Positions 1-64,000 of a DNA stretch of 64,000 nt are shown here, piece after piece. The notes under the pieces are model-generated. The model was not told the origin of the DNA. It worked only from the letters and a program-made list of their open reading frames with translations, and did no database searches. Each line of letters starts with the position of its first letter. Within the stretch, counting starts at the first letter, position 1. Source of the stretch: Candidatus Binataceae bacterium (GTDB lineage: Bacteria > Desulfobacterota > Binatia > Binatales > Binataceae); assembly GCA_050011435.1 (NCBI GenBank), contig JBEKJC010000006.1, positions 86,754-150,753 on the forward strand, in the 5' to 3' direction. The position numbers and the translations under genes are program-made.

Positions 1-194
1 TGACCGAAATCGGATGAGAGCCTGGCAACCAGGCGACTCGTCGCCGTCGAGCGTTTAATTAGCGCGAGCCGCCCGTCACCGCAAACAAAACTTAGATTGC
101 TGCGAACGTTCGGGCGCGGTCGTTCCGGATAGGTGGAGCCGGGGCGGCGGCGAGGCGAAAGAGGCCCGGGCCTTGGGTGCGAATTACAACCGGA

Positions 195-1145
195 TCAGTT
201 GATGCAGCTTCGTGGTTCTACTTGGCCGATGGTCGGCTCCGCAAACCAATAGTTGCTCGCACAATCCTGATTCGCGTCGAACAGATCCAGGTGATCGTTC
301 AGCCAGGCGGCGACGTTGACGACGCGATTGAAGTTATTTCCGGTGTCAATGGCGACACCGTATTGTTGGACGCCGCTGCTGGAAATTCCCGCGAGGCCCG
401 AGAAGACATAATTGTAATCACTCGCAACCGCGCCGCGCGGGCACAAGCCCTGCGGGCCCGTCGTCGAGCATCCGACATAGACTCCCGCCTGCGCGTTGTT
501 CTGGACCGAGAAGTTGCCGATGCTGTTGTGGCTCGAACTCTGCACCCAGACGCCATATCTGCCATTGCCGGAAGTCAGCGGCATTTGCAGAACGTCGTAG
601 CCGCCGCCGTCGATCCTGACCCCGTCGTTGAGGTTATTGGTCGCGGAAAAATTTGAAAGGTCGGCCTGTTGCACGTGATTGAGCAGGATGCCGGCGTCGG
701 TATTGGACAGCACGATGAAATTATCGGCCAACGCGCCGGCCGCGTCGATTTGGAGACCCACGCCGAAAGTCCGAATGGTTGAGCCGTTGCCCTCAATAAA
801 CGCCTTCGCCGCGGTTTTCATTACGTGAATCCCAACTGCGCTGGTCGCGCCGAAAAGACCGAAGTGGTTGAGATTCAACGAGACATTCGGCGCCGTGATG
901 ACCAGACAATCGCCCGCCGACGGCGACACAGCAACGAGATCGTTATCGACTTCGTAGAGGCCGGCCTTGGTAATTTTGCCGCAAGCCGTAATCGGTACTG
1001 GCGGCAGCGCAAACGCTGGCGCGGACGACCATACCGCTACGGCGGCTGACAGCAGCATGACTATCGCGTACCGGACGAGATCGACGGTTCGCTCCAGCCA
1101 TGTTGGGCGGTTGCGCCCAATCATTGAGAGGCGATTTTCATTCAC
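195..1145 (-). CDS. Secreted right-handed parallel beta-helix repeat protein (pectin-lyase-fold/NosD-like)
   Basis: 316-aa ORF with an N-terminal signal-like hydrophobic segment. Repeated G-x-x-(V/I)-x-x-N/S beta-helix rungs (NHVQQADL, NSIGNFSVQNN, GVYVGCST). Confidence 0.55.
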   Translation of the reverse strand: MNENRLSMIGRNRPTWLERTVDLVRYAIVMLLSAAVAVWSSAPAFALPPVPITACGKITKAGLYEVDNDLVAVSPSAGDCLVITAPNVSLNLNHFGLFGATSAVGIHVMKTAAKAFIEGNGSTIRTFGVGLQIDAAGALADNFIVLSNTDAGILLNHVQQADLSNFSATNNLNDGVRIDGGGYDVLQMPLTSGNGRYGVWVQSSSHNSIGNFSVQNNAQAGVYVGCSTTGPQGLCPRGAVASDYNYVFSGLAGISSSGVQQYGVAIDTGNNFNRVVNVAAWLNDHLDLFDANQDCASNYWFAEPTIGQVEPRSCIN

Positions 1146-1414
1146 GATTTAGCTCGCGACTCGCGCCAAAAAACGGAAGCGCACAATCGATAAAGGCTGA
1201 TAAACCAATCTATAGCAGAACAAGGTTGTCGTTGGCGAGTAGCAAAAATCAGCTATTTGAAGAATTTAATCTCAGGTTGGGGTTGATCGCGCGGACAACG
1301 GCAAACCTCCCGCCTTTGAACGCGCAATCGGCGTCGACGAAGCCCGCCTCGCTGAACCACTGTAGTGGTGTGGCCAACGGCGCGGTGTAATCGAACTTCA
1401 TCCTTTTCAGGTCA

Positions 1415-2554
1415 TCAAATCAGGGGGCCGCGGCGGGTGCGGCGCAGGTGCGTATACGCGCGCTGTGTGGCGACGCGGCCGCGCGCCGTGCGCGCAAGAA
1501 AACCCTCCTGCAACAGGTAGGGCTCGTACACCTCGCCGATAGTATCGGCCTCCTCGCCGACCGCCGCGGCGAGGCTCTCGACGCCGACCGGACCGCCGTC
1601 GAACTTATCGATGATCGCGGCCAGGATCGCGCGGTCCATGCGGTCAAATCCGCAAGCGTCGATTTCGAGCAGTTCGAGCGCCGCCAGCGCGACCTCGCGC
1701 GTGACCACCGCGGCACCGTTGACCTGGGCAAAGTCGCGCACGCGCCGGAGCAAGCGATTGGCGATACGCGGAGTGCCGCGCGAGCGGCCGGCGACTTCTT
1801 GTGCGCCGAGGTCGTCGAGGCGCACGTTCAGCAGGCGCGCCGAACGATGAACGATTTCGCTCAGGTCGGCACGGTCATAAAAGTCGAGATGGAAATGCTG
1901 GCCGAAGCGATCGCGCAACGGCGAACTGAGGAGTCCCGAACGCGTGGTCGCGCCAATCAACGTGAAAGGTTTTACCGCCAGACGCATGGAACGCGCCCCC
2001 GGCCCCTTGCCGACGACGATGTTGAGCTCGAAATCTTCCATCGCAGGGTAAAGGATTTCTTCGATTTGGCGCGCGAGACGATGAATCTCGTCGATGAAGA
2101 ACACGTCGCCCTCGTCGAGATCGTTGACGATCGCGGCGAGATCGCCGGCGCGCTCGATCGCGGGACCGGAGGTGGCGCGCAGGTTGACGCCGAGTTCGCG
2201 CGCGATGATGTGCGCGAGCGAAGTCTTGCCGAGCCCCGGCGGTCCGGAGAAGAGCACGTGATCGAGCACCTCGCCACGCTGGCGCGCAGCCTCGATCGAC
2301 ATCCCGAGGATTTTCTTGAGGCGCTCCTGACCGACGAAATCGTCGAGCGAACGCGGCCGCAGCGAAAGGTCAAAGACGACCTCTTCCTCGACGGCGGGCG
2401 GCGCTTCCACCAGCGCGCCGTCCTGGTCGCGAACAGCTTTGGCCTTGCGACCGGCTTTCGGCTGCGGCGCCACCTTGGTGGTTTCCCGAGGCGCGTCGCC
2501 GACTTCGATCCCGGTTTCGATTTCCGCGGTTTCGATTTGATGCTTACTTTTCAC
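1415..2554 (-). CDS. ruvB: Holliday junction DNA helicase RuvB (with ~45-aa K/A/P-rich N-terminal extension if the first ATG is used)
   Basis: Walker A ([11 protein letters not shown]), RuvB sensor motifs, and a conserved LRPxxLDDFVGQ start region. Sits in the yebC-ruvCAB operon context. Confidence 0.9.
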
Positions 2555-3161
2555 CGAGCAGCACCGCGAGCGATTTTCGAATCAGCGCCTCGAGTCCCTC
2601 TGGCACGCTGTCCGCACCGATCGAATCGACCGCGCGCTTGGCTTCGACCGGCTTGTAACCGAGATTGACCAGCGCCGAAAGCGCGTCATCGAGCATCGGA
2701 TTTGCGCTGCCGTGCCCGTTAGCGGATGCGCTCGGACGTTCGGCCACGGACACGTTCAGCGCGGAGATTTTATCGCGCAATTCGCGCACACAACGCTCGG
2801 CAACCTTGGGACCAACGCCCGGCACGGCGTCGATTCGATCGACGTCCTCCTGCGTAATCGCGTCCACCAGATCCTCGGGCGACAGCACCGAGAGAATCGC
2901 AAGAGCGAGCTTTGGACCGACGTGCTGGACGCCGAGCAAAAGATCAAAAGCCTGCTTTTCCGACGCGGTCGCAAATCCATAGAGCGTAATCGAATCTTCG
3001 CGCACGACCTGGCGAATTTCGAGTTCGACCGGCGCGCCGGCCGCAGGGATGCGGTAGTAGGTTGCGAGCGGAATGAAAACCTCGTAGCCGACGCCGGCGG
3101 TATCGACCACGAGCCGGCCGGCTTCGCGAATTTTGACGCGGCCCGAGAGTGAAGCGATCAC
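2544..3161 (-). CDS. ruvA: Holliday junction DNA helicase RuvA
   Basis: Alignment-quality match to the RuvA N-terminus (VIASLSGRV...GVGYEVFIP...[10 protein letters not shown]). A GTG start overlaps the ruvC stop. The longer ORF 5' part is R/A-rich gibberish. Confidence 0.8.
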
Positions 3162-3712
3162 GGCTTCACTCCCAAAAGTGAGACTGAACGGACCGGACGC
3201 CGCGGCATCGACTTGCGGCCCGCGGGCCGTTGCACCGATAGCGGCATCTTGGCGCGGAAGAGATGGCACAGCGAGATCGCAAGAGCGTCGGTGGCGTCTT
3301 CGGCGAGATCGCCGGGGACGCCGGCGCCGATCGTGCGCTGGACCATTTCCTTGACTTGCCGCTTATCGGCGCGCCCGTAGCCGGCGATTGAAAGCTTCAC
3401 GTCGGTGGGAGTGTATTCGAAAAGATCCAGTCCACGATGCGCCGCCGCCAGCATCACCATCGCGCGCGCCTCGCCTAGCTTGAACGCGCTTTGAATGTTA
3501 ACGGCGACGAAGCTGCGCTCCAGACTAATCGCGTCGGGAGCGTGGGCGTCGATTACGTAGATCAATTTTTCGTAGATGGCAGCGAGCCGGGCCGGACCGC
3601 GCAGCGTGCCGGCGCGAATCGTTCCCGCGGTGATGTAGGTTAGATCACCGCCGCGATCGACTATGCCAAAGCCGGTGATCGCGTTGCCGGGGTCCACTCC
3701 AAGTACCCGCAT
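3158..3712 (-). CDS. ruvC: Crossover junction endodeoxyribonuclease RuvC
   Basis: MRVLGVDPG...GFGIV RuvC N-terminus with a GAGGTG SD 9 nt upstream. Conserved RNaseH-fold acidic residues. Confidence 0.9.
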   Translation of the reverse strand: MRVLGVDPGNAITGFGIVDRGGDLTYITAGTIRAGTLRGPARLAAIYEKLIYVIDAHAPDAISLERSFVAVNIQSAFKLGEARAMVMLAAAHRGLDLFEYTPTDVKLSIAGYGRADKRQVKEMVQRTIGAGVPGDLAEDATDALAISLCHLFRAKMPLSVQRPAGRKSMPRRPVRSVSLLGVKP

Positions 3713-3766
3713 TCCCACACCTCAACCACCACCGCCCGTCACTTCAAGTGCAACGCGCAAGGGCAT

Positions 3767-4519
3767 TTACGCCGCCGAGAATTGCGCCATCACTTCGTCA
3801 TCGATATCAAAATTGGACGAAACGCTCTGAACGTCGTCGTGATCTTCGAGCTCTTCCATCATCTTGAGGACCTGCTCGGCGGCGTGGCCTGAAACCTTGA
3901 CGGTGTTCTCCGGCATCATGGTTACTTCGGCGCCAACCATCGCGATACCGGCCTTTTCGATGGCGTCGCGCACGGTCTGAAACTTCTCCGGCGCGGTCAT
4001 TACCTGGTAGCCCTCTTCTTCGCTGAGCACGTCGTCGGCGCCGGCGTCGAGCGCCAATTCGATGAGCTTGTCCTCGTCGGCGGCGCCCTTTTCGACCGAG
4101 ATCACGCCACGCTTCTTGAACATCCACGCGACGCATCCGGACTCGCCGAGGTTGCCGCCGTGACGCGACAAGATATAGCGCAATTCGGCGACGACACGGT
4201 TGCGATTGTCGGTGAAGACGTCGATTATCACGGCGACGCCGCCGGCGCCGTAACCCTCGTAAACGATTTGTTCGAGCTGGCCGCCGCCAAGTTCTCCGGT
4301 GCCCTTTTTGATCGCGCGATCGATGTTATCGTTGGGCATCGACTGTTGGCGGGCGGTGAGGACCGCCGTGCGCAGGCGCGGATTAGCGTTGATGTCGCCG
4401 CCGCCGAGGCGCGCCGCGATAGTGATTTCCTTGATCAGCTTGGTGAAGAGCTTGCCGCGTTTGGCGTCGCGTGCGCCCTTCTTGTGCTTGATCGAGCTCC
4501 ACTTGGAATGACCTGACAT
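3767..4519 (-). CDS. yebC: YebC/PmpR family DNA-binding transcriptional regulator
   Basis: [28 protein letters not shown] hallmark N-terminus. The ORF upstream of the internal Met is non-homologous. Start estimated by codon arithmetic (+/-1 nt). Confidence 0.9.
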
Positions 4520-4704
4520 GACCGTTAGCCTCCGGGGCCGCCCTTGCATGGCGATTCCCGTCCGCTGGCAGCGTAGCATAGACGGCGGGCGCTGGGGGAG
4601 CAGGTCAAGCGCGCTCAGCGGAGAGGCAGCAACCGTTGCGCGCGGAGGGCGGTCGTGGCGGAGGATATAGTCGTCGGCTACATCCTCCGCCATCTATGGG
4701 ATGG

Positions 4705-5220
4705 CTATGGGGTTTGCCTGGGCGGCTTCGCTTCGTCGAACTTCAGTGACAGCTCCGCGATCCCGGCGGCGACATTGAGGCCGTTCTGGCCCTCGATCGA
4801 GACCGGCTGAAGCGCGATCGACGTCTTGAATCCGCCAACGAGGACGTTAGCGCCGGCACCTACGCCGAGCGCCACACTGGCGGTGGCACCGCCGTAATGG
4901 CCAGCCAGCGCACCCGGGTTAAGATTGCTGGTGGGGGCGACCACGGCCCACAGAATGACGGCCGAGGAGAGATAGCCAATGTCGGCGCCAAACTTGGTGA
5001 TCGAGCCCGTATAGTATTCGGTGTAGTTCTTGTCCCTTGCGTAGGCGCACTTGACGTCACGCGAGGAGCCGAAGACAAAGCCCCATCCGCTCGCGACGTG
5101 GCAGGTCAGGTAGCCCGCACGGACGGTCGCCTTATCCTGCGCATGCGCGGAAGGCACGCACAGTCCTATCGCCGCCATCATTAGGGCAGCGCTGACGAGG
5201 TTGCGAATTCGTACGTTCAT
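4705..5220 (-). CDS. Secreted DUF992-like protein (signal peptide, conserved Cys pair)
   Basis: Signal peptide MMAAIGLCVPSAHA. The GYLTCHV..GSSRDVKC pattern is typical of the DUF992 family. Gly/Ala-rich C-terminus. Confidence 0.55.
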   Translation of the reverse strand: MNVRIRNLVSAALMMAAIGLCVPSAHAQDKATVRAGYLTCHVASGWGFVFGSSRDVKCAYARDKNYTEYYTGSITKFGADIGYLSSAVILWAVVAPTSNLNPGALAGHYGGATASVALGVGAGANVLVGGFKTSIALQPVSIEGQNGLNVAAGIAELSLKFDEAKPPRQTP

Positions 5221-5695
5221 TCAGATCCTTCTCCTTGCGCTGGATACTTCGCACACGGCCCGTTCCAGCTTTACGGACAATCGGTTTCGAGGATCGCGCA
5301 CGGCGGCCGTACACACTTGAATCTCTTCGGCAGGCGATTCCGGTCCAACGGGCCGGACTGCGATCCGGGAAGAATCTCGAGTTCGCGCTCACTGCCGATG
5401 CCTTTGCGGTTGGAAGCCGCCGGCAATTAGGAATCTGCGGGAAATGCGGCGGTCGGCAAACTTCACTCAGTCTCGGTCGAAAACGAACGATCGGTAGTTC
5501 GGTGGCAAGACTAGCGCCAGATTGTTGCGGGAGGCAAATTATTTCTACTCGACCGATACAGGTGACAGATGTTTGATTTGGCCGGGTAATGCCGCGATCG
5601 CGCGTGGACGGCGGTCGAAGTGCTCTCGATCGTCAACCGTAGCCGCCCCGGTTCGAGTCGCGTCGCATGCGTTTATGCTATTTGGATGGTCGACG

Positions 5696-6226
5696 ATGAA
5701 ACGGTTGTTCTGTTCCCTCTTCCTGGCGTTAGCCGCGGCCGGGTGTTTTTATCCACCGACAGCAAAGCCGGTGGCCGACGATAAATACCAACTGACGCTC
5801 GCGCTGCCGTTCGACCTCGCCTGGGATGCGGTGCATACGGTGATCGCCGATAACGGCCTTCACATCATCGCCGAGGATCCGAACAACGGGATTATCGAGA
5901 GCCAGGCGGTCACCGGCTTCGATCTGAAGGACGCCGACTGCGGCGACCTCCGAGGAATCGCGACCAAGTATCACGCCGAGCCGGATGCCGGATCTTCAGC
6001 GGTCTATAATTTCGCGGTGAAGCCTCAGGGCAATGAAGCGAGCGTCGTCAGTCTGCAGGCGGTCTTCACTTCACCGCTGCACGTGCCGCTGCGTACCATG
6101 AGCGAGGAGAATTGCGTTTCACGCGGACTGCAGGAGGCGCGGTTGTTGAAGGAGATCGCGCAGCAGGCGCAGAGGGAGCATCGGCCGGAGTTCAAGCCGC
6201 CGGAGGAGGGGGAAAGGAGATCGTGA
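5696..6226 (+). CDS. Lipoprotein of unknown function
   Basis: MKRLFCSLFLALAAAGC lipobox at an internal ATG (5696). The upstream ORF part lacks coding character. Confidence 0.5.
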   Translation: MKRLFCSLFLALAAAGCFYPPTAKPVADDKYQLTLALPFDLAWDAVHTVIADNGLHIIAEDPNNGIIESQAVTGFDLKDADCGDLRGIATKYHAEPDAGSSAVYNFAVKPQGNEASVVSLQAVFTSPLHVPLRTMSEENCVSRGLQEARLLKEIAQQAQREHRPEFKPPEEGERRS

Positions 6227-6420
6227 AACCTTTGAAAGGTTTCACACTTCCCACAGTGATAGACCCAGTCCCACAGTGATAGACCCAGGTCGGTCTTGCG
6301 GATCGTGTCGATAACACCCTTCGCGGACACGGAAGCGAGGTGCTTTTTTTCAGTGATTGACGAGCAGACCAACAGTCTTGACCTGACTTTTCGGACCGCT
6401 CGCGATGCTCGGGTAAGCGG
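6223..6420. repeat. Intergenic repeat element, copy 1 (hairpin module + tandem 19-bp duplication + inverted box module)
   Basis: GTGAAACCTTTGAAAGGTTTCACACTTCCC hairpin, then 2x CCCACAGTGATAGACCCAG. It also contains the reverse complement of CCCGAGCAnCGCGAGCAGTCCGAAAAGTCAGGTCAAGACTGTTGG, which occurs at 33.8 kb and 10.7 kb. Confidence 0.8.
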
Positions 6421-6544
6421 CCAAGCCCAACGGTAGCGGCGAGCGCAAATGCCTGGAATACGCGCGCAGCATCGCGCGAGATCCTTCGCGGCCTCAGGAT
6501 GACACAAGAAACGCTTTCATCACTAGTGACGACGTGGACGCCCG

Positions 6545-7318
6545 TTAGGTCTCCGACACGCTTGCACTAAAAAGCCACCATCCGACGGCGGCGAGAATTA
6601 TGAAGGCGACGAAGACCGCGACGAGGCTCCAGGTCTGGCCGATCGGTCCAGTGACTTCGTCCTTGCGGATCTGTTCGAGATTGAACACGTATTTTTCACC
6701 CGGCGGCGGACCGTCAACTTTGACGACGCTGGCGCGGCGAAAGAAGGCCTTGCCGCGGTTGAGGTTCATGAAGCCGCCGAGTCGCAAAGCCACGTCGACG
6801 TCGCCGCCTTTCGGGCCGACGCGAAGATAAAAGCCGAGTCTGGTCCAATCATTGGTGCGCTTGAGATCGGCCGACATGATGCTGTCCTCGAGCACGCTGA
6901 TGGTCGCGCCGATGAAGAAGGGCAGGATCTTATCGGTGCGCGCCTCGACGCTGACGTAATACCATCCGGGGCCGAGTGACACGGTCTGCAGCCAGCGCGC
7001 GTCGTTGTCGTGATGAGTGTCGATCTCGACCTCGGCGGGTTCCGCGCCGACGGGCGGGATCCATTTGAATTCCGTAGCCGTGGGCGAGAGGATCCACGCG
7101 TCCACGCGCCATCCGTCGCAGGAGGCGCCCGAGCGGCGAGCGAAGTCGCCGTTGTTGAGCAGGTTGACGTTGGCGGGGCGGGCAACTCGCGGCCCCATTA
7201 TCACAGCCAGCGTCACCGCCGCGATCGTGAGGGCAATACGGACGGCGCCGCAACGCGCCATTGGTCGGATTTTGCGCGCGCCTAAGCGTTCAAAGTTGTA
7301 CTCGTTCCGGCGACTCAT
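6545..7318 (-). CDS. Bitopic membrane protein with CBM4_9/galactose-binding-like domain, translationally coupled to the upstream glycosyltransferase
   Basis: N-terminal TM (IALTIAAVTLAVIM), an NLLNNGDFA..GW motif typical of CBM_4_9 domains, and a C-terminal TM (LVAVFVAFIILAAVGWWLF). Its ATG lies 4 nt after the upstream gene stop. Confidence 0.5.
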   Translation of the reverse strand: MSRRNEYNFERLGARKIRPMARCGAVRIALTIAAVTLAVIMGPRVARPANVNLLNNGDFARRSGASCDGWRVDAWILSPTATEFKWIPPVGAEPAEVEIDTHHDNDARWLQTVSLGPGWYYVSVEARTDKILPFFIGATISVLEDSIMSADLKRTNDWTRLGFYLRVGPKGGDVDVALRLGGFMNLNRGKAFFRRASVVKVDGPPPGEKYVFNLEQIRKDEVTGPIGQTWSLVAVFVAFIILAAVGWWLFSASVSET

Positions 7319-7322
7319 GATG

Positions 7323-10300
7323 TCAGATCCAATTCCGCAGGCCGGGGCCCTCGAGCCACATGCGCGCGTAGTAGCCCGCGCGCGCAATCGGCAGAGCGAT
7401 CCACACTGGCAAGTAGTAGATGAAGATGCCGAACGCGCAGCCGAGGAATGCGAGACAAACAAAGCGGCCGCTGAGTTGTGGTCGTTTCCTGAGCGGAATC
7501 CATGCGAAGGTCAGCAGCAGCACGAACGGCAGGCCCGCGGCCGGGCGCAGGCTTTCAGAGATGAAGCTCGGCTTGAGTGCGACGGCTATATGCCCGAGTC
7601 CGAGGGCGAGCGCCGGCAGCATCGTCAGCAGCACGGCGAAGGTTTCCCACAGCTCGCAGTTGCCTTCCCAGAAATCGGCTAGTATGGCGCCGAGCGCGAG
7701 ATAGCCGAGAAAGATCGAAGGCATGTAGTGATAGAGAAACAGGATGCGGCCGATGGGGATCCAGATTACAAAGTTCGCCAGATAGCCAATCACGAGGAAA
7801 GTGCGGGTCAGGCCAGGACGTTCAAGCGCGCGCACCGCGGTGATCGTCATCGCGGGAATCACGCCCCACCACAGGATCGGATTGCCGGCGCCCCAGATGG
7901 TCGCGACGTCGCCTTTATCGGGGAAATTCTGCCAATAGGCGACCGGCCGCAGCATCAGCGGCCAGCTCCACCAGGGCGAAGCATAAGGATGCGTCGCGGT
8001 CGAGACGCTTTTCTCGTACCACATCACGTCCTTGTAGTAGTGAAAGAGGTCCGCGATGCCGCCCCACCATCCGAGGTAGTAATGCGGCAGAAAGCAGGCG
8101 AGATAGAAGACCGCCGCGATTCCACCCAGCATGAGGACCGCGCCGGCGATGCGCCGATCGCGCACTTTTGCGCTAATCGCTTTGGCTCGCGCGAGTTCCG
8201 GCCGGGCCAGCGTGTAAACGATAAATCCGGTGACCAGCATGAAGGCGATCGCCGGCACGTAAAGTTTCGAACCCAGGCAGAGACCGAGCGAGATACCGAG
8301 AAAGACCAGAGTGCGGCGACGATCGCGCCAATCAGGATTCTGGATAAAGCGGAACATCAGCAAGTAGGAGATCGCGGCGAAGGTCAGGTACACGATATCG
8401 ATCACGGCGATGCGTGAATCGACGAGGAAGAAGCCGTCGGACACGATGAAGCTTGCGGCCAGCGCGGCGGCCAGACGCGAGCGGAACATCCTGCGTCCAA
8501 GCAGATAGGTGACGCCGGCGAGGATGGTGCCCATCGTCGCGACGCCGAGGCGCCAGGCCCATGGAACATCGCCGAAGAGTTTGATGCCGAGCACGATCAG
8601 AATCTTGGCCAGCGGCGGGTGCGGATCGAGAAAGGTCTCGCCGCGCAGGTAATGGCGCGCCTGCCCGACGAAATGAACTTCGTCGAAGACCAGTTCATTG
8701 GGATGGCCGAGGTGCCAGAAGCGCAGGGCGGCGGCGACCGCGAGCACCACGAACAGCACGATGGTATCGGTATGCAGCCACGGAAAAGGGGTGTAGGTCT
8801 CCGCCGGCGGCGGACCGAGTTTGAACCAGCCGTGGCTGGTCGCGATCGGAGTATCGCCAGCCTTGCCTATCGCGGCGACCTTGGCCGCGCTTTTTTTGGG
8901 CGCCCCGCCTTCTTCCTCTGCAGCCATCTCCGCCCCCGCCAGATTCGCGTTTGCCCGGGCCCAGCCGTAACCGGCCACTGCCGCGAACGCAACCAGATTA
9001 ACCAGTGACGCGGCCATCGCAAAGATGTCGCGCGAATCGAGGAAAACCGCCAACTGAAGCGCGTGCAGCACGTACGCAAGATTGAACAGGCAGGTCAGCG
9101 TCAGCAGGACGAAGACCCCCAACATCGCGGGTTCGGCCAGCGCGAGCGGCAACGCAAATACGACGGCGGCATAAAAGTAGCGCTCGTGCATGCGCGGCGC
9201 CAGCATGAAAAATCCAAACATCGCGAGAAACGAGCAGAACAGCAGATTGCGCTGGTCGGGCGCGCGCCACAGGAGCCACGCGACAAACGCATAAAACGGC
9301 ACCAGCGCCGTCATCCCGATGGCGAAATACGATATGCCGAACACGGTTTGCGCGTCCGATTCGCGCAATCCGCCGATCAGCGCCATCAGGTTGAACGCGT
9401 TGACCGAAGTTTCGCGGTAGTAGGCCGCGCCGCTGACATAGAGGTCCGGAAGCCAACTCAACGGATGACCAATCTGGAACGGTGCCGCTCCGATCACCAC
9501 GATAGCCGCGAACGCCAGGATGGAGCGCCACCATTTGCGCGGCTCGAGGCGTAGCAGCGTCCACAGTCCGAGCATCGGCATGAGCGAAAATGCCTGTGGC
9601 TTGATCAGGACCGCGAGCGCGGCGAGACCCCAGCCGACTTCGAATTCGGCTTCGAGCATCATCGCGACGCTGAGAAAGAGCGTCAACGTGAGCGGCGAAT
9701 CGGTCTGTCCCCACACCACGGAATCGAACAGGAGCGCGGGATTGAGTGCGACCAGGGCGAGGGCAATCCAGGCTGAACGCAGGCCCAGCAGACGCCGGAC
9801 GAACAGATACACCGCGAGCGCGAGCGCAAAGTCGCCGATCAGCGGCGGCATCTGGATGATGACTTTGAGGGCCTGGCCGCCGTCGATGCCCAGCGCGCTC
9901 GCCAGCGCGCCCGCAGCCCATAGCGCATAGAGATAGCCCGGCGGGTAGTCGAGAAAGTAGCCTTGCTGATAGGTGCGTGCCGGACCCACGGCGGTGATCT
10001 TAAGCGCCCACGCCTCGTAGGTGCCGAGGTCAACGCTGAAGCCGCTGAACAGCGAGAGCGCAAAGGCTTTGAGCGCGAGCAAGCCGGTGAGCAGCAGCAG
10101 GACGCGCTTCAGATCGCGATCGCGCTCATGCACGAGCGGCCGTGCGAGCAGCCAGAGCGCATAGCACAGCAGCGCCGCCAGGATTGCTCCCGCGACGACG
10201 CCGGCGGGCTTACCGGTCGCCATGGGCGCGGACTGGCCGGCCGCGTAAGCGTACGCGCTGCGCGGCATCGCGAGGGTCGCGAACGCGATCGCCAAACCGA

Positions 10301-10406
10301 TCGCGCTAATCGCGGTTGACGACGCCGCGTTACTCGAACGCATCATCTTGCGAATGCATAATTCTGCCGATGCCAAGGCTTGCGCGGCCGCCTCCTCCTG
10401 CCTCAT
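7323..10406 (-). CDS. Large polytopic membrane protein: tandem fusion of two GT-C-fold glycosyltransferase modules (C-terminal half PMT/GT39-like with FDEVHF motif)
   Basis: 1027-aa continuous ORF, hydrophobic throughout. The C-terminal half has the PMT-family DE motif (FDEVHFVGQARHY) and a PMT_4TMC-like tail. The N-terminal half has a first-loop DYPPGYLY motif, as in GT87/Gpi18-like families. A low-complexity hydrophilic linker (AEEEGGAPKKSAAKVAAIGKAG) joins them. Confidence 0.7.
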   Translation of the reverse strand: MRQEEAAAQALASAELCIRKMMRSSNAASSTAISAIGLAIAFATLAMPRSAYAYAAGQSAPMATGKPAGVVAGAILAALLCYALWLLARPLVHERDRDLKRVLLLLTGLLALKAFALSLFSGFSVDLGTYEAWALKITAVGPARTYQQGYFLDYPPGYLYALWAAGALASALGIDGGQALKVIIQMPPLIGDFALALAVYLFVRRLLGLRSAWIALALVALNPALLFDSVVWGQTDSPLTLTLFLSVAMMLEAEFEVGWGLAALAVLIKPQAFSLMPMLGLWTLLRLEPRKWWRSILAFAAIVVIGAAPFQIGHPLSWLPDLYVSGAAYYRETSVNAFNLMALIGGLRESDAQTVFGISYFAIGMTALVPFYAFVAWLLWRAPDQRNLLFCSFLAMFGFFMLAPRMHERYFYAAVVFALPLALAEPAMLGVFVLLTLTCLFNLAYVLHALQLAVFLDSRDIFAMAASLVNLVAFAAVAGYGWARANANLAGAEMAAEEEGGAPKKSAAKVAAIGKAGDTPIATSHGWFKLGPPPAETYTPFPWLHTDTIVLFVVLAVAAALRFWHLGHPNELVFDEVHFVGQARHYLRGETFLDPHPPLAKILIVLGIKLFGDVPWAWRLGVATMGTILAGVTYLLGRRMFRSRLAAALAASFIVSDGFFLVDSRIAVIDIVYLTFAAISYLLMFRFIQNPDWRDRRRTLVFLGISLGLCLGSKLYVPAIAFMLVTGFIVYTLARPELARAKAISAKVRDRRIAGAVLMLGGIAAVFYLACFLPHYYLGWWGGIADLFHYYKDVMWYEKSVSTATHPYASPWWSWPLMLRPVAYWQNFPDKGDVATIWGAGNPILWWGVIPAMTITAVRALERPGLTRTFLVIGYLANFVIWIPIGRILFLYHYMPSIFLGYLALGAILADFWEGNCELWETFAVLLTMLPALALGLGHIAVALKPSFISESLRPAAGLPFVLLLTFAWIPLRKRPQLSGRFVCLAFLGCAFGIFIYYLPVWIALPIARAGYYARMWLEGPGLRNWI

Positions 10407-10573
10407 CGTACGGCCATCGCCATCGCTCGCGGGTGTTCACCGAAAAAAACGACAACCGCCTCGCGCGCGGAGATAACATATCGCAGGGTGAATGGCAGAT
10501 GAACGGGCGCGGTGCGCGTCTATCCGCGCAGAGGTTGTTGAGGAACTTAAGACCTTTGGTTTCTTTCCGGACA

Positions 10574-10780
10574 CTGAAACCGCATTGAGGTTTCAGACTC
10601 CCCTCTGGTAAAGATGCGGGCTTCGCCCTGTAAAAAGGGGCCGCATAAGATTGCGAGATCGCTCAGCGCCGAACGCATGATACAGGATGCGGGCGATGAT
10701 AGCGGGATCGAGCAGCGCGAGCAGTCCGAAAAATCAGGTCAAGCAAGACTGTTGGGCTGCTGGTCAATCATTGAAAAACG
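10574..10780. repeat. Intergenic repeat element, copy 2 (divergent promoter region)
   Basis: Contains CTGAAACCGCATTGAGGTTTCAGACTCCCC, GATGCGGGCTTCGCCCTGTAAAAA, ATCGAGCAGCGCGAGCAGTCCGAAAAATCAGGTCAAGCAAGACTGTTGGGCTGCTGGTCAATCATTGAAAAACG. Confidence 0.8.
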
Positions 10781-10843
10781 CAACTGGCGGGTGACGCCAT
10801 CGGCGATCTATGATTGTGCCTGCCACAAAGGAGACAAATCCGC

Positions 10844-11506
10844 ATGAAGCTTGTTCACGCCACTTGGGAACCGTCGGGCCCCGGCCCGTTTCCGACGATT
10901 TTCGCGATGCATGGGTGGGGCTCCAACGCGATGGACCTGCAGGGGCTCGCGCCATTCGTCGCCGACGGCCGCTTCCTCGTCATCTGCCCGCAAGGATCGT
11001 TCGAAGTCGAAATCGGTGCGATCAACGGATATGGCTGGTACCAGATGCGCCCGGGTTCGCAGCCCGACCCTGAGAAAGTCGATGTGGCAGTGGATCAATT
11101 GCGCGAGTTCATCGACGACGCTTGTGCACGCTATCCGGTTGATCCGAGCAAGATCGTGGTGGCGGGATTCAGCCAGGGCGGCTATATGGCGTACAGCCTC
11201 GCGATGCGCTGGCCGGAGCGCTTCGCCGCGCTGGTCGGAATCGCGACCGCGTTTCCCGAGCGCCTCACGAGCCTGGTCACGAATCATGAGGCGGTGCAGA
11301 AATTGCCCACGATGGTGCAGCATGGACGCGCCGACCAGGCGATTGATATGACCCGCGCGCGCAAGTCGGTTGAGGCGCTGCGTGAACTGAAAGTGCCGGT
11401 TGTATTTCGCGAGTACGATTGCGGTCATGAAGTCGCGGCCGACGGCATACGCGATCTCTCCGCCTTCCTGATCGACAAGGTCGCGGGGCCGATCAAACAG
11501 CCGTAG
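10844..11506 (+). CDS. Phospholipase/carboxylesterase family alpha/beta hydrolase
   Basis: GFSQGG nucleophile elbow with a conserved His near the C-terminus. GGAG SD before the ATG at 10844. Confidence 0.8.
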   Translation: MKLVHATWEPSGPGPFPTIFAMHGWGSNAMDLQGLAPFVADGRFLVICPQGSFEVEIGAINGYGWYQMRPGSQPDPEKVDVAVDQLREFIDDACARYPVDPSKIVVAGFSQGGYMAYSLAMRWPERFAALVGIATAFPERLTSLVTNHEAVQKLPTMVQHGRADQAIDMTRARKSVEALRELKVPVVFREYDCGHEVAADGIRDLSAFLIDKVAGPIKQP

Positions 11507-11537
11507 CGGCCGGCCGCGTTTTGTTGGATTTTCGCGC

Positions 11538-12341
11538 ATGAGCGATGACACTTCGCAGGCCGCCGATCGGGAATTCGCGCGACTCTTGACTGTGCTGCGG
11601 GAACTTCGGCAGCGCTGCCCCTGGGATCGCGAGCAGACTATCGCGAGTCTCGGCAAGCATCTGGTCGAAGAGGCTTACGAGGCGCTCGACGCGATCGAGC
11701 GCGACAACGGGCACGCGATCGTCGATGAGTTGGGCGACCTCATCGCGCAGGTACTCGCGGTCGCCGTGATCGCGGAGGAGCGGCAGCGCTTTCGCATCGC
11801 GGAGCTGTTCCAATGGGCGGCCGACAAACTCGTGCGACGCCATCCACACGTTTACGGGGACACCGAGGCGGCGACCTCCGCCGACGTCATCGATAACTGG
11901 AACCGCATCAAGCAGGAAGAACGCGCGGTAGCTGGGGCGACCTCGGCCCTCGACGGCGTCGCGCGGGCGATGCCGGCGCTCGCGCGGGCGGAAAAGCTCG
12001 GTTCGCGCGCGCGTCACGCCGGGATGGACTGGCACGACATTCACGATGTGCTCGCCAAGGTGCGCGAGGAGATGGACGAGGTCGAGGGCGCGCTCGCGAA
12101 CAACGATACTGACGCGGCGGCCGGCGAACTCGGCGATATGCTGCTCGCGTTGGCGAATGCGCCCCGCTTCATCGATCACAACGCGGAGGAGACGCTGCGG
12201 CGCGCGTGCGACAAGTTCACCCGGCGTTTCGTTGCGGTCGAGCAACTCGCGGAGAGTCGCGGACTCGACTTGAAGCAGATGCACCCCGAGGAGATCGACG
12301 CCCTCTGGAATGAGGCGAAGCAAAATTTGCGTGGGAACTAA
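11538..12341 (+). CDS. mazG: Nucleoside triphosphate pyrophosphohydrolase MazG
   Basis: Tandem MazG domains (EExxEALDAIE, RRHPHVYGD, EExGDxLLAL). Confidence 0.85.
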   Translation: MSDDTSQAADREFARLLTVLRELRQRCPWDREQTIASLGKHLVEEAYEALDAIERDNGHAIVDELGDLIAQVLAVAVIAEERQRFRIAELFQWAADKLVRRHPHVYGDTEAATSADVIDNWNRIKQEERAVAGATSALDGVARAMPALARAEKLGSRARHAGMDWHDIHDVLAKVREEMDEVEGALANNDTDAAAGELGDMLLALANAPRFIDHNAEETLRRACDKFTRRFVAVEQLAESRGLDLKQMHPEEIDALWNEAKQNLRGN

Positions 12342-12342
12342 C

Positions 12343-12537
12343 ATGAAGCTACGCCGCGCTGCTGCGCTTGTGCTTGTGCTCCTGCCGATTCTCAATGGAT
12401 GCGGCTCTGACTCCGAGTCTCAGCGGCCACACTTCGTCGATCATTTCTGTCCGGGAGCTTGTCCGCCCTCTACCAATGAGGTCCGATTTCCTGCGGAGAG
12501 TATTCGTGTTCGGACTTATGGACAGCAACGATATTAA
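12343..12537 (+). CDS. Possible small lipoprotein (atypical codon usage)
   Basis: MKLRRAAALVLVLLPILNGC lipobox. A/T-ending codons unlike neighbouring genes and a weak SD. May be spurious. Confidence 0.25.
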   Translation: MKLRRAAALVLVLLPILNGCGSDSESQRPHFVDHFCPGACPPSTNEVRFPAESIRVRTYGQQRY

Positions 12538-12642
12538 GACACCCTGCATTTCAAACTAAGGCACTCAGCCCGAAATTAACCCAGTACCCTATAGACTACA
12601 GATATTGATCGGGGGCGCGCGGGCTGTTAGGTATGACTGGTT

Positions 12643-12957
12643 ATGCCGCATATTCCAATTCATCCGTCAGCCGAGAAGCGCCACCGCCAGAGCCTGAAGC
12701 GCCAGCAGCGCAATCGCTCGATCAAGACCCGCGTACGGACCGCCTCCAAGAACGCCCTTGAGGCGATCGAGGGCAGCGACAAGCAGGCCGCCGCGACCGC
12801 GCTACAGAACGCAATGAAGGTGCTTTACAAGGCCGCGAGCAAGGGCACGCTGCGCAAAAATACGGTCGCGCGCAAGGTTGCGCGTCTCTCGCGTCGCTAC
12901 CATCGCACGCACGAAGCGGCAAAGTCGGAGTCCGCGCCGGCCGCATCGAAGAGCTAG
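12643..12957 (+). CDS. rpsT: 30S ribosomal protein S20
   Basis: Basic KRHRQSLKRQQRNRSIK N-terminus and an AxxKGxxHKNxAARxxxRL core typical of bS20. Confidence 0.85.
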   Translation: MPHIPIHPSAEKRHRQSLKRQQRNRSIKTRVRTASKNALEAIEGSDKQAAATALQNAMKVLYKAASKGTLRKNTVARKVARLSRRYHRTHEAAKSESAPAASKS

Positions 12958-12982
12958 TCGTTTCTGCTCGGCCGGCGGCTCG

Positions 12983-14053
12983 TCAGCTTTCCGCCGGCGC
13001 CATCAGATCAAGCAGCATCGATGAAATGGCCGATTCACGCTCGTGAATCAGGCCATTCTTGAATTTTGCGTCGAGCTCGCAGGCGCGCCTATGCGCGCGC
13101 ATCAGACGCTGCGCACCGAAGCGCCGTCCACCATCAACCGCGCGCACGACTAACTGGCTGGTCGGCTGCATCCCCAGGACGCGGGCCACATCGGCGGGAG
13201 ACTTGCGCTTTTCCAGCATCGACGCCGCCACCAACATCCGCCGCACCAGCGGAATTACCTCGACCGCGAGAACTTCGATAGGATCGCGCCCGGTCTGAAT
13301 CGCTCGATCGAAGAGTGCCAGCGCCTCGTCCGGTCGGCCGCGCGCCACGCTCTCCGCCAATTCGAACAAATCCGGAATTCGCGTGGGGCCCCCAGCCCCA
13401 AAGTCCGAGCTTTCGATCTTGGCGCCATCGGCGCTCGAGATTGCGGCCTTGGCGAGCGCGTTGGAAATCGCAGCGAGGTCGCTGCCATGACGCCCGATCA
13501 GCAGATCGATTGCGGTTGACGTCAGTTTGAGCCCGAGCTTTTGCGCGAAGACTTCGACGTACTGTCCGATTTGATTATCATACGGCCGTAGGCAGTTGAT
13601 GACCGTGCCGATCTTCTCAACCACTCGCCGAATCTTCGCCGGCGCGTTGTCGCGCTCATAGACCAGGGCGACGTGTACCGGTCCGGATATCCGTTCCAGC
13701 GCGGCGCCCAGCGCTGATTCATCGGCAGCACCACCGGATTTGCCTTCGACGCCGTCGCCGTCATCATCATCGGCGGCACTCGCTCGTTCGCGATGGGTTT
13801 TCAGGACGCGACACGCGATCAGCCGCTTGGGTGCGAAGAGGTCGGCGCCTTCGAGTTCGCTGATCGCGCCGCCATATCCGTCGGCGCCGCCGACCTGAAA
13901 CGGCCGGTACTGGAAACCCGCGGACGCCAGATGCAGGCGCACGGTATCGAGGACGTATTCGCGCAGGAACGGCTGGGGCCCGGCGATCAGAAATACCGGC
14001 GGAGCCGCACGCCCGCCGCCGCGCAGAAAGGCGAGCGCGTTCTCAACCGCCAT
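12983..14053 (-). CDS. holA: DNA polymerase III subunit delta
   Basis: HolA-like N-terminus (VFLIAGPQPFLREYVLD). Conserved gene order lptE-holA. Confidence 0.8.
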   Translation of the reverse strand: MAVENALAFLRGGGRAAPPVFLIAGPQPFLREYVLDTVRLHLASAGFQYRPFQVGGADGYGGAISELEGADLFAPKRLIACRVLKTHRERASAADDDDGDGVEGKSGGAADESALGAALERISGPVHVALVYERDNAPAKIRRVVEKIGTVINCLRPYDNQIGQYVEVFAQKLGLKLTSTAIDLLIGRHGSDLAAISNALAKAAISSADGAKIESSDFGAGGPTRIPDLFELAESVARGRPDEALALFDRAIQTGRDPIEVLAVEVIPLVRRMLVAASMLEKRKSPADVARVLGMQPTSQLVVRAVDGGRRFGAQRLMRAHRRACELDAKFKNGLIHERESAISSMLLDLMAPAES

Positions 14054-14106
14054 CGCGCGCTTCCCGGCAAATCGATTCGCGAGCGCGCCCCGAACTCATC
14101 GGCCGG

Positions 14107-14793
14107 CTAAAAGCCCTCGCTCATCGAGGAGTAGAGATTCTGCGCCAGCATCTGCATCGCCTGCTCCTGCGAGGACGCCTGCTGACTTTGAGCGACCTGG
14201 ATATCCTGCATGCTCGCGATCTCCCGCGAGCGCAGGTTTTGCTGCACGAAATACGGCGACGTGGTCACCACGGCTTCGCCCACCGTCGGTGTTTGCTGGC
14301 TGCTGCTGATGCCGTGCGTGGCCCAGATTACCTTGTGGTCATGGGCGTCGGTCAACTTCGCATCGGCGCTGATCGTCTGCGTATAGATGGTCGGTTCGCT
14401 GGCCGAGTTGAAGCCTACTGGCAGCGAATCCGAATAGACGATGTCGCCGCTCAGGACGAGGTCGGCCTCCGACGCGCTATCGACCATTTCGAGGCGCTTG
14501 TGATTCGCGATCTCGTCTTCGACGAAGCGCATGAACTCGTCGTTGATGCCGGTGTGGCGCGTGCGATTACCGAACCTCTCGACGTAAATGGTTTTCGCCT
14601 GGGGCGGCAGCCCGCTGCCCTCGGCCGCGAAATGATAGCCGCACCCTGACGCAACGATCGCAATCGCGGCCAGCGCGATCCGCGAAATTATTGCGGAAGG
14701 CTGCGCGCATGCACCGATCCGCGCAAACGCTCGGTGGATCGGCGGCGCACCCTGATTAAGCCTGGTGGGGTTTGGCCGGATTACTTTCCTCAC
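14107..14793 (-). CDS. lptE: LPS-assembly lipoprotein LptE
   Basis: Lipobox IVASGCGYHF (E. coli LptE has SGCGWHL). LptE-like fold region GDIVYSDSLPVG. Sits between nusB and holA. The start overlaps nusB by 38 nt and the N-region is unusually long, so the true start is uncertain. Confidence 0.6.
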   Translation of the reverse strand: MRKVIRPNPTRLNQGAPPIHRAFARIGACAQPSAIISRIALAAIAIVASGCGYHFAAEGSGLPPQAKTIYVERFGNRTRHTGINDEFMRFVEDEIANHKRLEMVDSASEADLVLSGDIVYSDSLPVGFNSASEPTIYTQTISADAKLTDAHDHKVIWATHGISSSQQTPTVGEAVVTTSPYFVQQNLRSREIASMQDIQVAQSQQASSQEQAMQMLAQNLYSSMSEGF

Positions 14794-15208
14794 CTTTTTC
14801 CTTCAGCCTGAGCCGCGTCGCAACCTGATCGAGCACGCCGTTGACGAAGCGACCCGATTCCTGGTCGCCATAAGTCTTGGCCAGTTCGATCGCCTCATCG
14901 ATAGTTACGCGCGCGGGAATGTCTTCCATCCGCTGCAATTCGAAAATCGCGAGCCGCAAAATATTATGATCGACGCGCGAGAGCCGTCCAATCGACCAGT
15001 GCTCGAGCACGTCGGCAATCTGCTTGTCCAGGGCGGCCTGCTCTCCGCGCACTCCCGTCACCAGATTTACCGCGAACTTGCGCGCCACGTCCTCGGCCGG
15101 AAATGTATCGAAGAACAGCGCGAGGTCCTCGGTCGAGGCGCCGCCGCGCAGATCGATTTGATACAACGCCTTGAGCGCGAGTTCGCGGCCTATGTGTCTG
15201 GTTCCCAT
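14756..15208 (-). CDS. nusB: Transcription antitermination factor NusB
   Basis: GRELALKALYQIDLRGG...RLAIFEL NusB signature. Confidence 0.9.
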   Translation of the reverse strand: MGTRHIGRELALKALYQIDLRGGASTEDLALFFDTFPAEDVARKFAVNLVTGVRGEQAALDKQIADVLEHWSIGRLSRVDHNILRLAIFELQRMEDIPARVTIDEAIELAKTYGDQESGRFVNGVLDQVATRLRLKEKGEESNPAKPHQA

Positions 15209-15285
15209 CGTCGCAATCGTGTCGAGGCGCCGTCAAATCCCCGCGATGCAGTGCGGGCGTCTGCGCGCCGACGCGCTCCCGGCCG

Positions 15286-16506
15286 TCAAGTGGCGACCTT
15301 GAGTTGCGTGAACATGTGGCCGAGCTTTTCCTTCTTGGTGCGCAGATAATCGATGTTGCCGATGTGCGGCACCACTTCGAGCGGCACCCGCGTCACGGTC
15401 ACGCCATAACGTTGCAGGCTTTCAATCTTGTGCGGATTGTTGGTCAGCAGACGGACTTCTCCGATCCCCAAATCGCGCAGAATCTGCGCCCCGATTCCAT
15501 AGTCGCGCAGGTCGTCCTTGAAGCCCAGTTCCAGGTTCGCTTCGACCGTATCGAGACCCTGATCCTGCAACGCGTAGGCCTTGATTTTGTTTCCGAGCCC
15601 GATCCCGCGCCCCTCCTGATGGAGGTAGATGATGACGCCGGCCTCCGCCGCCATTATCTGCTGGATCGATTGAGAGAGTTGCTCGCCGCAATCGCAGCGG
15701 TTGGAACTGAAAACGTCGCCGGTCAGGCATTCGGAATGCAATCGAACCAGAGCCGGACGGCCATTGCCGACGTTGCCCTTGACCAGCGCCAGATGCTCGC
15801 GTCCATCGACGATATTGCGGAAGACGACCGCTTGAAGATCACCTTCCGGAAGGGTGAAACGGCTTTCGCCGACCCGCTGAACCAGGATTTCGTTGGTCAG
15901 GCGATGGGAGACGAGCTGGCTGGTGAATATCAGCGGAAGTTCGTGGGTGGTGGCAAACTCGCGCAGTTCAGGCAGGCCCGCCGATTCGCCGTCTTCACGC
16001 AGAATCGCACAGAGCGCGGCCGCCGGACGCATCCCCGCACTGCGCACGAGATCGACCGCTCCTTCAGCGCGCCCCATCCGCATCATCACGCCGCCGCTCA
16101 GCGCCATCAAGGGCAGCACATGACCCGGCATCACGAGGTCTTCGGGTCCGGATTTGTCGGCGGCAAGCACTCCGATCGTCATGGAGCGATCGGCGGCTGA
16201 GATTCCCGTCGTGACGCCTTCGCGCGCTTCGACCAGGGCCCCGGCCTGCTCGACCATTTCGCCGCCGAGACTCGACGGCACCAGTGGGATACCGAGTTCT
16301 CGCAGGCGCTTTTCGGGAAGCGCGACCGAGACCACGCCACGCCCCTGCGTCACCATGAAATTTACATGTTGCGGAGTGACTTTCTCCGCCGCCATCACCA
16401 GATCGCCTTCGGCGTTCTCGCTGTCGTCTGAAACCAGCACGACCATGCGGGCGGCGCGAATCTGGCTGAAGACGTCCTCCAATACCGTTGCGATCACTTG
16501 TTTCAC
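15286..16506 (-). CDS. ribBA: Bifunctional 3,4-dihydroxy-2-butanone-4-phosphate synthase / GTP cyclohydrolase II
   Basis: RibB motifs ([22 protein letters not shown]) and the RibA Zn motif ([18 protein letters not shown]). Start taken at the GTG just downstream of the ribD stop. The ORF 5' extension is non-homologous. Confidence 0.85.
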
Positions 16507-16538
16507 TCTCCGAACGACAATCTTATCACCGGGATCGT

Positions 16539-17702
16539 TCAGCGCAAATTCTTTCTCGAGCGTGGCGCCGGCTTCGATCCCCGCTTGCTCCGGCGTTTGA
16601 GCTTGTGCGTAGGCACACTCGCGCGCGTGACCTCGGCTTCGACCAGCAGGTCGGCGCCGATCGGGCTGGTGCGTAAATTGGTCAGGCGGACTGCGCTGCG
16701 CACCTTGCGCGACAGCAGGCCTTCGACCGCCGGCAAACCGCATCCGAGGATAAGCGGCGCAATAAAAAATGCCACGCGATCGACGATCCCGGCGGCAAGC
16801 GCGGCGCCGGCCAGATGTGCGCCGCCTTCAAGCAGAATCTTCGACCACCCGCGACCTGCGAATTCGCGCATCAGGGCAGTCAAATCGATCTTGCCGGCCG
16901 CGGATTTCGCCGTCACAATTTCCACCGGACCGCCGGCTCGGCGCGGTCTAACGAAACGGCGTTCGGCGCGCCCGCGATTCACTGGCGTCGTGACGATTAT
17001 TGTCGGTGCCGGCGAGCGTTGACGAAAGACCGTCGCCGCGGCGGGCGTTCTCAATCGCCCATCGATAATCACCCGCGCCGGATCGCGACCGCCCGCAATG
17101 CGGCAGGTCAGGCGCGGATTGTCGGCGATTACCGTCGCCGCACCAACCATCACCGCATCGGCTTCGCGGCGCCATCGATGGACCAGTACGCGCGATTCGG
17201 GCGAGCTGATCCAGCGCGAGTCGCCGCCCGCGGCCGCGATGCGGCCGTCGAGCGAGGTCGCGAGCTTGAGCGTGACGAACGGACGTCCACGCGTCACTCG
17301 GGCGAAGAAGCCCTCGTTCAGGCTGCGGCATTCGTCCTCGAGCACACCCTCGGTGACCGCGATTCCCACCGCACGAAGAATCGCGGTACCGCGGCCGCGC
17401 ACGGCGGGATACGGATCGCGACAGCCCACGACTACGCGTACGACTCCCGCATCGACCAGCGCGCGCGCACACGGTGGAGTCTGCCCCTGATGGGCGCACG
17501 GTTCGAGCGTGACATAAGCCGTCGCTCCGCGGGCGCGATTACCCGCCTCTGCCAATGCATTGGTCTCCGCATGCGGACGTCCGCCGGCGACCGTTGCACC
17601 CTGCCCGACAATCACGCCGTCGCGCACGATGACACAGCCGACAGCCGGGTTGGGCGTCGTCAGACCCAGCATCGGGCGCGCCAGATTCAGAGCCTCGCGC
17701 AT
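16539..17702 (-). CDS. ribD: Riboflavin biosynthesis protein RibD (deaminase/reductase)
   Basis: CMP/dCMP deaminase Zn motif ([11 protein letters not shown]...[14 protein letters not shown]) plus the RibG reductase domain. Starts MREALNLAR. Confidence 0.9.
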
Positions 17703-17838
17703 AAAACGCTCATCGCGCTCACGCTCCACCGGCGTCCGCACCGGGGCGTCCGCGCTGGAGGCCGGGGCGGCTGATGATCGACGGGGTGCCACTGGAGCAG
17801 TTTCTCACCAACGAGCGTGGTTGAAGTATGGTCGGAGA

Positions 17839-18366
17839 TTACGAGATCGGATCGCCCTTTTTTTCGCGCGGTCGCGGCGTATCGATCAGATTTTCCTCGC
17901 GCAGGTTGTCCTTGCGCAGACGGATCAGATCCTCGAGCTCGTGCATGAATTCATCGATGTCCTTGAACGATCGATAGACCGACGCGAAGCGCACGTAGGC
18001 GACCTGATCAATCCCGTGCAGTTCGTTCATCACGGCGCTGCCGACGAACGAACTCGGCACTTCCTTACCCCCGAGTTCAGCGGCCGCAGCCTCGATGCGG
18101 TCGGCAATCTGCTCGATCGTCTCCATCGAGACCGGCCGCTTCTCGCACGCGCGCTTGATTCCCGCGATGACCTTGAGGCGATCGTAAGGCTCGCGGCGAT
18201 TATCCTTCTTGACCACCATCGGCGCGGCCTCTTCAACCCGCTCGTAAGTGGTGAAACGCCGCTTGCACGAGTAGCACATGCGGCGGCGCCGGATCGTCGA
18301 GCCGTCGCCCGACATCCGGGAATCGACGACGCGGTTACCACGATGGCGGCAGAAGGGGCAGCGCAT
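17839..18366 (-). CDS. nrdR: Transcriptional repressor NrdR
   Basis: MRCPFCxxxxxRVVDSR zinc ribbon and ATP-cone. Conserved nrdR-ribD linkage. Confidence 0.95.
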
Positions 18367-18583
18367 GACTAGAGTTTATCGCGAACGCGCGCTGCGGAGC
18401 ATCGCGGCGCTGCGCCCGATAGCAGGCGGCGCGAGGCAGTTTCGCATCCACGCGAGGCTACTTCGCGCGGGCGAAAGTTCGGCCCGCCGGCGTTGAGTCC
18501 GGTGGGCCAAATCAAAGCGCAATGGCCGCGGAACCCCACGGCCACCAATTGTTTGCGGAAACGTGCGGGGTAAGCGGCGGCGC

Positions 18584-18823
18584 TCAGCTCTTGTGCGCCT
18601 CTATATAGGTGACGACATCCTTGACGGTGCGGATTTTCTCGGCGTCCTCGTCCGAGATCTCCATACCGTATTCTTCCTCAAGGGCCATCACGAGTTCGAC
18701 GATATCGAGCGAATCGGCGCCGAGGTCTTCGATAAAGGAGGCCTCAGAGGTCACTTCATCCGCTGCCACACCGAGCTGCTCGCTGATAATCTCACGAACC
18801 TTCGATTCGACGTCACCGGCCAT
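18584..18823 (-). CDS. acpP: Acyl carrier protein
   Basis: [20 protein letters not shown] phosphopantetheine-attachment motif. GGAGGG SD. Confidence 0.95.
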
Positions 18824-19078
18824 CGTATTATCATCCCTCCTGCCTGCCCGGGCATTTGCTGCCAGAGCCGGGAATCGTAACCGCCGCCGGGCGCCCACCC
18901 GGATTTCCGCTCGCACTCAATTGTTCACCCCGAAGGTGTGACGACACGGTGCTGCCGCAGCGGCTTGACAGGGCAGCTTATGTACTTGGGAGCTTGCAGG
19001 CAAGTTGAATGCACCGTGGAGGCCTCAATACTTTCATGATCCCGTATTTTCCCACCGCATTCCACAATCGAAACGCGA

Positions 19079-20029
19079 TTATTCCGCGGGACCCGCCGTG
19101 AGCGCATGAATCGTCGCGCGCACCGAGGCCGCATCTTCAGCCGAGCGCACCTTGATATTGCGGTTGATCCGCCGCATCAGGCCCGCCAGTACCCGTCCCG
19201 CGCCAAATTCGATCGTTTCGGTAATGCCGGCGGCGGCCAGCGTCGCCATCGACTCTTCCCAGCGCACCGGACCGGTGATCTGTTCGAGCAGGAGCGGTTT
19301 GGCCTTCGCGGCGTCGCGATTCACCTCGGCAGTGACATTGGCGATGACGCCGAATTGCAGCGGTCGGACGGCCAGGCGATCGAGCACCGGCTCCATACCG
19401 TCGCGCGCCGGGCGCATCAGCGGGCAATGGAACGGGGCGCTCACTTTGAGTTCGACCGAGGCGCCCGCACCGCGCCCCTTGGCAGCTTCGAGAGCACGGC
19501 GAACCGCACCTGCATTGCCGGAGATAACGATCTGGCCGGGGGCGTTAAGGTTGGCGGCAACCGCGATCTCGCCATCGGTCGAGGCCTCGGCGCAGACTTC
19601 CCTGACGGCGGCAAGGTCAAGCCCGATCAGAGCGGCCATCGCACCCTGCCCCGGCGGACACGCCGCCTGCATCAGGCGGCCGCGCTCGCGCACCGCGCGC
19701 AACGCGTCGCCGAGCGTCAAGGCCCCGGCCGCGACCAGCGCGCTGTACTCGCCGAGGCTATGGCCCGCGGCCACCTCCGGCGTAATCGCGCATTCGGACT
19801 GGAACGCACGCAGTGCTGCGATCGACGTCGCGAGCGTCGCCGGCTGCGTATTCGCGGTGAGGCGCAAGTCCTCTTCGGGTCCTTCGAAGCACATCCGCGA
19901 GAGCGCAAACCCCAGCGCCTCGTCGGCCTCCTCGAAAACCCGGCGCGCGGCCGCAAACGCCTGCGCCAAATCGGCGCCCATCCCTACTTTTTGCGATCCC
20001 TGACCGGGAAACAGAAAGGCAACTTTCAT
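19079..20029 (-). CDS. fabD: Malonyl-CoA:ACP transacylase
   Basis: FPGQGSQ and GHSLGEYSALVAAG motifs. Confidence 0.9.
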   Translation of the reverse strand: MKVAFLFPGQGSQKVGMGADLAQAFAAARRVFEEADEALGFALSRMCFEGPEEDLRLTANTQPATLATSIAALRAFQSECAITPEVAAGHSLGEYSALVAAGALTLGDALRAVRERGRLMQAACPPGQGAMAALIGLDLAAVREVCAEASTDGEIAVAANLNAPGQIVISGNAGAVRRALEAAKGRGAGASVELKVSAPFHCPLMRPARDGMEPVLDRLAVRPLQFGVIANVTAEVNRDAAKAKPLLLEQITGPVRWEESMATLAAAGITETIEFGAGRVLAGLMRRINRNIKVRSAEDAASVRATIHALTAGPAE

Positions 20030-20059
20030 CTTTATTGGATACTTCTTGGCGGCATGCTT

Positions 20060-21469
20060 TCAGGAGGTCCCGCCCTTGGGCGAATGGCCGGGATGGGGCG
20101 ACCGGTCGCCCTCGTGATGTTCGCCCGCTCCGGCCGCGGCTTCGTGGGTCTCGGCGGCCAGGTGATTCGCGTCGGCGAGATTGCCGTTGGGCGACGACCC
20201 CGTCGCTACAGACGGATTCACGTGAATGGCCGCGCCCCCATCGGCATGGCTTTCTTCAGGCACAGGCGTGGCGCTCGATGGCCGCGCCGCATGACTTGCA
20301 TCAAGGTTCTCGCGGGCGAGTTTTTCGGCCCGCTCGGACTTGTCGCTCTTGCTGAACCGCTCGATCTTGCGCTCGGGATTGGCCTCGCGATGGAGATGGA
20401 GCCGGTCCCGCATACGCGCAAACATCCCGCGCAGACCCTTGCTCGAGGGCTTCGAGATCATGGTCTCGGGACTGTGCGCGGCGAGAATCTCGATAATGTC
20501 CGAATTGACGTGGCGCACCAGCGCCTCATTGGCGGCGGCACGGATCGCGTTGCGAATCGCCCGCGCATTGGACGAGCCGTGCGCAATTATCGCGACGCCG
20601 TTGACGCCGAGCAGCGGCGCTCCACCATATTCCGCGGGGTCGAGCCGCTCGCGCACAGCCGTCAATTTCTTGCGCACCATCAGATAGGCCAGGCGCTGCA
20701 TCATTCCGCTGGAAAAGATCTCACGCAGATTCCCCAGCATAAACGCGGCGAAGCCTTCCATCGTCTTGAGCGCGACGTTGCCGGTGAAACCGTCTGTCAC
20801 CACCACGTCGGCCTTGGCCCGATTGATGTCGCGGCCCTCGACGTAGCCGATGTAGTTGACGTGCGGCGCCATCTGGGTGAGCGCATGGGCGGCGGCGCGG
20901 GTGAGTTCGGTGCCCTTGGACGGCTCTTCGCCGTTGGAGAGAATACTGACGCGCGGGTTCACGCATTTGTGCACGCGATGAAAGTAAACGCTCCCCATCA
21001 CGCCGAACTGCATCAGGTGGATCGCCTTGACGTCGGTGTTGGCGCCCGCATCGATCAGCAAAGCAAAGCCCGCGGTGGTCGGAACCAAGGAGGCGATTGC
21101 CGGGCGGTCAACGCCGGGCAGCGTGCCCAGGATCGCCATCGCGGCAGCCATCATCGCGCCGGAATTGCCCGCGCTAACAAAGCCGTCGGCTTTGCCCTGC
21201 TTGACCATTTCGAGGCCGATGTGAATCGAAGAATCGGGTTTGCCCAGCACCGATTCCAGCGGCAAGTCGTCCATTGCGACGACTTCACTGGCGTGTTGGA
21301 TCTCGATCGCGAGGCCGCTGGTATTGTGCCCGGCGAGTTCGCGCGCGATTACGTCGCGGTCGCCCGCAAGCACGATCTCAATCTGAAAGTCGCGCGCCGC
21401 GAGCACGGCGCCTTCGACAATCGCCTTGGGGGCGAGATCACCCCCCATCGCGTCGAGCGCGATTTTCAC
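20060..21469 (-). CDS. plsX: Phosphate acyltransferase PlsX with ~125-aa His/Glu/Ala-rich disordered C-terminal tail
   Basis: MKIALDAMGGD...PlsX core of ~340 aa. The ORF continues into a low-complexity tail rich in H, E, A, S, G (HLHREANPERK...GEHHEGDRSPHPGHSPKGGTS). Confidence 0.85.
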   Translation of the reverse strand: MKIALDAMGGDLAPKAIVEGAVLAARDFQIEIVLAGDRDVIARELAGHNTSGLAIEIQHASEVVAMDDLPLESVLGKPDSSIHIGLEMVKQGKADGFVSAGNSGAMMAAAMAILGTLPGVDRPAIASLVPTTAGFALLIDAGANTDVKAIHLMQFGVMGSVYFHRVHKCVNPRVSILSNGEEPSKGTELTRAAAHALTQMAPHVNYIGYVEGRDINRAKADVVVTDGFTGNVALKTMEGFAAFMLGNLREIFSSGMMQRLAYLMVRKKLTAVRERLDPAEYGGAPLLGVNGVAIIAHGSSNARAIRNAIRAAANEALVRHVNSDIIEILAAHSPETMISKPSSKGLRGMFARMRDRLHLHREANPERKIERFSKSDKSERAEKLARENLDASHAARPSSATPVPEESHADGGAAIHVNPSVATGSSPNGNLADANHLAAETHEAAAGAGEHHEGDRSPHPGHSPKGGTS

Positions 21470-21486
21470 GATTGGGCCTCTGCCAC

Positions 21487-21666
21487 CTACTCCTTGGCGG
21501 TGGCGAGTTCACGCCCCCGATAGGTCCCGCAATGTCCGCAGATGCGATGGGGCATGGCGGGCTCCCCACAGTTGGGACAGGCGATCGGGTTGACCGGGCG
21601 CAGCGCGTCATGGGAGCGGCGCATGTTGCGCTTGGATCGGGAGGTGCGGCGTTTGGGTGCTTGCAT
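21487..21666 (-). CDS. rpmF: 50S ribosomal protein L32
   Basis: Not in the ORF track (59 aa). Translation MQAPKRRTSRSKRNMRRSHDALRPVNPIACPNCGEPAMPHRICGHCGTYRGRELATAKE matches bL32. Canonical yceD-rpmF-plsX order. Confidence 0.85.
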   Translation of the reverse strand: MQAPKRRTSRSKRNMRRSHDALRPVNPIACPNCGEPAMPHRICGHCGTYRGRELATAKE

Positions 21667-21750
21667 GGCGGTTAACTTCCCAGGGCTAAAATGATTGGCG
21701 TCTCACCAAATGGTTCGCAAATGTAACGCAAGTGGAAACGGATGCGCGCG

Positions 21751-22290
21751 CTAATTCGGCCGGCGGAGCTTGATCGAACGCAGCGCACTCAGGCGCGCGT
21801 CGGCGCTTTCGATCACGCAGCCGCAATCGCGCTCGTTAAGATTCGCGCCGCATCGCGGACACAGCCCGCGGCAATCCTCGCGGCACAATGGCCGGGTCGG
21901 TAGCGCGAGCAGCATCTGTTCACGAATCAGCGGCGTCAAATTGACCTCTTCTCCCTCGTACAGCGAAAACTCGAGGTCCTCCGCGCGGAGATCGGCTTTG
22001 CCATCGTCACCGATCGAGCGCGGGGCCAGCACATAACGGAAACTGCGGCCGCTCGGCGCGATAAATTCCTCCGCACAGCGCGCGCAGGTGGCTACCGTGG
22101 CCGCCGTCAGTTCACCGCGAAAGAACAGTTCCGTGCCGGCTCGATAGTACGACAGCACAACACTCACCGGTCCTTCCAGGCGATATTCCCTGATCGGTCC
22201 GAGGCCGAGTGCGCGGTTGATCTCGCCCTCCGGCTCGGAAAAGGCGATTTCCCTCGCATCGGCCGTAATATCATCTACCCGGAGCTTCAC
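21751..22290 (-). CDS. yceD: DUF177 (YceD-family) protein
   Basis: C-terminal CxxC...CxxC pairs (CARCAEEF; CPRCGANLNERDCGC) and a location upstream of rpmF. GTG start at 22290. The longer ORF overlaps nth and is R/S/P-rich. Confidence 0.7.
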   Translation of the reverse strand: MKLRVDDITADAREIAFSEPEGEINRALGLGPIREYRLEGPVSVVLSYYRAGTELFFRGELTAATVATCARCAEEFIAPSGRSFRYVLAPRSIGDDGKADLRAEDLEFSLYEGEEVNLTPLIREQMLLALPTRPLCREDCRGLCPRCGANLNERDCGCVIESADARLSALRSIKLRRPN

Positions 22291-22403
22291 GGCCTCAAAC
22301 GCCCCCTGTGGTCCCGGGCGCGACCGTCGATTATTACACGTCGTCGAGTGAGGTCCAATACGCCGCGCGGACGCCGAATCCGGCGCGCCGACGGCGCTCG
22401 GAA

Positions 22404-23135
22404 TCACTCGGCGGGAACCGCTTTGCGGCGGCGAACGCGAAGGTTGGCGGCGACGCCGACTTGCGGACAGTCGGGCAGCAGCGCGCAATCGGTGCAGCGC
22501 GGACCGCGCGCGAAACAGACGCGGCGCCCGTGCAGGATCAGCCGCATCGAAAAGCCAGTCCATTCGCTCGGCGGCAATAGTTTTTGCAAACCGAGCTCAA
22601 TCTTTTCGGGATCCATCTCGCGCGTGAGACCGAGGCGGCGCGAGAGTCGGCGCACATGCGTATCGACCACCATCCCGGGCTGCCCGTGGATGTGGCCGAG
22701 AATGACGTTGGCGGTTTTGCGTCCGACGCCTGGCAGCGTGACGAGATCCTCCATGCGTTCGGGCACGTTGCCGCCGAAGCGCTCGACGATCGCGCGCGCC
22801 GCCGACTGCAACGACTTCGCCTTCTGACGGAAGAAGCCGGTGGTCACAATCAACTCCTGGATTCGTTCGAGCGGCGCCGCGGCCATCGCGGCAACGTCGG
22901 GGATTTGGCGGAACAGTTCGGGCGTGACGCGATTTACGCGCTCATCGGTGCATTGAGCGGAGAGGATCGTCGCCGCCAGGCATTGCCACGGCGTTTCGAA
23001 ATCGAGGCTGATGCGCGCGGCGGGATAAAGTTGCGCGAGCGTCGCCGCGATGCGGCCTGTCCGCGCGAGCAGCGCGGCGCCGGCATTGCGCGGAGTTCGC
23101 GCGCGCATTCGCTTAGCGGTGCGCCCATCTGTCAT
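22404..23135 (-). CDS. nth: Endonuclease III
   Basis: HhH-GPD (LPGVGRKTANVIL) and [4Fe-4S] CX6CX2CX5C (CFARGPRCTDCALLPDC). Confidence 0.85.
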   Translation of the reverse strand: MTDGRTAKRMRARTPRNAGAALLARTGRIAATLAQLYPAARISLDFETPWQCLAATILSAQCTDERVNRVTPELFRQIPDVAAMAAAPLERIQELIVTTGFFRQKAKSLQSAARAIVERFGGNVPERMEDLVTLPGVGRKTANVILGHIHGQPGMVVDTHVRRLSRRLGLTREMDPEKIELGLQKLLPPSEWTGFSMRLILHGRRVCFARGPRCTDCALLPDCPQVGVAANLRVRRRKAVPAE

Positions 23136-23166
23136 CTAATGCGGGTACGGAACTCACGCGCGCGCC

Positions 23167-23772
23167 TCAGTCTTCGGGCTCTTCCTGAAAGGAGTAGCGC
23201 TGCTCGGTCCACGGGTCGCCATGATTATGGTAGCCGCGAACTTCCCAGAAGCCGCGCCGGTCGTGAATCGTAAACTCGATCGCGCGCACCCACTTGGCGC
23301 TTTTCCAGCCGTAGAGCTTGGGCACCACCAAGCGCAGCGGAAAGCCGTGGTCGGGGTCCAGATCCTTGCCGTCATGGCCCCACGCGAGCATCACGTCGTC
23401 GTCGAGAAATTCCTCGAGCGTGAGATTGGTGGTGTAGCCGCCGTCGCACAGGACAATAACGTGGCGCGCCTCGGGCTTGAGTTTGACTTGCCCAATCAGG
23501 TCGCGGACCCTGACGCCTTCCCAGCGATTGTCGTAGCGCGACCAGGTGGTGACGCAATGGAAATCCGAGACCTGCACGGTCCGGGGTAGTTGGCGCACCT
23601 GATCCCAGCCGAGCACCAATGGCTGCTCGACCTGTCCGATAATGCGGAAGTCCCACTTCTGCGGGTTGAAGCGTGGCGTCGGTCCGTAGCTCAGGACTGG
23701 AAACTGCGCCGTCAGGTACTGGCCCGGCGGAAGACGGTCTCCCGCCTCCTTTCGTGTAAGCGGCTTCGCCAT
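23167..23772 (-). CDS. Sulfite-oxidase-family molybdopterin-binding oxidoreductase (cytoplasmic, YuiH-like)
   Basis: Oxidored_molyb-type Moco domain (SDFHCVTTWS with the conserved Cys ligand). No signal/Tat peptide. Confidence 0.75.
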   Translation of the reverse strand: MAKPLTRKEAGDRLPPGQYLTAQFPVLSYGPTPRFNPQKWDFRIIGQVEQPLVLGWDQVRQLPRTVQVSDFHCVTTWSRYDNRWEGVRVRDLIGQVKLKPEARHVIVLCDGGYTTNLTLEEFLDDDVMLAWGHDGKDLDPDHGFPLRLVVPKLYGWKSAKWVRAIEFTIHDRRGFWEVRGYHNHGDPWTEQRYSFQEEPED

Positions 23773-23897
23773 AGGGTTGATACATAGCGAAGCGACGACT
23801 TGAGCGGAAGAGTTACGCGCGTGTTACCCCGGATTTCCACCTCCGGCGGTGGTTTGATTCTGGTGCGTGAGTTCAAAACCGGGCTCGAACTTCGCAT

Positions 23898-24626
23898 TTG
23901 CAAATTACCTGGAGTGGAGCGAATCTGATTCAGGATTTCAAAACGGAAAAGCCATTGGAGCGAACCGTGAGCAAGATTTACAGCGAAGGGCATCGTGCCT
24001 TGCAGGAGATGTTTGATACCTCACGCCTGGCCGATCGTGTGGAAGATCTGATCGTCCGACCGGAGATTCCGGACGATAGCAAAGGCTTTATCGAAAGCCG
24101 CGATATGTTCTTTCTCACCTCAGTCGATCACCGTGGTTATCCAACTTGTTCTTACAAAGGGGGAGCGCCCGGCTTCGTCAGGGTGGTGGATCCCAAGACC
24201 ATCGTTTTCCCAAGCTACAATGGCAACGGCATGTTCCTGTCCATGGGCAATATTATCGGCAACAACAAGGTCGGCATGTTGTTCCTGGATTTCGAGACGC
24301 CGCATCGCGTGAGGGTGCATGGCGTCGCTGTGGTCGAGAAGAACGATCGGTTGCTGGCAGAGTTCGCGGGTGCGGAACTTTTGGTCCGCGTCACGGTCAC
24401 AGAAACGTTCATCAATTGTCCGCGCTACATTCACAAATACCAGCGCCTGCAAACCTCCATGTATGCTCCCCAGGCAGGTTGCGTAGCTCCGCCACCCCCG
24501 CAGTGGAAGCGCATCGATGCGATTCAAGACGCACTGCCGGAGCGCGAAAGAGGCATTGCAAAGGAGATCGGGGGAACCATCACCTTCGAAGACTACGGGG
24601 CCCTAGTGATTAAAGGCGAGGGCTAA
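23898..24626 (+). CDS. Pyridoxamine 5'-phosphate oxidase-like FMN-binding protein
   Basis: PNPOx-like split-barrel motifs (FLTSVDHRGYP, VGMLFLDFETPHRVRVHG). Start may be the internal MFDTS. Confidence 0.6.
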   Translation: MQITWSGANLIQDFKTEKPLERTVSKIYSEGHRALQEMFDTSRLADRVEDLIVRPEIPDDSKGFIESRDMFFLTSVDHRGYPTCSYKGGAPGFVRVVDPKTIVFPSYNGNGMFLSMGNIIGNNKVGMLFLDFETPHRVRVHGVAVVEKNDRLLAEFAGAELLVRVTVTETFINCPRYIHKYQRLQTSMYAPQAGCVAPPPPQWKRIDAIQDALPERERGIAKEIGGTITFEDYGALVIKGEG

Positions 24627-24658
24627 CAACGTTACAGGGAGCCTGCCGGCGCAAATCA

Positions 24659-25981
24659 TCAGTAGTTGACTAATGCGACGAAGATGTCGGCGACGTTGGT
24701 GCCGGTGGGGCCAATGATTATCAGGTCGCCCAGGGCCTTGAAAAATTCGTAAGCGTCGTTACGGCTGAGCGCGGTGTCGGGATCGATGTGCGCCTCGGCC
24801 GCGCGCGCGATGGTTTCGGAGGTGGCGATCGCACCGGCGGCGTCGGTCGGCCCGTCGATGCCGTCGGTACCGGCGAACATTGCCATCACCTTGGCGATAA
24901 CTTTTTTGGTGTTCGGGGGGCCGCCCGCGAGGCTCGCCATTTCGATCGCGAATGACAACGCGGATTGCTGAGCGCGCCCGCCGCGGCCATCGCCTTTGAC
25001 CGTCACGACCGGCTCGCCGCCCGTCACAACGCATACGCGATCGGCGCTTATTTCGCTTAGGTGCCGCGCCAAGGCGCTCCCCAATTCATCGGCCTCGCCG
25101 TCGAGTTCGCGTGCCCCTTCAACCTGATATCCAAGAGCGGCGGCGGCTTGGGCCGCGGCGTTCACCGCCATCCGGTTGTCGCCGACGATCACGTTGGTTA
25201 CCCGCGTCAGCGCCGCGTCACCGGGCTTGACGGTCTCGCTGAATTCGCCCGCGGCGCCGCGCTCGAGGTGGTCGCGTATCGCTTCAGGCGCGCGTCCCCA
25301 AAGGCGGCGGCGCTTGAGCACGCCGACGGCGTCGATATAGGTGGTCGGATCGGCGGCCGTCGGACCCGAACCAATCGTCGCCAAGTCATTGCCGGGGACA
25401 TCGGAGAGAACCAGACTGAGCACCTCCACACCCTCCGCGGTGGCCGCGAGCAGGCGACCGCCTTTGATCGCCGAGAGATGCTTGCGCACGGTGTTCAGCT
25501 CGCGGATGTTCGCGCCGGCGCGCATCAGGCCGGCGCTGATTGTAACCTTGTCATCCAGAGTAACGGCACCGGCGGGAGCCGCGATGAGCGCCGAGGCGCC
25601 ACCGCTCAAGGCGAGCATCACGAGTTCGCCCGGCTGCGCCCGCGCCGCCAACTCCAGAGCCGCGCGCGCCGCCGCTATCGAGGATTCGTCGGGCAGCGGA
25701 TGAGCCGCCACCATCACGCGCGATCGCAGCGGTGCGGCGCCGGCATCAGTCGGAGTGTCGGCGGGCGCGATCACGAGGCCCTCGATAATCCGCTCGCCCA
25801 GCAAATGCTCGGCCTCGGCGGCCATCCCGAGCGCCGCCTTGCCGATCGCGAGGAGCCGGACGCCGCGCGCCTTCGAAACAATCGCGGGGACCGGTTCCGC
25901 GCCGGGGATCGTACCGGTCAGCGCCTGCGCCATCACGCCGCGCGGGGAAACCGCGGCGACCGCAGCAGCATAGATACGCAT
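24659..25981 (-). CDS. Glycerate kinase (MOFRL/GckA family)
   Basis: MOFRL family motifs (LLAIGKAALGMA, GGEPVVTVKG). Start MRIYAAAVAAV; an alternative is M at 26032. The ORF 5' extension overlaps a repeat element. Confidence 0.8.
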   Translation of the reverse strand: MRIYAAAVAAVSPRGVMAQALTGTIPGAEPVPAIVSKARGVRLLAIGKAALGMAAEAEHLLGERIIEGLVIAPADTPTDAGAAPLRSRVMVAAHPLPDESSIAAARAALELAARAQPGELVMLALSGGASALIAAPAGAVTLDDKVTISAGLMRAGANIRELNTVRKHLSAIKGGRLLAATAEGVEVLSLVLSDVPGNDLATIGSGPTAADPTTYIDAVGVLKRRRLWGRAPEAIRDHLERGAAGEFSETVKPGDAALTRVTNVIVGDNRMAVNAAAQAAAALGYQVEGARELDGEADELGSALARHLSEISADRVCVVTGGEPVVTVKGDGRGGRAQQSALSFAIEMASLAGGPPNTKKVIAKVMAMFAGTDGIDGPTDAAGAIATSETIARAAEAHIDPDTALSRNDAYEFFKALGDLIIIGPTGTNVADIFVALVNY

Positions 25982-26084
25982 CAGATCGGCGCGCGCGCGC
26001 GATCGCGCAGGCGGTGAATTAAGAATGGTCATTACAGGAGGATTGTTCGGAAGAAGGGGATGGTGGTCAAGGAACTCAAAACTT

Positions 26085-26272
26085 TGAGATTTTTCTGAAA
26101 CCTCACAAGATTTCAGACTTCCCGTTTGTAGGATGCGGGCTTCGCCCTGTGAAAACTCCATCATCGTTTGGCGCCACATGACCCGGTTCCCGCACGACTG
26201 AGGCATCCTCCCGAGCATCGCGAGCGTCAATACCTGATCGGAAGTTTGAAACCTCGTGAGGTTTCAATGAAA
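26085..26272. repeat. Intergenic repeat element, copy 3
   Basis: CTGAAACCTCACAAGATTTCAGACTTCCC, GATGCGGGCTTCGCCCTGTGAAAA, CCCGCACGACTGAGGCATCCTCCCGAGCATCGCGAGCGTCAATACCTGATCGG, and the perfect hairpin GAAACCTCGTGAGGTTTC. Confidence 0.8.
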
Positions 26273-26288
26273 TAAAGTTTTGGGTTCC

Positions 26289-26993
26289 TCAACGACTCTC
26301 CCGCTCTTTGGGCGGGCGAAGCGTTTTGATGGTGCCGTCGCGCATCGCGACCAGCACGAGGTCGGCGACGCCGACGAAGAGACCGGTTCCGACCACGCCG
26401 GGGATCGCGAGGAGGTCGCGCTCGAGGCGCGCCGGATTGCGAATCTCGCGCACCGCGCAATCGAGAATGAGGTTGCCGTTGTCGCTGACGTATTCGGCGC
26501 CGCCCGCGCTCAAGCGCAACTTGGGCTTGAGTCCGAGCTTCGCGATCCGGCGCTGGGCAAAGGCCAGCGCGAAGGGCACGACTTCGACCGGAAGATTCCC
26601 GCGCGCGCCAAGGCGCTTGACCAGCTTTTCCTCGCCAATCAGAAAGATGCGCTTGCGCGAAGCGGCCGCGACCACTTTTTCACGAACCATCGCGCCGCCG
26701 AGCCCCTTGATCATGTGCAGGCACGGATCGACTTCGTCGGCACCGTCGAAGTCGGCGGCGAGCGATGGCGCGTCGCGCAATTCCACCAGATCGAGCTTGA
26801 GCGAACGCGCCAGATCCGCACTCGCCTGCGAGGTCGCGACCCCGCGCACTTTCATACCGCTCGCGCCGAGCGCGCGGATAAACGCACTGGCGGCGCGACC
26901 GGTGCCGAGTCCTATGGTCTGCCCATCCTTGACGTAGCGCAGCGCGTGGCGTCCGAGCGCGTCAAGCGCGTCGGGATGGGTCGAAGGCTTCAT
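26289..26993 (-). CDS. rpiA: Ribose-5-phosphate isomerase A
   Basis: GLGTGRAA and KGLGGAMVREK motifs. Confidence 0.9.
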   Translation of the reverse strand: MKPSTHPDALDALGRHALRYVKDGQTIGLGTGRAASAFIRALGASGMKVRGVATSQASADLARSLKLDLVELRDAPSLAADFDGADEVDPCLHMIKGLGGAMVREKVVAAASRKRIFLIGEEKLVKRLGARGNLPVEVVPFALAFAQRRIAKLGLKPKLRLSAGGAEYVSDNGNLILDCAVREIRNPARLERDLLAIPGVVGTGLFVGVADLVLVAMRDGTIKTLRPPKERESR

Positions 26994-27015
26994 CGATGGT
27001 CGATTCGCTTCGCGC

Positions 27016-27591
27016 CTAGCCCTTCGCGTTGCGCAGCAGGTTCATGAACTCCTGACGCGTTCCCTGATGGGTGCGAAAAACGCCGAGCATTGCCGACGTG
27101 GTGACGTACGAATTCTGTTTTTCGACCCCGCGCATCCGCATGCACAGATGTTCGGCCTCGAGCACGACGGCGACGCCGAGCGGTTCGATTTCATCCATGA
27201 TGGTGTGCGCGATCTGGGTGGTCATCCGCTCCTGCACTTGCAATCGCCGCGCGAAGATTTCAACCATCCGTGCGATCTTCGAGAGCCCGACGATGCGCCG
27301 GTTGGGCAGGTAGGCGACGTGCGCCTTGCCGAAGAACGGCAGCAGGTGATGCTCGCACAGCGAGTAGAAGTCGAGGTTCTTGCACAGGATCATCTCCTGG
27401 TACTCTTGCTCGGTGAAGAGCGCGCCGTTGATGGCGACCTTGGGATCCTCGTGATAGCCGCGCGTGAGAAATTCGAGCGACTTGGCGACGCGCAGCGGCG
27501 TGCGCTCGAGTCCCTCGCGTTGGGGGTCTTCCCCGCAATACCTCAGGAGGACGCGGATTGCCTCCTCGACGGATGCCCGATCTTCAGCCAT
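27016..27591 (-). CDS. folE: GTP cyclohydrolase I
   Basis: [18 protein letters not shown] active-site motif. Confidence 0.9.
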
Positions 27592-27617
27592 GGTTGCTCC
27601 CTCTGGGCCGGCGCGGT

Positions 27618-28520
27618 TCAGTCACTGGCCGGCCTCTGCCGGCGGGTCCATTCGAGCGCGAGCTCGATTGCGAGCGAGGGTCCGCCGCCGCTCATAATAT
27701 TGAAGCCCGCGACCTCCCCGGCCAGCGTGCTCATCAGGGCGATGTTCTGTGCGATCGACATCCGCCTCGCATCCTCATCCGACATCCCGGCGTAACGGTC
27801 AAGATGATGGGCGGCTGCGCTCAGGTCGGCGATGCGGTCTTTGAGGTAATTGGCCATCGCTTCGCGCTTGACCGGCAGGATGCCGAGAATCACCTTGAGG
27901 CCGCATGCGCGCGCCTTTTCGATAAAGGGCAGCGCCGTCGCCGCCTCGAACACCGGTTGCGTGATGACGAAGCGCGCGCCCGCCGCGGCCTTGCGCTCGA
28001 GCAGTTCGAACTCACGGCCGATCGCCTTGCGATTGGGATTGCCGACGACTCCCGGCAGGAGACGAGGCAGGGTTTTCAGCAGGCGTTTGCCCTCGCCGGT
28101 ATCGCCGCGATTCAGATCCGCGATCATCTGGAGCAGGCCGAAGGTATCGAGGTCGTGCACCGGCTGCCCGCCCGCCCCAGCGGTGGGCGCGAGCTTGTCG
28201 CCTTGCAACGCGACCACCGCGTCGATGCCAAGCGCCGCGGCGCCGAGCAGGTCGGCCTTGAGCGCGAAGCGATTGCGGTCGCGGCACGAGACGTTGAGCA
28301 CGACCGGGATGCCCAGGCGCGCCTTGATCATCGAGCCGAACACCAGCCCCGACAGCTTGACGTGACCGAGCGCGTTATCGACCAGATTGATGGCGCCGAC
28401 GTGACCGCGCACCGCCGCCAATCGAGCGAGCAGCGAATCCACGGCGATGCCGCGCGGCGGCGAAGTCTCGAGCCACAGGGCCGGCGCGGCGCCCGCGAGC
28501 GAATCGATCAGGGCGGTCAT
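27618..28520 (-). CDS. metF: Methylenetetrahydrofolate reductase-like protein
   Basis: TIM-barrel MTHFR-like signature ([31 protein letters not shown]). May be a divergent family member. Confidence 0.7.
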
Positions 28521-28701
28521 CGGATTTCTTCCAGGAATGCTTCCGGCAGCACCCGCGTGATAAGCGCAGCGTTCAGCGCTGGCGTCGTGAAGCAGCGGCT
28601 CGCGCCAGTCACGATCGGCAGGCGGAAAAAGCAGGCGCGGTGGCGCGAAAAGATTGAAGTCATGCGACAGGCTCGCGGGGGCGGCGAAGGGGGAATTGCG
28701 C

Positions 28702-29736
28702 TCAGGCTTTGAGCCGTTCGTTGGCCTTCACTTTCTGATACTTGCGATAATCGTAGCCGGTGGCCATCGCCATCAGGAGCGCTTCCATGCCGCCCTCCTT
28801 CTCGCGCCTCAGCACGCGCAGGCGGTCGAAGAACTCGCGGAAATCCTTGTCCACACGCGCCCCGCCGGCGGTCGGCTTGAGGAAGAAGTCATGCAGGCGC
28901 GTGACGGTGAAACGCAGCGAGGAATAGCGCAACTCGTTGGGAAAGGCGTCCCATTCCGCGAGCGACAGCGTGCGCACCGATTCATAGCCGCGCAGCAGGT
29001 AGCGAAAGCGATCGAGCGAGTAGCCGCCATCGACGAAGCACAGCGCGTTGACGGCGGTCGCGATATCGAAGATGAATTTGCCGCGGCAGGCGGCCTCGAA
29101 ATCGAGGACCGCGGTAAGTTTTTCGCCGCGAAACAGCAGGTTGTCGGCGAACATATCGCCGTGGATTATGCCCTTGGGCAGCTTGCCTTCCAGATAGCGC
29201 GTGAGGTACTCGATTTCGTCCTCGAGCGTGCGCATGGTTTTGCGGAAGTAATTGGGCAGGCGGTCGCGCACAGTGAGGTAGAGGTCGGCGATGCGCTCGA
29301 AGCTGAAGCGATTGTCGATACCCTTTTTGTAGCCCTTGCCGATCACGTGCAATTCGCCGAGCGTGCGCCCGATGGTCTCGAGCTGGGTCGGACGCAGGCG
29401 TGCGGCTACCAGGACGCGGCCCTCATTGTATTTGTAGAGCGAGACACACTTGCCCTCGTAGTCGCGATAGTAACGGCCCGTCCGGTCCTGCATCGGATGG
29501 GGGCATGGAAAGGCATGCTTGCGGAGGAACGCCAGGAGATCGATCTCGCGGCGGACTTCGCTCTCGCTTTTGACCTCGTCGACGCGCAGCAGGAATTTGC
29601 CCTTGGCAGTTTCCAGCAGGTAGTTGGAATTGACCGAGCCTTCGGGAATGCCGGCCACTGCGCCGAGCCGCCCGAAGTTGTAGTCGTTGGCGAGCTCTTC
29701 GAGGAAGGATTTGTGGAGCTCGGTATAGACTGCCAT
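28702..29736 (-). CDS. Homoserine kinase type II-like / aminoglycoside phosphotransferase-fold kinase
   Basis: APH-fold motifs HGDMFADNLLF and DFE. Confidence 0.7.
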   Translation of the reverse strand: MAVYTELHKSFLEELANDYNFGRLGAVAGIPEGSVNSNYLLETAKGKFLLRVDEVKSESEVRREIDLLAFLRKHAFPCPHPMQDRTGRYYRDYEGKCVSLYKYNEGRVLVAARLRPTQLETIGRTLGELHVIGKGYKKGIDNRFSFERIADLYLTVRDRLPNYFRKTMRTLEDEIEYLTRYLEGKLPKGIIHGDMFADNLLFRGEKLTAVLDFEAACRGKFIFDIATAVNALCFVDGGYSLDRFRYLLRGYESVRTLSLAEWDAFPNELRYSSLRFTVTRLHDFFLKPTAGGARVDKDFREFFDRLRVLRREKEGGMEALLMAMATGYDYRKYQKVKANERLKA

Positions 29737-29961
29737 TGAAATGAGTTCGGTTTCTGGAATCCGCCGCAAGTCTAGGGCCGAATCGGCGGTTCGTCAACTA
29801 CGGATCGCGGGAAAAGCACGTTCGATCGCGCGATTTCGTCGAGGTCAGCCTATCATCGACCGTCGTTAGAGTGGCGAATCGGTTTGCGGCATAATCTCGT
29901 ACCGGAATCGCTACATCCAGTCTGCGAGAGACCGTAAAGCGTTTACCGGAGGATCCGACCG

Positions 29962-30573
29962 ATGGCGTCAAAGATCAAGAAATCAACCAAGCCCGCAGGC
30001 AAGTCGACGGCCGTGAAGGCCACGGCAGCGAAGCCGGCGGCGGTCGCTAAGCAGAAGCCAGCGGCAGCCGCGCCAAAGAAGCCGGCGGCAGGCAAAGGCG
30101 CCCGCGTCGAGTTAACCGGTATGAAGGCGCCGGCCTTCACCTTGCCCGATCAGGACGGCAATCCGGTAACGCTGGCGTCGTTGACGGCGCGCGGTAACGT
30201 GGTGCTGTACTTTTATCCGAAGGACATGACGCCCGGATGTACGGTCGAGGCGTGCAGCTTTCGCGATAATCTGGGCGAGCTGCGCGCGCTGGGGGCGCAG
30301 GTCGTCGGGGTCAGCGCGGACTCGGGCGGATCGCATCAGAAGTTCATCGCGAAGCAATCACTTAACTTCCCGCTGCTGAGCGACCCTGGCAACGTCGTCA
30401 CCAAGGCCTACGGCGTGTACAAGATGAAGTCGCTGTATGGGCGCGAGTTCATGGGTATCGAGCGCACCACGTTCATCATCGGGCGTGACGGCGTGGTCAA
30501 GCGGATCTTCGCCAAGGTGAAGGTCAACGGGCACACGGACGAGGTTCTCGCGGCGCTCAAGCAGTTGGGCTAG
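29962..30573 (+). CDS. bcp: Thiol peroxidase Bcp (peroxiredoxin) with 50-aa Lys/Ala/Pro-rich N-terminal tail
   Basis: FTLPDQDGNPVTL...YFYPKDMTPGCTVEAC peroxidatic Cys motif over the C-terminal 150 aa. The N-terminus is KKSTKPAGKSTAVKATAAKPAAVAKQKPAAAAPKKPAAGKG. Confidence 0.85.
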   Translation: MASKIKKSTKPAGKSTAVKATAAKPAAVAKQKPAAAAPKKPAAGKGARVELTGMKAPAFTLPDQDGNPVTLASLTARGNVVLYFYPKDMTPGCTVEACSFRDNLGELRALGAQVVGVSADSGGSHQKFIAKQSLNFPLLSDPGNVVTKAYGVYKMKSLYGREFMGIERTTFIIGRDGVVKRIFAKVKVNGHTDEVLAALKQLG

Positions 30574-30645
30574 GAGCGGGCATTGCTCGCGCTTTAATTT
30601 TGCGGACGCGCAGAAAGCAGAATTGCAGATCGAGCGGTCGGCCGT

Positions 30646-31614
30646 TCAAGGCGTGACGCTGGGCGGCCCGAGCAGGTTATCGCGCAGAAAATTGCGCAGC
30701 GGTAAATCCACTCCGCGGCCGAGTTCATGCGCGCCCTTGGGGAAATAATGGGCTTCGACATGGGCGCCGCGTTCCGCCAGCGCCTGTTCGAGTTGCTCGG
30801 CCTGCACAATTGGCATCTTGCGGTCGCGGGCGCCATGCAGAATCAGCACGCTGCACTCGAGATGAGCCGGCAGATGTTCGATTACGCTGCGCTCGCGCAG
30901 CACCCGCTTGGACGGCCAGACCTGACGCAGAATCGAGAGCTTGGTGCCGAGTGGGGCTTCCGGCCACAGCTTGAGCATATCGTAAGCGCCGGACTGCAGA
31001 ATCACCGCCCGCAGACGCTTGTCGGAGTCCATCAGAAGGCCCGCCGCGACCGCGCCGTCAGCAAGGCCCCAGACCGCCAGGCGCGCCGGATCGACGTCGG
31101 CGCGCGCCGCCAGCAGGTCGAGCGCATGCCGCGCCGCGGCCACCGATTGTTCACCGACGAAGCGACTCGGCCCCGAAGATTTGCCGTAGCCGGGGAGGCT
31201 GATGCATGCCACCTGCATGCCCATCGAGACGAAATGGCCGGTGTTGTCGATACATTCGCGGGCGTTGCCGCGGTCGCCGTTGAGCACCAGGACTGCGGGC
31301 AGCGACCCAGCTCCCTTGGCAAGGGCGATGAAGCCTTCGATTTGATATTGATCGGCGCCCGACGATATCTGAAAGTTGAAGGGAACGGATTCGACCTTGA
31401 CGGCAACGGCGGGCGCGGATTTAGGCGGCGCCGCCGGGGATGGCGCAACCGGGGCCGATGCAGGATTGCTCCGACACGCGCCGAAAAACAGCAGCGTTAC
31501 GAGCGCCAACGCCAGCCTCAGATATTGCGCTGCCCCGCCGGCCCCGTCGAAAACGATCGGCGACCGTCTGCGACCTGCCAACGCCATACGCCGCAGCGCC
31601 TGCGGGGAATCCAT
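30646..31614 (-). CDS. Lipoprotein alpha/beta hydrolase (dienelactone hydrolase/S9-like fold)
   Basis: Signal/lipobox LLFFGAC, then an alpha/beta-hydrolase core. The nucleophile elbow reads GLADG rather than GxSxG. Confidence 0.65.
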   Translation of the reverse strand: MDSPQALRRMALAGRRRSPIVFDGAGGAAQYLRLALALVTLLFFGACRSNPASAPVAPSPAAPPKSAPAVAVKVESVPFNFQISSGADQYQIEGFIALAKGAGSLPAVLVLNGDRGNARECIDNTGHFVSMGMQVACISLPGYGKSSGPSRFVGEQSVAAARHALDLLAARADVDPARLAVWGLADGAVAAGLLMDSDKRLRAVILQSGAYDMLKLWPEAPLGTKLSILRQVWPSKRVLRERSVIEHLPAHLECSVLILHGARDRKMPIVQAEQLEQALAERGAHVEAHYFPKGAHELGRGVDLPLRNFLRDNLLGPPSVTP

Positions 31615-31727
31615 ACGCGAGTTAATCTATCTTCGATTGACGGGATTTGAAACGGCTGCGCCAAGTGGGCACGGTTTCGTAGGCGGAACCGCAACGCGGC
31701 TGCGCCGGCGCGTGTGCAGCAAACCCG

Positions 31728-31895
31728 CTAGCGGAGGTGCGCAGCGTGACCGAGACCGCCGCTGACCAGAAATACGATCAGGAAGATCGCGAGCACCCAC
31801 ATCAGCAAGCTGCCGCGGTCGCGATAGCCATGATGATAGGTGCGATAACCGCCGCCGCCAAAGAGCAGAATCAAGAGGATGATAAGTATGAGCAT
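31728..31895 (-). CDS. Small hydrophobic membrane protein (DUF3309-like), 55 aa
   Basis: Not in the ORF track (<60 aa). MLILIILLILLFGGGGYRTYHHGYRDRGSLLMWVLAIFLIVFLVSGGLGHAAHLR. AGGAG SD 8 nt upstream. Two TM helices. Confidence 0.5.
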   Translation of the reverse strand: MLILIILLILLFGGGGYRTYHHGYRDRGSLLMWVLAIFLIVFLVSGGLGHAAHLR

Positions 31896-32311
31896 AAGGC
31901 TGACTCCTGCCGCCCCGGATCAAACGACCCCAGCGGCAAGCTGTGATGCGGTGGCAACTGAGGGGGGACTCCGACGGGACCGCGCGTTCGACCCGTCTGA
32001 ATGATGCGCCCTTCGGTGCTGCAAAACGCGCGACCTTGGGCACTAAGTTCCTCACCCTAGGCTTTGTTTCAAGACCGGCGCAATTGCCGATCGGTTACTC
32101 CAGGAACAGGATGTGGGAAAGGTGCAATAAGCGGCTGCTGATTCTGTTCTTTTGGGAACAATAGACACCGCAAACCTCGTCGATATGGAAGACGTATCGA
32201 CTCAAAGGGGGCATCGGAATTAACTCGCGCGTAGCGATCGGTGGCGTTGAATCGGTCCCTAAATTCACCGATACTTACGGATTCTAATCGGACGAAAGGC
32301 CGGCGGGTAAC

Positions 32312-32734
32312 ATGGACACTGTAGCGGCAACGCAAATCGACTTCGAAAAGGGCGGCGGCGTGATTCCGGTCGTCACCCAGGACTATCTCAGCGGGAAACT
32401 GCTGATGGTCGCATATATGAACCGCGAGGCTTTCGAAGAAACTGTTGCCAGCGGACACGCCTGCTACTTCTCGCGCTCGCGCAACCGGCTGTGGCGCAAG
32501 GGCGAGGAGTCGGGCAATTTTCAGTCGGTGCGCGAAATCCGCATCGACTGCGACGCCGACACAATCCTGCTGCGGGTCGAGCAGCATGGCGATGGCGCCG
32601 CCTGCCACGAAGGCTACGAATCGTGTTTTTTCCGCGTGCTCGACGGCGGCGGTTGGCGCGTAACCGACGAGCGCAAGGTGGATCCCGCCAAGTACGGCTC
32701 AAACTACGGCCATCACAACAAGCCCGCCACCTGA
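32312..32734 (+). CDS. hisI: Phosphoribosyl-AMP cyclohydrolase (monofunctional HisI)
   Basis: PRA-CH motifs ([43 protein letters not shown]). Confidence 0.85.
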
Positions 32735-32794
32735 CGGCCTGAAGAGGGCTCAATAAGATGACGAGATCGCTCTGCGACAGATCGGAAACAGAAT

Positions 32795-32875
32795 GCGGGT
32801 GAGGATCGAGCGGTCGAGCAACGCGAACGTCAATCACTGAAAAAAAAGCGATCGAGCAGCGCAAGCGTCAAAAAT
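32795..32875. repeat. Intergenic repeat element, copy 4 (two box modules, between hisI and hisG)
   Basis: GTCGAGCAACGCGAACGTCAATCACTGAAAAAAAA and ATCGAGCAGCGCAAGCGTCAAAAAT immediately abutting the hisG ATG. Confidence 0.75.
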
Positions 32876-33778
32876 ATGGCGACCAACGGCAACGCACTGA
32901 AATTCGGCATTCCCAAGGGCAGTCTCGAAAACCAGACGATCGAGCTGATGCGCAAGGCGGGTTGGCGGATCGCGGTCGGCGACCGCTCATATATCCCGCG
33001 TTCCGACGATCCCACGTTGAGCTGCCGGCTGCTGCGCCCGCAGGAGATGCCGCGTTATATCGCCGACGGCACGCTCGACGCGGGGATCACGGGCAGCGAC
33101 TGGATCGTCGAGAATGGAGTAGATCTGGTAGAGATCGAGAGCTTCATCTACTCGAAAGTCTCGCTGCAGCCGACGCGCTGGGTGTTGTGCGTGCCGGATC
33201 GATCTGCGGTGCGCAAGCTCGAGGACCTCGAGGGCAAACGGGTCGCGACCGAGATGGTCGCCTTTACGCGGCGGATCTTCGCCGAGCGGAAAGTCAAAGT
33301 AGATGTTGAGTTTTCGTGGGGCGTCACCGAGGCCAAAGCCGCCGATGGGCTGGTGGACGCGGTGGTCGAGGTCACTGAAACGGGATCATCGCTGCGCGCC
33401 AATGGCCTGCGAATCGTTGAGGAGTTGCTGACCTCGTCACCGGTGCTGGTGGCCAACCACGCGGCCTGGTCCGACGGCTGGAAGCGCGAGAAGATCCGCC
33501 AGATTGGCGTCCTGATGAAGGGCGCGCTCGACGCCGAGAGCCGCGTCGGGATCAAGATGAACGTCTCCCGCGAACATCTGGAAGCGGTCATCGGATTGCT
33601 GCCGTCGATCACCGCGCCGACCATATCGCAGCTTTACCCGAGCCCCAATCTGAAGGGCAAGGAATGGCTCGCGGTCGAGACCGTCATCAGCGAGCACACC
33701 GTGCGCGAGTTGTTTCCGAAGCTGATTGAGGCAGGCGCGGTGGGGATTATCGAGTTCGCCCTCAACAAGATTCTGTAA
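32876..33778 (+). CDS. hisG: ATP phosphoribosyltransferase (long form with C-terminal regulatory domain)
   Basis: LKFGIPKGSL N-terminus, the PRPP-binding region, and a C-terminal HisG_C regulatory domain. Confidence 0.9.
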   Translation: MATNGNALKFGIPKGSLENQTIELMRKAGWRIAVGDRSYIPRSDDPTLSCRLLRPQEMPRYIADGTLDAGITGSDWIVENGVDLVEIESFIYSKVSLQPTRWVLCVPDRSAVRKLEDLEGKRVATEMVAFTRRIFAERKVKVDVEFSWGVTEAKAADGLVDAVVEVTETGSSLRANGLRIVEELLTSSPVLVANHAAWSDGWKREKIRQIGVLMKGALDAESRVGIKMNVSREHLEAVIGLLPSITAPTISQLYPSPNLKGKEWLAVETVISEHTVRELFPKLIEAGAVGIIEFALNKIL

Positions 33779-33822
33779 CCGCATTTGCGATAGATACGCC
33801 GCTATCGCCGCAATTCCCGCGA

Positions 33823-33918
33823 TCCCGCACGACTTGGCTATCCACCCGAGCAACGCGAGCAGTCCGAAAAGTCAGGTCAAGACTGTTGGGCTGCTCGTCC
33901 GGCATTGAAACAAGCGGC
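33823..33918. repeat. Intergenic repeat element, copy 5
   Basis: CCCGCACGACTTGGCTATCCACCCGAGCAACGCGAGCAGTCCGAAAAGTCAGGTCAAGACTGTTGGGCTGCTCGTCCGGCATTGAAACAAGCGG. Inverted copy at 6355-6410. Confidence 0.8.
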
Positions 33919-34288
33919 GTCGCGCACTTGGCGGACGCCGCTCGGTTGCGAGGTCGTTGTTTGGAACTCAAAGCCCAGGGCCGCAGGTGCCGAGGGAGTC
34001 AGGCGTTCCCTGTGTTATCCGTCCGCCGGTGAGGGAGATCACCCCGGCAGCCATGCGGTCTGCGGTCGCATGGCCTGTCGCAGGCGGGTTTGTATGGGGA
34101 CCCGCCGGCGATGGTGCGGCGCGGCATTGGCTCTCCGCGGCCCCGGGCAACTCTAACCGCGCGCCGGCTGAATTCGAGCTTGATGCGCTTGGGTCTTGCG
34201 AAAATGGCCGTGAGCGCGAATCGATTCAGGCGGCCAGGCGCCGTATTGGCGAGCGCTTGCGACGCTCGCCAATACGGGTTACTGACAC

Positions 34289-36063
34289 TTAGAGCAGGTT
34301 AAAGTTGTACTGGAACTGCGCGAGCAGCATGCTCTGACCCTTCAAGATACCACCGCCTGCGGCATAGTTCATGTCGCCGCCGAGGATTTCGATCGCCTGC
34401 AGCTTCAAGAAATACTGCTTGGTCCACGGCGGATTCAGCACTACTGACGGGAACAGCAGGAAGGTTTTCCCTTTGGGACTGTAAACCATCGTCCACGCCG
34501 GCTGGATATCGTTCCACAGCCACGAGGTACCAATGTTTAGCAGCGTGCTGACGTTGTTCTTGATGGTCGCTTCGGATTCCAGCGCACCGCCGGTCCATGG
34601 CCCAGCGGTCGCCTGGCAGGAATTGCCACAATCCAAGGCGATGTTGTCGTAGACCTCGACATTAGCCGACAGATTGCCCGTGGCCGTGAGCCACGGTGCA
34701 TAGGCCTGGTCGACATCCAAGGCGAGCATCCAGTTGATCGTATCGGTATACTGGACACCATCCGGGTTGCTAATGTAATTCCAAGTGGCGGTCGCCTGAT
34801 GGTTGGTATAGACGCCTTCGGCGCGACCGACCAGCGGCAGATATTCCCCGATCGCTGCGGGCACGGGCAGCGGCATGTCAGCCGTCACCCCGAACATATT
34901 CTCGGGGACGAACTTGTTCATGAAATTCAGCGTGTACTGCTGCCAGAAGCTGTTCGGATAGAGGTTCCAGGCGTTGTAGTAGAAGGCAGTCGCCTCCAGC
35001 GGACCGACCAGCGTGTGGAAGCGAAGACCCTCGTTCCAGTTCGCCACCGTCGAGGCAGGAATCTTCCACTGGGGTTCACCCGCACTGAAGCCGGGTCCGC
35101 CGCTACAAGGTTTCTGCAGTTTCACCGGCACCGGGTTGAACGGCTGAGAAGCCGAACCGAGGTTGGTGCAATAGAAGAACGCGTTGGAGTACGGCTGGTT
35201 GAAGAAGGCGCTCCTCTGTTGCGGATAGCCTTGCGGCGTATATATCGAACCAGGCCCGGTTGCCCCCGATATTGCGGTCACGCCCGGAACATATTTCGTG
35301 TCGAAGTGCGCGCCGAAGCGGCCGGTCGGGAGGAAGCCGATGCCCGCCGGGAAACCGTTGTTCACGCTACCGCCGTTGACGTTGCACTCGCCGTCATACC
35401 GATGGTCCGCGTAGTCGCAGCTATTCCACATCGGCTGCAGGCGCGGCAGCAGAATGCCCTCGACAAAGTTCGAATTGAACGGTCCAAATTCCGGCAGGTT
35501 CAGGATCGGATGGATCATCCACTGCGGAATGCGCGACTGCTCGAGGTTGGCGAAGCCGAAGGCCCAGGTCGTGTCCTGCGGATTGACCACGTCGCCCACG
35601 CGAAACGCCAGCGACTGGCCCCACACCACGATCTGGTTGCCTCAAACGCATACGGCGGCTCGTAAACGAACCACTCGCGCATGAACAGGTTGTTGTTCTC
35701 GTTGAGCCGCAGGTTCTCGTCCACCTGCAGCCACGTGCGCGACGTCGCCAGGCTGTTGCGGCTGGTAGTGAACGACCGCAGACCCTCCGGGTTCTGCCAC
35801 ATGGCGAAGGTCTGGCTGAGAAAACCCGAGACGTGGAATCCGCTCAACCAACTGTTCTCTGCGGACGTACCGCCCGCCGGCGTCTGCGGCAATACCGATG
35901 CCGCCGCCCCGGTTACGTTGAGAGTGTTACCTGGAGTTGCCGAAAGGTCTGCGGCGAACGCGCGCACACCGGTTGAAATGACCAAAGCCAGAGCCACCAT
36001 TGCGGCAGCCATGACGCCCCCTCCGCCTCGGGATATCCCGACGGTCGGAACACTTGTCCCCAT
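34289..36063 (-). pseudogene. Outer-membrane beta-barrel protein gene (DUF1302-like) interrupted by a single-nt frameshift near 35638-35643
   Basis: ORF 35515..36114 has a signal peptide (MAAAMVALALVISTGVRAFA) and an aromatic/Asn-rich OMP N-terminal part, then R/S/P gibberish. ORF 34289..35629 continues the Gly/Asn/aromatic-rich barrel in the -1 frame. Restoring one G in the GAGG|CAACC run gives continuous ...PYAFEGNQIVVWGQ.... Confidence 0.6.
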
Positions 36064-36540
36064 TAGTCTCCTCCTCTGAGCAAATAAGTCGCTCGTGTCA
36101 TCCCCCGACGACACGCCGAATGCCCTGCGAATAAACGACTCGCCCTGGCGTTTTACCCCCGCAACCAGTCGAGCCTTGCGCCGCGCCCCTGGGGCCGGCG
36201 CCCTCCCCGCTTCATGTTTCGAAACGGGACGGTACTACGCGATTCAGAGAAACTACGAGTTGGTTCTTATAAAAACCGGCGAGACTTTACAATAGGTGCG
36301 CAACTAATTTTTAAAAATTAGTTTTCTCTGCAAATTTGACCGCCTGGGCCCGCCACAGCATGAATGCGGGAGATGAAACAGAGACTCCCCGCGAACTCTA
36401 CGGAAAGCGCATCCGGACGATCCGGCAAATTCTTATTGCCGCCCGGTTACTACTGCGTGAATTTAAATCCTACCTGTCATTAAGCGCGAAATGCTCGTGC
36501 GGGAACTGAACCAGGCCGATCGAATTGGTAAAGTGCACAT

Positions 36541-36580
36541 AAAAAATGGCCTCCTCAATAAGCTGAGGAGGCCGTTTTCA
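36541..36580 (-). terminator. Rho-independent terminator downstream of the enoyl-CoA hydratase gene (bidirectional-capable)
   Basis: Perfect GC-rich hairpin GGCCTCCTCA-ataa-GCTGAGGAGGCC flanked by an A6 tract on the + strand (U6 on the - strand transcript) and TTTT on +. It begins 17 nt after the stop at 36598. Confidence 0.8.
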
Positions 36581-36597
36581 AGGTCACCGAAGTTGGG

Positions 36598-37377
36598 TTA
36601 TTCATTGCGCCAGTTGGGCTTGCGCTTTTCGGCGAAGGCGCGCGGACCCTCGATCAGGTCCTTGGACTGGAACAACTTTTTGGTCGCGGGGAAGTTGGTT
36701 TTGCAGGCTTCCTCGAGCGACAGATGGAGACCCGCGTAGGCGGCTTCCTTGCTCGCCTGCACCGAGAGCGGCGAACATTCCATGATTTCCGCGGCCCATT
36801 TCTCGGCAATCGCGCGCAGATCCTTGAGCGCGACGACCTCGTTGGCGAGGCCCCATCGATGGGCTTCGGCAGCCGTGATGTGACGTCCTGTCAGCATCAT
36901 CCCCATCGCGATTTTGAGCGGGATGTGGCGCGGCATGCGATGGACGCCGCCGGCGCCCGCCATCAGGCCGACGCGGGGCTCGGGTAGTCCGAAGCGCGCA
37001 TGATCCGCCGCGATGATGATGTCGCAGGCGAGCGCGATTTCGCATCCGCCGCCCAGCGCGAAGCCGTTGACCGCGGCGATGATCGGCTTGTTGATATCGA
37101 ATCGCGAGGTGATGCCGGCGAAGCCACCCTTGCTGCGTGCAAACGGCTCCCCGGCATGAGCGGCGGTGTATTTCAAATCGTTACCGGCGGAAAAAGCCTT
37201 GTCGCCCGCGCCGGTGACGATCGCCACCCAGAGATTGCGGTCGGCAACGAAATCATCCCACACGCTGTCCATTTCGAGATGGCAGGGCGGGTGCATCGCG
37301 TTCATCACCTCGGGGCGATTGAAGGTGATGTAGGCCAAATGATCCTTTTTCTCATACTGGATGTACTTCAGATCCAT
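36598..37377 (-). CDS. Enoyl-CoA hydratase/isomerase (crotonase family)
   Basis: Crotonase motifs (AIVTGAGDKAFSAGNDL, AAVNGFALGGGCEIALACD). AGGAGG SD upstream of the ATG at 37377. Confidence 0.85.
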   Translation of the reverse strand: MDLKYIQYEKKDHLAYITFNRPEVMNAMHPPCHLEMDSVWDDFVADRNLWVAIVTGAGDKAFSAGNDLKYTAAHAGEPFARSKGGFAGITSRFDINKPIIAAVNGFALGGGCEIALACDIIIAADHARFGLPEPRVGLMAGAGGVHRMPRHIPLKIAMGMMLTGRHITAAEAHRWGLANEVVALKDLRAIAEKWAAEIMECSPLSVQASKEAAYAGLHLSLEEACKTNFPATKKLFQSKDLIEGPRAFAEKRKPNWRNE

Positions 37378-37526
37378 CTTGTGCGGCGCCTCCTGGCGAA
37401 CGGTCCAAATGCTTGAAAGGCTTCGCACAAACGGCGCGTTTTCTCAACTGCGGCGCCGCGCCCAGGTCTATCGGGGTCTAGTCTTTCGGGGTCTAAATGA
37501 TGGGAAAGGGATCAGCAAGGCCGGGG

Positions 37527-37769
37527 TTAGCGCGCGGGCTCCTCGTCGAGGAGCTCGAAGAAGGCATCGATGCTTTGCATCAACTGGCGGCGAATTTGGG
37601 CGCGCGTGCCCTCGATCAGATGCATCGTGACGCGGCGCTGGGAGCCGTCGGCGAGGCGGACCTGAGCGTCATCGACGAGGGCGACCTCGGCCGGTTCGAA
37701 AATTCGCATCCCATAGATGAGCGCGCTGCGCTGTGCTGCGCCCTTGACCAGTTTGAGCTTGCGCGCCAT
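37527..37769 (-). CDS. Small (80 aa) hypothetical protein, possibly AbrB/MazE-like swapped-hairpin
   Basis: MARKLKLVKG... with a strong GGAGGAGG SD 8 nt upstream. Acidic C-terminus. No confident family assignment. Confidence 0.45.
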   Translation of the reverse strand: MARKLKLVKGAAQRSALIYGMRIFEPAEVALVDDAQVRLADGSQRRVTMHLIEGTRAQIRRQLMQSIDAFFELLDEEPAR

Positions 37770-37936
37770 CTGGGAACCTCCTCCACCCGCCGGGGGGGCG
37801 GCGAACTGCCGTATAGCATACATGGGTGCGGCGCCTGAGGCCTCGGGCGGCGATAGCTCGCGCCCGGCATTGCACGAACCGCTCGTAACCATGGGGCGAT
37901 TGACAAAGCGGCGGCGCGACAAAGACAATTCCCCGG

Positions 37937-38368
37937 ATGCGTGATCGGTTGATGCTTGTTGCTGCGATGGTCCTCACGAGTTGCCTGATGTCGCTCTGCG
38001 GATGCGGTCTGGCCTACCAGGCCGGGTCGCGGATCAAAACGAGCCACATGGAGGATACGCTCAAGCCCGGAGCAACCACCACGGAAATTCGTAGGGATTG
38101 GGGCGAGCCCGATCTGCGCAAGGATCTGGGCGCCAATTCGGCGATCTGGAGCTATGCGCGGCGCCCTAACAGCAACGACTTCGCCGCGACGATCTTCTAC
38201 ACGTCAACCAAGTCCGGCGACGAGAGCAAATTCCTGGATTTGAAGTTTACCGACGGCAAACTCGTCTCATGGTCGGAGTCCGAGCGCACAATGCCGGCGA
38301 AACAGGGAGCCGGCTTCAGCTACGGATTTGGGCCGGGCGGTGCGGTCTCGCCGGTCACGCGCTATTAG
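37937..38368 (+). CDS. BamE/SmpA-OmlA-like lipoprotein
   Basis: Lipobox LMSLCGC. KPGATTTEIRRDWGEPD...WSY...LKFTDGKLVSW matches the BamE fold pattern. Confidence 0.55.
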   Translation: MRDRLMLVAAMVLTSCLMSLCGCGLAYQAGSRIKTSHMEDTLKPGATTTEIRRDWGEPDLRKDLGANSAIWSYARRPNSNDFAATIFYTSTKSGDESKFLDLKFTDGKLVSWSESERTMPAKQGAGFSYGFGPGGAVSPVTRY

Positions 38369-38535
38369 GCTGGAGCGCCCGTGCGAGTGCACCCTTATTG
38401 CAACAGGCTCAGCGCATCATGTCTAATTGTGTAAAGATGATTTTCAGAGCCGCGCGAGATGTGCGCGGCGCAAGTAATGCCAGCTTCAGGCGGCGGGATC
38501 GGAGGCTCAAGGCGTAGGTTGGGAAAGGTGTTTTA

Positions 38536-40251
38536 ATGGCGACTGCGCGCAGCGGCTTCGAATCGATCCTGCTCGATCGCTCGTGGGTATCGCCACAAGA
38601 TCTCGCAAAGGCTCATCAGCGCAAGAAACCGGGACAGGAGATTGCCGACGTCCTGATTGACATGGGCGCGCTCGAACCGCAGCGCCTGGCCCGCGCGCTG
38701 GCGCAGGAATACGGCCTGCCCTTTCAGGCCCATATCGACGCCGCCACTCTCGAAAACGACTTGGTCGCGAAAGTCCCGATAAATTACGCCAAGCGCAACC
38801 GCTTGCTGCCGGTCGCGAGCGATGGCGCGACGGTCACGGTGGCGATAGCCGATCCCGCCAATTACGAACCGCTCGACGACCTACACGTGCTCTTCGGCAA
38901 GCCGATCGTGGCGGTAGTGGCGCCGGCCGAGGTTATCAACGAGGCGATCAACCGCGCCTACGACCAGGCGGCGACGACCACGGCCCATGACCTGATGATC
39001 GATCTCGAGGAGGACCGGCTCGACCAGGTCGCGAGCGAACTGGCGTCGGAGCCGCGCGACTTGCTCGAGGCCGACGATGCCGCGCCGATTATCCGGCTGG
39101 TCAACGGGCTGCTGTCGCAGGCGGTGAAGGACCGCGCGAGCGATATCCATATCGAGGTGTTCGAGCGCGACCTGGTGGTGCGCTTTCGCGTTGACGGCAT
39201 GCTCTTCGACGTGTTGACGCCGCAGAAGCGTTTTCACGCGGCGATCGCCTCGCGCATCAAGGTCATGTCGGGCCTCAACATCGCGGAGAAGCGGCTACCG
39301 CAGGACGGGCGCATCCGGCTGCGCATCGCCGGGCGCGACATCGATATCCGGGTCTCGACCATCCCGACGGCATTCGGCGAGCGGATCGTGCTGCGATTGT
39401 TGGACCGGGCGCAGGCGCTGGTCGATGTGAACCTGGACCGGCTGGGATTCTCGGGCGACAATCTGCCCAAAATCGAGCGGCTGATTCATCAGAGCCATGG
39501 CATTATCCTGGCGACTGGCCCGACCGGTTCGGGCAAGACGACGACGCTGTACGCATGCCTCAGCCGGATCAATTCACCTGAAAAGAACATCATCACGATC
39601 GAAGATCCGATCGAGTATCAGCTCCACGGTGTCGGCCAGATGCAGGTCAGTCCGAAGATCGAGCTGACCTTCGCCAACGGGCTGCGTTCGATTTTGCGCC
39701 AGGATCCCGACGTGATCATGGTCGGTGAAATCCGCGACAGCGAGACCGCCGAGATCGCGATCCAGGCGGCGCTAACCGGGCATCTGGTGTTCTCGACGCT
39801 GCATACCAACGACTCCTTCGGCGCGCTGACGCGGCTGATCGACATGGGGATCGAGCCTTTCCTGGTGTCGTCGTCGGTAATCGCGGTGCTGGCGCAGCGC
39901 CTGCTGCGCGTGGTGTGCAACGATTGCCGCCAGCCGTACAACCCGACCGAAGCGGAGCTCACCCGGATCGGTCTCGGCGGAGTGCGCCTGACCAAGCCGA
40001 TCTATCGGCCAGCCGGATGCAAGGCCTGCCGCAATACCGGATATCGCGGCCGTACCGCCATCACCGAACTGATGGTGGTCGATGACGATGTGCGGGGCCT
40101 CGTGATGCAGAAGGCTGACGGCTCGATGATCCGGCGCGCGTGCACCGCCAAGGGCATGAAGCTGCTGCGCCAGGATGGCGCCGATCGCATCCTGGCGGGG
40201 CAAACCACGGTCGAGGAGTTGTTGCGCGTTACGCAGGAAGACCTCGCCTAG
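38536..40251 (+). CDS. gspE: Type II secretion system ATPase GspE
   Basis: N1E domain, Walker A GPTGSGKTTTL, Asp/His boxes, and a tetracysteine motif (CNDCRQ...CKACRNTGYRGR). Confidence 0.95.
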   Translation: MATARSGFESILLDRSWVSPQDLAKAHQRKKPGQEIADVLIDMGALEPQRLARALAQEYGLPFQAHIDAATLENDLVAKVPINYAKRNRLLPVASDGATVTVAIADPANYEPLDDLHVLFGKPIVAVVAPAEVINEAINRAYDQAATTTAHDLMIDLEEDRLDQVASELASEPRDLLEADDAAPIIRLVNGLLSQAVKDRASDIHIEVFERDLVVRFRVDGMLFDVLTPQKRFHAAIASRIKVMSGLNIAEKRLPQDGRIRLRIAGRDIDIRVSTIPTAFGERIVLRLLDRAQALVDVNLDRLGFSGDNLPKIERLIHQSHGIILATGPTGSGKTTTLYACLSRINSPEKNIITIEDPIEYQLHGVGQMQVSPKIELTFANGLRSILRQDPDVIMVGEIRDSETAEIAIQAALTGHLVFSTLHTNDSFGALTRLIDMGIEPFLVSSSVIAVLAQRLLRVVCNDCRQPYNPTEAELTRIGLGGVRLTKPIYRPAGCKACRNTGYRGRTAITELMVVDDDVRGLVMQKADGSMIRRACTAKGMKLLRQDGADRILAGQTTVEELLRVTQEDLA

Positions 40252-40281
40252 CGTGCGCGCCGTCCATCTGGACTAATCCCA

Positions 40282-41511
40282 ATGCCGGTATTCGCTTACC
40301 GCGGTTTGTCCGCCAACGGGCGCTCGATCGCCGGTGTGATCGACGCCGACAGCGCCCGCAGCGCGCGCGGCAAGTTGCGCGACCTCGGGATTTTCCCGAC
40401 CGACCTGGGCGAAGAGGCGGCCGCCGCGCGCGGCTCGGGATGGTCGCTGCGCAGCCTGCTGCCGGTAATGCAGCGCCGTATACCGGCGACGGAACTGGCC
40501 CTGATGACGCGGCAGATGAGTGCCCTGCTGGGCGCCGGCGTGCAACTGACCGAAACCCTGGGCACGCTCGCGGAGCAGGCCACGCGGCCCGCCGTCAAGC
40601 GGATGCTCTCGCAAGTGCGCGAGGCCGTGCGCGAGGGCTCTTCGCTGGCCGACGCGCTAGCGGTGCATCCCGACATCTTTTCCGATCTTTACGTCGGGAT
40701 GGTGCGGGCAGGTGAGACTGCCGGAGCGCTCGAGGCGGTGCTCGATCGGCTGGCGGAATACAGCGAGCGCCAGGCCGAGTTCGTCTCCAAGGTACGCGGC
40801 GCGCTGACCTATCCGATCATCATGATGTGCGTCGGTCTCGCGATCATGGGCTTTCTGGTCAGTTACGTGGTGCCGCAAATCGCGACGATCTTTCAGCAGC
40901 AGCATGCGGCGCTGCCGACCATGACGCGTTGGCTGATAGCGTTCTCCGACTTCCTGACGACGTACTGGCTGGTACTGTTGATCGCCCTGGTGGGGCTGGC
41001 GGCCGCAATCCTGGCCGGACTCTCGAGCAAGCGCGGACGCCGGCTCTACGATGGGTGGCTGCTGCGCGTGCCATACCTCGGCCCGACCGTGATTCGAATC
41101 ATCTGCGCGCGGTTTGCGCGAACGCTCGCGACCCTGCTTTCGAGCGGCGTGCAGTTACTGCCGGCACTGACGGCCGTGCGCCGCGTCGTCACCAACGGCC
41201 TGCTGGCCGATGCGGTTGACGAAAGCCGCGAAAGTATCCGCGAGGGCCATGGCATGGGCCAGACGCTCGCCCGCAGCGGACTCTTTCCGCCGCTGTTGAT
41301 CGAGATGATCAAGGTCGGCGAACGATCCGGCGATCTCGAGCGGATGCTCGAACGGGTGGCCGACAATTATGAGCGCGAGGTGGAATCCTCGCTGCGCCAG
41401 ATGACCACCATGATCGAGCCGTTGATGACACTGGTGATGGCCGGGATGATATTGTTTATGATGTTGGCAGTACTGATGCCAATCTTTCAACTCAACCAGC
41501 TTATGCAGTGA
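40282..41511 (+). CDS. gspF: Type II secretion system inner-membrane platform protein GspF
   Basis: Two T2SSF repeats and three TM segments. Canonical position after gspE. Confidence 0.95.
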   Translation: MPVFAYRGLSANGRSIAGVIDADSARSARGKLRDLGIFPTDLGEEAAAARGSGWSLRSLLPVMQRRIPATELALMTRQMSALLGAGVQLTETLGTLAEQATRPAVKRMLSQVREAVREGSSLADALAVHPDIFSDLYVGMVRAGETAGALEAVLDRLAEYSERQAEFVSKVRGALTYPIIMMCVGLAIMGFLVSYVVPQIATIFQQQHAALPTMTRWLIAFSDFLTTYWLVLLIALVGLAAAILAGLSSKRGRRLYDGWLLRVPYLGPTVIRIICARFARTLATLLSSGVQLLPALTAVRRVVTNGLLADAVDESRESIREGHGMGQTLARSGLFPPLLIEMIKVGERSGDLERMLERVADNYEREVESSLRQMTTMIEPLMTLVMAGMILFMMLAVLMPIFQLNQLMQ

Positions 41512-41581
41512 TGGCTGCCTTCGGTGTTAATTGGCGCCAGTGATAATTGCGGCAATGATGCCCAACTCAAGGATGAAAACG

Positions 41582-42022
41582 ATGCGTGACAGGCTCCGCC
41601 GATCTCAGGAAGGTTTCACCCTGATCGAACTCATGGTGGTCATCTTGATCATCGGACTGCTGGCCACGATCGTGGTACAGAACCTCAAGGGCGCGACCGA
41701 CAAGGCCAAACGAATCAAGGCGCAGGCGGATATCTCGGCGTTCAAGACTGCGCTCGATCGCTATTACCTCGACAACGGCGCATACCCTTCAAGCGACCAA
41801 GGACTGGCGGCGTTGGTCAGCGCACCGCAAAACGGCAAGGTGCCGGCCGATTATCCTTCTGGCGGATACATCGAAAAAATTCCGAACGATCCGTGGGGCA
41901 ACCCATACGTCTATCAGAGCGACGGCGACAATTACGTGCTGAAGTCGTACGGCGCCGATGGAGTCGAGGGCGGCACCGGGAAGAACGCGGATATTGACGG
42001 CAGCAGCAACGGCGGCGGCTAG
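41582..42022 (+). CDS. gspG: Major pseudopilin GspG
   Basis: Prepilin leader + GFTLIELMVVILIIGLLA. The GspG-specific DPWGNPYVY calcium-binding region. Confidence 0.9.
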   Translation: MRDRLRRSQEGFTLIELMVVILIIGLLATIVVQNLKGATDKAKRIKAQADISAFKTALDRYYLDNGAYPSSDQGLAALVSAPQNGKVPADYPSGGYIEKIPNDPWGNPYVYQSDGDNYVLKSYGADGVEGGTGKNADIDGSSNGGG

Positions 42023-42087
42023 CGCAAGCGCGACCCTTGCCGAAGCTTTGGCGCCATTGGGCCACAAGGCGAATCGTTGACAATTTG

Positions 42088-42645
42088 ATGCGCGAAACAC
42101 GACCGCCGCGAGCTTATCGACGCTTCCAGCGCGGCTTCACGTTGCTCGAACTGGCGGTCGTGATGTTCCTGATCGGGCTCGTGATGACGATCGCGATGCC
42201 CTACTTCGGCAGCATGCAGACCTCGCAGATGCGCAGCGAAGCGCGCCGCCTGGCCAGCCGCGCCAACTATCTTTATCAGGAGGCGGGGGCGCAGAAGGTG
42301 ATCCTGCGCCTGACCTTCGATCTCGCCAATAACGGATACTTCGCCTCGCGCTTAGACCCGTTCGCGGTCAAGCCCGCGTTCCTTCCGGAAAATGGACCGG
42401 CCGGCGTGCGCGTCGTGATGCCCGCGGGTGTCTGGATTCGCGATGTCACGGTCGAGGGGCTGGGGACCGTGCGGCGCGGACTCGTGAGCGCCCAGTTCTA
42501 TCCGGGCGGTTCCGTGGACGCGACTCTGATTCATCTGGCCGACAGCAAGGGCGAGGTCTTCACGCTGGCGATCGATCCATTCAGCGGCCACGTTTCGATC
42601 GTTCGGGGCGACGTGGGTCCCACACGCGGCGGGGCCTCCCAGTGA
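42088..42645 (+). CDS. gspH: Minor pseudopilin GspH-like
   Basis: RGFTLLELAVVMFLIGLV prepilin N-terminus at an internal ATG (42088). Confidence 0.75.
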   Translation: MRETRPPRAYRRFQRGFTLLELAVVMFLIGLVMTIAMPYFGSMQTSQMRSEARRLASRANYLYQEAGAQKVILRLTFDLANNGYFASRLDPFAVKPAFLPENGPAGVRVVMPAGVWIRDVTVEGLGTVRRGLVSAQFYPGGSVDATLIHLADSKGEVFTLAIDPFSGHVSIVRGDVGPTRGGASQ

Positions 42646-43139
42646 AGTGCGAAGAGGTTGCGCACGCCGATCGGGCGGCCGTCGCAAACGGGGCATCGTG
42701 CAACGCGCGCAGTGGTTTTACGCTGCTGGAGGTGATGATCGCGGTCGCCTTTATCGGAATCGCGATGCTCGCGCTGCTGTCGCTGCATCAGAGCAACCTC
42801 GCCTCTGTAATTCGCGCGCAAGACCTGACCCGCGCGTCGATGCTCGGGCAGCAATTGATGAGCACGGCCGAGGCGGAGCGTTTCCCGCTACCGGGGCAGA
42901 CCCGCGGCGACTTTTCCCGTGATTATCCGGGCCTGTACCAGAATTTCCGCTGGGAGCGCACGGTTGATGTGCTGCCGGAGTTCCCCGACGTGCGGCGCGT
43001 GCGCATCAGCATCATCTACGGCCATCGCTTCGGCCGCCGCTTCAACTTGCTGGAATTCATGCACAACCCCACTCCTCCGCAAATTCCCGGACTGAACGCC
43101 GGCGCCAATTCAAGCGCCTCGGACGATGCGGTCCAATGA
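42642..43139 (+). CDS. gspI: Minor pseudopilin GspI-like
   Basis: SGFTLLEVMIAVAFIGIAMLALL prepilin N-terminus. GTG start overlapping the gspH stop. Confidence 0.75.
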   Translation: MKCEEVAHADRAAVANGASCNARSGFTLLEVMIAVAFIGIAMLALLSLHQSNLASVIRAQDLTRASMLGQQLMSTAEAERFPLPGQTRGDFSRDYPGLYQNFRWERTVDVLPEFPDVRRVRISIIYGHRFGRRFNLLEFMHNPTPPQIPGLNAGANSSASDDAVQ

Positions 43140-43819
43140 TGCGTGCCCCACGCCTCCGCGAGCATCGCCCCTACGCCGCCGCGTTTACGCTGATCGAGAT
43201 CATGCTCGCGGTCGCGATCCTGGGGATGGTGCTGCTGATGCTCGCGGAATCGTTTCATGCGGTGGCAGGCAGCAAGGTCCACGGGGAGAATCGGATTGCG
43301 ATCGATCAGGCGGCGCGCACGATACTGTCGCAGATGAGCAACGAATTGCGTGGCGCGGTGCAAACTCCGTTTATCGCGAGCCGCGTAATTCTGCTGGGTA
43401 ACGCGCGCAAGGAAGGGGGCGCGCCAATGGACACCTTCACCGTATCGACGCTCGACCCGGGCCATCGGCGCAGCCTCGAGGGCTTCGGGCCGGAAGATAC
43501 GGTTGCCTACGTCACCACGCCAAATCCAGACCATCGCGGATGGTTCCTGTTGAAGCGGATTCAGTACAGTAGCCTGCTGACAAAGCCACCCACTCTCGAA
43601 AATTCGTCGCCAGTGCTGCTGGCCAACAACCTGATCTCACTCCATCTCCGTTATTTTGACGGCACGAACTGGCGCGAAAGCTGGGATTCGACCAGCCTCG
43701 CAGCCGGGCAAGCGCTGCCCGCGGAAATCGCCATTGACCTCAAAATGGGTTCGGGCGGCGGCGCCGCGCTCACGCTGTCCACCGCGGTCTCACCGCCGAT
43801 GGCTTTCCAGGCATGGTAG
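43136..43819 (+). CDS. gspJ: Minor pseudopilin GspJ
   Basis: AAFTLIEIMLAVAILG prepilin N-terminus. GspJ-like LRYFDGTNW...W region. ATGA overlap with gspI. Confidence 0.8.
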   Translation: MMRAPRLREHRPYAAAFTLIEIMLAVAILGMVLLMLAESFHAVAGSKVHGENRIAIDQAARTILSQMSNELRGAVQTPFIASRVILLGNARKEGGAPMDTFTVSTLDPGHRRSLEGFGPEDTVAYVTTPNPDHRGWFLLKRIQYSSLLTKPPTLENSSPVLLANNLISLHLRYFDGTNWRESWDSTSLAAGQALPAEIAIDLKMGSGGGAALTLSTAVSPPMAFQAW

Positions 43820-44787
43820 CGCCGGTCTTGAAGCTGATTCGGCGGGCGCGCCGGCCCGAGCGCGGAATCGCCCTGCTCGCGACGCTGCTTGCAATCGCGC
43901 TGATGACGATCCTGGTGGTCGATTTTGCCACCTCGGCGGCGCTCGGCTATCGTGCCGCCGCCAACCAGGCGGACGAATTGCGCGCGCTCTACCTCGCACG
44001 ATCGGCGATCCAGGTAGGGATCGCGATACTCGAGCGCGACTCGATCAGCGACGCGCAGCAGAAGACCCCATACGACTCGCTCACGGATGTCTGGGCAATC
44101 AAAGTTCCGCCGATTCCGGTCGAGGGCGGGACGGTCTCAGTCTCGATCATTGACGAGGCGCGCAAGCTCAATATCAATCAGCTTTACAATTTGCGTGCGC
44201 GCCAGGTTGACGACAAATTCGCCCAGGTGATTGCGCGGCTATTCGAGGGTATCGGCGTCTCAACCGATCTCATCCCGGTGCTGGTTGACTGGCTGGATCC
44301 CGACAGCGTCGAATCGCCGGGAGGCGCCGAAGCCGATTATTATTTGGGCCTGACGCCACCGTACGAGCCGCGCAACGGTCCGATGCCGACGATTGGCGAC
44401 CTGCGCGCGCTCAAGGGCGTGGACGACGCGGCCTTCATGCAACTCGCGCAATACCTGACCACGGCGCCCGAGGCGCGCATCAACGCCAACACCGCGTCGC
44501 CGGAGGTGCTGGCGGCGCTGACGCCGGAGTTGTCGAATAGCCCCGATCTGGTCAAGGCCATCATCACAGCGCGCGAGTACCGTCCATTTCTCGCGGTAAC
44601 CGATGTCGCGAATCTGCCGGGTATCGGACAGTTCGCCGCGCGTCTGACCCCGCTGTTAACCACGCGCAGCTCTTACTTTACGATTATCGGTCAGGGAGAA
44701 TTTGCCGGGGCGCGCCGGCGCATCTATGCGGTCTTTCGGCGCAATTCGAATGGCTCCGCGATGCTGATAAGCTGGCACGAAGATTAG
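43813..44787 (+). CDS. gspK: Minor pseudopilin GspK
   Basis: GIALLATLLAIALMTILVVDFA N-terminus. GspK size and position. NINQL... helix-hairpin-helix-like C-terminal region. Confidence 0.85.
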   Translation: MVAPVLKLIRRARRPERGIALLATLLAIALMTILVVDFATSAALGYRAAANQADELRALYLARSAIQVGIAILERDSISDAQQKTPYDSLTDVWAIKVPPIPVEGGTVSVSIIDEARKLNINQLYNLRARQVDDKFAQVIARLFEGIGVSTDLIPVLVDWLDPDSVESPGGAEADYYLGLTPPYEPRNGPMPTIGDLRALKGVDDAAFMQLAQYLTTAPEARINANTASPEVLAALTPELSNSPDLVKAIITAREYRPFLAVTDVANLPGIGQFAARLTPLLTTRSSYFTIIGQGEFAGARRRIYAVFRRNSNGSAMLISWHED

Positions 44788-44834
44788 GCGTGCGGCGGGA
44801 CGACGAAGGTCATCGCGGAGAAGCGGAGATAAGG

Positions 44835-46298
44835 ATGGGGCTGCGAATCATGGCGCTGGAGTTGGCCGGCGAGCGGGTGCGCGCGGCGATTGCCGATCGC
44901 TCCTGGAACTCGCTCGAGCTGATCGGCGCGTGGGAGCAGCAACGCGGGCAGGACGAAGCCGACCTCGTGCCGGCGATCATGCGGATCATCGACGCGGCCG
45001 GCCATCCCGATATCCTGGTCTCGGCGCTGCCGGGCGAGTTCGTCGCCAAGCGGGTGCTCGCGCTGCCCTTTAGCGATCGGCGCCGGCTCGCGCAGGTGGT
45101 GCCATTCGCGCTCGAGGAGCATCTGCCGTTTCCGGTTGACGACGCCGCAGTCGCCTTCGCGCGCGTCGGCCGCGAGGATGCCAAGACCCTCGTCATCGCG
45201 GCCATCGCCCGCAAAGCGGATGTGCAAAGGCATCTCGAATTGCTGGCACGCGCGGGACTCGATCCCAAGGTCGTCACGCTCGGGACGCTCGCGTTGGCGG
45301 GCTTGCTGGCGCGTGCGCGCAACGGCGCGGGCGGCGCTCATCTGGTGGTCGACATCGATCACGCTTCGACCTCGATGGTGCTGATCGACTCGCGCGGCAC
45401 GCCACGGGCGGTGCGCACCGTCAGCCGCGGCATCGATCCGCACGACGGCGACGCCGCCCTGCCCATACCCGCAGCCGCGGTGATCCTGGGCGCGGTGCGC
45501 CAGACCCTGCTCGCGCATGGCTCGGACGAGGCGCCGCCCGATCTCGTGTTGACCGGCGCGGCCGCGGCCACGCCCGCGGTTCGCGAACAGATCGGCGGCG
45601 GACTGGCCGTGCCGATCCATTACGTTGACGAATTCGATTGCTCGTCGTTCTTCGCCGGCAGTCGCACGGAGCCGGTCGCCTTCGCGCCGTGTCTCGCGAT
45701 GTTGCTGGCCGAGGCCCCCAGCAAGCCGCTCGAGCTGCTGAATTTCCGCCAGGGCGAATTTGCCTTTCGCGGACTGACGGGCCGGCTGGGTCCGCTGCGG
45801 CTCACGACCACGCTGGCCGCGGTGGCAATCGTTCTTGCGTTGCTGAATTTCCTGATCGGGGTCGCGGTCAACGCTCGGCAGTTGCATCTGTTGAATCGCC
45901 AGATCGCGGAGGTCACCGCACCCGCTCTGGGTGACACGGACCCGGCCATGGCGCAGACCGCGCTGAAGCAAAAGATTGCCGCGATGCGCAAGCGGCTGCA
46001 TCTGATGGGCGGTAACCTCGGCCACGGGTCGCCGCTCGACGAGCTGCTCGCGCTTTCCCGCGCGATTCCGCCCGGAGTGCCGATGCAGGTGAACGACCTC
46101 GTGGTGGACGACAGCGGACTCAAGATTGAAGGCACCGCGGATTCCTTTGCCACGGTTGACCAGGTCAAAAAGGCGCTCGAACGGACGCCGGAATTCGGAT
46201 CGATCCAGGTCGAACATGCGACCGCCGGTTCGGATCCCGGCAAGATCGATTTCCGACTCAACGTGACGCCGCGGGAAAGCGCGACGGGAGCCGACTAG
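44835..46298 (+). CDS. gspL: Type II secretion system protein GspL (PilM-like cytoplasmic actin-fold domain + TM + periplasmic domain)
   Basis: MGLRIMALELAGERVRAAIAD actin-like N-domain, a single TM (TTLAAVAIVLALLNFLIGV), and a periplasmic C-domain. GGAGA SD. Confidence 0.75.
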   Translation: MGLRIMALELAGERVRAAIADRSWNSLELIGAWEQQRGQDEADLVPAIMRIIDAAGHPDILVSALPGEFVAKRVLALPFSDRRRLAQVVPFALEEHLPFPVDDAAVAFARVGREDAKTLVIAAIARKADVQRHLELLARAGLDPKVVTLGTLALAGLLARARNGAGGAHLVVDIDHASTSMVLIDSRGTPRAVRTVSRGIDPHDGDAALPIPAAAVILGAVRQTLLAHGSDEAPPDLVLTGAAAATPAVREQIGGGLAVPIHYVDEFDCSSFFAGSRTEPVAFAPCLAMLLAEAPSKPLELLNFRQGEFAFRGLTGRLGPLRLTTTLAAVAIVLALLNFLIGVAVNARQLHLLNRQIAEVTAPALGDTDPAMAQTALKQKIAAMRKRLHLMGGNLGHGSPLDELLALSRAIPPGVPMQVNDLVVDDSGLKIEGTADSFATVDQVKKALERTPEFGSIQVEHATAGSDPGKIDFRLNVTPRESATGAD

Positions 46299-46301
46299 GC
46301 C

Positions 46302-47009
46302 ATGGCCGTGAACTTGAGGGAACTGCCGGAGAAGCTGCGGACGGCGGCGGGCGAGCGGATGCGCGCGCTCGCGGGCGCCCCGATGGTGCGCAAATCGATC
46401 GATCGCGCCAAGACCATCGTTGGCCGCGGGGCCGAGGAGTTGGGGCGCCGCATCGCGCCGGCCTGGCAGGCCGCGCACGGCTGGTACTCCAAACGCGAGC
46501 AGCGCGAAAAGCTCTTGCTGCGCATCTTCGGTGCGGTCCTCGGGGTGATCGTGCTCTACAATTTCATCTATCTGCCGTTTGTCGGCCTGGGCGAGGGTTT
46601 CGGCGACCGGGTGGTGACGCGCCAGCAACAATTGGCCGAGGTCCGCACCATGATGCGCTCGTACCAGCAAATTAAAGTCGAACTCGCCGCGACCGAAAAG
46701 CGCACCGTGCGAAGCAAGGACTTTTCGCTCTTTTCGATCATCGAGCAGTCCCTGACCAGGAGCGTCGGCCGCGACAAAATCAGCTCGATAACGCCGTCGG
46801 ACCGGACGGTGCCGGGCGGTTATCAGCAGTTCACGGTCGATCTCAAGTTGGCGGGACTTAACCTTGCGCAAATTGTCGACGCGCTTTACGGCGTGCAGAC
46901 GCTGCCGATGCCGGTGACGGTCTCCAACCTGCACCTGCGTCAGCGCACCCAGGACCCGCATTCCTACGACGTCGATATGACCTGCATGTCGTTGGGCCGC
47001 AATGGCTGA
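46302..47009 (+). CDS. gspM: Type II secretion system protein GspM-like
   Basis: Single TM (ILLRIFGAVLGVIVLYNFIYLPF) plus a periplasmic domain. Canonical position. Confidence 0.7.
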   Translation: MAVNLRELPEKLRTAAGERMRALAGAPMVRKSIDRAKTIVGRGAEELGRRIAPAWQAAHGWYSKREQREKLLLRIFGAVLGVIVLYNFIYLPFVGLGEGFGDRVVTRQQQLAEVRTMMRSYQQIKVELAATEKRTVRSKDFSLFSIIEQSLTRSVGRDKISSITPSDRTVPGGYQQFTVDLKLAGLNLAQIVDALYGVQTLPMPVTVSNLHLRQRTQDPHSYDVDMTCMSLGRNG

Positions 47010-47871
47010 AAAAGCCGCAACGATGCCGGCCGCGGGATCGATTCGCGGGCGCTCTGCAATCATCGCATGTGCGGTGATTGGCGTGGCGGTCTTCGCGGCC
47101 TTCCTGGTCGCCGACTTTCCCTATAGCGATACGCTCACGTCGATGCTCGCCCCGTACCAATTGAAGCTCACCTACCAGTCGCAGCACCTCAGTCCGCCGA
47201 TCGGCGCTACGCTGACCGACGTGCGCCTGTTCTCGACCGCGGGAATCAATGACGAGGCGTTGCTACAAAGTCCTGCCGTGACGCTCGCACCAACGCTCGC
47301 GGCGCTGCTGCTCGGGCGGCGGGGTATGCACGTGCATGCAGAACTCTATGGCGGTACGGTCCATGTGACGATTTATCAGTATGCTGACAACGTCGATTTG
47401 AAATTCAACCTGGATTCACTGAAGCTCGGGGAGAGCCCGCCGCTAAGGCAGCTGGGCGTGATTTTGAACGGCGATTTGTCGGGTGCCGGCACCGCGCATA
47501 TCGCCGGGCCGAAGCTTCCCGACGATCGCGCCGCGATGGTGATAACCGGCGATAACCTCGCGTTTTCGGTCGTCCGTGGCTTCCCCGCGATCCATCTCGG
47601 GACGCTGACCGGAAATCTCCAATTGGATCAGGGCGCGATCAAGCTGACCGATATCGTCGCGCATGGTGCGGACCTCGACCTCAAGGGCGCCGGCACTATT
47701 GAACTCGGCGACAGCCCCGACGACAGCACCATCGACGTGACCTTCTATCTCATTCCGACACAGAGCGGCCGCGATCATTTCGGCTTCTTCCTCAAGCTGC
47801 TGCCGCATCCGCCGGGCCCCGACGCACCCTATATCCTCCAGGGCTATCTGCGGTCGCCGTCGATCAACTGA
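47002..47871 (+). CDS. gspN: Type II secretion system protein GspN-like
   Basis: N-terminal TM plus a periplasmic domain. Last gene of the gsp operon. Overlaps the gspM stop. Confidence 0.65.
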   Translation: MAEKAATMPAAGSIRGRSAIIACAVIGVAVFAAFLVADFPYSDTLTSMLAPYQLKLTYQSQHLSPPIGATLTDVRLFSTAGINDEALLQSPAVTLAPTLAALLLGRRGMHVHAELYGGTVHVTIYQYADNVDLKFNLDSLKLGESPPLRQLGVILNGDLSGAGTAHIAGPKLPDDRAAMVITGDNLAFSVVRGFPAIHLGTLTGNLQLDQGAIKLTDIVAHGADLDLKGAGTIELGDSPDDSTIDVTFYLIPTQSGRDHFGFFLKLLPHPPGPDAPYILQGYLRSPSIN

Positions 47872-48201
47872 AAAGATCATTTCGCCCGAATAGGCATGCG
47901 CGCCTATCCTCGCGCACTTGGTCAACCGCCGCCGCTCCGTCACACACAGACTTTAGAAGCTGAAGCCGGGCCAAGCCGCCGCGCAAACATCTTTGCGCGC
48001 GGCGCCCTACAAAAAGGAGTACACTGTTTCGAAGTGAGTGCAGGGGGGCCGGATTCCGCAGCCCGCACAGGGCGAGTCCCGAGCCGAAAATCTTTTTTTA
48101 CAAAACAAACCCATTCCATGAGCCTTGCCGCGAGGTTTCCGTCGAGACACAATCGCTATCGGCGCATTTCGGCGCGATTTTCACCCGATCTTGGAGTCAT
48201 T

Positions 48202-49206
48202 ATGGCCGCAGCCGCAACGAAATTGGGACTGGAGATGTCGATTGCCTCAACCGCATTCGCCGAGTGTCCGCGCCTCGCCCGTGAGGCCGAAGATCGCGGC
48301 TACGCGTCGATCTGGGTGCCCGAGGTGAGCGGCCCCGACGCCTTCGTCACGCTGGCGACGATCGCGCAGGCGACGACCAAGGCCGACCTCGCGACCGGGA
48401 TCGTGCCGATTCAGATTCGCACGCCCGGTGCGATGGCGATGGGCTTTCTAACCCTCAACGAGCTCTCGGGCGGACGCGCGATCGCGGGCCTCGGCGTTTC
48501 GAGCCCGGTGATCGTTGAACGCTGGCACGGCGCTGCCTACCACAAGCCAATCACGGCGATGCGCGAGTGCGTCACGATCATGCGCCAGCTCTTCACCGAA
48601 GGACGCTGCAAATTCGAGGGCAAGGTCTATCGCAGCGACTTCCGCCTCGGGTTCCAATCGAAATATCCGCCGCCGCGAATCTACCTGGCCGCGCTGAATC
48701 CGCCGATGCTGCGGCTGGCTGGCGAACTCGCCGACGGCGTGCTGCTCAACTATTCGCCCCCCGAAGCGATTCCGCCGATGATCGCGGAGATTCGCGCCGG
48801 GGCGGAAAAGGCCGGACGCAAGCTCGCCGATATCGACGTCGGCATTTACCTGCGGATGTGCATCACGGAGGACGAGGCGGCCGCCGTGAGTGCGTTCAAG
48901 CGCGAACTCGCGACCTACGCCTTCGTCGATCAGTACAACGCCATGTTCGAGCGCTACGGACTGCAGGACGAGTTCGCCGAGGTGCGCCGGCTGTGGCGCG
49001 AGGGCAAGCGCGACGACGCCCCCAACGCCTTGAGCGATGCGGCGGCGCGGCGCCTCGCGGCGTTCGGACCGCCTGCGGCCGGGCGGAAGTTCGTCGAGAG
49101 CTTTCGCGCCGTCGGCGTGAATCATCCGGTGATTTTTCCGATCGGGCCGGGACGCTCCTTAATGCAGCACTTCACAACCACCGTGGACGCACTCGCCGGC
49201 GCCTGA
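48202..49206 (+). CDS. LLM-class (luciferase-like) flavin/F420-dependent oxidoreductase
   Basis: TIM-barrel LLM motifs (ASIWVPE, GLGVSSPVIVERWHG). GGAG SD before the ATG at 48202. Confidence 0.8.
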   Translation: MAAAATKLGLEMSIASTAFAECPRLAREAEDRGYASIWVPEVSGPDAFVTLATIAQATTKADLATGIVPIQIRTPGAMAMGFLTLNELSGGRAIAGLGVSSPVIVERWHGAAYHKPITAMRECVTIMRQLFTEGRCKFEGKVYRSDFRLGFQSKYPPPRIYLAALNPPMLRLAGELADGVLLNYSPPEAIPPMIAEIRAGAEKAGRKLADIDVGIYLRMCITEDEAAAVSAFKRELATYAFVDQYNAMFERYGLQDEFAEVRRLWREGKRDDAPNALSDAAARRLAAFGPPAAGRKFVESFRAVGVNHPVIFPIGPGRSLMQHFTTTVDALAGA

Positions 49207-49394
49207 GGTTACACTGCCTGAAAAGGGCCTGCGGTTTGCGCGTGTCAGCCGGCTAGTGTGTATTTCGCTGGACCATTGACCCGCTATGATGCGTAACGGA
49301 AACTGGAGCCCACCCGTTTAGATGATCCCGCGCGGCCAACGGTCGTGCGGGGTGAATAGAACACGCCTCGATGACGATTCAAAAGGAAACAAGT

Positions 49395-50913
49395 GATGGC
49401 CTACGGGAAGTTGGGAAGGCTGTGCCTGGTCCTCGGTGGCATCTGGATTATCGCCTCGGTGCGTCCGGCAAATGCGGTCGCTGCAAGCGAGGCCCAGACG
49501 CTCAACCGGATCATGCACGAAGTGGATGAGCTGAAGGCCGACAAAGAACAGGACGAAAAGAAAATCCAGGATCTCGAACAGAAGGTCGGCGAGATCCAGG
49601 GTCAGAATCAGCAACTGAAGGCAGCAAATCAAAAGCTGCAAACCGATACCAGCGCGAAGATCGAAACCCTGCAGACGAAGGTCGAAGCGCCATTGGCGAC
49701 ATCGCAGTTTGGCGATGCCTTCGATCGATACCTGGGCTCACACACCTTCACGGTGACCGGGGCGGCCGGCGGCGACTTCATCTATAACCAACAAAGCAGC
49801 GCCCTCGACGGCCTTCATCATGCCTCGCAGAACTCGTTCTTTTTCGACTGGGAGCCGATGATTCTGTACCGCCCGACCGACTGGATCCTGTTTCAGGGCG
49901 TGCTTAGCGCGGGATTTGGAAGTACCGGGACGGGCACTGACCTGTCGACCGCCGATTTCCAGATCACGGTTAACGACTATTTAACAGTCGTGGCCGGTCT
50001 GTTCGATCAACCGTTCGGTGACTGGTACGAGAACCAGAGCCCGATGTGGGTGAATCGGTTTGTCACAGCGCCGCTGCCGTTTGGAGTTGAGCCGGTAGTG
50101 CCGCCGGCGGAGCTTGGAGTCCAGCTGCGGGGCGGCCTGCAGTTCGCCGGCCTCGGTCAGGATTTCGACTATACGGTCTGGGGCGGCAACGGCCCGAACT
50201 ACAGCTCGCCAGTCCTTGGCGCGGCGGTCTCGAGCCCGACGGCAGTCGCCAACAGCCAGACCAACGGCAAATCAATCGGCGCCCGTTTTCGTGTCTATCC
50301 GCTGCCGGTTGATTTGGAAATGGGCCGGCTTGAACTCGGAGCATCCACCTATAATGGCAAGTGGGCAAATGGAAATTGGTTGAACTCATGGGGCGTGGAT
50401 TTCAACTATTTCGTCGATAACCTGCAAACTCGCGGCGAATGGCTGGAATCGTACCGCCAGATGCCCAACGGACAGGCCTCCGACAATCGCCAGGGATGGT
50501 ACCTACAGGCCGGTTACTTCTTAAACAGTCTTAATGTTCCGTTCCTACCCGATAGGCTCAACACCTATCTCCATCGATTAGAGCCGCTGGTGCGTTATTC
50601 GGGAGTTAACCAGCACGGCGTTTCAACCGACGACATCGCCGGGGCTACCGGTGTCGGCCTGGGCGGCATGCAGGTCGGGCTGATTCCCGATTTCGGCCTT
50701 AACGGTTCCCCGGCATTATACGCACCGCACTCTCGCGAAGTGGCTTTGGCGCTCGACTATTGGTTCGCACCATCGATCGTTTGGCAGAACGAATTCGACA
50801 TCGAATTGCCGCGGGCAGGAGGAGTATTCGTTTCATCGACTGGTGCCGAGACACCCGTGGGCGCAACTCCGAACGATCGCGCCTTCCTCACCCAATTCAC
50901 GGTCGGATTCTGA
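49395..50913 (+). CDS. Outer-membrane porin with N-terminal coiled-coil (OprO/P- or bbp2-like)
   Basis: Signal peptide and a 70-aa coiled-coil (ELKADKEQDEKKIQDLEQKVGEIQGQNQQLKAANQKL). Aromatic/Gly-rich barrel ending in a terminal Phe (FTVGF). Confidence 0.7.
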
Positions 50914-50937
50914 GTGGAGGCACCGTCTTGAGAAAAA

Positions 50938-51209
50938 TACTGGCGGCAATCGTACTTGCGACTCTCGCATTCGGATCGGTGGGCGCTCGCGCTTCGGCGC
51001 AAGAGAATCCCAGTCCGGCTGAGCAGAAACGCCTGTTCCGGGAGGGCGCGAAGCTGTGGCCGATTTACTGCAATACTTGTCACAACGCGCGGCCGGGGTC
51101 GGAGAAGGCTCCCTATGAATGGGACCAGATCATAATGCACATGCGGACGCTCGGGAACATACCGCCCGACGACGCCAAGGCGATCCTGCTATACTTGAAG
51201 GCACGATGA
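50938..51209 (+). CDS. Small mono-heme c-type cytochrome
   Basis: TTG start with a GGAGG SD. Signal peptide. CNTCH heme motif and a distal Met (MHM). Confidence 0.65.
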
Positions 51210-51613
51210 AGACGAATTTTAAAGGCGAGGAAGCATTTGTGAGAAAAGCGCGAATTTTTACAGCAATGGTGGCACTCGTGTGTGCTATCGGAATCGCGGG
51301 AGCGGTTCAGCGCGCGTCGGCAGCCGGTGACGATGAAAACCCAAGCGAGCAATACATGGTTTATTGCGCGAAGTGCCATGGCCCGGGCGGTCACGGCGAC
51401 GGCGCAAACGCGTCAACGCTCAAGACACCGCCGCGCAATTTCAGCGACTGCGCGACGATGACGAAAATCTCCGACAACACCATGTTTACGGCGATCAAGG
51501 AAGGTGGAACCGCGGTCAATCTTCCGGGCGATATGCCGCCGTGGGGACAGGCTTTCGACGACAGCGAGATCAAAGGACTGGCCGCCTATGTGCGCAGCTT
51601 CTGCAAGAAGTAG
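51206..51613 (+). CDS. Class I c-type cytochrome (c551/c552-like)
   Basis: ATGA overlap with the upstream cytochrome. Signal peptide. CAKCHGPGGHGDG heme motif and a MPPWG distal Met region. Confidence 0.8.
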   Translation: MKTNFKGEEAFVRKARIFTAMVALVCAIGIAGAVQRASAAGDDENPSEQYMVYCAKCHGPGGHGDGANASTLKTPPRNFSDCATMTKISDNTMFTAIKEGGTAVNLPGDMPPWGQAFDDSEIKGLAAYVRSFCKK

Positions 51614-51780
51614 CGTGGGCTGTCGCTACTGAAAATAACCACCGAAACTGAGCTCTAGCGGAAACCACGTCTGAGCCGTACCGCCTATGACAACGACACG
51701 GCTCGTCATCGCAACTACCTGATCTCCCGCGATTCCCCGCCGAACCCCACGCATAAGTCTCTCGCGCGCTTTTCGTCAGG

Positions 51781-52740
51781 TTACGGCTCCGCCTTGAAGA
51801 TTCCCGCCGCACCCTTGTATTGGCTCGCGCGGTTGAGGTCCATGAAACTATAAATTCCGGGCTCGTTGACGGTGAATTCGAACACGGCGCCGTCGCTCGG
51901 CGCCACTTCGAAGGTGCTGATGCCGTGCATCGCATTGGCCGGATTGCCACCGCGATAGACGGTGCTGAACAGGACGCCGGCGACATGCCACGATGAGGTC
52001 ATATTGGGTCCGGCGTTGACAAAGAATACCCGCACCAGTTTGCCGACCTTCAACTTAATTGGATGGTCGCGGTCATACTTGTTCATCGCGCCGTCAAAGA
52101 CGATGAAATCGGGCTGCGCCGCAATCATTTTCGTATGGTCGCCGGTGATTAAACCCCGCTTGTCGGGCAAGCCGTAAAACTCGCTCTGCACCAGCGTCAC
52201 TTCCTGGGCGTCGCCGTCCGGCCATCCATCCTTCGGCTCAACGATCATCATCCCATACATGCCGCTGGCAATATGGTCGAGAATCGGCGGCGCGTAGCAA
52301 GTGTAAGCAAACACGCCCGGAACGGTGGCCCGGAACGTATAGCCGACCGGCTTGATCGGATCCCCGGCAAAATGTGAGGGGGCAACCTGCGCCGCGTGAA
52401 CGTTGATGCCGTGCGCGTCGCCAGTGTGATTGGCCAGAGCGATAGTCACGTCGTCGCCTTCACGCGCCTTGAGGACCGGCCCGGGCACGGTACCGTTGAA
52501 GGTCGTCGCGTTGTAGGTCACGCCAGTGCCAAGGCGGACGGGCTTGCTTTCGACGGTGAGCGTGAACTTTTGATCAGCCGCATCGGCCCGGAGCGAAAAT
52601 CCCGCCACGACCAGCATAACGGCGGCCGCCGCGGCGAGCGCGCGACCGACGAAATGCTTTGCAGTGTGCGCCATGAGGCGTCCCGCAATCCCATCCCCGT
52701 TATCGCAACGGCGCAGTGAATCCGAAGTCAGTAGGGCCAT
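51781..52740 (-). CDS. NirK-like two-domain cupredoxin (copper nitrite reductase homologue with apparently degenerate type-2 Cu site)
   Basis: HGINVHAA (cf. NirK HNVDFHAA) and YTCYAPPILDHIASGMYGMMIV (cf. [23 protein letters not shown]). The T1 Cu ligands H/C/H/M are retained. The T2 His next to the Cys is Thr, and the catalytic Asp of HNVDFH is Asn. Confidence 0.7.
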   Translation of the reverse strand: MALLTSDSLRRCDNGDGIAGRLMAHTAKHFVGRALAAAAAVMLVVAGFSLRADAADQKFTLTVESKPVRLGTGVTYNATTFNGTVPGPVLKAREGDDVTIALANHTGDAHGINVHAAQVAPSHFAGDPIKPVGYTFRATVPGVFAYTCYAPPILDHIASGMYGMMIVEPKDGWPDGDAQEVTLVQSEFYGLPDKRGLITGDHTKMIAAQPDFIVFDGAMNKYDRDHPIKLKVGKLVRVFFVNAGPNMTSSWHVAGVLFSTVYRGGNPANAMHGISTFEVAPSDGAVFEFTVNEPGIYSFMDLNRASQYKGAAGIFKAEP

Positions 52741-53193
52741 GTAGTTACCTCTTCCCGAGGCAGCGCAAGCTGCGTGAATACTTAGGTCATTGCTAGTCTT
52801 CCGGAATCCTAATCGAAAGGCGAGACCCGCGCGATGACGACAGGCGCACATACCCCAACTCGCGCTTGCGACCGCGTCGTTGTGCATCGCAGTTTAACGG
52901 GTGGCGCCGATCGAGACAGGGGGACTGATGCTTTTGGACGCAATAGCAAAGCTCTCGAGTCACAGAAATACTAATTTCAATGACAAATATATCTTAATCA
53001 ATGGAACATTTTATGCTGCGAAATGCCTTGGACCTATCGGGTTGCGCGACCGAAGGGAGCCAAGCATTTGCTTTGACTCCCCTCGTAGTCAAAGTTGCTC
53101 AGTTCTGTGATATAGGCTGAGATTAAGGACACGAGGGCCGCGGTAATGGTGAGGCCCGCGGTCGCCCGCGCCAATTTAGGGGGCGGGAAGTAT

Positions 53194-54681
53194 ATGAAAG
53201 AGTCCTCGGCGGCTCTGGTTCTCATTGCTGCTCTTGCAACTACGCAGTTCGCAGTGGGCTGCGTGGGGATCGAATCCGCATCGACGAGATCTACGGTCGG
53301 CGCGCCTGCGGTATCTCCGAACCGCCTCGAATTAGAAGGTTTTTCGATTCTCCCTCCGCAAGGCGACGGATGGCACCGACTGTCGGGTAGTGGAGTCTCG
53401 CGCCTGCTCCTGGGCTTCGACGTACTCTACGTCAAGGCAGTCAGCCCAACCTCATTCGCCCATGCATATGTCGTCGCGCATCGAGTTCCCGGCGACTCCG
53501 ACAATCCGAAAATCCTGGAAGATTCGTTCACGCGCTTCATCGAATCGAGAGGCACGTCGTCGGTAATCGTACGGAGCAGCCGCGATCCGCCCAACTGTCT
53601 GCGGTGGGAAATGGCGCACGAAGCTCGGGACCGATTTCAGGGGGTTCGGTTCGATGGTGAGACGGCGCGCGTATCGCAATATCGGGGTTATCTTTGCTCG
53701 CATCCCGACGACCCTGCATACGTAATCGAAATCGGGTACTTCGACACAGTTTTAATGGGCGCGGCGAAGCCGGCGATCGCTGAGGGCGAAGCGTTCCTTC
53801 ACGGCGTTGCCTTGATGCCACTCGGCGTTAAACTGCGCCAGTATTCGGCGGGTGAAAAGCCCCGCGGAGTGGCCTTGGCAGGCGGCGAGCTTTGGCTAAC
53901 TGAGGAGGACGTGGGGACGGTTGTGCGAGTCGAGCCCGCAAGCGGCTCAATCGCCGCAAGCATTGCGGTGGGAGTGAGGCCTGAGGGACCGGCGGCAGGG
54001 CCGGACGCGGTATGGGTGCCGAACTGGGCAAGCGATTCAGTCTCGCGCATTGACACGCAATCGAGGCAGGTCGTCGCAGCGATTGCGGTCGGGCAGGGGC
54101 CGACGGACGTGGCCGTGAGCGGAACGTCAGTGTGGGTCGCCAATGAGAAGAGCAATTCGGTCTCACGCATCGACGCGATTACCAATCACGTCACGGCGAC
54201 CATCGTGACTGGTGACAGGCCAGTAGCAATCGCCGCCAGCGAGGCGGCGGTTTGGGTCGAAGATTTCGGCACCAACAGGATCTGGCGGATCGATCCGCGG
54301 ACCAATCAGGTCGTGGCAACGATCCGCGTGGGTCAAGGCCGCCACTTGATTGCGATCGCGCCGGACGGCGACGCAGTATGGGCGTCAAACTCTCGAGAGC
54401 GGTCAGTATCGAGAATCGACCCGTCAACCAATCGGGTTATAGCCACCGTCGCGGTCGGGCGTACGCCGATCGGACTCGCGGCAACGGACGGTGTGGTGTG
54501 GGTCGCGAACTTTGGCGACAGCACGGTCTCAAGGATCGATTCGCAGACCAACCTGGTCGTCGGAAAACCCATTCCCGTAGGAGAAAATCCATTTCTGATC
54601 GGCGCTAATGACAAGACGGTCTGGGTACTCAGCGTATGGGACTGGGATCTCGGAACGCTCTCCCGGATCACGGATTTTTGA
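53194..54681 (+). CDS. Lipoprotein with novel N-terminal domain and C-terminal YVTN-family beta-propeller repeats
   Basis: Lipobox FAVGC. About 6 repeats of ~40 aa (VSRID..TN.VVATI.VG..P..VAV....VWVAN). Confidence 0.7.
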   Translation: MKESSAALVLIAALATTQFAVGCVGIESASTRSTVGAPAVSPNRLELEGFSILPPQGDGWHRLSGSGVSRLLLGFDVLYVKAVSPTSFAHAYVVAHRVPGDSDNPKILEDSFTRFIESRGTSSVIVRSSRDPPNCLRWEMAHEARDRFQGVRFDGETARVSQYRGYLCSHPDDPAYVIEIGYFDTVLMGAAKPAIAEGEAFLHGVALMPLGVKLRQYSAGEKPRGVALAGGELWLTEEDVGTVVRVEPASGSIAASIAVGVRPEGPAAGPDAVWVPNWASDSVSRIDTQSRQVVAAIAVGQGPTDVAVSGTSVWVANEKSNSVSRIDAITNHVTATIVTGDRPVAIAASEAAVWVEDFGTNRIWRIDPRTNQVVATIRVGQGRHLIAIAPDGDAVWASNSRERSVSRIDPSTNRVIATVAVGRTPIGLAATDGVVWVANFGDSTVSRIDSQTNLVVGKPIPVGENPFLIGANDKTVWVLSVWDWDLGTLSRITDF

Positions 54682-54805
54682 GCCGTGGCCAGACGACGGA
54701 CTGCGGATCGAGCGAACGATCCTTGCCGGACGGATGTGTGCGTGATACTGGCGTGCTGAGACCGGTGCCGGCCAGGCCGGACCCAAATCCCGCTCCGAGG
54801 TTGCA

Positions 54806-56099
54806 ATGGTTAAAGTAATACTTCAGCTTTATCCGGTAATCCCCGCCAAGAATGAAGAAGAACGCGCGGCCCTGAGGCCGATCGGACGCAACCGCGAACG
54901 CTACCAGGAAACGCTCACCGGCTGGCTATCATTCGCGCAGCCGACAACCTGGGACTCTGGGGCGTCGCCACCATCGAGCATCATTTCTGGTCCGAGGGCT
55001 ACGAATGCGGCCCCAATCCGGGGGTCCTCGACGCCTACTGGGCCGCGATCACGAAGAACGTGCGGGTCGGGCAGATGGGTTATGTGATGAGCACGCAGAA
55101 CTCGATGCGCGTCGCCGAAGAGACCGCGATTATCGACCACTTGACGCGCGGGCGCTGTTTCGTGGGCTTCGCGCGCGGCTACCAGTCGCGATGGACCAAT
55201 GTTATCGGGCAGCATCTCGGCACTCGTGCGACGATTTCGCCGACGGCCGGCGGCGGCGATGAAAACCATATGTTCGCGGGCGAAAAGCAACAGAGCGACG
55301 TTGACGACGACGCCGTCAATCGCCGCATCTTCGAGGAAGAGGTCGATATCGTCGTCAAAGCGTGGACCGAGGACAGTATCTCGTACAAGGGCGAGTCGTG
55401 GCAGATACCGTTTCCGTTCGACAAGGGCGTTGACGATTGGCCGCTGGCGCGGGCGGGCGTGACGGGCAGATTCGGTGCCCACGGCGAGGTCGGCGCTGAC
55501 GGCAACATCCACCGCATCAGCGTGGTACCGGCGCCCTACACGCGGCCGCATCCGCCGGTATTCGTGGCGACGGCGGGTAGCCCTGAAAGCGCGCAATATG
55601 CGGGCCGCCGCGGCTTCATCCCGCTTTACTTCACGAGCCTCAAAAATGCGATCGCGCTGGGCACGGAGTATCAGCAGGCGGCGACTGCCAGCGGCCATAA
55701 TTTCGCGTTCGGGCAGAACCAGGCCGTCGTGCGCATGCCCCATCTGGGCGCGACGATGGAGGATGCGAAGCGCTCGCTGATCGATTACGACGGCGACATT
55801 TTCCGCAATTTCTACGCCTCGATGGGCGGCGGAAGATGGATACCAGCGACGTTTACAAATCGACCACGCAATTCGGCATGTGGGCGGTCGGAACGGTTGA
55901 CGACGTGCGGCGGCAATTGGTCGAGGAGTGGAAGAAGTTTCCAGCCGAGTATCTGACGCTGATCTATCATTACGCGCAGATGCCGAAGGAAGTCGTCATC
56001 CGCAATCTCGAACTCTTCATGCGCGAGATCAAACCCGCACTCGACGAACTGACGCCCTACACCGAGAAAGAGACGGCGTCTGCCGCGGCGGGCCGCTAG
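54806..56099 (+). pseudogene. LLM-class flavin/F420-dependent oxidoreductase gene with two frameshifts (near 54915-54925 and 55830-55840)
   Basis: Three consecutive ORFs in frames 2, 1, 2. LLM N-terminus (MVKVILQLYPVIP...RERYQETL). The middle part (LGLWGVATIEHHFWSEGYE...) is open from 54856. The C-terminus (GTVDDVRRQLVEEW...LELFMREIKPAL). Both shifts fall in G/C runs. Confidence 0.7.
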
Positions 56100-56149
56100 G
56101 CGCGGCGTAAACGAGCGACGGAGAAAAAGGGAAATTTGTTGAGGAGCGC

Positions 56150-56345
56150 GGGACTTTGCGGCCTGCCCGAGCATCGCGAGCGTCAACTATGATGAGGTTT
56201 CAGACTTCCCTTTTGTTGGGCACGGGAAATACCCGCACGGCTGCGGTTGCGACGCAGCCGAGACGCATTGGCAATCATGACGCGCGGGACTTTGCTGCAT
56301 GCCCGAGCGTCGCGAGCGTCAATTATGATCGGTTCCGAGCGAAAA
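56150..56345. repeat. Intergenic repeat element, copy 6 (tandem partial duplication)
   Basis: GCGGGACTTTGCGGCCTGCCCGAGCATCGCGAGCGTCAACTATGATGAGGTTTCAGACTTCCC, followed by a second GCGCGGGACTTTGCTGCATGCCCGAGCGTCGCGAGCGTCAATTATGATCGG. Confidence 0.8.
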
Positions 56346-56358
56346 TCGGGCGCAGCGG

Positions 56359-56958
56359 CTAGGCGACCTTGGTGTTGCGCCCCTCGATCACTTCATCGAT
56401 CAGGCCATACTCCACCGCCTCCTTGGCACTGAGATAATTGTCGCGGTCAGTGTCCTTTTCGACCTTCTTGAAGGCCTGCCCGGTGTGGCTCGAGAGAATC
56501 TGATTGAGCAGATCGCGCAGACGCAGGGCCTCGCGCGCCTGAATATCGATATCGGCAGCCTGCCCTTCAAAACCGCCCGAGAGCTGATGAATCATGATAC
56601 GCGAATGCGGCAGCGAATAGCGCTTGCCCTTCGCGCCCGCCGCGAGCAGCACCGCGGCCATGCTCGCGGCCTGGCCAACGCAGAGCGTCGAAACCGGAGG
56701 CTTGACGAACTGCATGGTGTCGTAAATCGCGAGCCCCGCGGTGACCGATCCGCCGGGCGAATTGATGTACATGTTGATCTCGCGCTCGGGATCCTCGGAT
56801 TCCAGGAAGAGCAGTTGCGCGGTGACGACGTTGGCGAGGTCGTCGCCGATCTGACCGCCGACGAAAACGATGCGGTCCTTCAGCAGCCTCGAGTAAATGT
56901 CGTAAGAGCGTTCGCCGCGCCCCGTCTGCTCAACCACGAATGGAATCAGAATGCTCAT
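56359..56958 (-). CDS. clpP: ATP-dependent Clp protease proteolytic subunit
   Basis: Ser-His-Asp triad context ([16 protein letters not shown]). No adjacent clpX or tig. Confidence 0.9.
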
Positions 56959-57033
56959 GGAAGCTACTTTACTCCCCTGCGGCATGGGTGGTCGATAACG
57001 ATTGCGCAGGGCCCTGTAACTTTACGCAGCGCA

Positions 57034-57825
57034 TTACCAGGACGGACCGGTGCCGAGGAGGCTCGGGATCGAGTTGACAGCGGTGCTGCCGCCGTCGACG
57101 ACCAGGGCGATACCGGTAACGAATGAGGCTTCGTCGGAAGCCAGGAAGAGGACGGCGTTGGCGATCTCATGCGGCTCGCCCATGCGGCCCATCGGGATGG
57201 CATCGGCCAGACGGCCCATGAGTTCCGGTTGATCGCGGCGCAGCTTCACCAGCGGCGGCGTCGCGATCGGCCCCGGACATACGCAGTTACAGCGGATACC
57301 CTTGCGGGCGTACTCGATCGCAGTCGAGCGAGTCATATTAATGACGGCGGCCTTAATGATGTTGTAGGGGCCGAGACCATAGTCGGCGTTGACCCCCGAG
57401 ATCGACGCGGTGTTGACGATCGCGCCGCGCCCCCGCGGCACCATCAGGGCGAGCGCGACCTTGGTGCAGTACCAATAAGATGTCAGACCGACGTTGATCG
57501 CCTTCTGCCATTGATCGATCGTGACGTCGCCGAGACGGCCCGGAACGAAAACGATCGCGTTGTTGTGGAGGATGTCGAGCTGGCCAAATTTGTCGGTGGC
57601 GAAACGGAACGCCGCATCGACTTCGGCCGGACGGCCGATATTACAGCGCACGAACTCGGCCGTGCCTCCGGCTTGCCGAATTTCGCTGACGACGCGCCGG
57701 CCACCTTCTTCGTTGAGGTCGGCGACGACGACCGCGGCGCCTTCGCGGGCGAAGGTTTTGGCGGTAGCCTCTCCGATACCCGAAGCGGCGCCGCTGACCA
57801 ATCCGACTTTGCCTTTCAGACGCAT
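57034..57825 (-). CDS. SDR-family oxidoreductase
   Basis: GAASGIGEA Rossmann motif and a YxxxK active site. CGGAGAG SD. Confidence 0.85.
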   Translation of the reverse strand: MRLKGKVGLVSGAASGIGEATAKTFAREGAAVVVADLNEEGGRRVVSEIRQAGGTAEFVRCNIGRPAEVDAAFRFATDKFGQLDILHNNAIVFVPGRLGDVTIDQWQKAINVGLTSYWYCTKVALALMVPRGRGAIVNTASISGVNADYGLGPYNIIKAAVINMTRSTAIEYARKGIRCNCVCPGPIATPPLVKLRRDQPELMGRLADAIPMGRMGEPHEIANAVLFLASDEASFVTGIALVVDGGSTAVNSIPSLLGTGPSW

Positions 57826-57889
57826 CTTAAACTCTCCGATTTCAATTGAACTGACAGGTCGGCCTCGCCCGGCGACAGGTGGGCATGGT

Positions 57890-58681
57890 TCACCGGAGGC
57901 GGAAGCGCTCGCCGAGGAAGACTTCGCGCACACGTTCGTTATCGACGATCTCGTGTGGCGTACCTTCGAGGAGGATCTTGCCGGCGTGGATGACGTAGGC
58001 GCGATCGATGATCGAAAGCGTCTCCTGCACGTTGTGGTCGGACATCAGGATGCCGATGCCGCGATCCTTCAGGTAGGTGATGATGCGCTGGATTTCGATG
58101 ACCGTAATCGGATCGATTCCGGCAAATGGTTCGTCGAGGCAGAGGAACAGCGGATCGAGCACGAGCGCGCGCGTGATTTCAACTTTGCGCCGTTCGCCGC
58201 CGGACAGCACGCCGGCCGGTGACTTGGCGAGGTGCGCGATATCGAGTTCACCGAGCAGCGATTGCAGGCGCGTGCGGCGCTCGCCGTCGGTCAGCGGGAG
58301 CGTCTCGAGCACCGCCATCAGGTTCTGCTCGACCGTCAGCTTGCGAAAGACCGAGGGCTCCTGTGGCAGATAGCTGATGCCGCGGCGCGCGCGCTGGTAC
58401 AACGGCAGCATCGTGATGTCGTGACCGCCGAGAGAAATTGTGCCGGCGTCGGGCTTGAGCAGCCCCACCAGCATGTAGAAGGTGGTGGTCTTGCCAGCCC
58501 CGTTGGGTCCAAGCAAACCGACCACCTCACCCTTGCCGATGCGGACCTCGACCTTGTTTACGACGATGCGGCCGCCGTAACTCTTGGTCAGGCCGTGCCC
58601 CTCGAGTGCGGCTCCTTCGGCGACCACCGGGACGATCGCCGAGGTGGGCAGATTGCGGTCAACTTGCTCAAGCCTGGCCAT
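57890..58681 (-). CDS. lptB: LptB-like ABC transporter ATP-binding protein
   Basis: Walker A GPNGAGKTT, LSGGERRKVEI signature, and the LptB-type C-terminal extension. N-terminal ~20 aa probably not translated (alternative GTG start). No lptC/lptA/rpoN neighbours. Confidence 0.7.
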   Translation of the reverse strand: MARLEQVDRNLPTSAIVPVVAEGAALEGHGLTKSYGGRIVVNKVEVRIGKGEVVGLLGPNGAGKTTTFYMLVGLLKPDAGTISLGGHDITMLPLYQRARRGISYLPQEPSVFRKLTVEQNLMAVLETLPLTDGERRTRLQSLLGELDIAHLAKSPAGVLSGGERRKVEITRALVLDPLFLCLDEPFAGIDPITVIEIQRIITYLKDRGIGILMSDHNVQETLSIIDRAYVIHAGKILLEGTPHEIVDNERVREVFLGERFRLR

Positions 58682-58834
58682 TAAACAAATGCGCTCAAAA
58701 ACAGCGTCATGAAGGTTTTACCGGCTTTAGCGGGACAGGGAAACTCATCGGGCGGTTTTATATAGATAGTTATTCTCAATACGATCCCGCGAGGAAAACG
58801 TTTCGCGGCACCAGCGCGAATCAGGAGCGCGGGA

Positions 58835-60421
58835 TCAGGGATCCAGCCATTCGCGGCCATCGGCCTGAATCAGTTTGTCGGCGGCTTCCGGACCATGCGA
58901 TCCGGCAGGGTATTCGTGCATCGGGATCGCCGAATCTTCACGCCACTGGTCGAGAATCGACTGGACGAAACCCCACGACTTCTCGACGAACGGGGCGCTG
59001 ACGAAGAGCGTGTGGTCACCGCTCATCACGTCCAGCAGCAGGCGCTCATAAGCCTCCGGCGAGGGGCCGTAGAATTCGCTGTCGTAGCGCAGATTCATCC
59101 GCACGGGGCGAATCGCGATATCCAATCCGGGCTGCTTCGCCAGAACTTCGAAGGAAAAGCCCTCGTCGGGTTGAATCCGGATTGTCAGGGCGTTGGGCGG
59201 AATCTTTGCCTCACGATTAAAGAGGATGCGCGGCACGTCCTTGAACTGAATGAAAATGACGCTGCCGCGCGACGGCATCCGCTTGCCCGTGCGCAGGTAG
59301 AAGGGCACGCCGGCCCAGCGCCAATTGTCGATGGCGGCTTTGAAGGCGACGAAGGTTTCGGTGCGCGACGACGGTGGGATGCCCTTCTCCTGCGCATAGC
59401 CGGGGACCGGCTCGCCATCGACGATACCGGCCGCATAGCGGGCGCGTACGACCAGGTCGCGCGCCCCGCCAGGTGGCAGCGGCCGCAACGCCCGCAGAAC
59501 GTTGAGCTTGGCGTCGCGAACCGCGTCGGAGTCGAGCGAGATCGGCGGCTCCATCGCGATCAGCGCGAGCAACTGCAGCATGTGATTCTGCACCATGTCA
59601 CGCAGCGCGCCAGCCGGGTCGTAATACATCGCGCGCGCACCGACGCCATCGTTCTCGGCCACGGTGATCTGCACATGGTCGACATTGCGCGCGCCCCACA
59701 TGCGCTCGAAGATCGTATTGGCGAAACGCAGCACGAACAGATTCTGGACGGTCTCCTTGCCCAGATAATGGTCGATACGGAAAATCTGCGATTCGTCGAA
59801 GAACCGCCGCAGCAGCCTGTCGACTTCGAGCGCACTCTCGAGGTCGGTACCGATAGGTTTCTCGACCACGACGCGGGTAAAGTTGGCCGCTCCGGGCTTG
59901 GCGATGAGGCCGGCGGCATCGAGACGCTCGACGCATTCCGGCACGGCCTCGGGTGGAATCGAAAGGTAGTAGATGCGATTGGGCGGGAGCCCGCGCGTGG
60001 CTTCGATGTGCTCGAGGCGTTCCTTGAGCCGGCGGAAGCCGTCGGGTTCGTCGAGACCCGAGACATAATCGAGGCCCGCGGCAAACTCATGCCAGCATTT
60101 CCGGTCGAGTTCGAGCCGCGAAAACTGCGCCGCCGCGACGCGCGCGCTTTCGCGGAACTCTTCCAAAGCCATTGGACGCCGCGCGAATCCGAGCACCGCA
60201 AATTCATGCGGCGCGACTTCCTGTCCGCACGCACGCAGATTGTAGAGCGCGGGCAGCAGCTTGCGTTTCGCAAGGTCGCCGGAGGCGCCAAAGATAACGA
60301 CGGTGCACGGCGGCGCGGACTGGGCCTTGGCAATTTGAATCGTTTCAGTCAACGGATGAATCCACCTCTCAAGGAATGCGGCTGCCGGCAGGCTTGATCG
60401 AACGGCGCCAGCCGACCACAA
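58835..60421 (-). CDS. zwf: Glucose-6-phosphate 1-dehydrogenase
   Basis: VIFGASGDLAKRKL NADP-binding motif and RIDHYLGKE active site. TTG start as given by the ORF caller; the true start may be downstream. Confidence 0.9.
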   Translation of the reverse strand: MWSAGAVRSSLPAAAFLERWIHPLTETIQIAKAQSAPPCTVVIFGASGDLAKRKLLPALYNLRACGQEVAPHEFAVLGFARRPMALEEFRESARVAAAQFSRLELDRKCWHEFAAGLDYVSGLDEPDGFRRLKERLEHIEATRGLPPNRIYYLSIPPEAVPECVERLDAAGLIAKPGAANFTRVVVEKPIGTDLESALEVDRLLRRFFDESQIFRIDHYLGKETVQNLFVLRFANTIFERMWGARNVDHVQITVAENDGVGARAMYYDPAGALRDMVQNHMLQLLALIAMEPPISLDSDAVRDAKLNVLRALRPLPPGGARDLVVRARYAAGIVDGEPVPGYAQEKGIPPSSRTETFVAFKAAIDNWRWAGVPFYLRTGKRMPSRGSVIFIQFKDVPRILFNREAKIPPNALTIRIQPDEGFSFEVLAKQPGLDIAIRPVRMNLRYDSEFYGPSPEAYERLLLDVMSGDHTLFVSAPFVEKSWGFVQSILDQWREDSAIPMHEYPAGSHGPEAADKLIQADGREWLDP

Positions 60422-60516
60422 TTAACCAAGCGGCCGCGAGCGCCAGCGCCGGACACCCCGATTCAATCGCACAGCAGTATTCAAGCCCACTGATCGAGTT
60501 AACGCCGGAAGCACAA

Positions 60517-60990
60517 ATGGAGCAAGCGGACCGTTCCCCCCAGGCGCCGGACGGCGTTGAGAATCTGAACGGCGCGACGGTCCCGCGATCATCGTTCAAG
60601 GACTGGGTACCGGCGATTCTATGGATGGCGGTGCTGTTCACCCTTTCGACCACGTACTTTTCGTCGGCAAACACCTCGAAGATCATCGAACCGATTCTGC
60701 GCTGGACTTTTCCCGGCGCCTCGTTCGCGACCATTTCGCTGATGCACAACCTCATCCGTAAGGCTGCGCACTTCGCCGATTACGCCATCCTCTTCTGGCT
60801 GCTGATTCGCGGCCCGCTCGCGAAACGACCGTATACCGCCCTCGCCTGCTGCGTGATTTATGCGTTCCTCGACGAGGGCCATCAGATTTTCGCGGTGGGA
60901 CGCGGACCGTCCCTTTATGACGTCGCGCTGGATTCCAGCGGAGCGCTGTTCGGCCGCTTTCTGAACGAGGCGGTCTATCAAGGCACCTGA
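60517..60990 (+). CDS. VanZ-family membrane protein
   Basis: Four TM helices and a VanZ-like motif (RKAAHFADYAILFWLL...YAFLDEGHQ). Confidence 0.65.
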   Translation: MEQADRSPQAPDGVENLNGATVPRSSFKDWVPAILWMAVLFTLSTTYFSSANTSKIIEPILRWTFPGASFATISLMHNLIRKAAHFADYAILFWLLIRGPLAKRPYTALACCVIYAFLDEGHQIFAVGRGPSLYDVALDSSGALFGRFLNEAVYQGT

Positions 60991-61047
60991 CGCCGGCAGG
61001 GACTGGCGCGCAATGAGCTGACCTGAACCTGAACCGACGGGCACTGC

Positions 61048-61719
61048 TCAGGCGTTGGGATCGAGCGCCGCGGTGATGCGATCGACGCGGCCGTAGTAGG
61101 CGCGCAGACTCGTCATTTCACCGGGAATCTTCAGAACGCCGCTAATCGCGAGAGAACTCAACTGGCCGTACAGCGCGAAATCGGCGTACCCGATGCGCCC
61201 GAGCAGGAAAGCCCGCTCGCGCAGGGTGTCGTCGAGCGCCGCCAACAGTTCATGCGCGCGGGTCCAATGCAACGCGTGGTTACTGACAACCTCAGCGCAA
61301 AAGCCGGCGCCGTATTTGCGCTCGCGGATCAATCGATAAAAGGCCTCTCGGTCGCGACCCTGGCGCGCATAGTGGACGATTTCGTCGGGCAGCGCAGCGC
61401 GAAACAGCGCATCCTCGAATTCACCGTCGAAGTAGCGCGCCAGCGCCAGATGAATCCCGCGCCACTCCGGCGGGAATAGCGTTGGCTCAGGATAAAGCTC
61501 GTCGAGCCGCGCCGCGATCCGATCCGAATCGACGATGGTCTCGCCGGTCTCCAAGGTCAACGCCGGGACCATCAATTGACCCGACGCGAGAATCAACTCC
61601 TTGCGTTCGAGATAGTCGACTTCGACCACGCGGTAATCGAGCCCTTTGAAGTCGAGAATCTTGCGCACCTTGGCGCAGAAGGGGCTGGTCGCGAACTGAT
61701 ACAGCGTAAGCGTCGCCAT
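61048..61719 (-). CDS. Glutathione S-transferase family protein
   Basis: N-terminal thioredoxin-like GST fold (LYQFATSPFCAKVR) plus a C-terminal helical domain. Confidence 0.8.
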   Translation of the reverse strand: MATLTLYQFATSPFCAKVRKILDFKGLDYRVVEVDYLERKELILASGQLMVPALTLETGETIVDSDRIAARLDELYPEPTLFPPEWRGIHLALARYFDGEFEDALFRAALPDEIVHYARQGRDREAFYRLIRERKYGAGFCAEVVSNHALHWTRAHELLAALDDTLRERAFLLGRIGYADFALYGQLSSLAISGVLKIPGEMTSLRAYYGRVDRITAALDPNA

Positions 61720-61750
61720 GGATTAGCGCGTGGGCAGTTGCCCATGAAGG

Positions 61751-62641
61751 CTACATGCGCGGGGGCTGCATGCCCGTCCCCAGCGTCGATTTGAAAATCT
61801 TGAACAGTTGATCGATATCCCACGGCCCGTTGCTGCTGAGAATTCGATCGGGCTCGATGTGGGTATAGCGCGTGATCCGATACCCCGAAGCGCCGAAGCA
61901 TTGGCCGTTAACCGCGGCGGCTTCGTCGCTTGCCAGGAAGACGATGATTGGGGGGACGTTCGCCGGGTCCATCGGAGTGCCACTGGACTGCTCGCTGGCC
62001 GGGCGAGTACCGGGCAGGCGGCCCTCCGGGATCGTGTCGGTCATCCGGGTGGCGGCACCGGGCATGATTGCGTTGACGGTGATTCCATATTTTTGCAGGC
62101 TGTTGGCGGCGCTGTAGGTGAGGCCGAGGATACCGGCCTTGGCGGCGGCGTAATTCGGCTGGCCGGGGGCGCCCAGCGCCGAGTTCGACGAAAAGTTGAT
62201 GATGCGGCCGAACTTGCGCTCGCGCATATGCGCGCTCGCCGGTCGCATGGTGCAGAAATGGCCACGCAGATGAACCCGAACCACCGCGTCCCATTCCTCA
62301 ATCGTCATGTTGAAGATCATGCGGTCGCGCAAAATCCCGGCGACGTTCACCAGGATATCAAGCTTGCCGAATTCCTTGATCGCCTGTTCAACCAGACCCT
62401 CGCCACCCTCGGGCGTTGAAATGTCCAGGTGATTTGCCGCAGCGTTACCACCCGCAGCCTTGATTTCTTTGGCGACGTCGTCAGCCGGCGACACGGTTTC
62501 CTTCTGCCCCGCGACCGACACCCCCAGATCGTTGACTACGACCGCGGCGCCTTGCGCCGCAAGCGCCCGGCAAACTTCGCGGCCGATGCCACGCCCGCCG
62601 CCGGTAACGGCGGCCACCTTGCCTTCGAGATGACGAACCAT
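61751..62641 (-). CDS. SDR-family oxidoreductase
   Basis: TGGGRGIG Rossmann motif and a NYAAAKAG catalytic YxxxK. Confidence 0.85.
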   Translation of the reverse strand: MVRHLEGKVAAVTGGGRGIGREVCRALAAQGAAVVVNDLGVSVAGQKETVSPADDVAKEIKAAGGNAAANHLDISTPEGGEGLVEQAIKEFGKLDILVNVAGILRDRMIFNMTIEEWDAVVRVHLRGHFCTMRPASAHMRERKFGRIINFSSNSALGAPGQPNYAAAKAGILGLTYSAANSLQKYGITVNAIMPGAATRMTDTIPEGRLPGTRPASEQSSGTPMDPANVPPIIVFLASDEAAAVNGQCFGASGYRITRYTHIEPDRILSSNGPWDIDQLFKIFKSTLGTGMQPPRM

Positions 62642-62752
62642 CGTAAGTTCCCTCCAGTACGGCCCTTAAGGGTGCCAGGTTCCGCGAGTGTTGCGCTTAC
62701 GCTTATAGCGCAAAACGCGATGAGGGTGACAACCAGCGCGCCCCTTCCGGGC

Positions 62753-63904
62753 TTACGGATGCGACATCAGCAAGTCCTTTCTGGGCGCAACCGCAACAGC
62801 CTCAGTGGCTCCCGCGGAGTTATTCGCGGTCTCGCCAGAGACCGGAAATTCAGTCAGCGCCCCGGCGGGTGTGAGGCGCCCGATCTTTCCGGTCGGCTCG
62901 GTGAACCACAAGTTGCCGTCGGGGCCGCTGGCGATAAAGCTCGGCACTACCGTCTCCGGAAGATAGAAGATCATCGCGTGTCCATCGGGACTGATTTTGC
63001 ACACCGCATGAGCCTGCGGCTCGGTGATCCACAGAGCATCGCCCGGACCGGCGGTGATGCTCAGGGGCGTTCCACTACCGGGCAGCGGATACTCGGTGAG
63101 ATCGCCGGTCGGAGACAGACGTCCGAGCTTGCGGCTCGCCAGTTCGGTAAACCACATATTTCCGTCGGAGCCGGCCACGATTCCATTGGGCAGGCTTCCG
63201 AGGTTCGGCAACTTGAACTCGTCCACGCGCCCCTGCGGTGACATCCGATCGATGCGGTCACCACTATTCTCAGCAATGTAGAGGTTCCCGTCGGGGCCGG
63301 TGGCGATTCCCGCAGGACCGCCCGGATGTAGCAGGACGAATTCCGTCAAGGTACCAAGCGGCGTAATGCGGCCGATGCGATTGGCCGCATGCTCGGTGAA
63401 CCAGAGATTACCGTCAGGCCCGCGTGTAATCGCTGCCGGACCGCTGTTGACGGTCCGCAGTGGGACATAGGCCTGTGCACCACCGGGATCGAGGCGTCCG
63501 ATCCGATTGCCGGCCGGATCGGTGAACCAGATGGCCGCGTCGGGACCAGCGACTAATCGCTCCGGCAACACATCGCGATTCAACTCGTAGGGCTTCGAAT
63601 CGCCTTGGGGTGTGATCCGCCCGATTTGATGCGAGCGAAATTCGGTGAACCACAAATTACCGTCGGGACCTTGTGCGATTGCGAACGGCGCGGGGCCCTT
63701 CGGCGCCGAAGCCGCCGATGACGAAGCTGGCGGTGGCGGCGCGATGGTCGGCGCGGCCGGAGGCAATACGGGCGTCGCCTTCGCGGCAGAGGGCAAAGGC
63801 GGCGGATTTCGCGCACCGCAGCCGCTCACTGCCAGCACGAGGATTGACGCGCCCACGAACGTGACTGCGGAAATCGCCACGGCGCGCGGGCCGCCAAGTA
63901 ACAT
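62753..63904 (-). CDS. Lipoprotein with Vgb (streptogramin B lyase)-like 7-bladed beta-propeller repeats
   Basis: Lipobox LAVSGC and a Pro/Ala-rich linker. Then ~7 repeats of GPDGNLWFTE...NRIGRITP.G. Confidence 0.7.
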   Translation of the reverse strand: MLLGGPRAVAISAVTFVGASILVLAVSGCGARNPPPLPSAAKATPVLPPAAPTIAPPPPASSSAASAPKGPAPFAIAQGPDGNLWFTEFRSHQIGRITPQGDSKPYELNRDVLPERLVAGPDAAIWFTDPAGNRIGRLDPGGAQAYVPLRTVNSGPAAITRGPDGNLWFTEHAANRIGRITPLGTLTEFVLLHPGGPAGIATGPDGNLYIAENSGDRIDRMSPQGRVDEFKLPNLGSLPNGIVAGSDGNMWFTELASRKLGRLSPTGDLTEYPLPGSGTPLSITAGPGDALWITEPQAHAVCKISPDGHAMIFYLPETVVPSFIASGPDGNLWFTEPTGKIGRLTPAGALTEFPVSGETANNSAGATEAVAVAPRKDLLMSHP

Positions 63905-64000
63905 GAAACTCCGCCTTATCCGCCATGCGGCTCGTTTATGCACATTCACTCAGCCATAATCCCCTATTCAACCGACACAAACTATCGAACGGAATCAAAA

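Follow-up and report, generated by a model that had tools for sequence, protein, structure and literature searches.

The window, by which we mean the whole 64,000-nucleotide stretch of DNA from a Candidatus Binataceae soil bacterium that was analyzed, encodes a homologue of the copper nitrite reductase NirK in which residues of the catalytic site appear to be missing. What such a protein does, and what it has to do with the porin and the two cytochromes encoded next to it, is the question raised by this locus. A preliminary description had reported a coiled-coil porin gene followed by the genes of two secreted cytochromes, which overlap by an ATGA, and facing a NirK homologue. Our analysis confirmed this layout, with the features placed as follows.

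49396–50913, + strand: outer-membrane porin, 505 aa (AF2 model and Foldseek); the open reading frame opens at GTG 49393 (505–506 aa)
49489–49686, + strand: coiled-coil stalk of the porin, residues 33–98 (single helix in the AF2 model)
50928–51209, + strand: cyt1, secreted monoheme cytochrome c, 93 aa (CNTCH, conserved MHMR; TTG start with a GGAGG ribosome-binding site)
51206–51613, + strand: cyt2, secreted class I monoheme cytochrome c, 135 aa (CAKCH, GDMPPW Met ligand region)
51616–54739, no strand assigned: 3.1-kb segment with the NirK-like and beta-propeller genes, missing from the otherwise syntenic locus L088 (blastn)
51781–52740, − strand: NirK-like two-domain cupredoxin protein, 319 aa, with a Sec-type signal peptide (profile and sequence searches, AF2 model)
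52674, − strand: alternative start Met of the NirK-like gene (reading frame open to 52887)
53146–54681, + strand: probable lipoprotein (FAVGC lipobox) with a YVTN/NHL-type beta-propeller, oriented away from the NirK-like gene

The TTG start of cyt1 (50928) lies 14 nt after the porin stop, and the ATG of cyt2 (51206) overlaps the TGA of cyt1. The long start of cyt2 is backed by orthologues of 120–131 aa in L085–L089. The cyt2 and NirK-like genes are convergent, with a gap of 167 nt between them. Since the genes at the locus have hundreds of homologues each and dN/dS values of 0.08–0.30, they are real genes and not chance open reading frames. Between 49000 and 53300, terminator-like sites occur at chance level, with none in the convergent gap and none between porin, cyt1, and cyt2 on the + strand; promoter-like sites in the same region are all on the − strand, and none precedes the start of either the porin or the NirK-like gene. 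RNA folding of the 167-nt gap revealed no structure (z = 0.23). A scan for FNR/Dnr boxes (TTGAT-N4-ATCAA, up to two mismatches) returned one two-mismatch site at 52988–53001, which is unconvincing alone and falls between the NirK-like and propeller genes.

In the window, the NirK-like gene is inverted and carried on the 3.1-kb indel, the GC content of which is a little lower (0.585–0.589). There are no flanking repeats of note around this indel and thus no sign of a mobile element. A neighboring LLM gene is broken by two frameshifts. The beta-propeller gene did not turn up in any other related locus that was searched, and we rejected it as a member of the module because it adjoins the NirK-like gene in this lineage only.

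To describe the copper sites we use the residue numbers of the 319-aa product, with codons on the − strand.

52258–52413: type-1 Cu ligand codons, His110 (52411–52413), Cys148 (52297–52299), His156 (52273–52275), and Met161 (52258–52260)
51835–52404: type-2 site and catalytic pocket codons (alignment to NirK)
52402–52404: Asn113, equivalent of Asp98 (HGINVH)
52396–52398: His115, equivalent of His100, kept
52300–52302: Thr147, equivalent of His135, next to Cys148
51985–51987: His252, equivalent of His255, kept
51916–51918: Ser275, at a Gln that is invariant in intact NirKs
51835–51837: Leu302, equivalent of His306

The preliminary description held that all type-1 ligands are kept, that the His beside the Cys is Thr and that the Asp of HNVDFH is Asn, and it named alignment to NirK as the check on which these statements depend. 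The alignment bears them out: it has no gaps across any active-site motif, and the His and Asp are truly absent. His95, Cys136, His145, and Met150 of the type-1 site are matched by His110, Cys148, His156, and Met161. Only one of the three type-2 histidines is left (His115), His135 being replaced with Thr147 and His306 with Leu302. In the catalytic pair, Asp98 is replaced with Asn113, while the second catalytic His, which the description had proposed to look for, is present as His252. Ile257 is changed to Ala254. The replacement of His306 is a third type-2 loss that had not been listed before.

The best solved relative of the protein is the NirK core of 6THE (phmmer, E = 1e-48). Structure prediction, likewise proposed at the outset, yielded a NirK fold: the AF2 model (pLDDT 84.5) has NirKs as all of its top 50 Foldseek matches (TM 0.74–0.78; rmsd 2.3 Å at TM 0.78), at 33–36% identity. 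Compared with class II NirKs, namely those of Bradyrhizobium ORS 375 (6THE), Neisseria (AniA, 1KBV/5UE6), Geobacillus (GtNiR), and Nitrosomonas (4KNS), it shares the two-cupredoxin fold (TM 0.75–0.78), the type-1 His/Cys/His/Met set, the His255 equivalent, and the SSFHV-type motif region, whereas His135, His306, Asp98, Ile257, and the Gln are replaced with Thr, Leu, Asn, Ala, and Ser. The protein scores 161 bits against TIGR02376, for which the NCBIfam cut-off is 296.3. As intact class II NirKs also fall below it (Paenibacillus L021, 209 bits; L013 and L008, 178–179 bits), we dropped this cut-off as an uninformative test of NirK membership. A two-domain laccase-type multicopper oxidase was ruled out, because the four HxH motifs of a trinuclear cluster are missing: read directly, the 319-aa sequence contains no HxH motif at all. 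Matches to the Pfam models Cu-oxidase_2 and Cu-oxidase_3 reflect the cupredoxin fold only.

True NirKs have been defined by all seven Cu ligands plus the Asp and His (PMC4770552). With His135, His306, and Asp98 replaced, the NirK-like protein falls outside this residue definition of a nitrite reductase. It is accordingly very unlikely, in our estimate, that it works as a copper nitrite reductase with substitute type-2 ligands, even though the overall fold and His255 are retained, the JGI pipeline calls members of the clade "nitrite reductase (NO-forming)", and one relative linked to the same porin and cytochrome genes (L008) has the full catalytic set. Thr and Leu at two of the three type-2 positions do not bind copper, the Asp is Asn, and Binatia genomes hold separate intact copies that adjoin nor-like genes. 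Still, His115 and His252 could hold a metal or a substrate in the reduced pocket.

To place these losses in the family, we compared the protein with its homologues. In a neighbor-joining tree calculated without support values, it belongs to a Binatia-specific clade nested within class II NirK. The basal members of this clade have an intact catalytic site and adjoin norCB-like genes; from a large derived group, His306, an invariant Gln, and in most cases Asp98 are gone. In the wider family, nearly all full-length sequences have all three type-2 histidines (149 representatives at 50% identity). The 120 closest homologues all have the type-1 His/Cys/His, and 119 have the Met, which is Ile in the remaining one. 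At the type-2 site, His306 is kept in 3 of the 120 and His135 in 109; the catalytic Asp98 and His255 are kept in 19 and 79, respectively. Clustered at 90% identity, the degenerate clade yields over 100 clusters here, with over 50 distinct sets of residues at the type-2 positions across the clade. The entropy of these positions in the degenerate clade lies at the 71st–88th percentile of the core, His135 being the exception (38th), whereas the same positions are invariant in intact NirKs. Only three columns conserved in intact NirKs are lost in the clade: Asp98, a Gln, and His306. A literature search on Q262N returned nothing on the function of this Gln. The conserved-site search found no new candidate ligand residue gained in the degenerate clade, where the only clade-specific positions, Gly126, Asp127, and Gly176, do not make a ligand set. 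The contrast between variable type-2 positions and invariant type-1 ligands argues for loss of the catalytic site and not for a new conserved site.

We therefore hold, with moderate confidence, that the NirK-like protein would be a type-1-only electron carrier derived from NirK, which works with the cytochrome c pool and does not reduce nitrite. Its dN/dS is about 0.16, as calculated with relatives that are 81% and 64% identical. This overall purifying selection, under which the type-2 positions have relaxed throughout the clade, indicates that the protein is still functional. The same value bears on the idea that the gene is a decaying, nonfunctional paralogue on a recently inserted segment, as its position on the 3.1-kb indel beside the broken LLM gene might suggest. 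We regard decay as extremely improbable, since the reading frame is intact and no type-1 ligand varies among over 100 degenerate homologues, which span about 50%–100% identity.

Alternatively, the protein may be a neo-functionalized enzyme, in which a remodeled pocket at the interface (His115, His252, Asn113, Thr147, and Ser275) holds copper or a different metal in an altered geometry, or accepts a new substrate, for example NO, hydroxylamine, O2, or superoxide. The type-1 copper would then supply the pocket with electrons or take them up from it. Side activities of NirKs, for example oxidase or SOD-like ones, have been described (PMC5755574), which lends some plausibility to such a change, as do the purifying selection on the protein, its own His115 and His252, and the retention of His135 and His255 in many relatives at the frequencies given above. 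However, the pocket differs by subclade (NHTHAL, NHHYTQ, FGHDEQ, EMHHSS, and others), its positions are among the most variable, and no new conserved residue of a ligand type has appeared in it. Diverse and variable pockets with no new ligand make a new chemistry common to the whole clade unlikely, and leave room for functions specific to subclades. We thus consider a neo-functionalized enzyme unlikely, though worth bearing in mind.

Loss of type-2 copper is compatible with a stable protein. T2D RpNiR (PDB 6FJA, among the Foldseek matches) is a laboratory form with type-1 copper only on a NirK scaffold, and its fold is stable without type-2 copper. Such T2D NirKs are made by metal removal or mutation, whereas the window protein is a natural form whose ligands have been replaced in evolution. 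In a literature search of incomplete coverage for natural type-2-less NirKs or NirK in Binatia, we did not find this clade, or the gene cassette discussed below, described.

The intact NirKs of Binatia (L011, L013, L015, L016, L017, and L020) belong to the same clade and share 53%–58% identity, their length, and their type of signal peptide with the window protein. They keep Asp98, the three type-2 histidines, and the Gln, which the window protein lacks as a set. Their neighbors are genes for a NorC-like cytochrome, a COX1-family protein, a hemerythrin, and a truncated globin, and not the porin–cytochrome cassette. Of seven intact-site copies among GTDB Binatia loci, six adjoin NorC-like and COX1-family genes and the seventh is L008. 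One genome has both the degenerate and the intact kind (L007, L017).

By comparison, porin, cyt1, cyt2, and NirK-like genes follow each other on one strand in at least 11 distinct related loci. This order is found in L006, L008, L009, L086, L087, L127, L139, L162/163, L164, and L166, and also in L130 and L161, where the contig ends within the NirK-like gene; in L007 and L085, the NirK-like gene comes after cyt2. All cassette-linked copies are degenerate except L008. Beside the NirK-like gene, no consistent donor or acceptor other than the cytochromes is encoded. As L008 combines the cassette with an intact catalytic set, linkage to the cassette fits an enzyme fed by cytochromes as well as it fits a carrier. 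In the window itself, co-regulation with the cassette would be putative, the gene being inverted and on an indel. The gene order nevertheless upholds, at the sequence level, the earlier proposal of an outer-membrane/periplasmic redox module with a c-type cytochrome as donor, and the view that the protein is an electron-transfer or alternative-substrate cuproprotein and probably not a nitrite reductase also stood, two of the three type-2 histidines and the catalytic Asp being gone and these positions variable throughout the clade.

The cassette has a second and commoner context. Of the roughly 47 loci that are long enough to tell, 33 have genes for a GltD-like flavo-FeS protein, a Rieske protein, cytochrome b, and cytochrome c behind it; in L127, this operon and the NirK-like gene occur together. 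Being found more often ahead of the Rieske/cytochrome b operon, the cassette is not confined to NirK-like genes. Wherever the downstream sequence extends far enough, cyt1 comes after the porin. The cassette is so far known only from Binatia-type genomes.

The two cytochromes have the features of class I c-type cytochromes (signal peptide, one CXXCH, and a distal Met region). There are 408 homologues of cyt1, of 92–101 aa, and the only records that name this family are those of Binataceae/Binatus; no Pfam model scores above threshold for cyt1, and a PDB sequence search with it gave nothing significant (best E = 0.22). Its dN/dS is 0.08. Among solved structures, cyt2, which matches PF13442 (1e-10), comes closest to Kuenenia c-552, a CcoP domain, and the monoheme subunit of ACIII.

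The operon of Nitrosomonas europaea known as ncgABC-nirK encodes a multicopper oxidase, two c-type cytochromes, and a catalytically intact NirK. It resembles the Binatia unit of four genes in that a class II nirK-type gene is directly preceded by genes for two small c-type cytochromes, and differs from it in that its first gene encodes a multicopper oxidase instead of a porin; in the window, moreover, the NirK-like gene is inverted.

The porin is predicted to carry a Sec signal peptide and, ahead of its beta-barrel, a long coiled-coil helix in the periplasm. In its AF2 model, which is of moderate confidence (pLDDT 64.7), a signal helix precedes a single long helix (residues 33–98) and about 16 beta-strands, and its Foldseek matches are trimeric porins of 16 strands (Omp32, OmpM1, OprP/OprO, and DcaP). 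A barrel of about 16 strands after a long periplasmic helix is also found in DcaP of Acinetobacter (6EUS) and OmpM1 of Veillonella (8BYS), to which identity is 10%–12%; unlike OmpM1, our porin has no detectable SLH domain, and a cyt1 gene follows it. The stalk has weak matches only, to coiled-coil proteins (FapF N-terminus, PcsB, and Rad50). The porin family has 595 proteins, the sole lineage named in any source being Binataceae, and the dN/dS of the porin is 0.15. As modeled, this is an ordinary 16-strand diffusion porin. The general-porin fold disfavors a role as an MtrB-like cytochrome sheath. We also rejected a porin–cytochrome conduit of the MtrAB/PioAB/Pcc or Cyc2 type: the barrel carries no heme (there is no CXXCH motif in the porin), it has about 16 strands versus at least 20, and the cytochromes have a single heme each.

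These data also bear on a possible uptake of electrons, by the cassette and a type-1-only NirK, from an inorganic donor such as Fe(II), either external or periplasmic. The cassette could then be the entry of an unrecognized lithotrophic chain that splits electrons into two branches: downhill, the type-1-only NirK derivative would act as a rusticyanin analogue; uphill, electrons would enter the Rieske/cytochrome b complex, to which a flavo-FeS subunit of the NAD(P) type belongs. An outer-membrane barrel, small c-type cytochromes, and a blue copper protein are all present, the same cassette heads the Rieske/cytochrome b operons with the GltD-like subunit, and porin and cyt1 are coupled wherever the downstream sequence extends far enough. 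The likeness extends to the Cyc2–rusticyanin–cytochrome c chain of Acidithiobacillus and neutrophilic iron oxidizers, which shares a barrel, monoheme cytochromes, a type-1 copper protein, and a link to a bc-type complex; Cyc2 itself is a fused cytochrome–porin (PMC8406198). However, the barrel here is free of heme and resembles ordinary 16-strand diffusion porins, and the place of a single-domain cupredoxin is taken by a 30-kDa NirK derivative. Both cyt1 and cyt2 are soluble monoheme proteins with Sec signals. Nor did our search, incomplete in its coverage, find literature tying Binatia to iron oxidation or Cyc2. Uptake from an inorganic donor is therefore quite improbable, and we give just as little credence to the two-branched lithotrophic chain.

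The reading that we prefer remains that of a type-1-only carrier. A periplasmic descendant of class II NirK would have lost the type-2 catalytic copper site and kept the type-1 (blue) center, which would exchange electrons with the adjacent monoheme cytochromes, cyt2 and possibly cyt1. In this picture, its copper content and trimeric state, the exchange with cyt2, the direction in which electrons would flow, and the last redox partner are inferred. As the cassette most often stands first in a Rieske/cytochrome b operon, the protein may be placed on a side branch of the respiratory chain's pool of periplasmic cytochrome c.

Binatia are an uncultured group common in soil and peat metagenomes. 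Their degenerate clade is a natural experiment, in which a large set of NirK descendants appears to have discarded the catalytic copper and kept the electron-transfer copper under purifying selection; as far as the residues tell, this pattern suggests an enzyme turned redox carrier. It matters for surveys of the nitrogen cycle, since homology-based pipelines that call these genes nitrite reductases are a source of false nirK, and Binatia genomes can be scored as nitrite reducers from the wrong gene. A residue filter on Asp98, His135, and His306 separates the degenerate copies from the intact, nor-adjoining paralogues of the lineage. Finally, the uncharacterized porin and two-cytochrome cassette, which heads most Rieske/cytochrome b operons seen here, offers a handle on how the respiratory chain is organized in uncultured Binatia.

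Four genes are considered here, the first three forming the porin-cyt1-cyt2 cassette:

49396-50913, + strand: porin, 505 aa, with a signal peptide and no haem motif
TTG start at 50928, + strand: cyt1, secreted monohaem cytochrome c, 93 aa, with one CNTCH
51206-51613, + strand: cyt2, secreted class I cytochrome c, 135 aa, with CAKCH (PF13442 at 1e-10)
51781-52740, - strand: NirK homologue, 319 aa, its mature part taken as residues about 54-319, on the opposite strand to cyt2 across a 167-nt gap

According to our phmmer search, the best PDB match of the NirK homologue is the NirK core domain 6THE (E 1e-48), followed by about 120 NirK chains, and its AlphaFold2 model (pLDDT 84.5) superposes on NirKs with a TM of 0.78 and an rmsd of 2.3 Å. 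The preliminary description had proposed, from the sequence alone, that a type-2 His is replaced by Thr and the catalytic Asp by Asn. Both substitutions are real, because the alignments to NirK contain no gaps over any active-site motif. A third change, which had escaped that description, removes another type-2 ligand (His306). The active-site positions, in NirK numbering and then in the window product, are:

His95 (type-1 ligand): His110
Cys136 (type-1 ligand): Cys148
His145 (type-1 ligand): His156
Met150 (type-1 ligand): Met161
Asp98 (catalytic): Asn113
His100 (type-2 ligand): His115
His135 (type-2 ligand): Thr147
His255 (catalytic): His252
Ile257 (pocket): Ala254
His306 (type-2 ligand): Leu302

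A published screen for true NirKs requires all seven Cu ligands together with the Asp and the His (PMC4770552), and the window homologue fails it. With the NCBIfam NirK model the window protein reaches 161 bits, where the cut-off is 296. We set this cut-off aside since genuine class II NirKs also fall below it; a Paenibacillus enzyme scores 209.

We found 474 relatives of the homologue in the protein database. Every organism named by the sources is Candidatus Binataceae, and many entries carry the JGI label "nitrite reductase (NO-forming)". Among species-representative genomes, Binatia-type MAGs alone contain relatives at 53-63% identity; the next matches, ordinary class II NirKs from Paenibacillus, Burkholderiales and other groups, reach 43% at most. 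The gap reappeared when 1.8 billion representatives were scanned in full with HMMER. Outside the clade, nearly all full-length relatives retain all three type-2 His. On a neighbour-joining tree, which carries no support values, the Binatia clade is nested within class II NirK; intact-site members (all three type-2 His and Asp98) are basal, and a single large derived group comprises the forms without His306.

All of the 120 closest relatives have the type-1 His, Cys and His, and 119 have the Met. His306 is kept in 3 and Asp98 in 19, His100 in 76, His255 in 79 and His135 in 109, Thr at this last position being confined to the subclade of the window protein. More than 50 residue combinations occur at the type-2 and catalytic positions across relatives. 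The only columns conserved in intact NirKs and lost in the derived group are Asp98, His306 and a Gln (window Ser275), and comparison of alignment columns revealed no new ligand-like residue gained by this group. In the degenerate group, where type-2-site residues are replaced, most positions of that site rank at the 71st-88th variability percentile (His135 at the 38th), while the type-1 positions are invariant. Compared with relatives of 81% and 64% identity, the window gene has a dN/dS of 0.16. Taken together, the residue counts, variability ranks, invariant type-1 site and dN/dS indicate that the catalytic site has been freed from constraint, with the protein and its type-1 centre still under selection. 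That the gene is simply dead stays among the explanations to be weighed, but the dN/dS speaks against it. A remodelled catalytic pocket also keeps its place as a less likely rival, His115 and His252 being kept in the window protein, and may hold for individual subclades.

Other departures from the canonical sites were seen. A third Binatia variant (L010, L012, L014 and L018; match at about 8001-8835) has Gln for His135 and has lost the invariant Gln, retains Asp98, His100, His255 and His306, and is preceded in each locus by an LLM oxidoreductase gene. A few distant NirK relatives among the representative proteins (P0395, P0399 and P0438) show the reverse pattern, with the type-1 ligands gone and the three type-2 His kept.

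Within the cassette, the AlphaFold2 model of the porin (pLDDT 64.7, moderate confidence) shows residues 33-98 as one long helix, with about 16 beta-strands, and Foldseek groups it with the 16-strand trimeric porins Omp32, OmpM1, OprP/OprO, OmpU/F and DcaP. The TTG of cyt1 lies 14 nt after the porin stop and is preceded by GGAGG; the ATG of cyt2 (51206) shares ATGA with the TGA of cyt1. A scan of the + strand found no terminator-like sites between the three genes. Among solved structures, cyt2 is nearest to c-552-type cytochromes and to a CcoP domain. The window sequence is also present in ERZ27250143 and JGI 3300017925. In public gene calls for identical contigs, cyt2 begins at an internal Met, leaving 85 aa and no signal peptide. 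The longer product, 135 aa including a signal peptide, is favoured by the ATGA overlap and by orthologues of 120-131 aa. Immediately 5' of the LLM and porin genes lies a type II secretion operon (38536-47871), with GspL, GspM and GspK-like matches in public calls on an identical contig and the same order in the related locus L088.

The cassette hardly varies in composition: with the porin as anchor, 80 metagenome loci show cyt1 3' of it wherever room allows. The cyt1 family (408 members of 92-101 aa) is strongly conserved, with a dN/dS of 0.08, and Binataceae or Binatus are the sole organisms named by any source. In 33 of the roughly 47 loci with enough sequence, the cassette is followed by genes for a GltD-like flavo-FeS protein, a Rieske protein, cytochrome b and a roughly 314-aa cytochrome c; in 6 it is followed by the NirK-like gene, L127 having both this and the Rieske/cytochrome b operon, and in 8 by something else. 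The Rieske-type operon was seen at L089 7210-11500, in L090 and in about 30 further loci (L093-L156), its GltD-like flavoprotein (636-639 aa) carrying extra 4Fe-4S domains. It is unusual for an outer-membrane porin to head an operon of bc type. Anammox bacteria have Rieske/cytochrome b complexes that include NAD(P) oxidoreductase subunits, and the cassette-headed four-gene operon may be likened to them.

The NirK-like gene is convergent with the cassette in the window, whereas in relatives the two share a strand, the NirK-like gene lying 3' of the cassette. Porin, cyt1, cyt2 and NirK-like stand in this order in L006, L008, L009, L086, L087, L127, L139, L162/163, L164 and L166, and in L130 and L161, where the contig ends within the last gene; cyt2 then NirK-like is seen in L007 and L085. 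All these cassette-linked copies are degenerate except that of L008, which is intact. Among GTDB Binatia loci, the other six of the seven intact-site copies adjoin genes for a NorC-like cytochrome and a COX1-family (NorB-like) protein, with hemerythrin, radical-SAM and truncated-globin genes close by. Such a cluster, including hemerythrin/DUF2249, spans L013 3583-11430 and recurs in L011, L015, L016, L017 and L020; from its gene content it looks like a canonical NO-handling module. One MAG holds both kinds (L007 and L017). Since L008 pairs an intact site with the cassette, the latter probably first served a working NirK as its electron-donor system; for the same reason, linkage to the cassette is not in itself proof of a carrier role.

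The window is syntenic with L088 at about 80% DNA identity, the order there being T2SS genes, LLM, porin, cyt1, cyt2, LLM, Clp, ABC and G6PD. L088 lacks 3.1 kb of the window, in which the NirK-like gene lies together with one for a beta-propeller lipoprotein, and no repeats were found flanking this segment. The NirK-like gene and the beta-propeller gene (YVTN/NHL type, 53146-54681) are divergent; the latter, with a probable FAVGC lipoprotein signal, was absent from all other related loci searched. Adjoining the indel, an LLM oxidoreductase gene (54806-56066), whose 429-aa orthologue is intact in L088, is split by two frameshifts into three frames (54806-54925, 54928-55827 and 55800-56066), either a pseudogene or an assembly error.

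The best-supported reading of these sequences is that the homologue would be a NirK-derived, type-1-only periplasmic redox protein tied to the cytochrome c pool. Its electron exchange would be with the cassette cytochromes, which would link it to the pool served by the Rieske/cytochrome b complex. The residues make it very likely that the protein is not a nitrite reductase, although a still-active enzyme stays on the list of alternatives; we lean towards a pure electron carrier. By analogy with Cyc2 and rusticyanin, an electron-uptake chain is also retained as a less likely candidate: its parts list is suggestive, but the porin carries no haem motif and resembles ordinary diffusion porins.

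The fold, the type-1 site and the upstream cytochrome pairing are all shared with class II NirK systems. In the Nitrosomonas ncgABC-nirK operon, cytochromes are paired 5' of nirK, an arrangement that the pairing in the window and its relatives may parallel. Laboratory type-2-depleted NirKs (6FJA) show that the scaffold tolerates loss of the type-2 copper. In the literature, of which our coverage was incomplete, we found no account of a type-2-less NirK clade that is natural and maintained by evolution, or of its coupling to the cassette. In practice, the degenerate clade affects nirK-based annotation of Binatia-rich soils.
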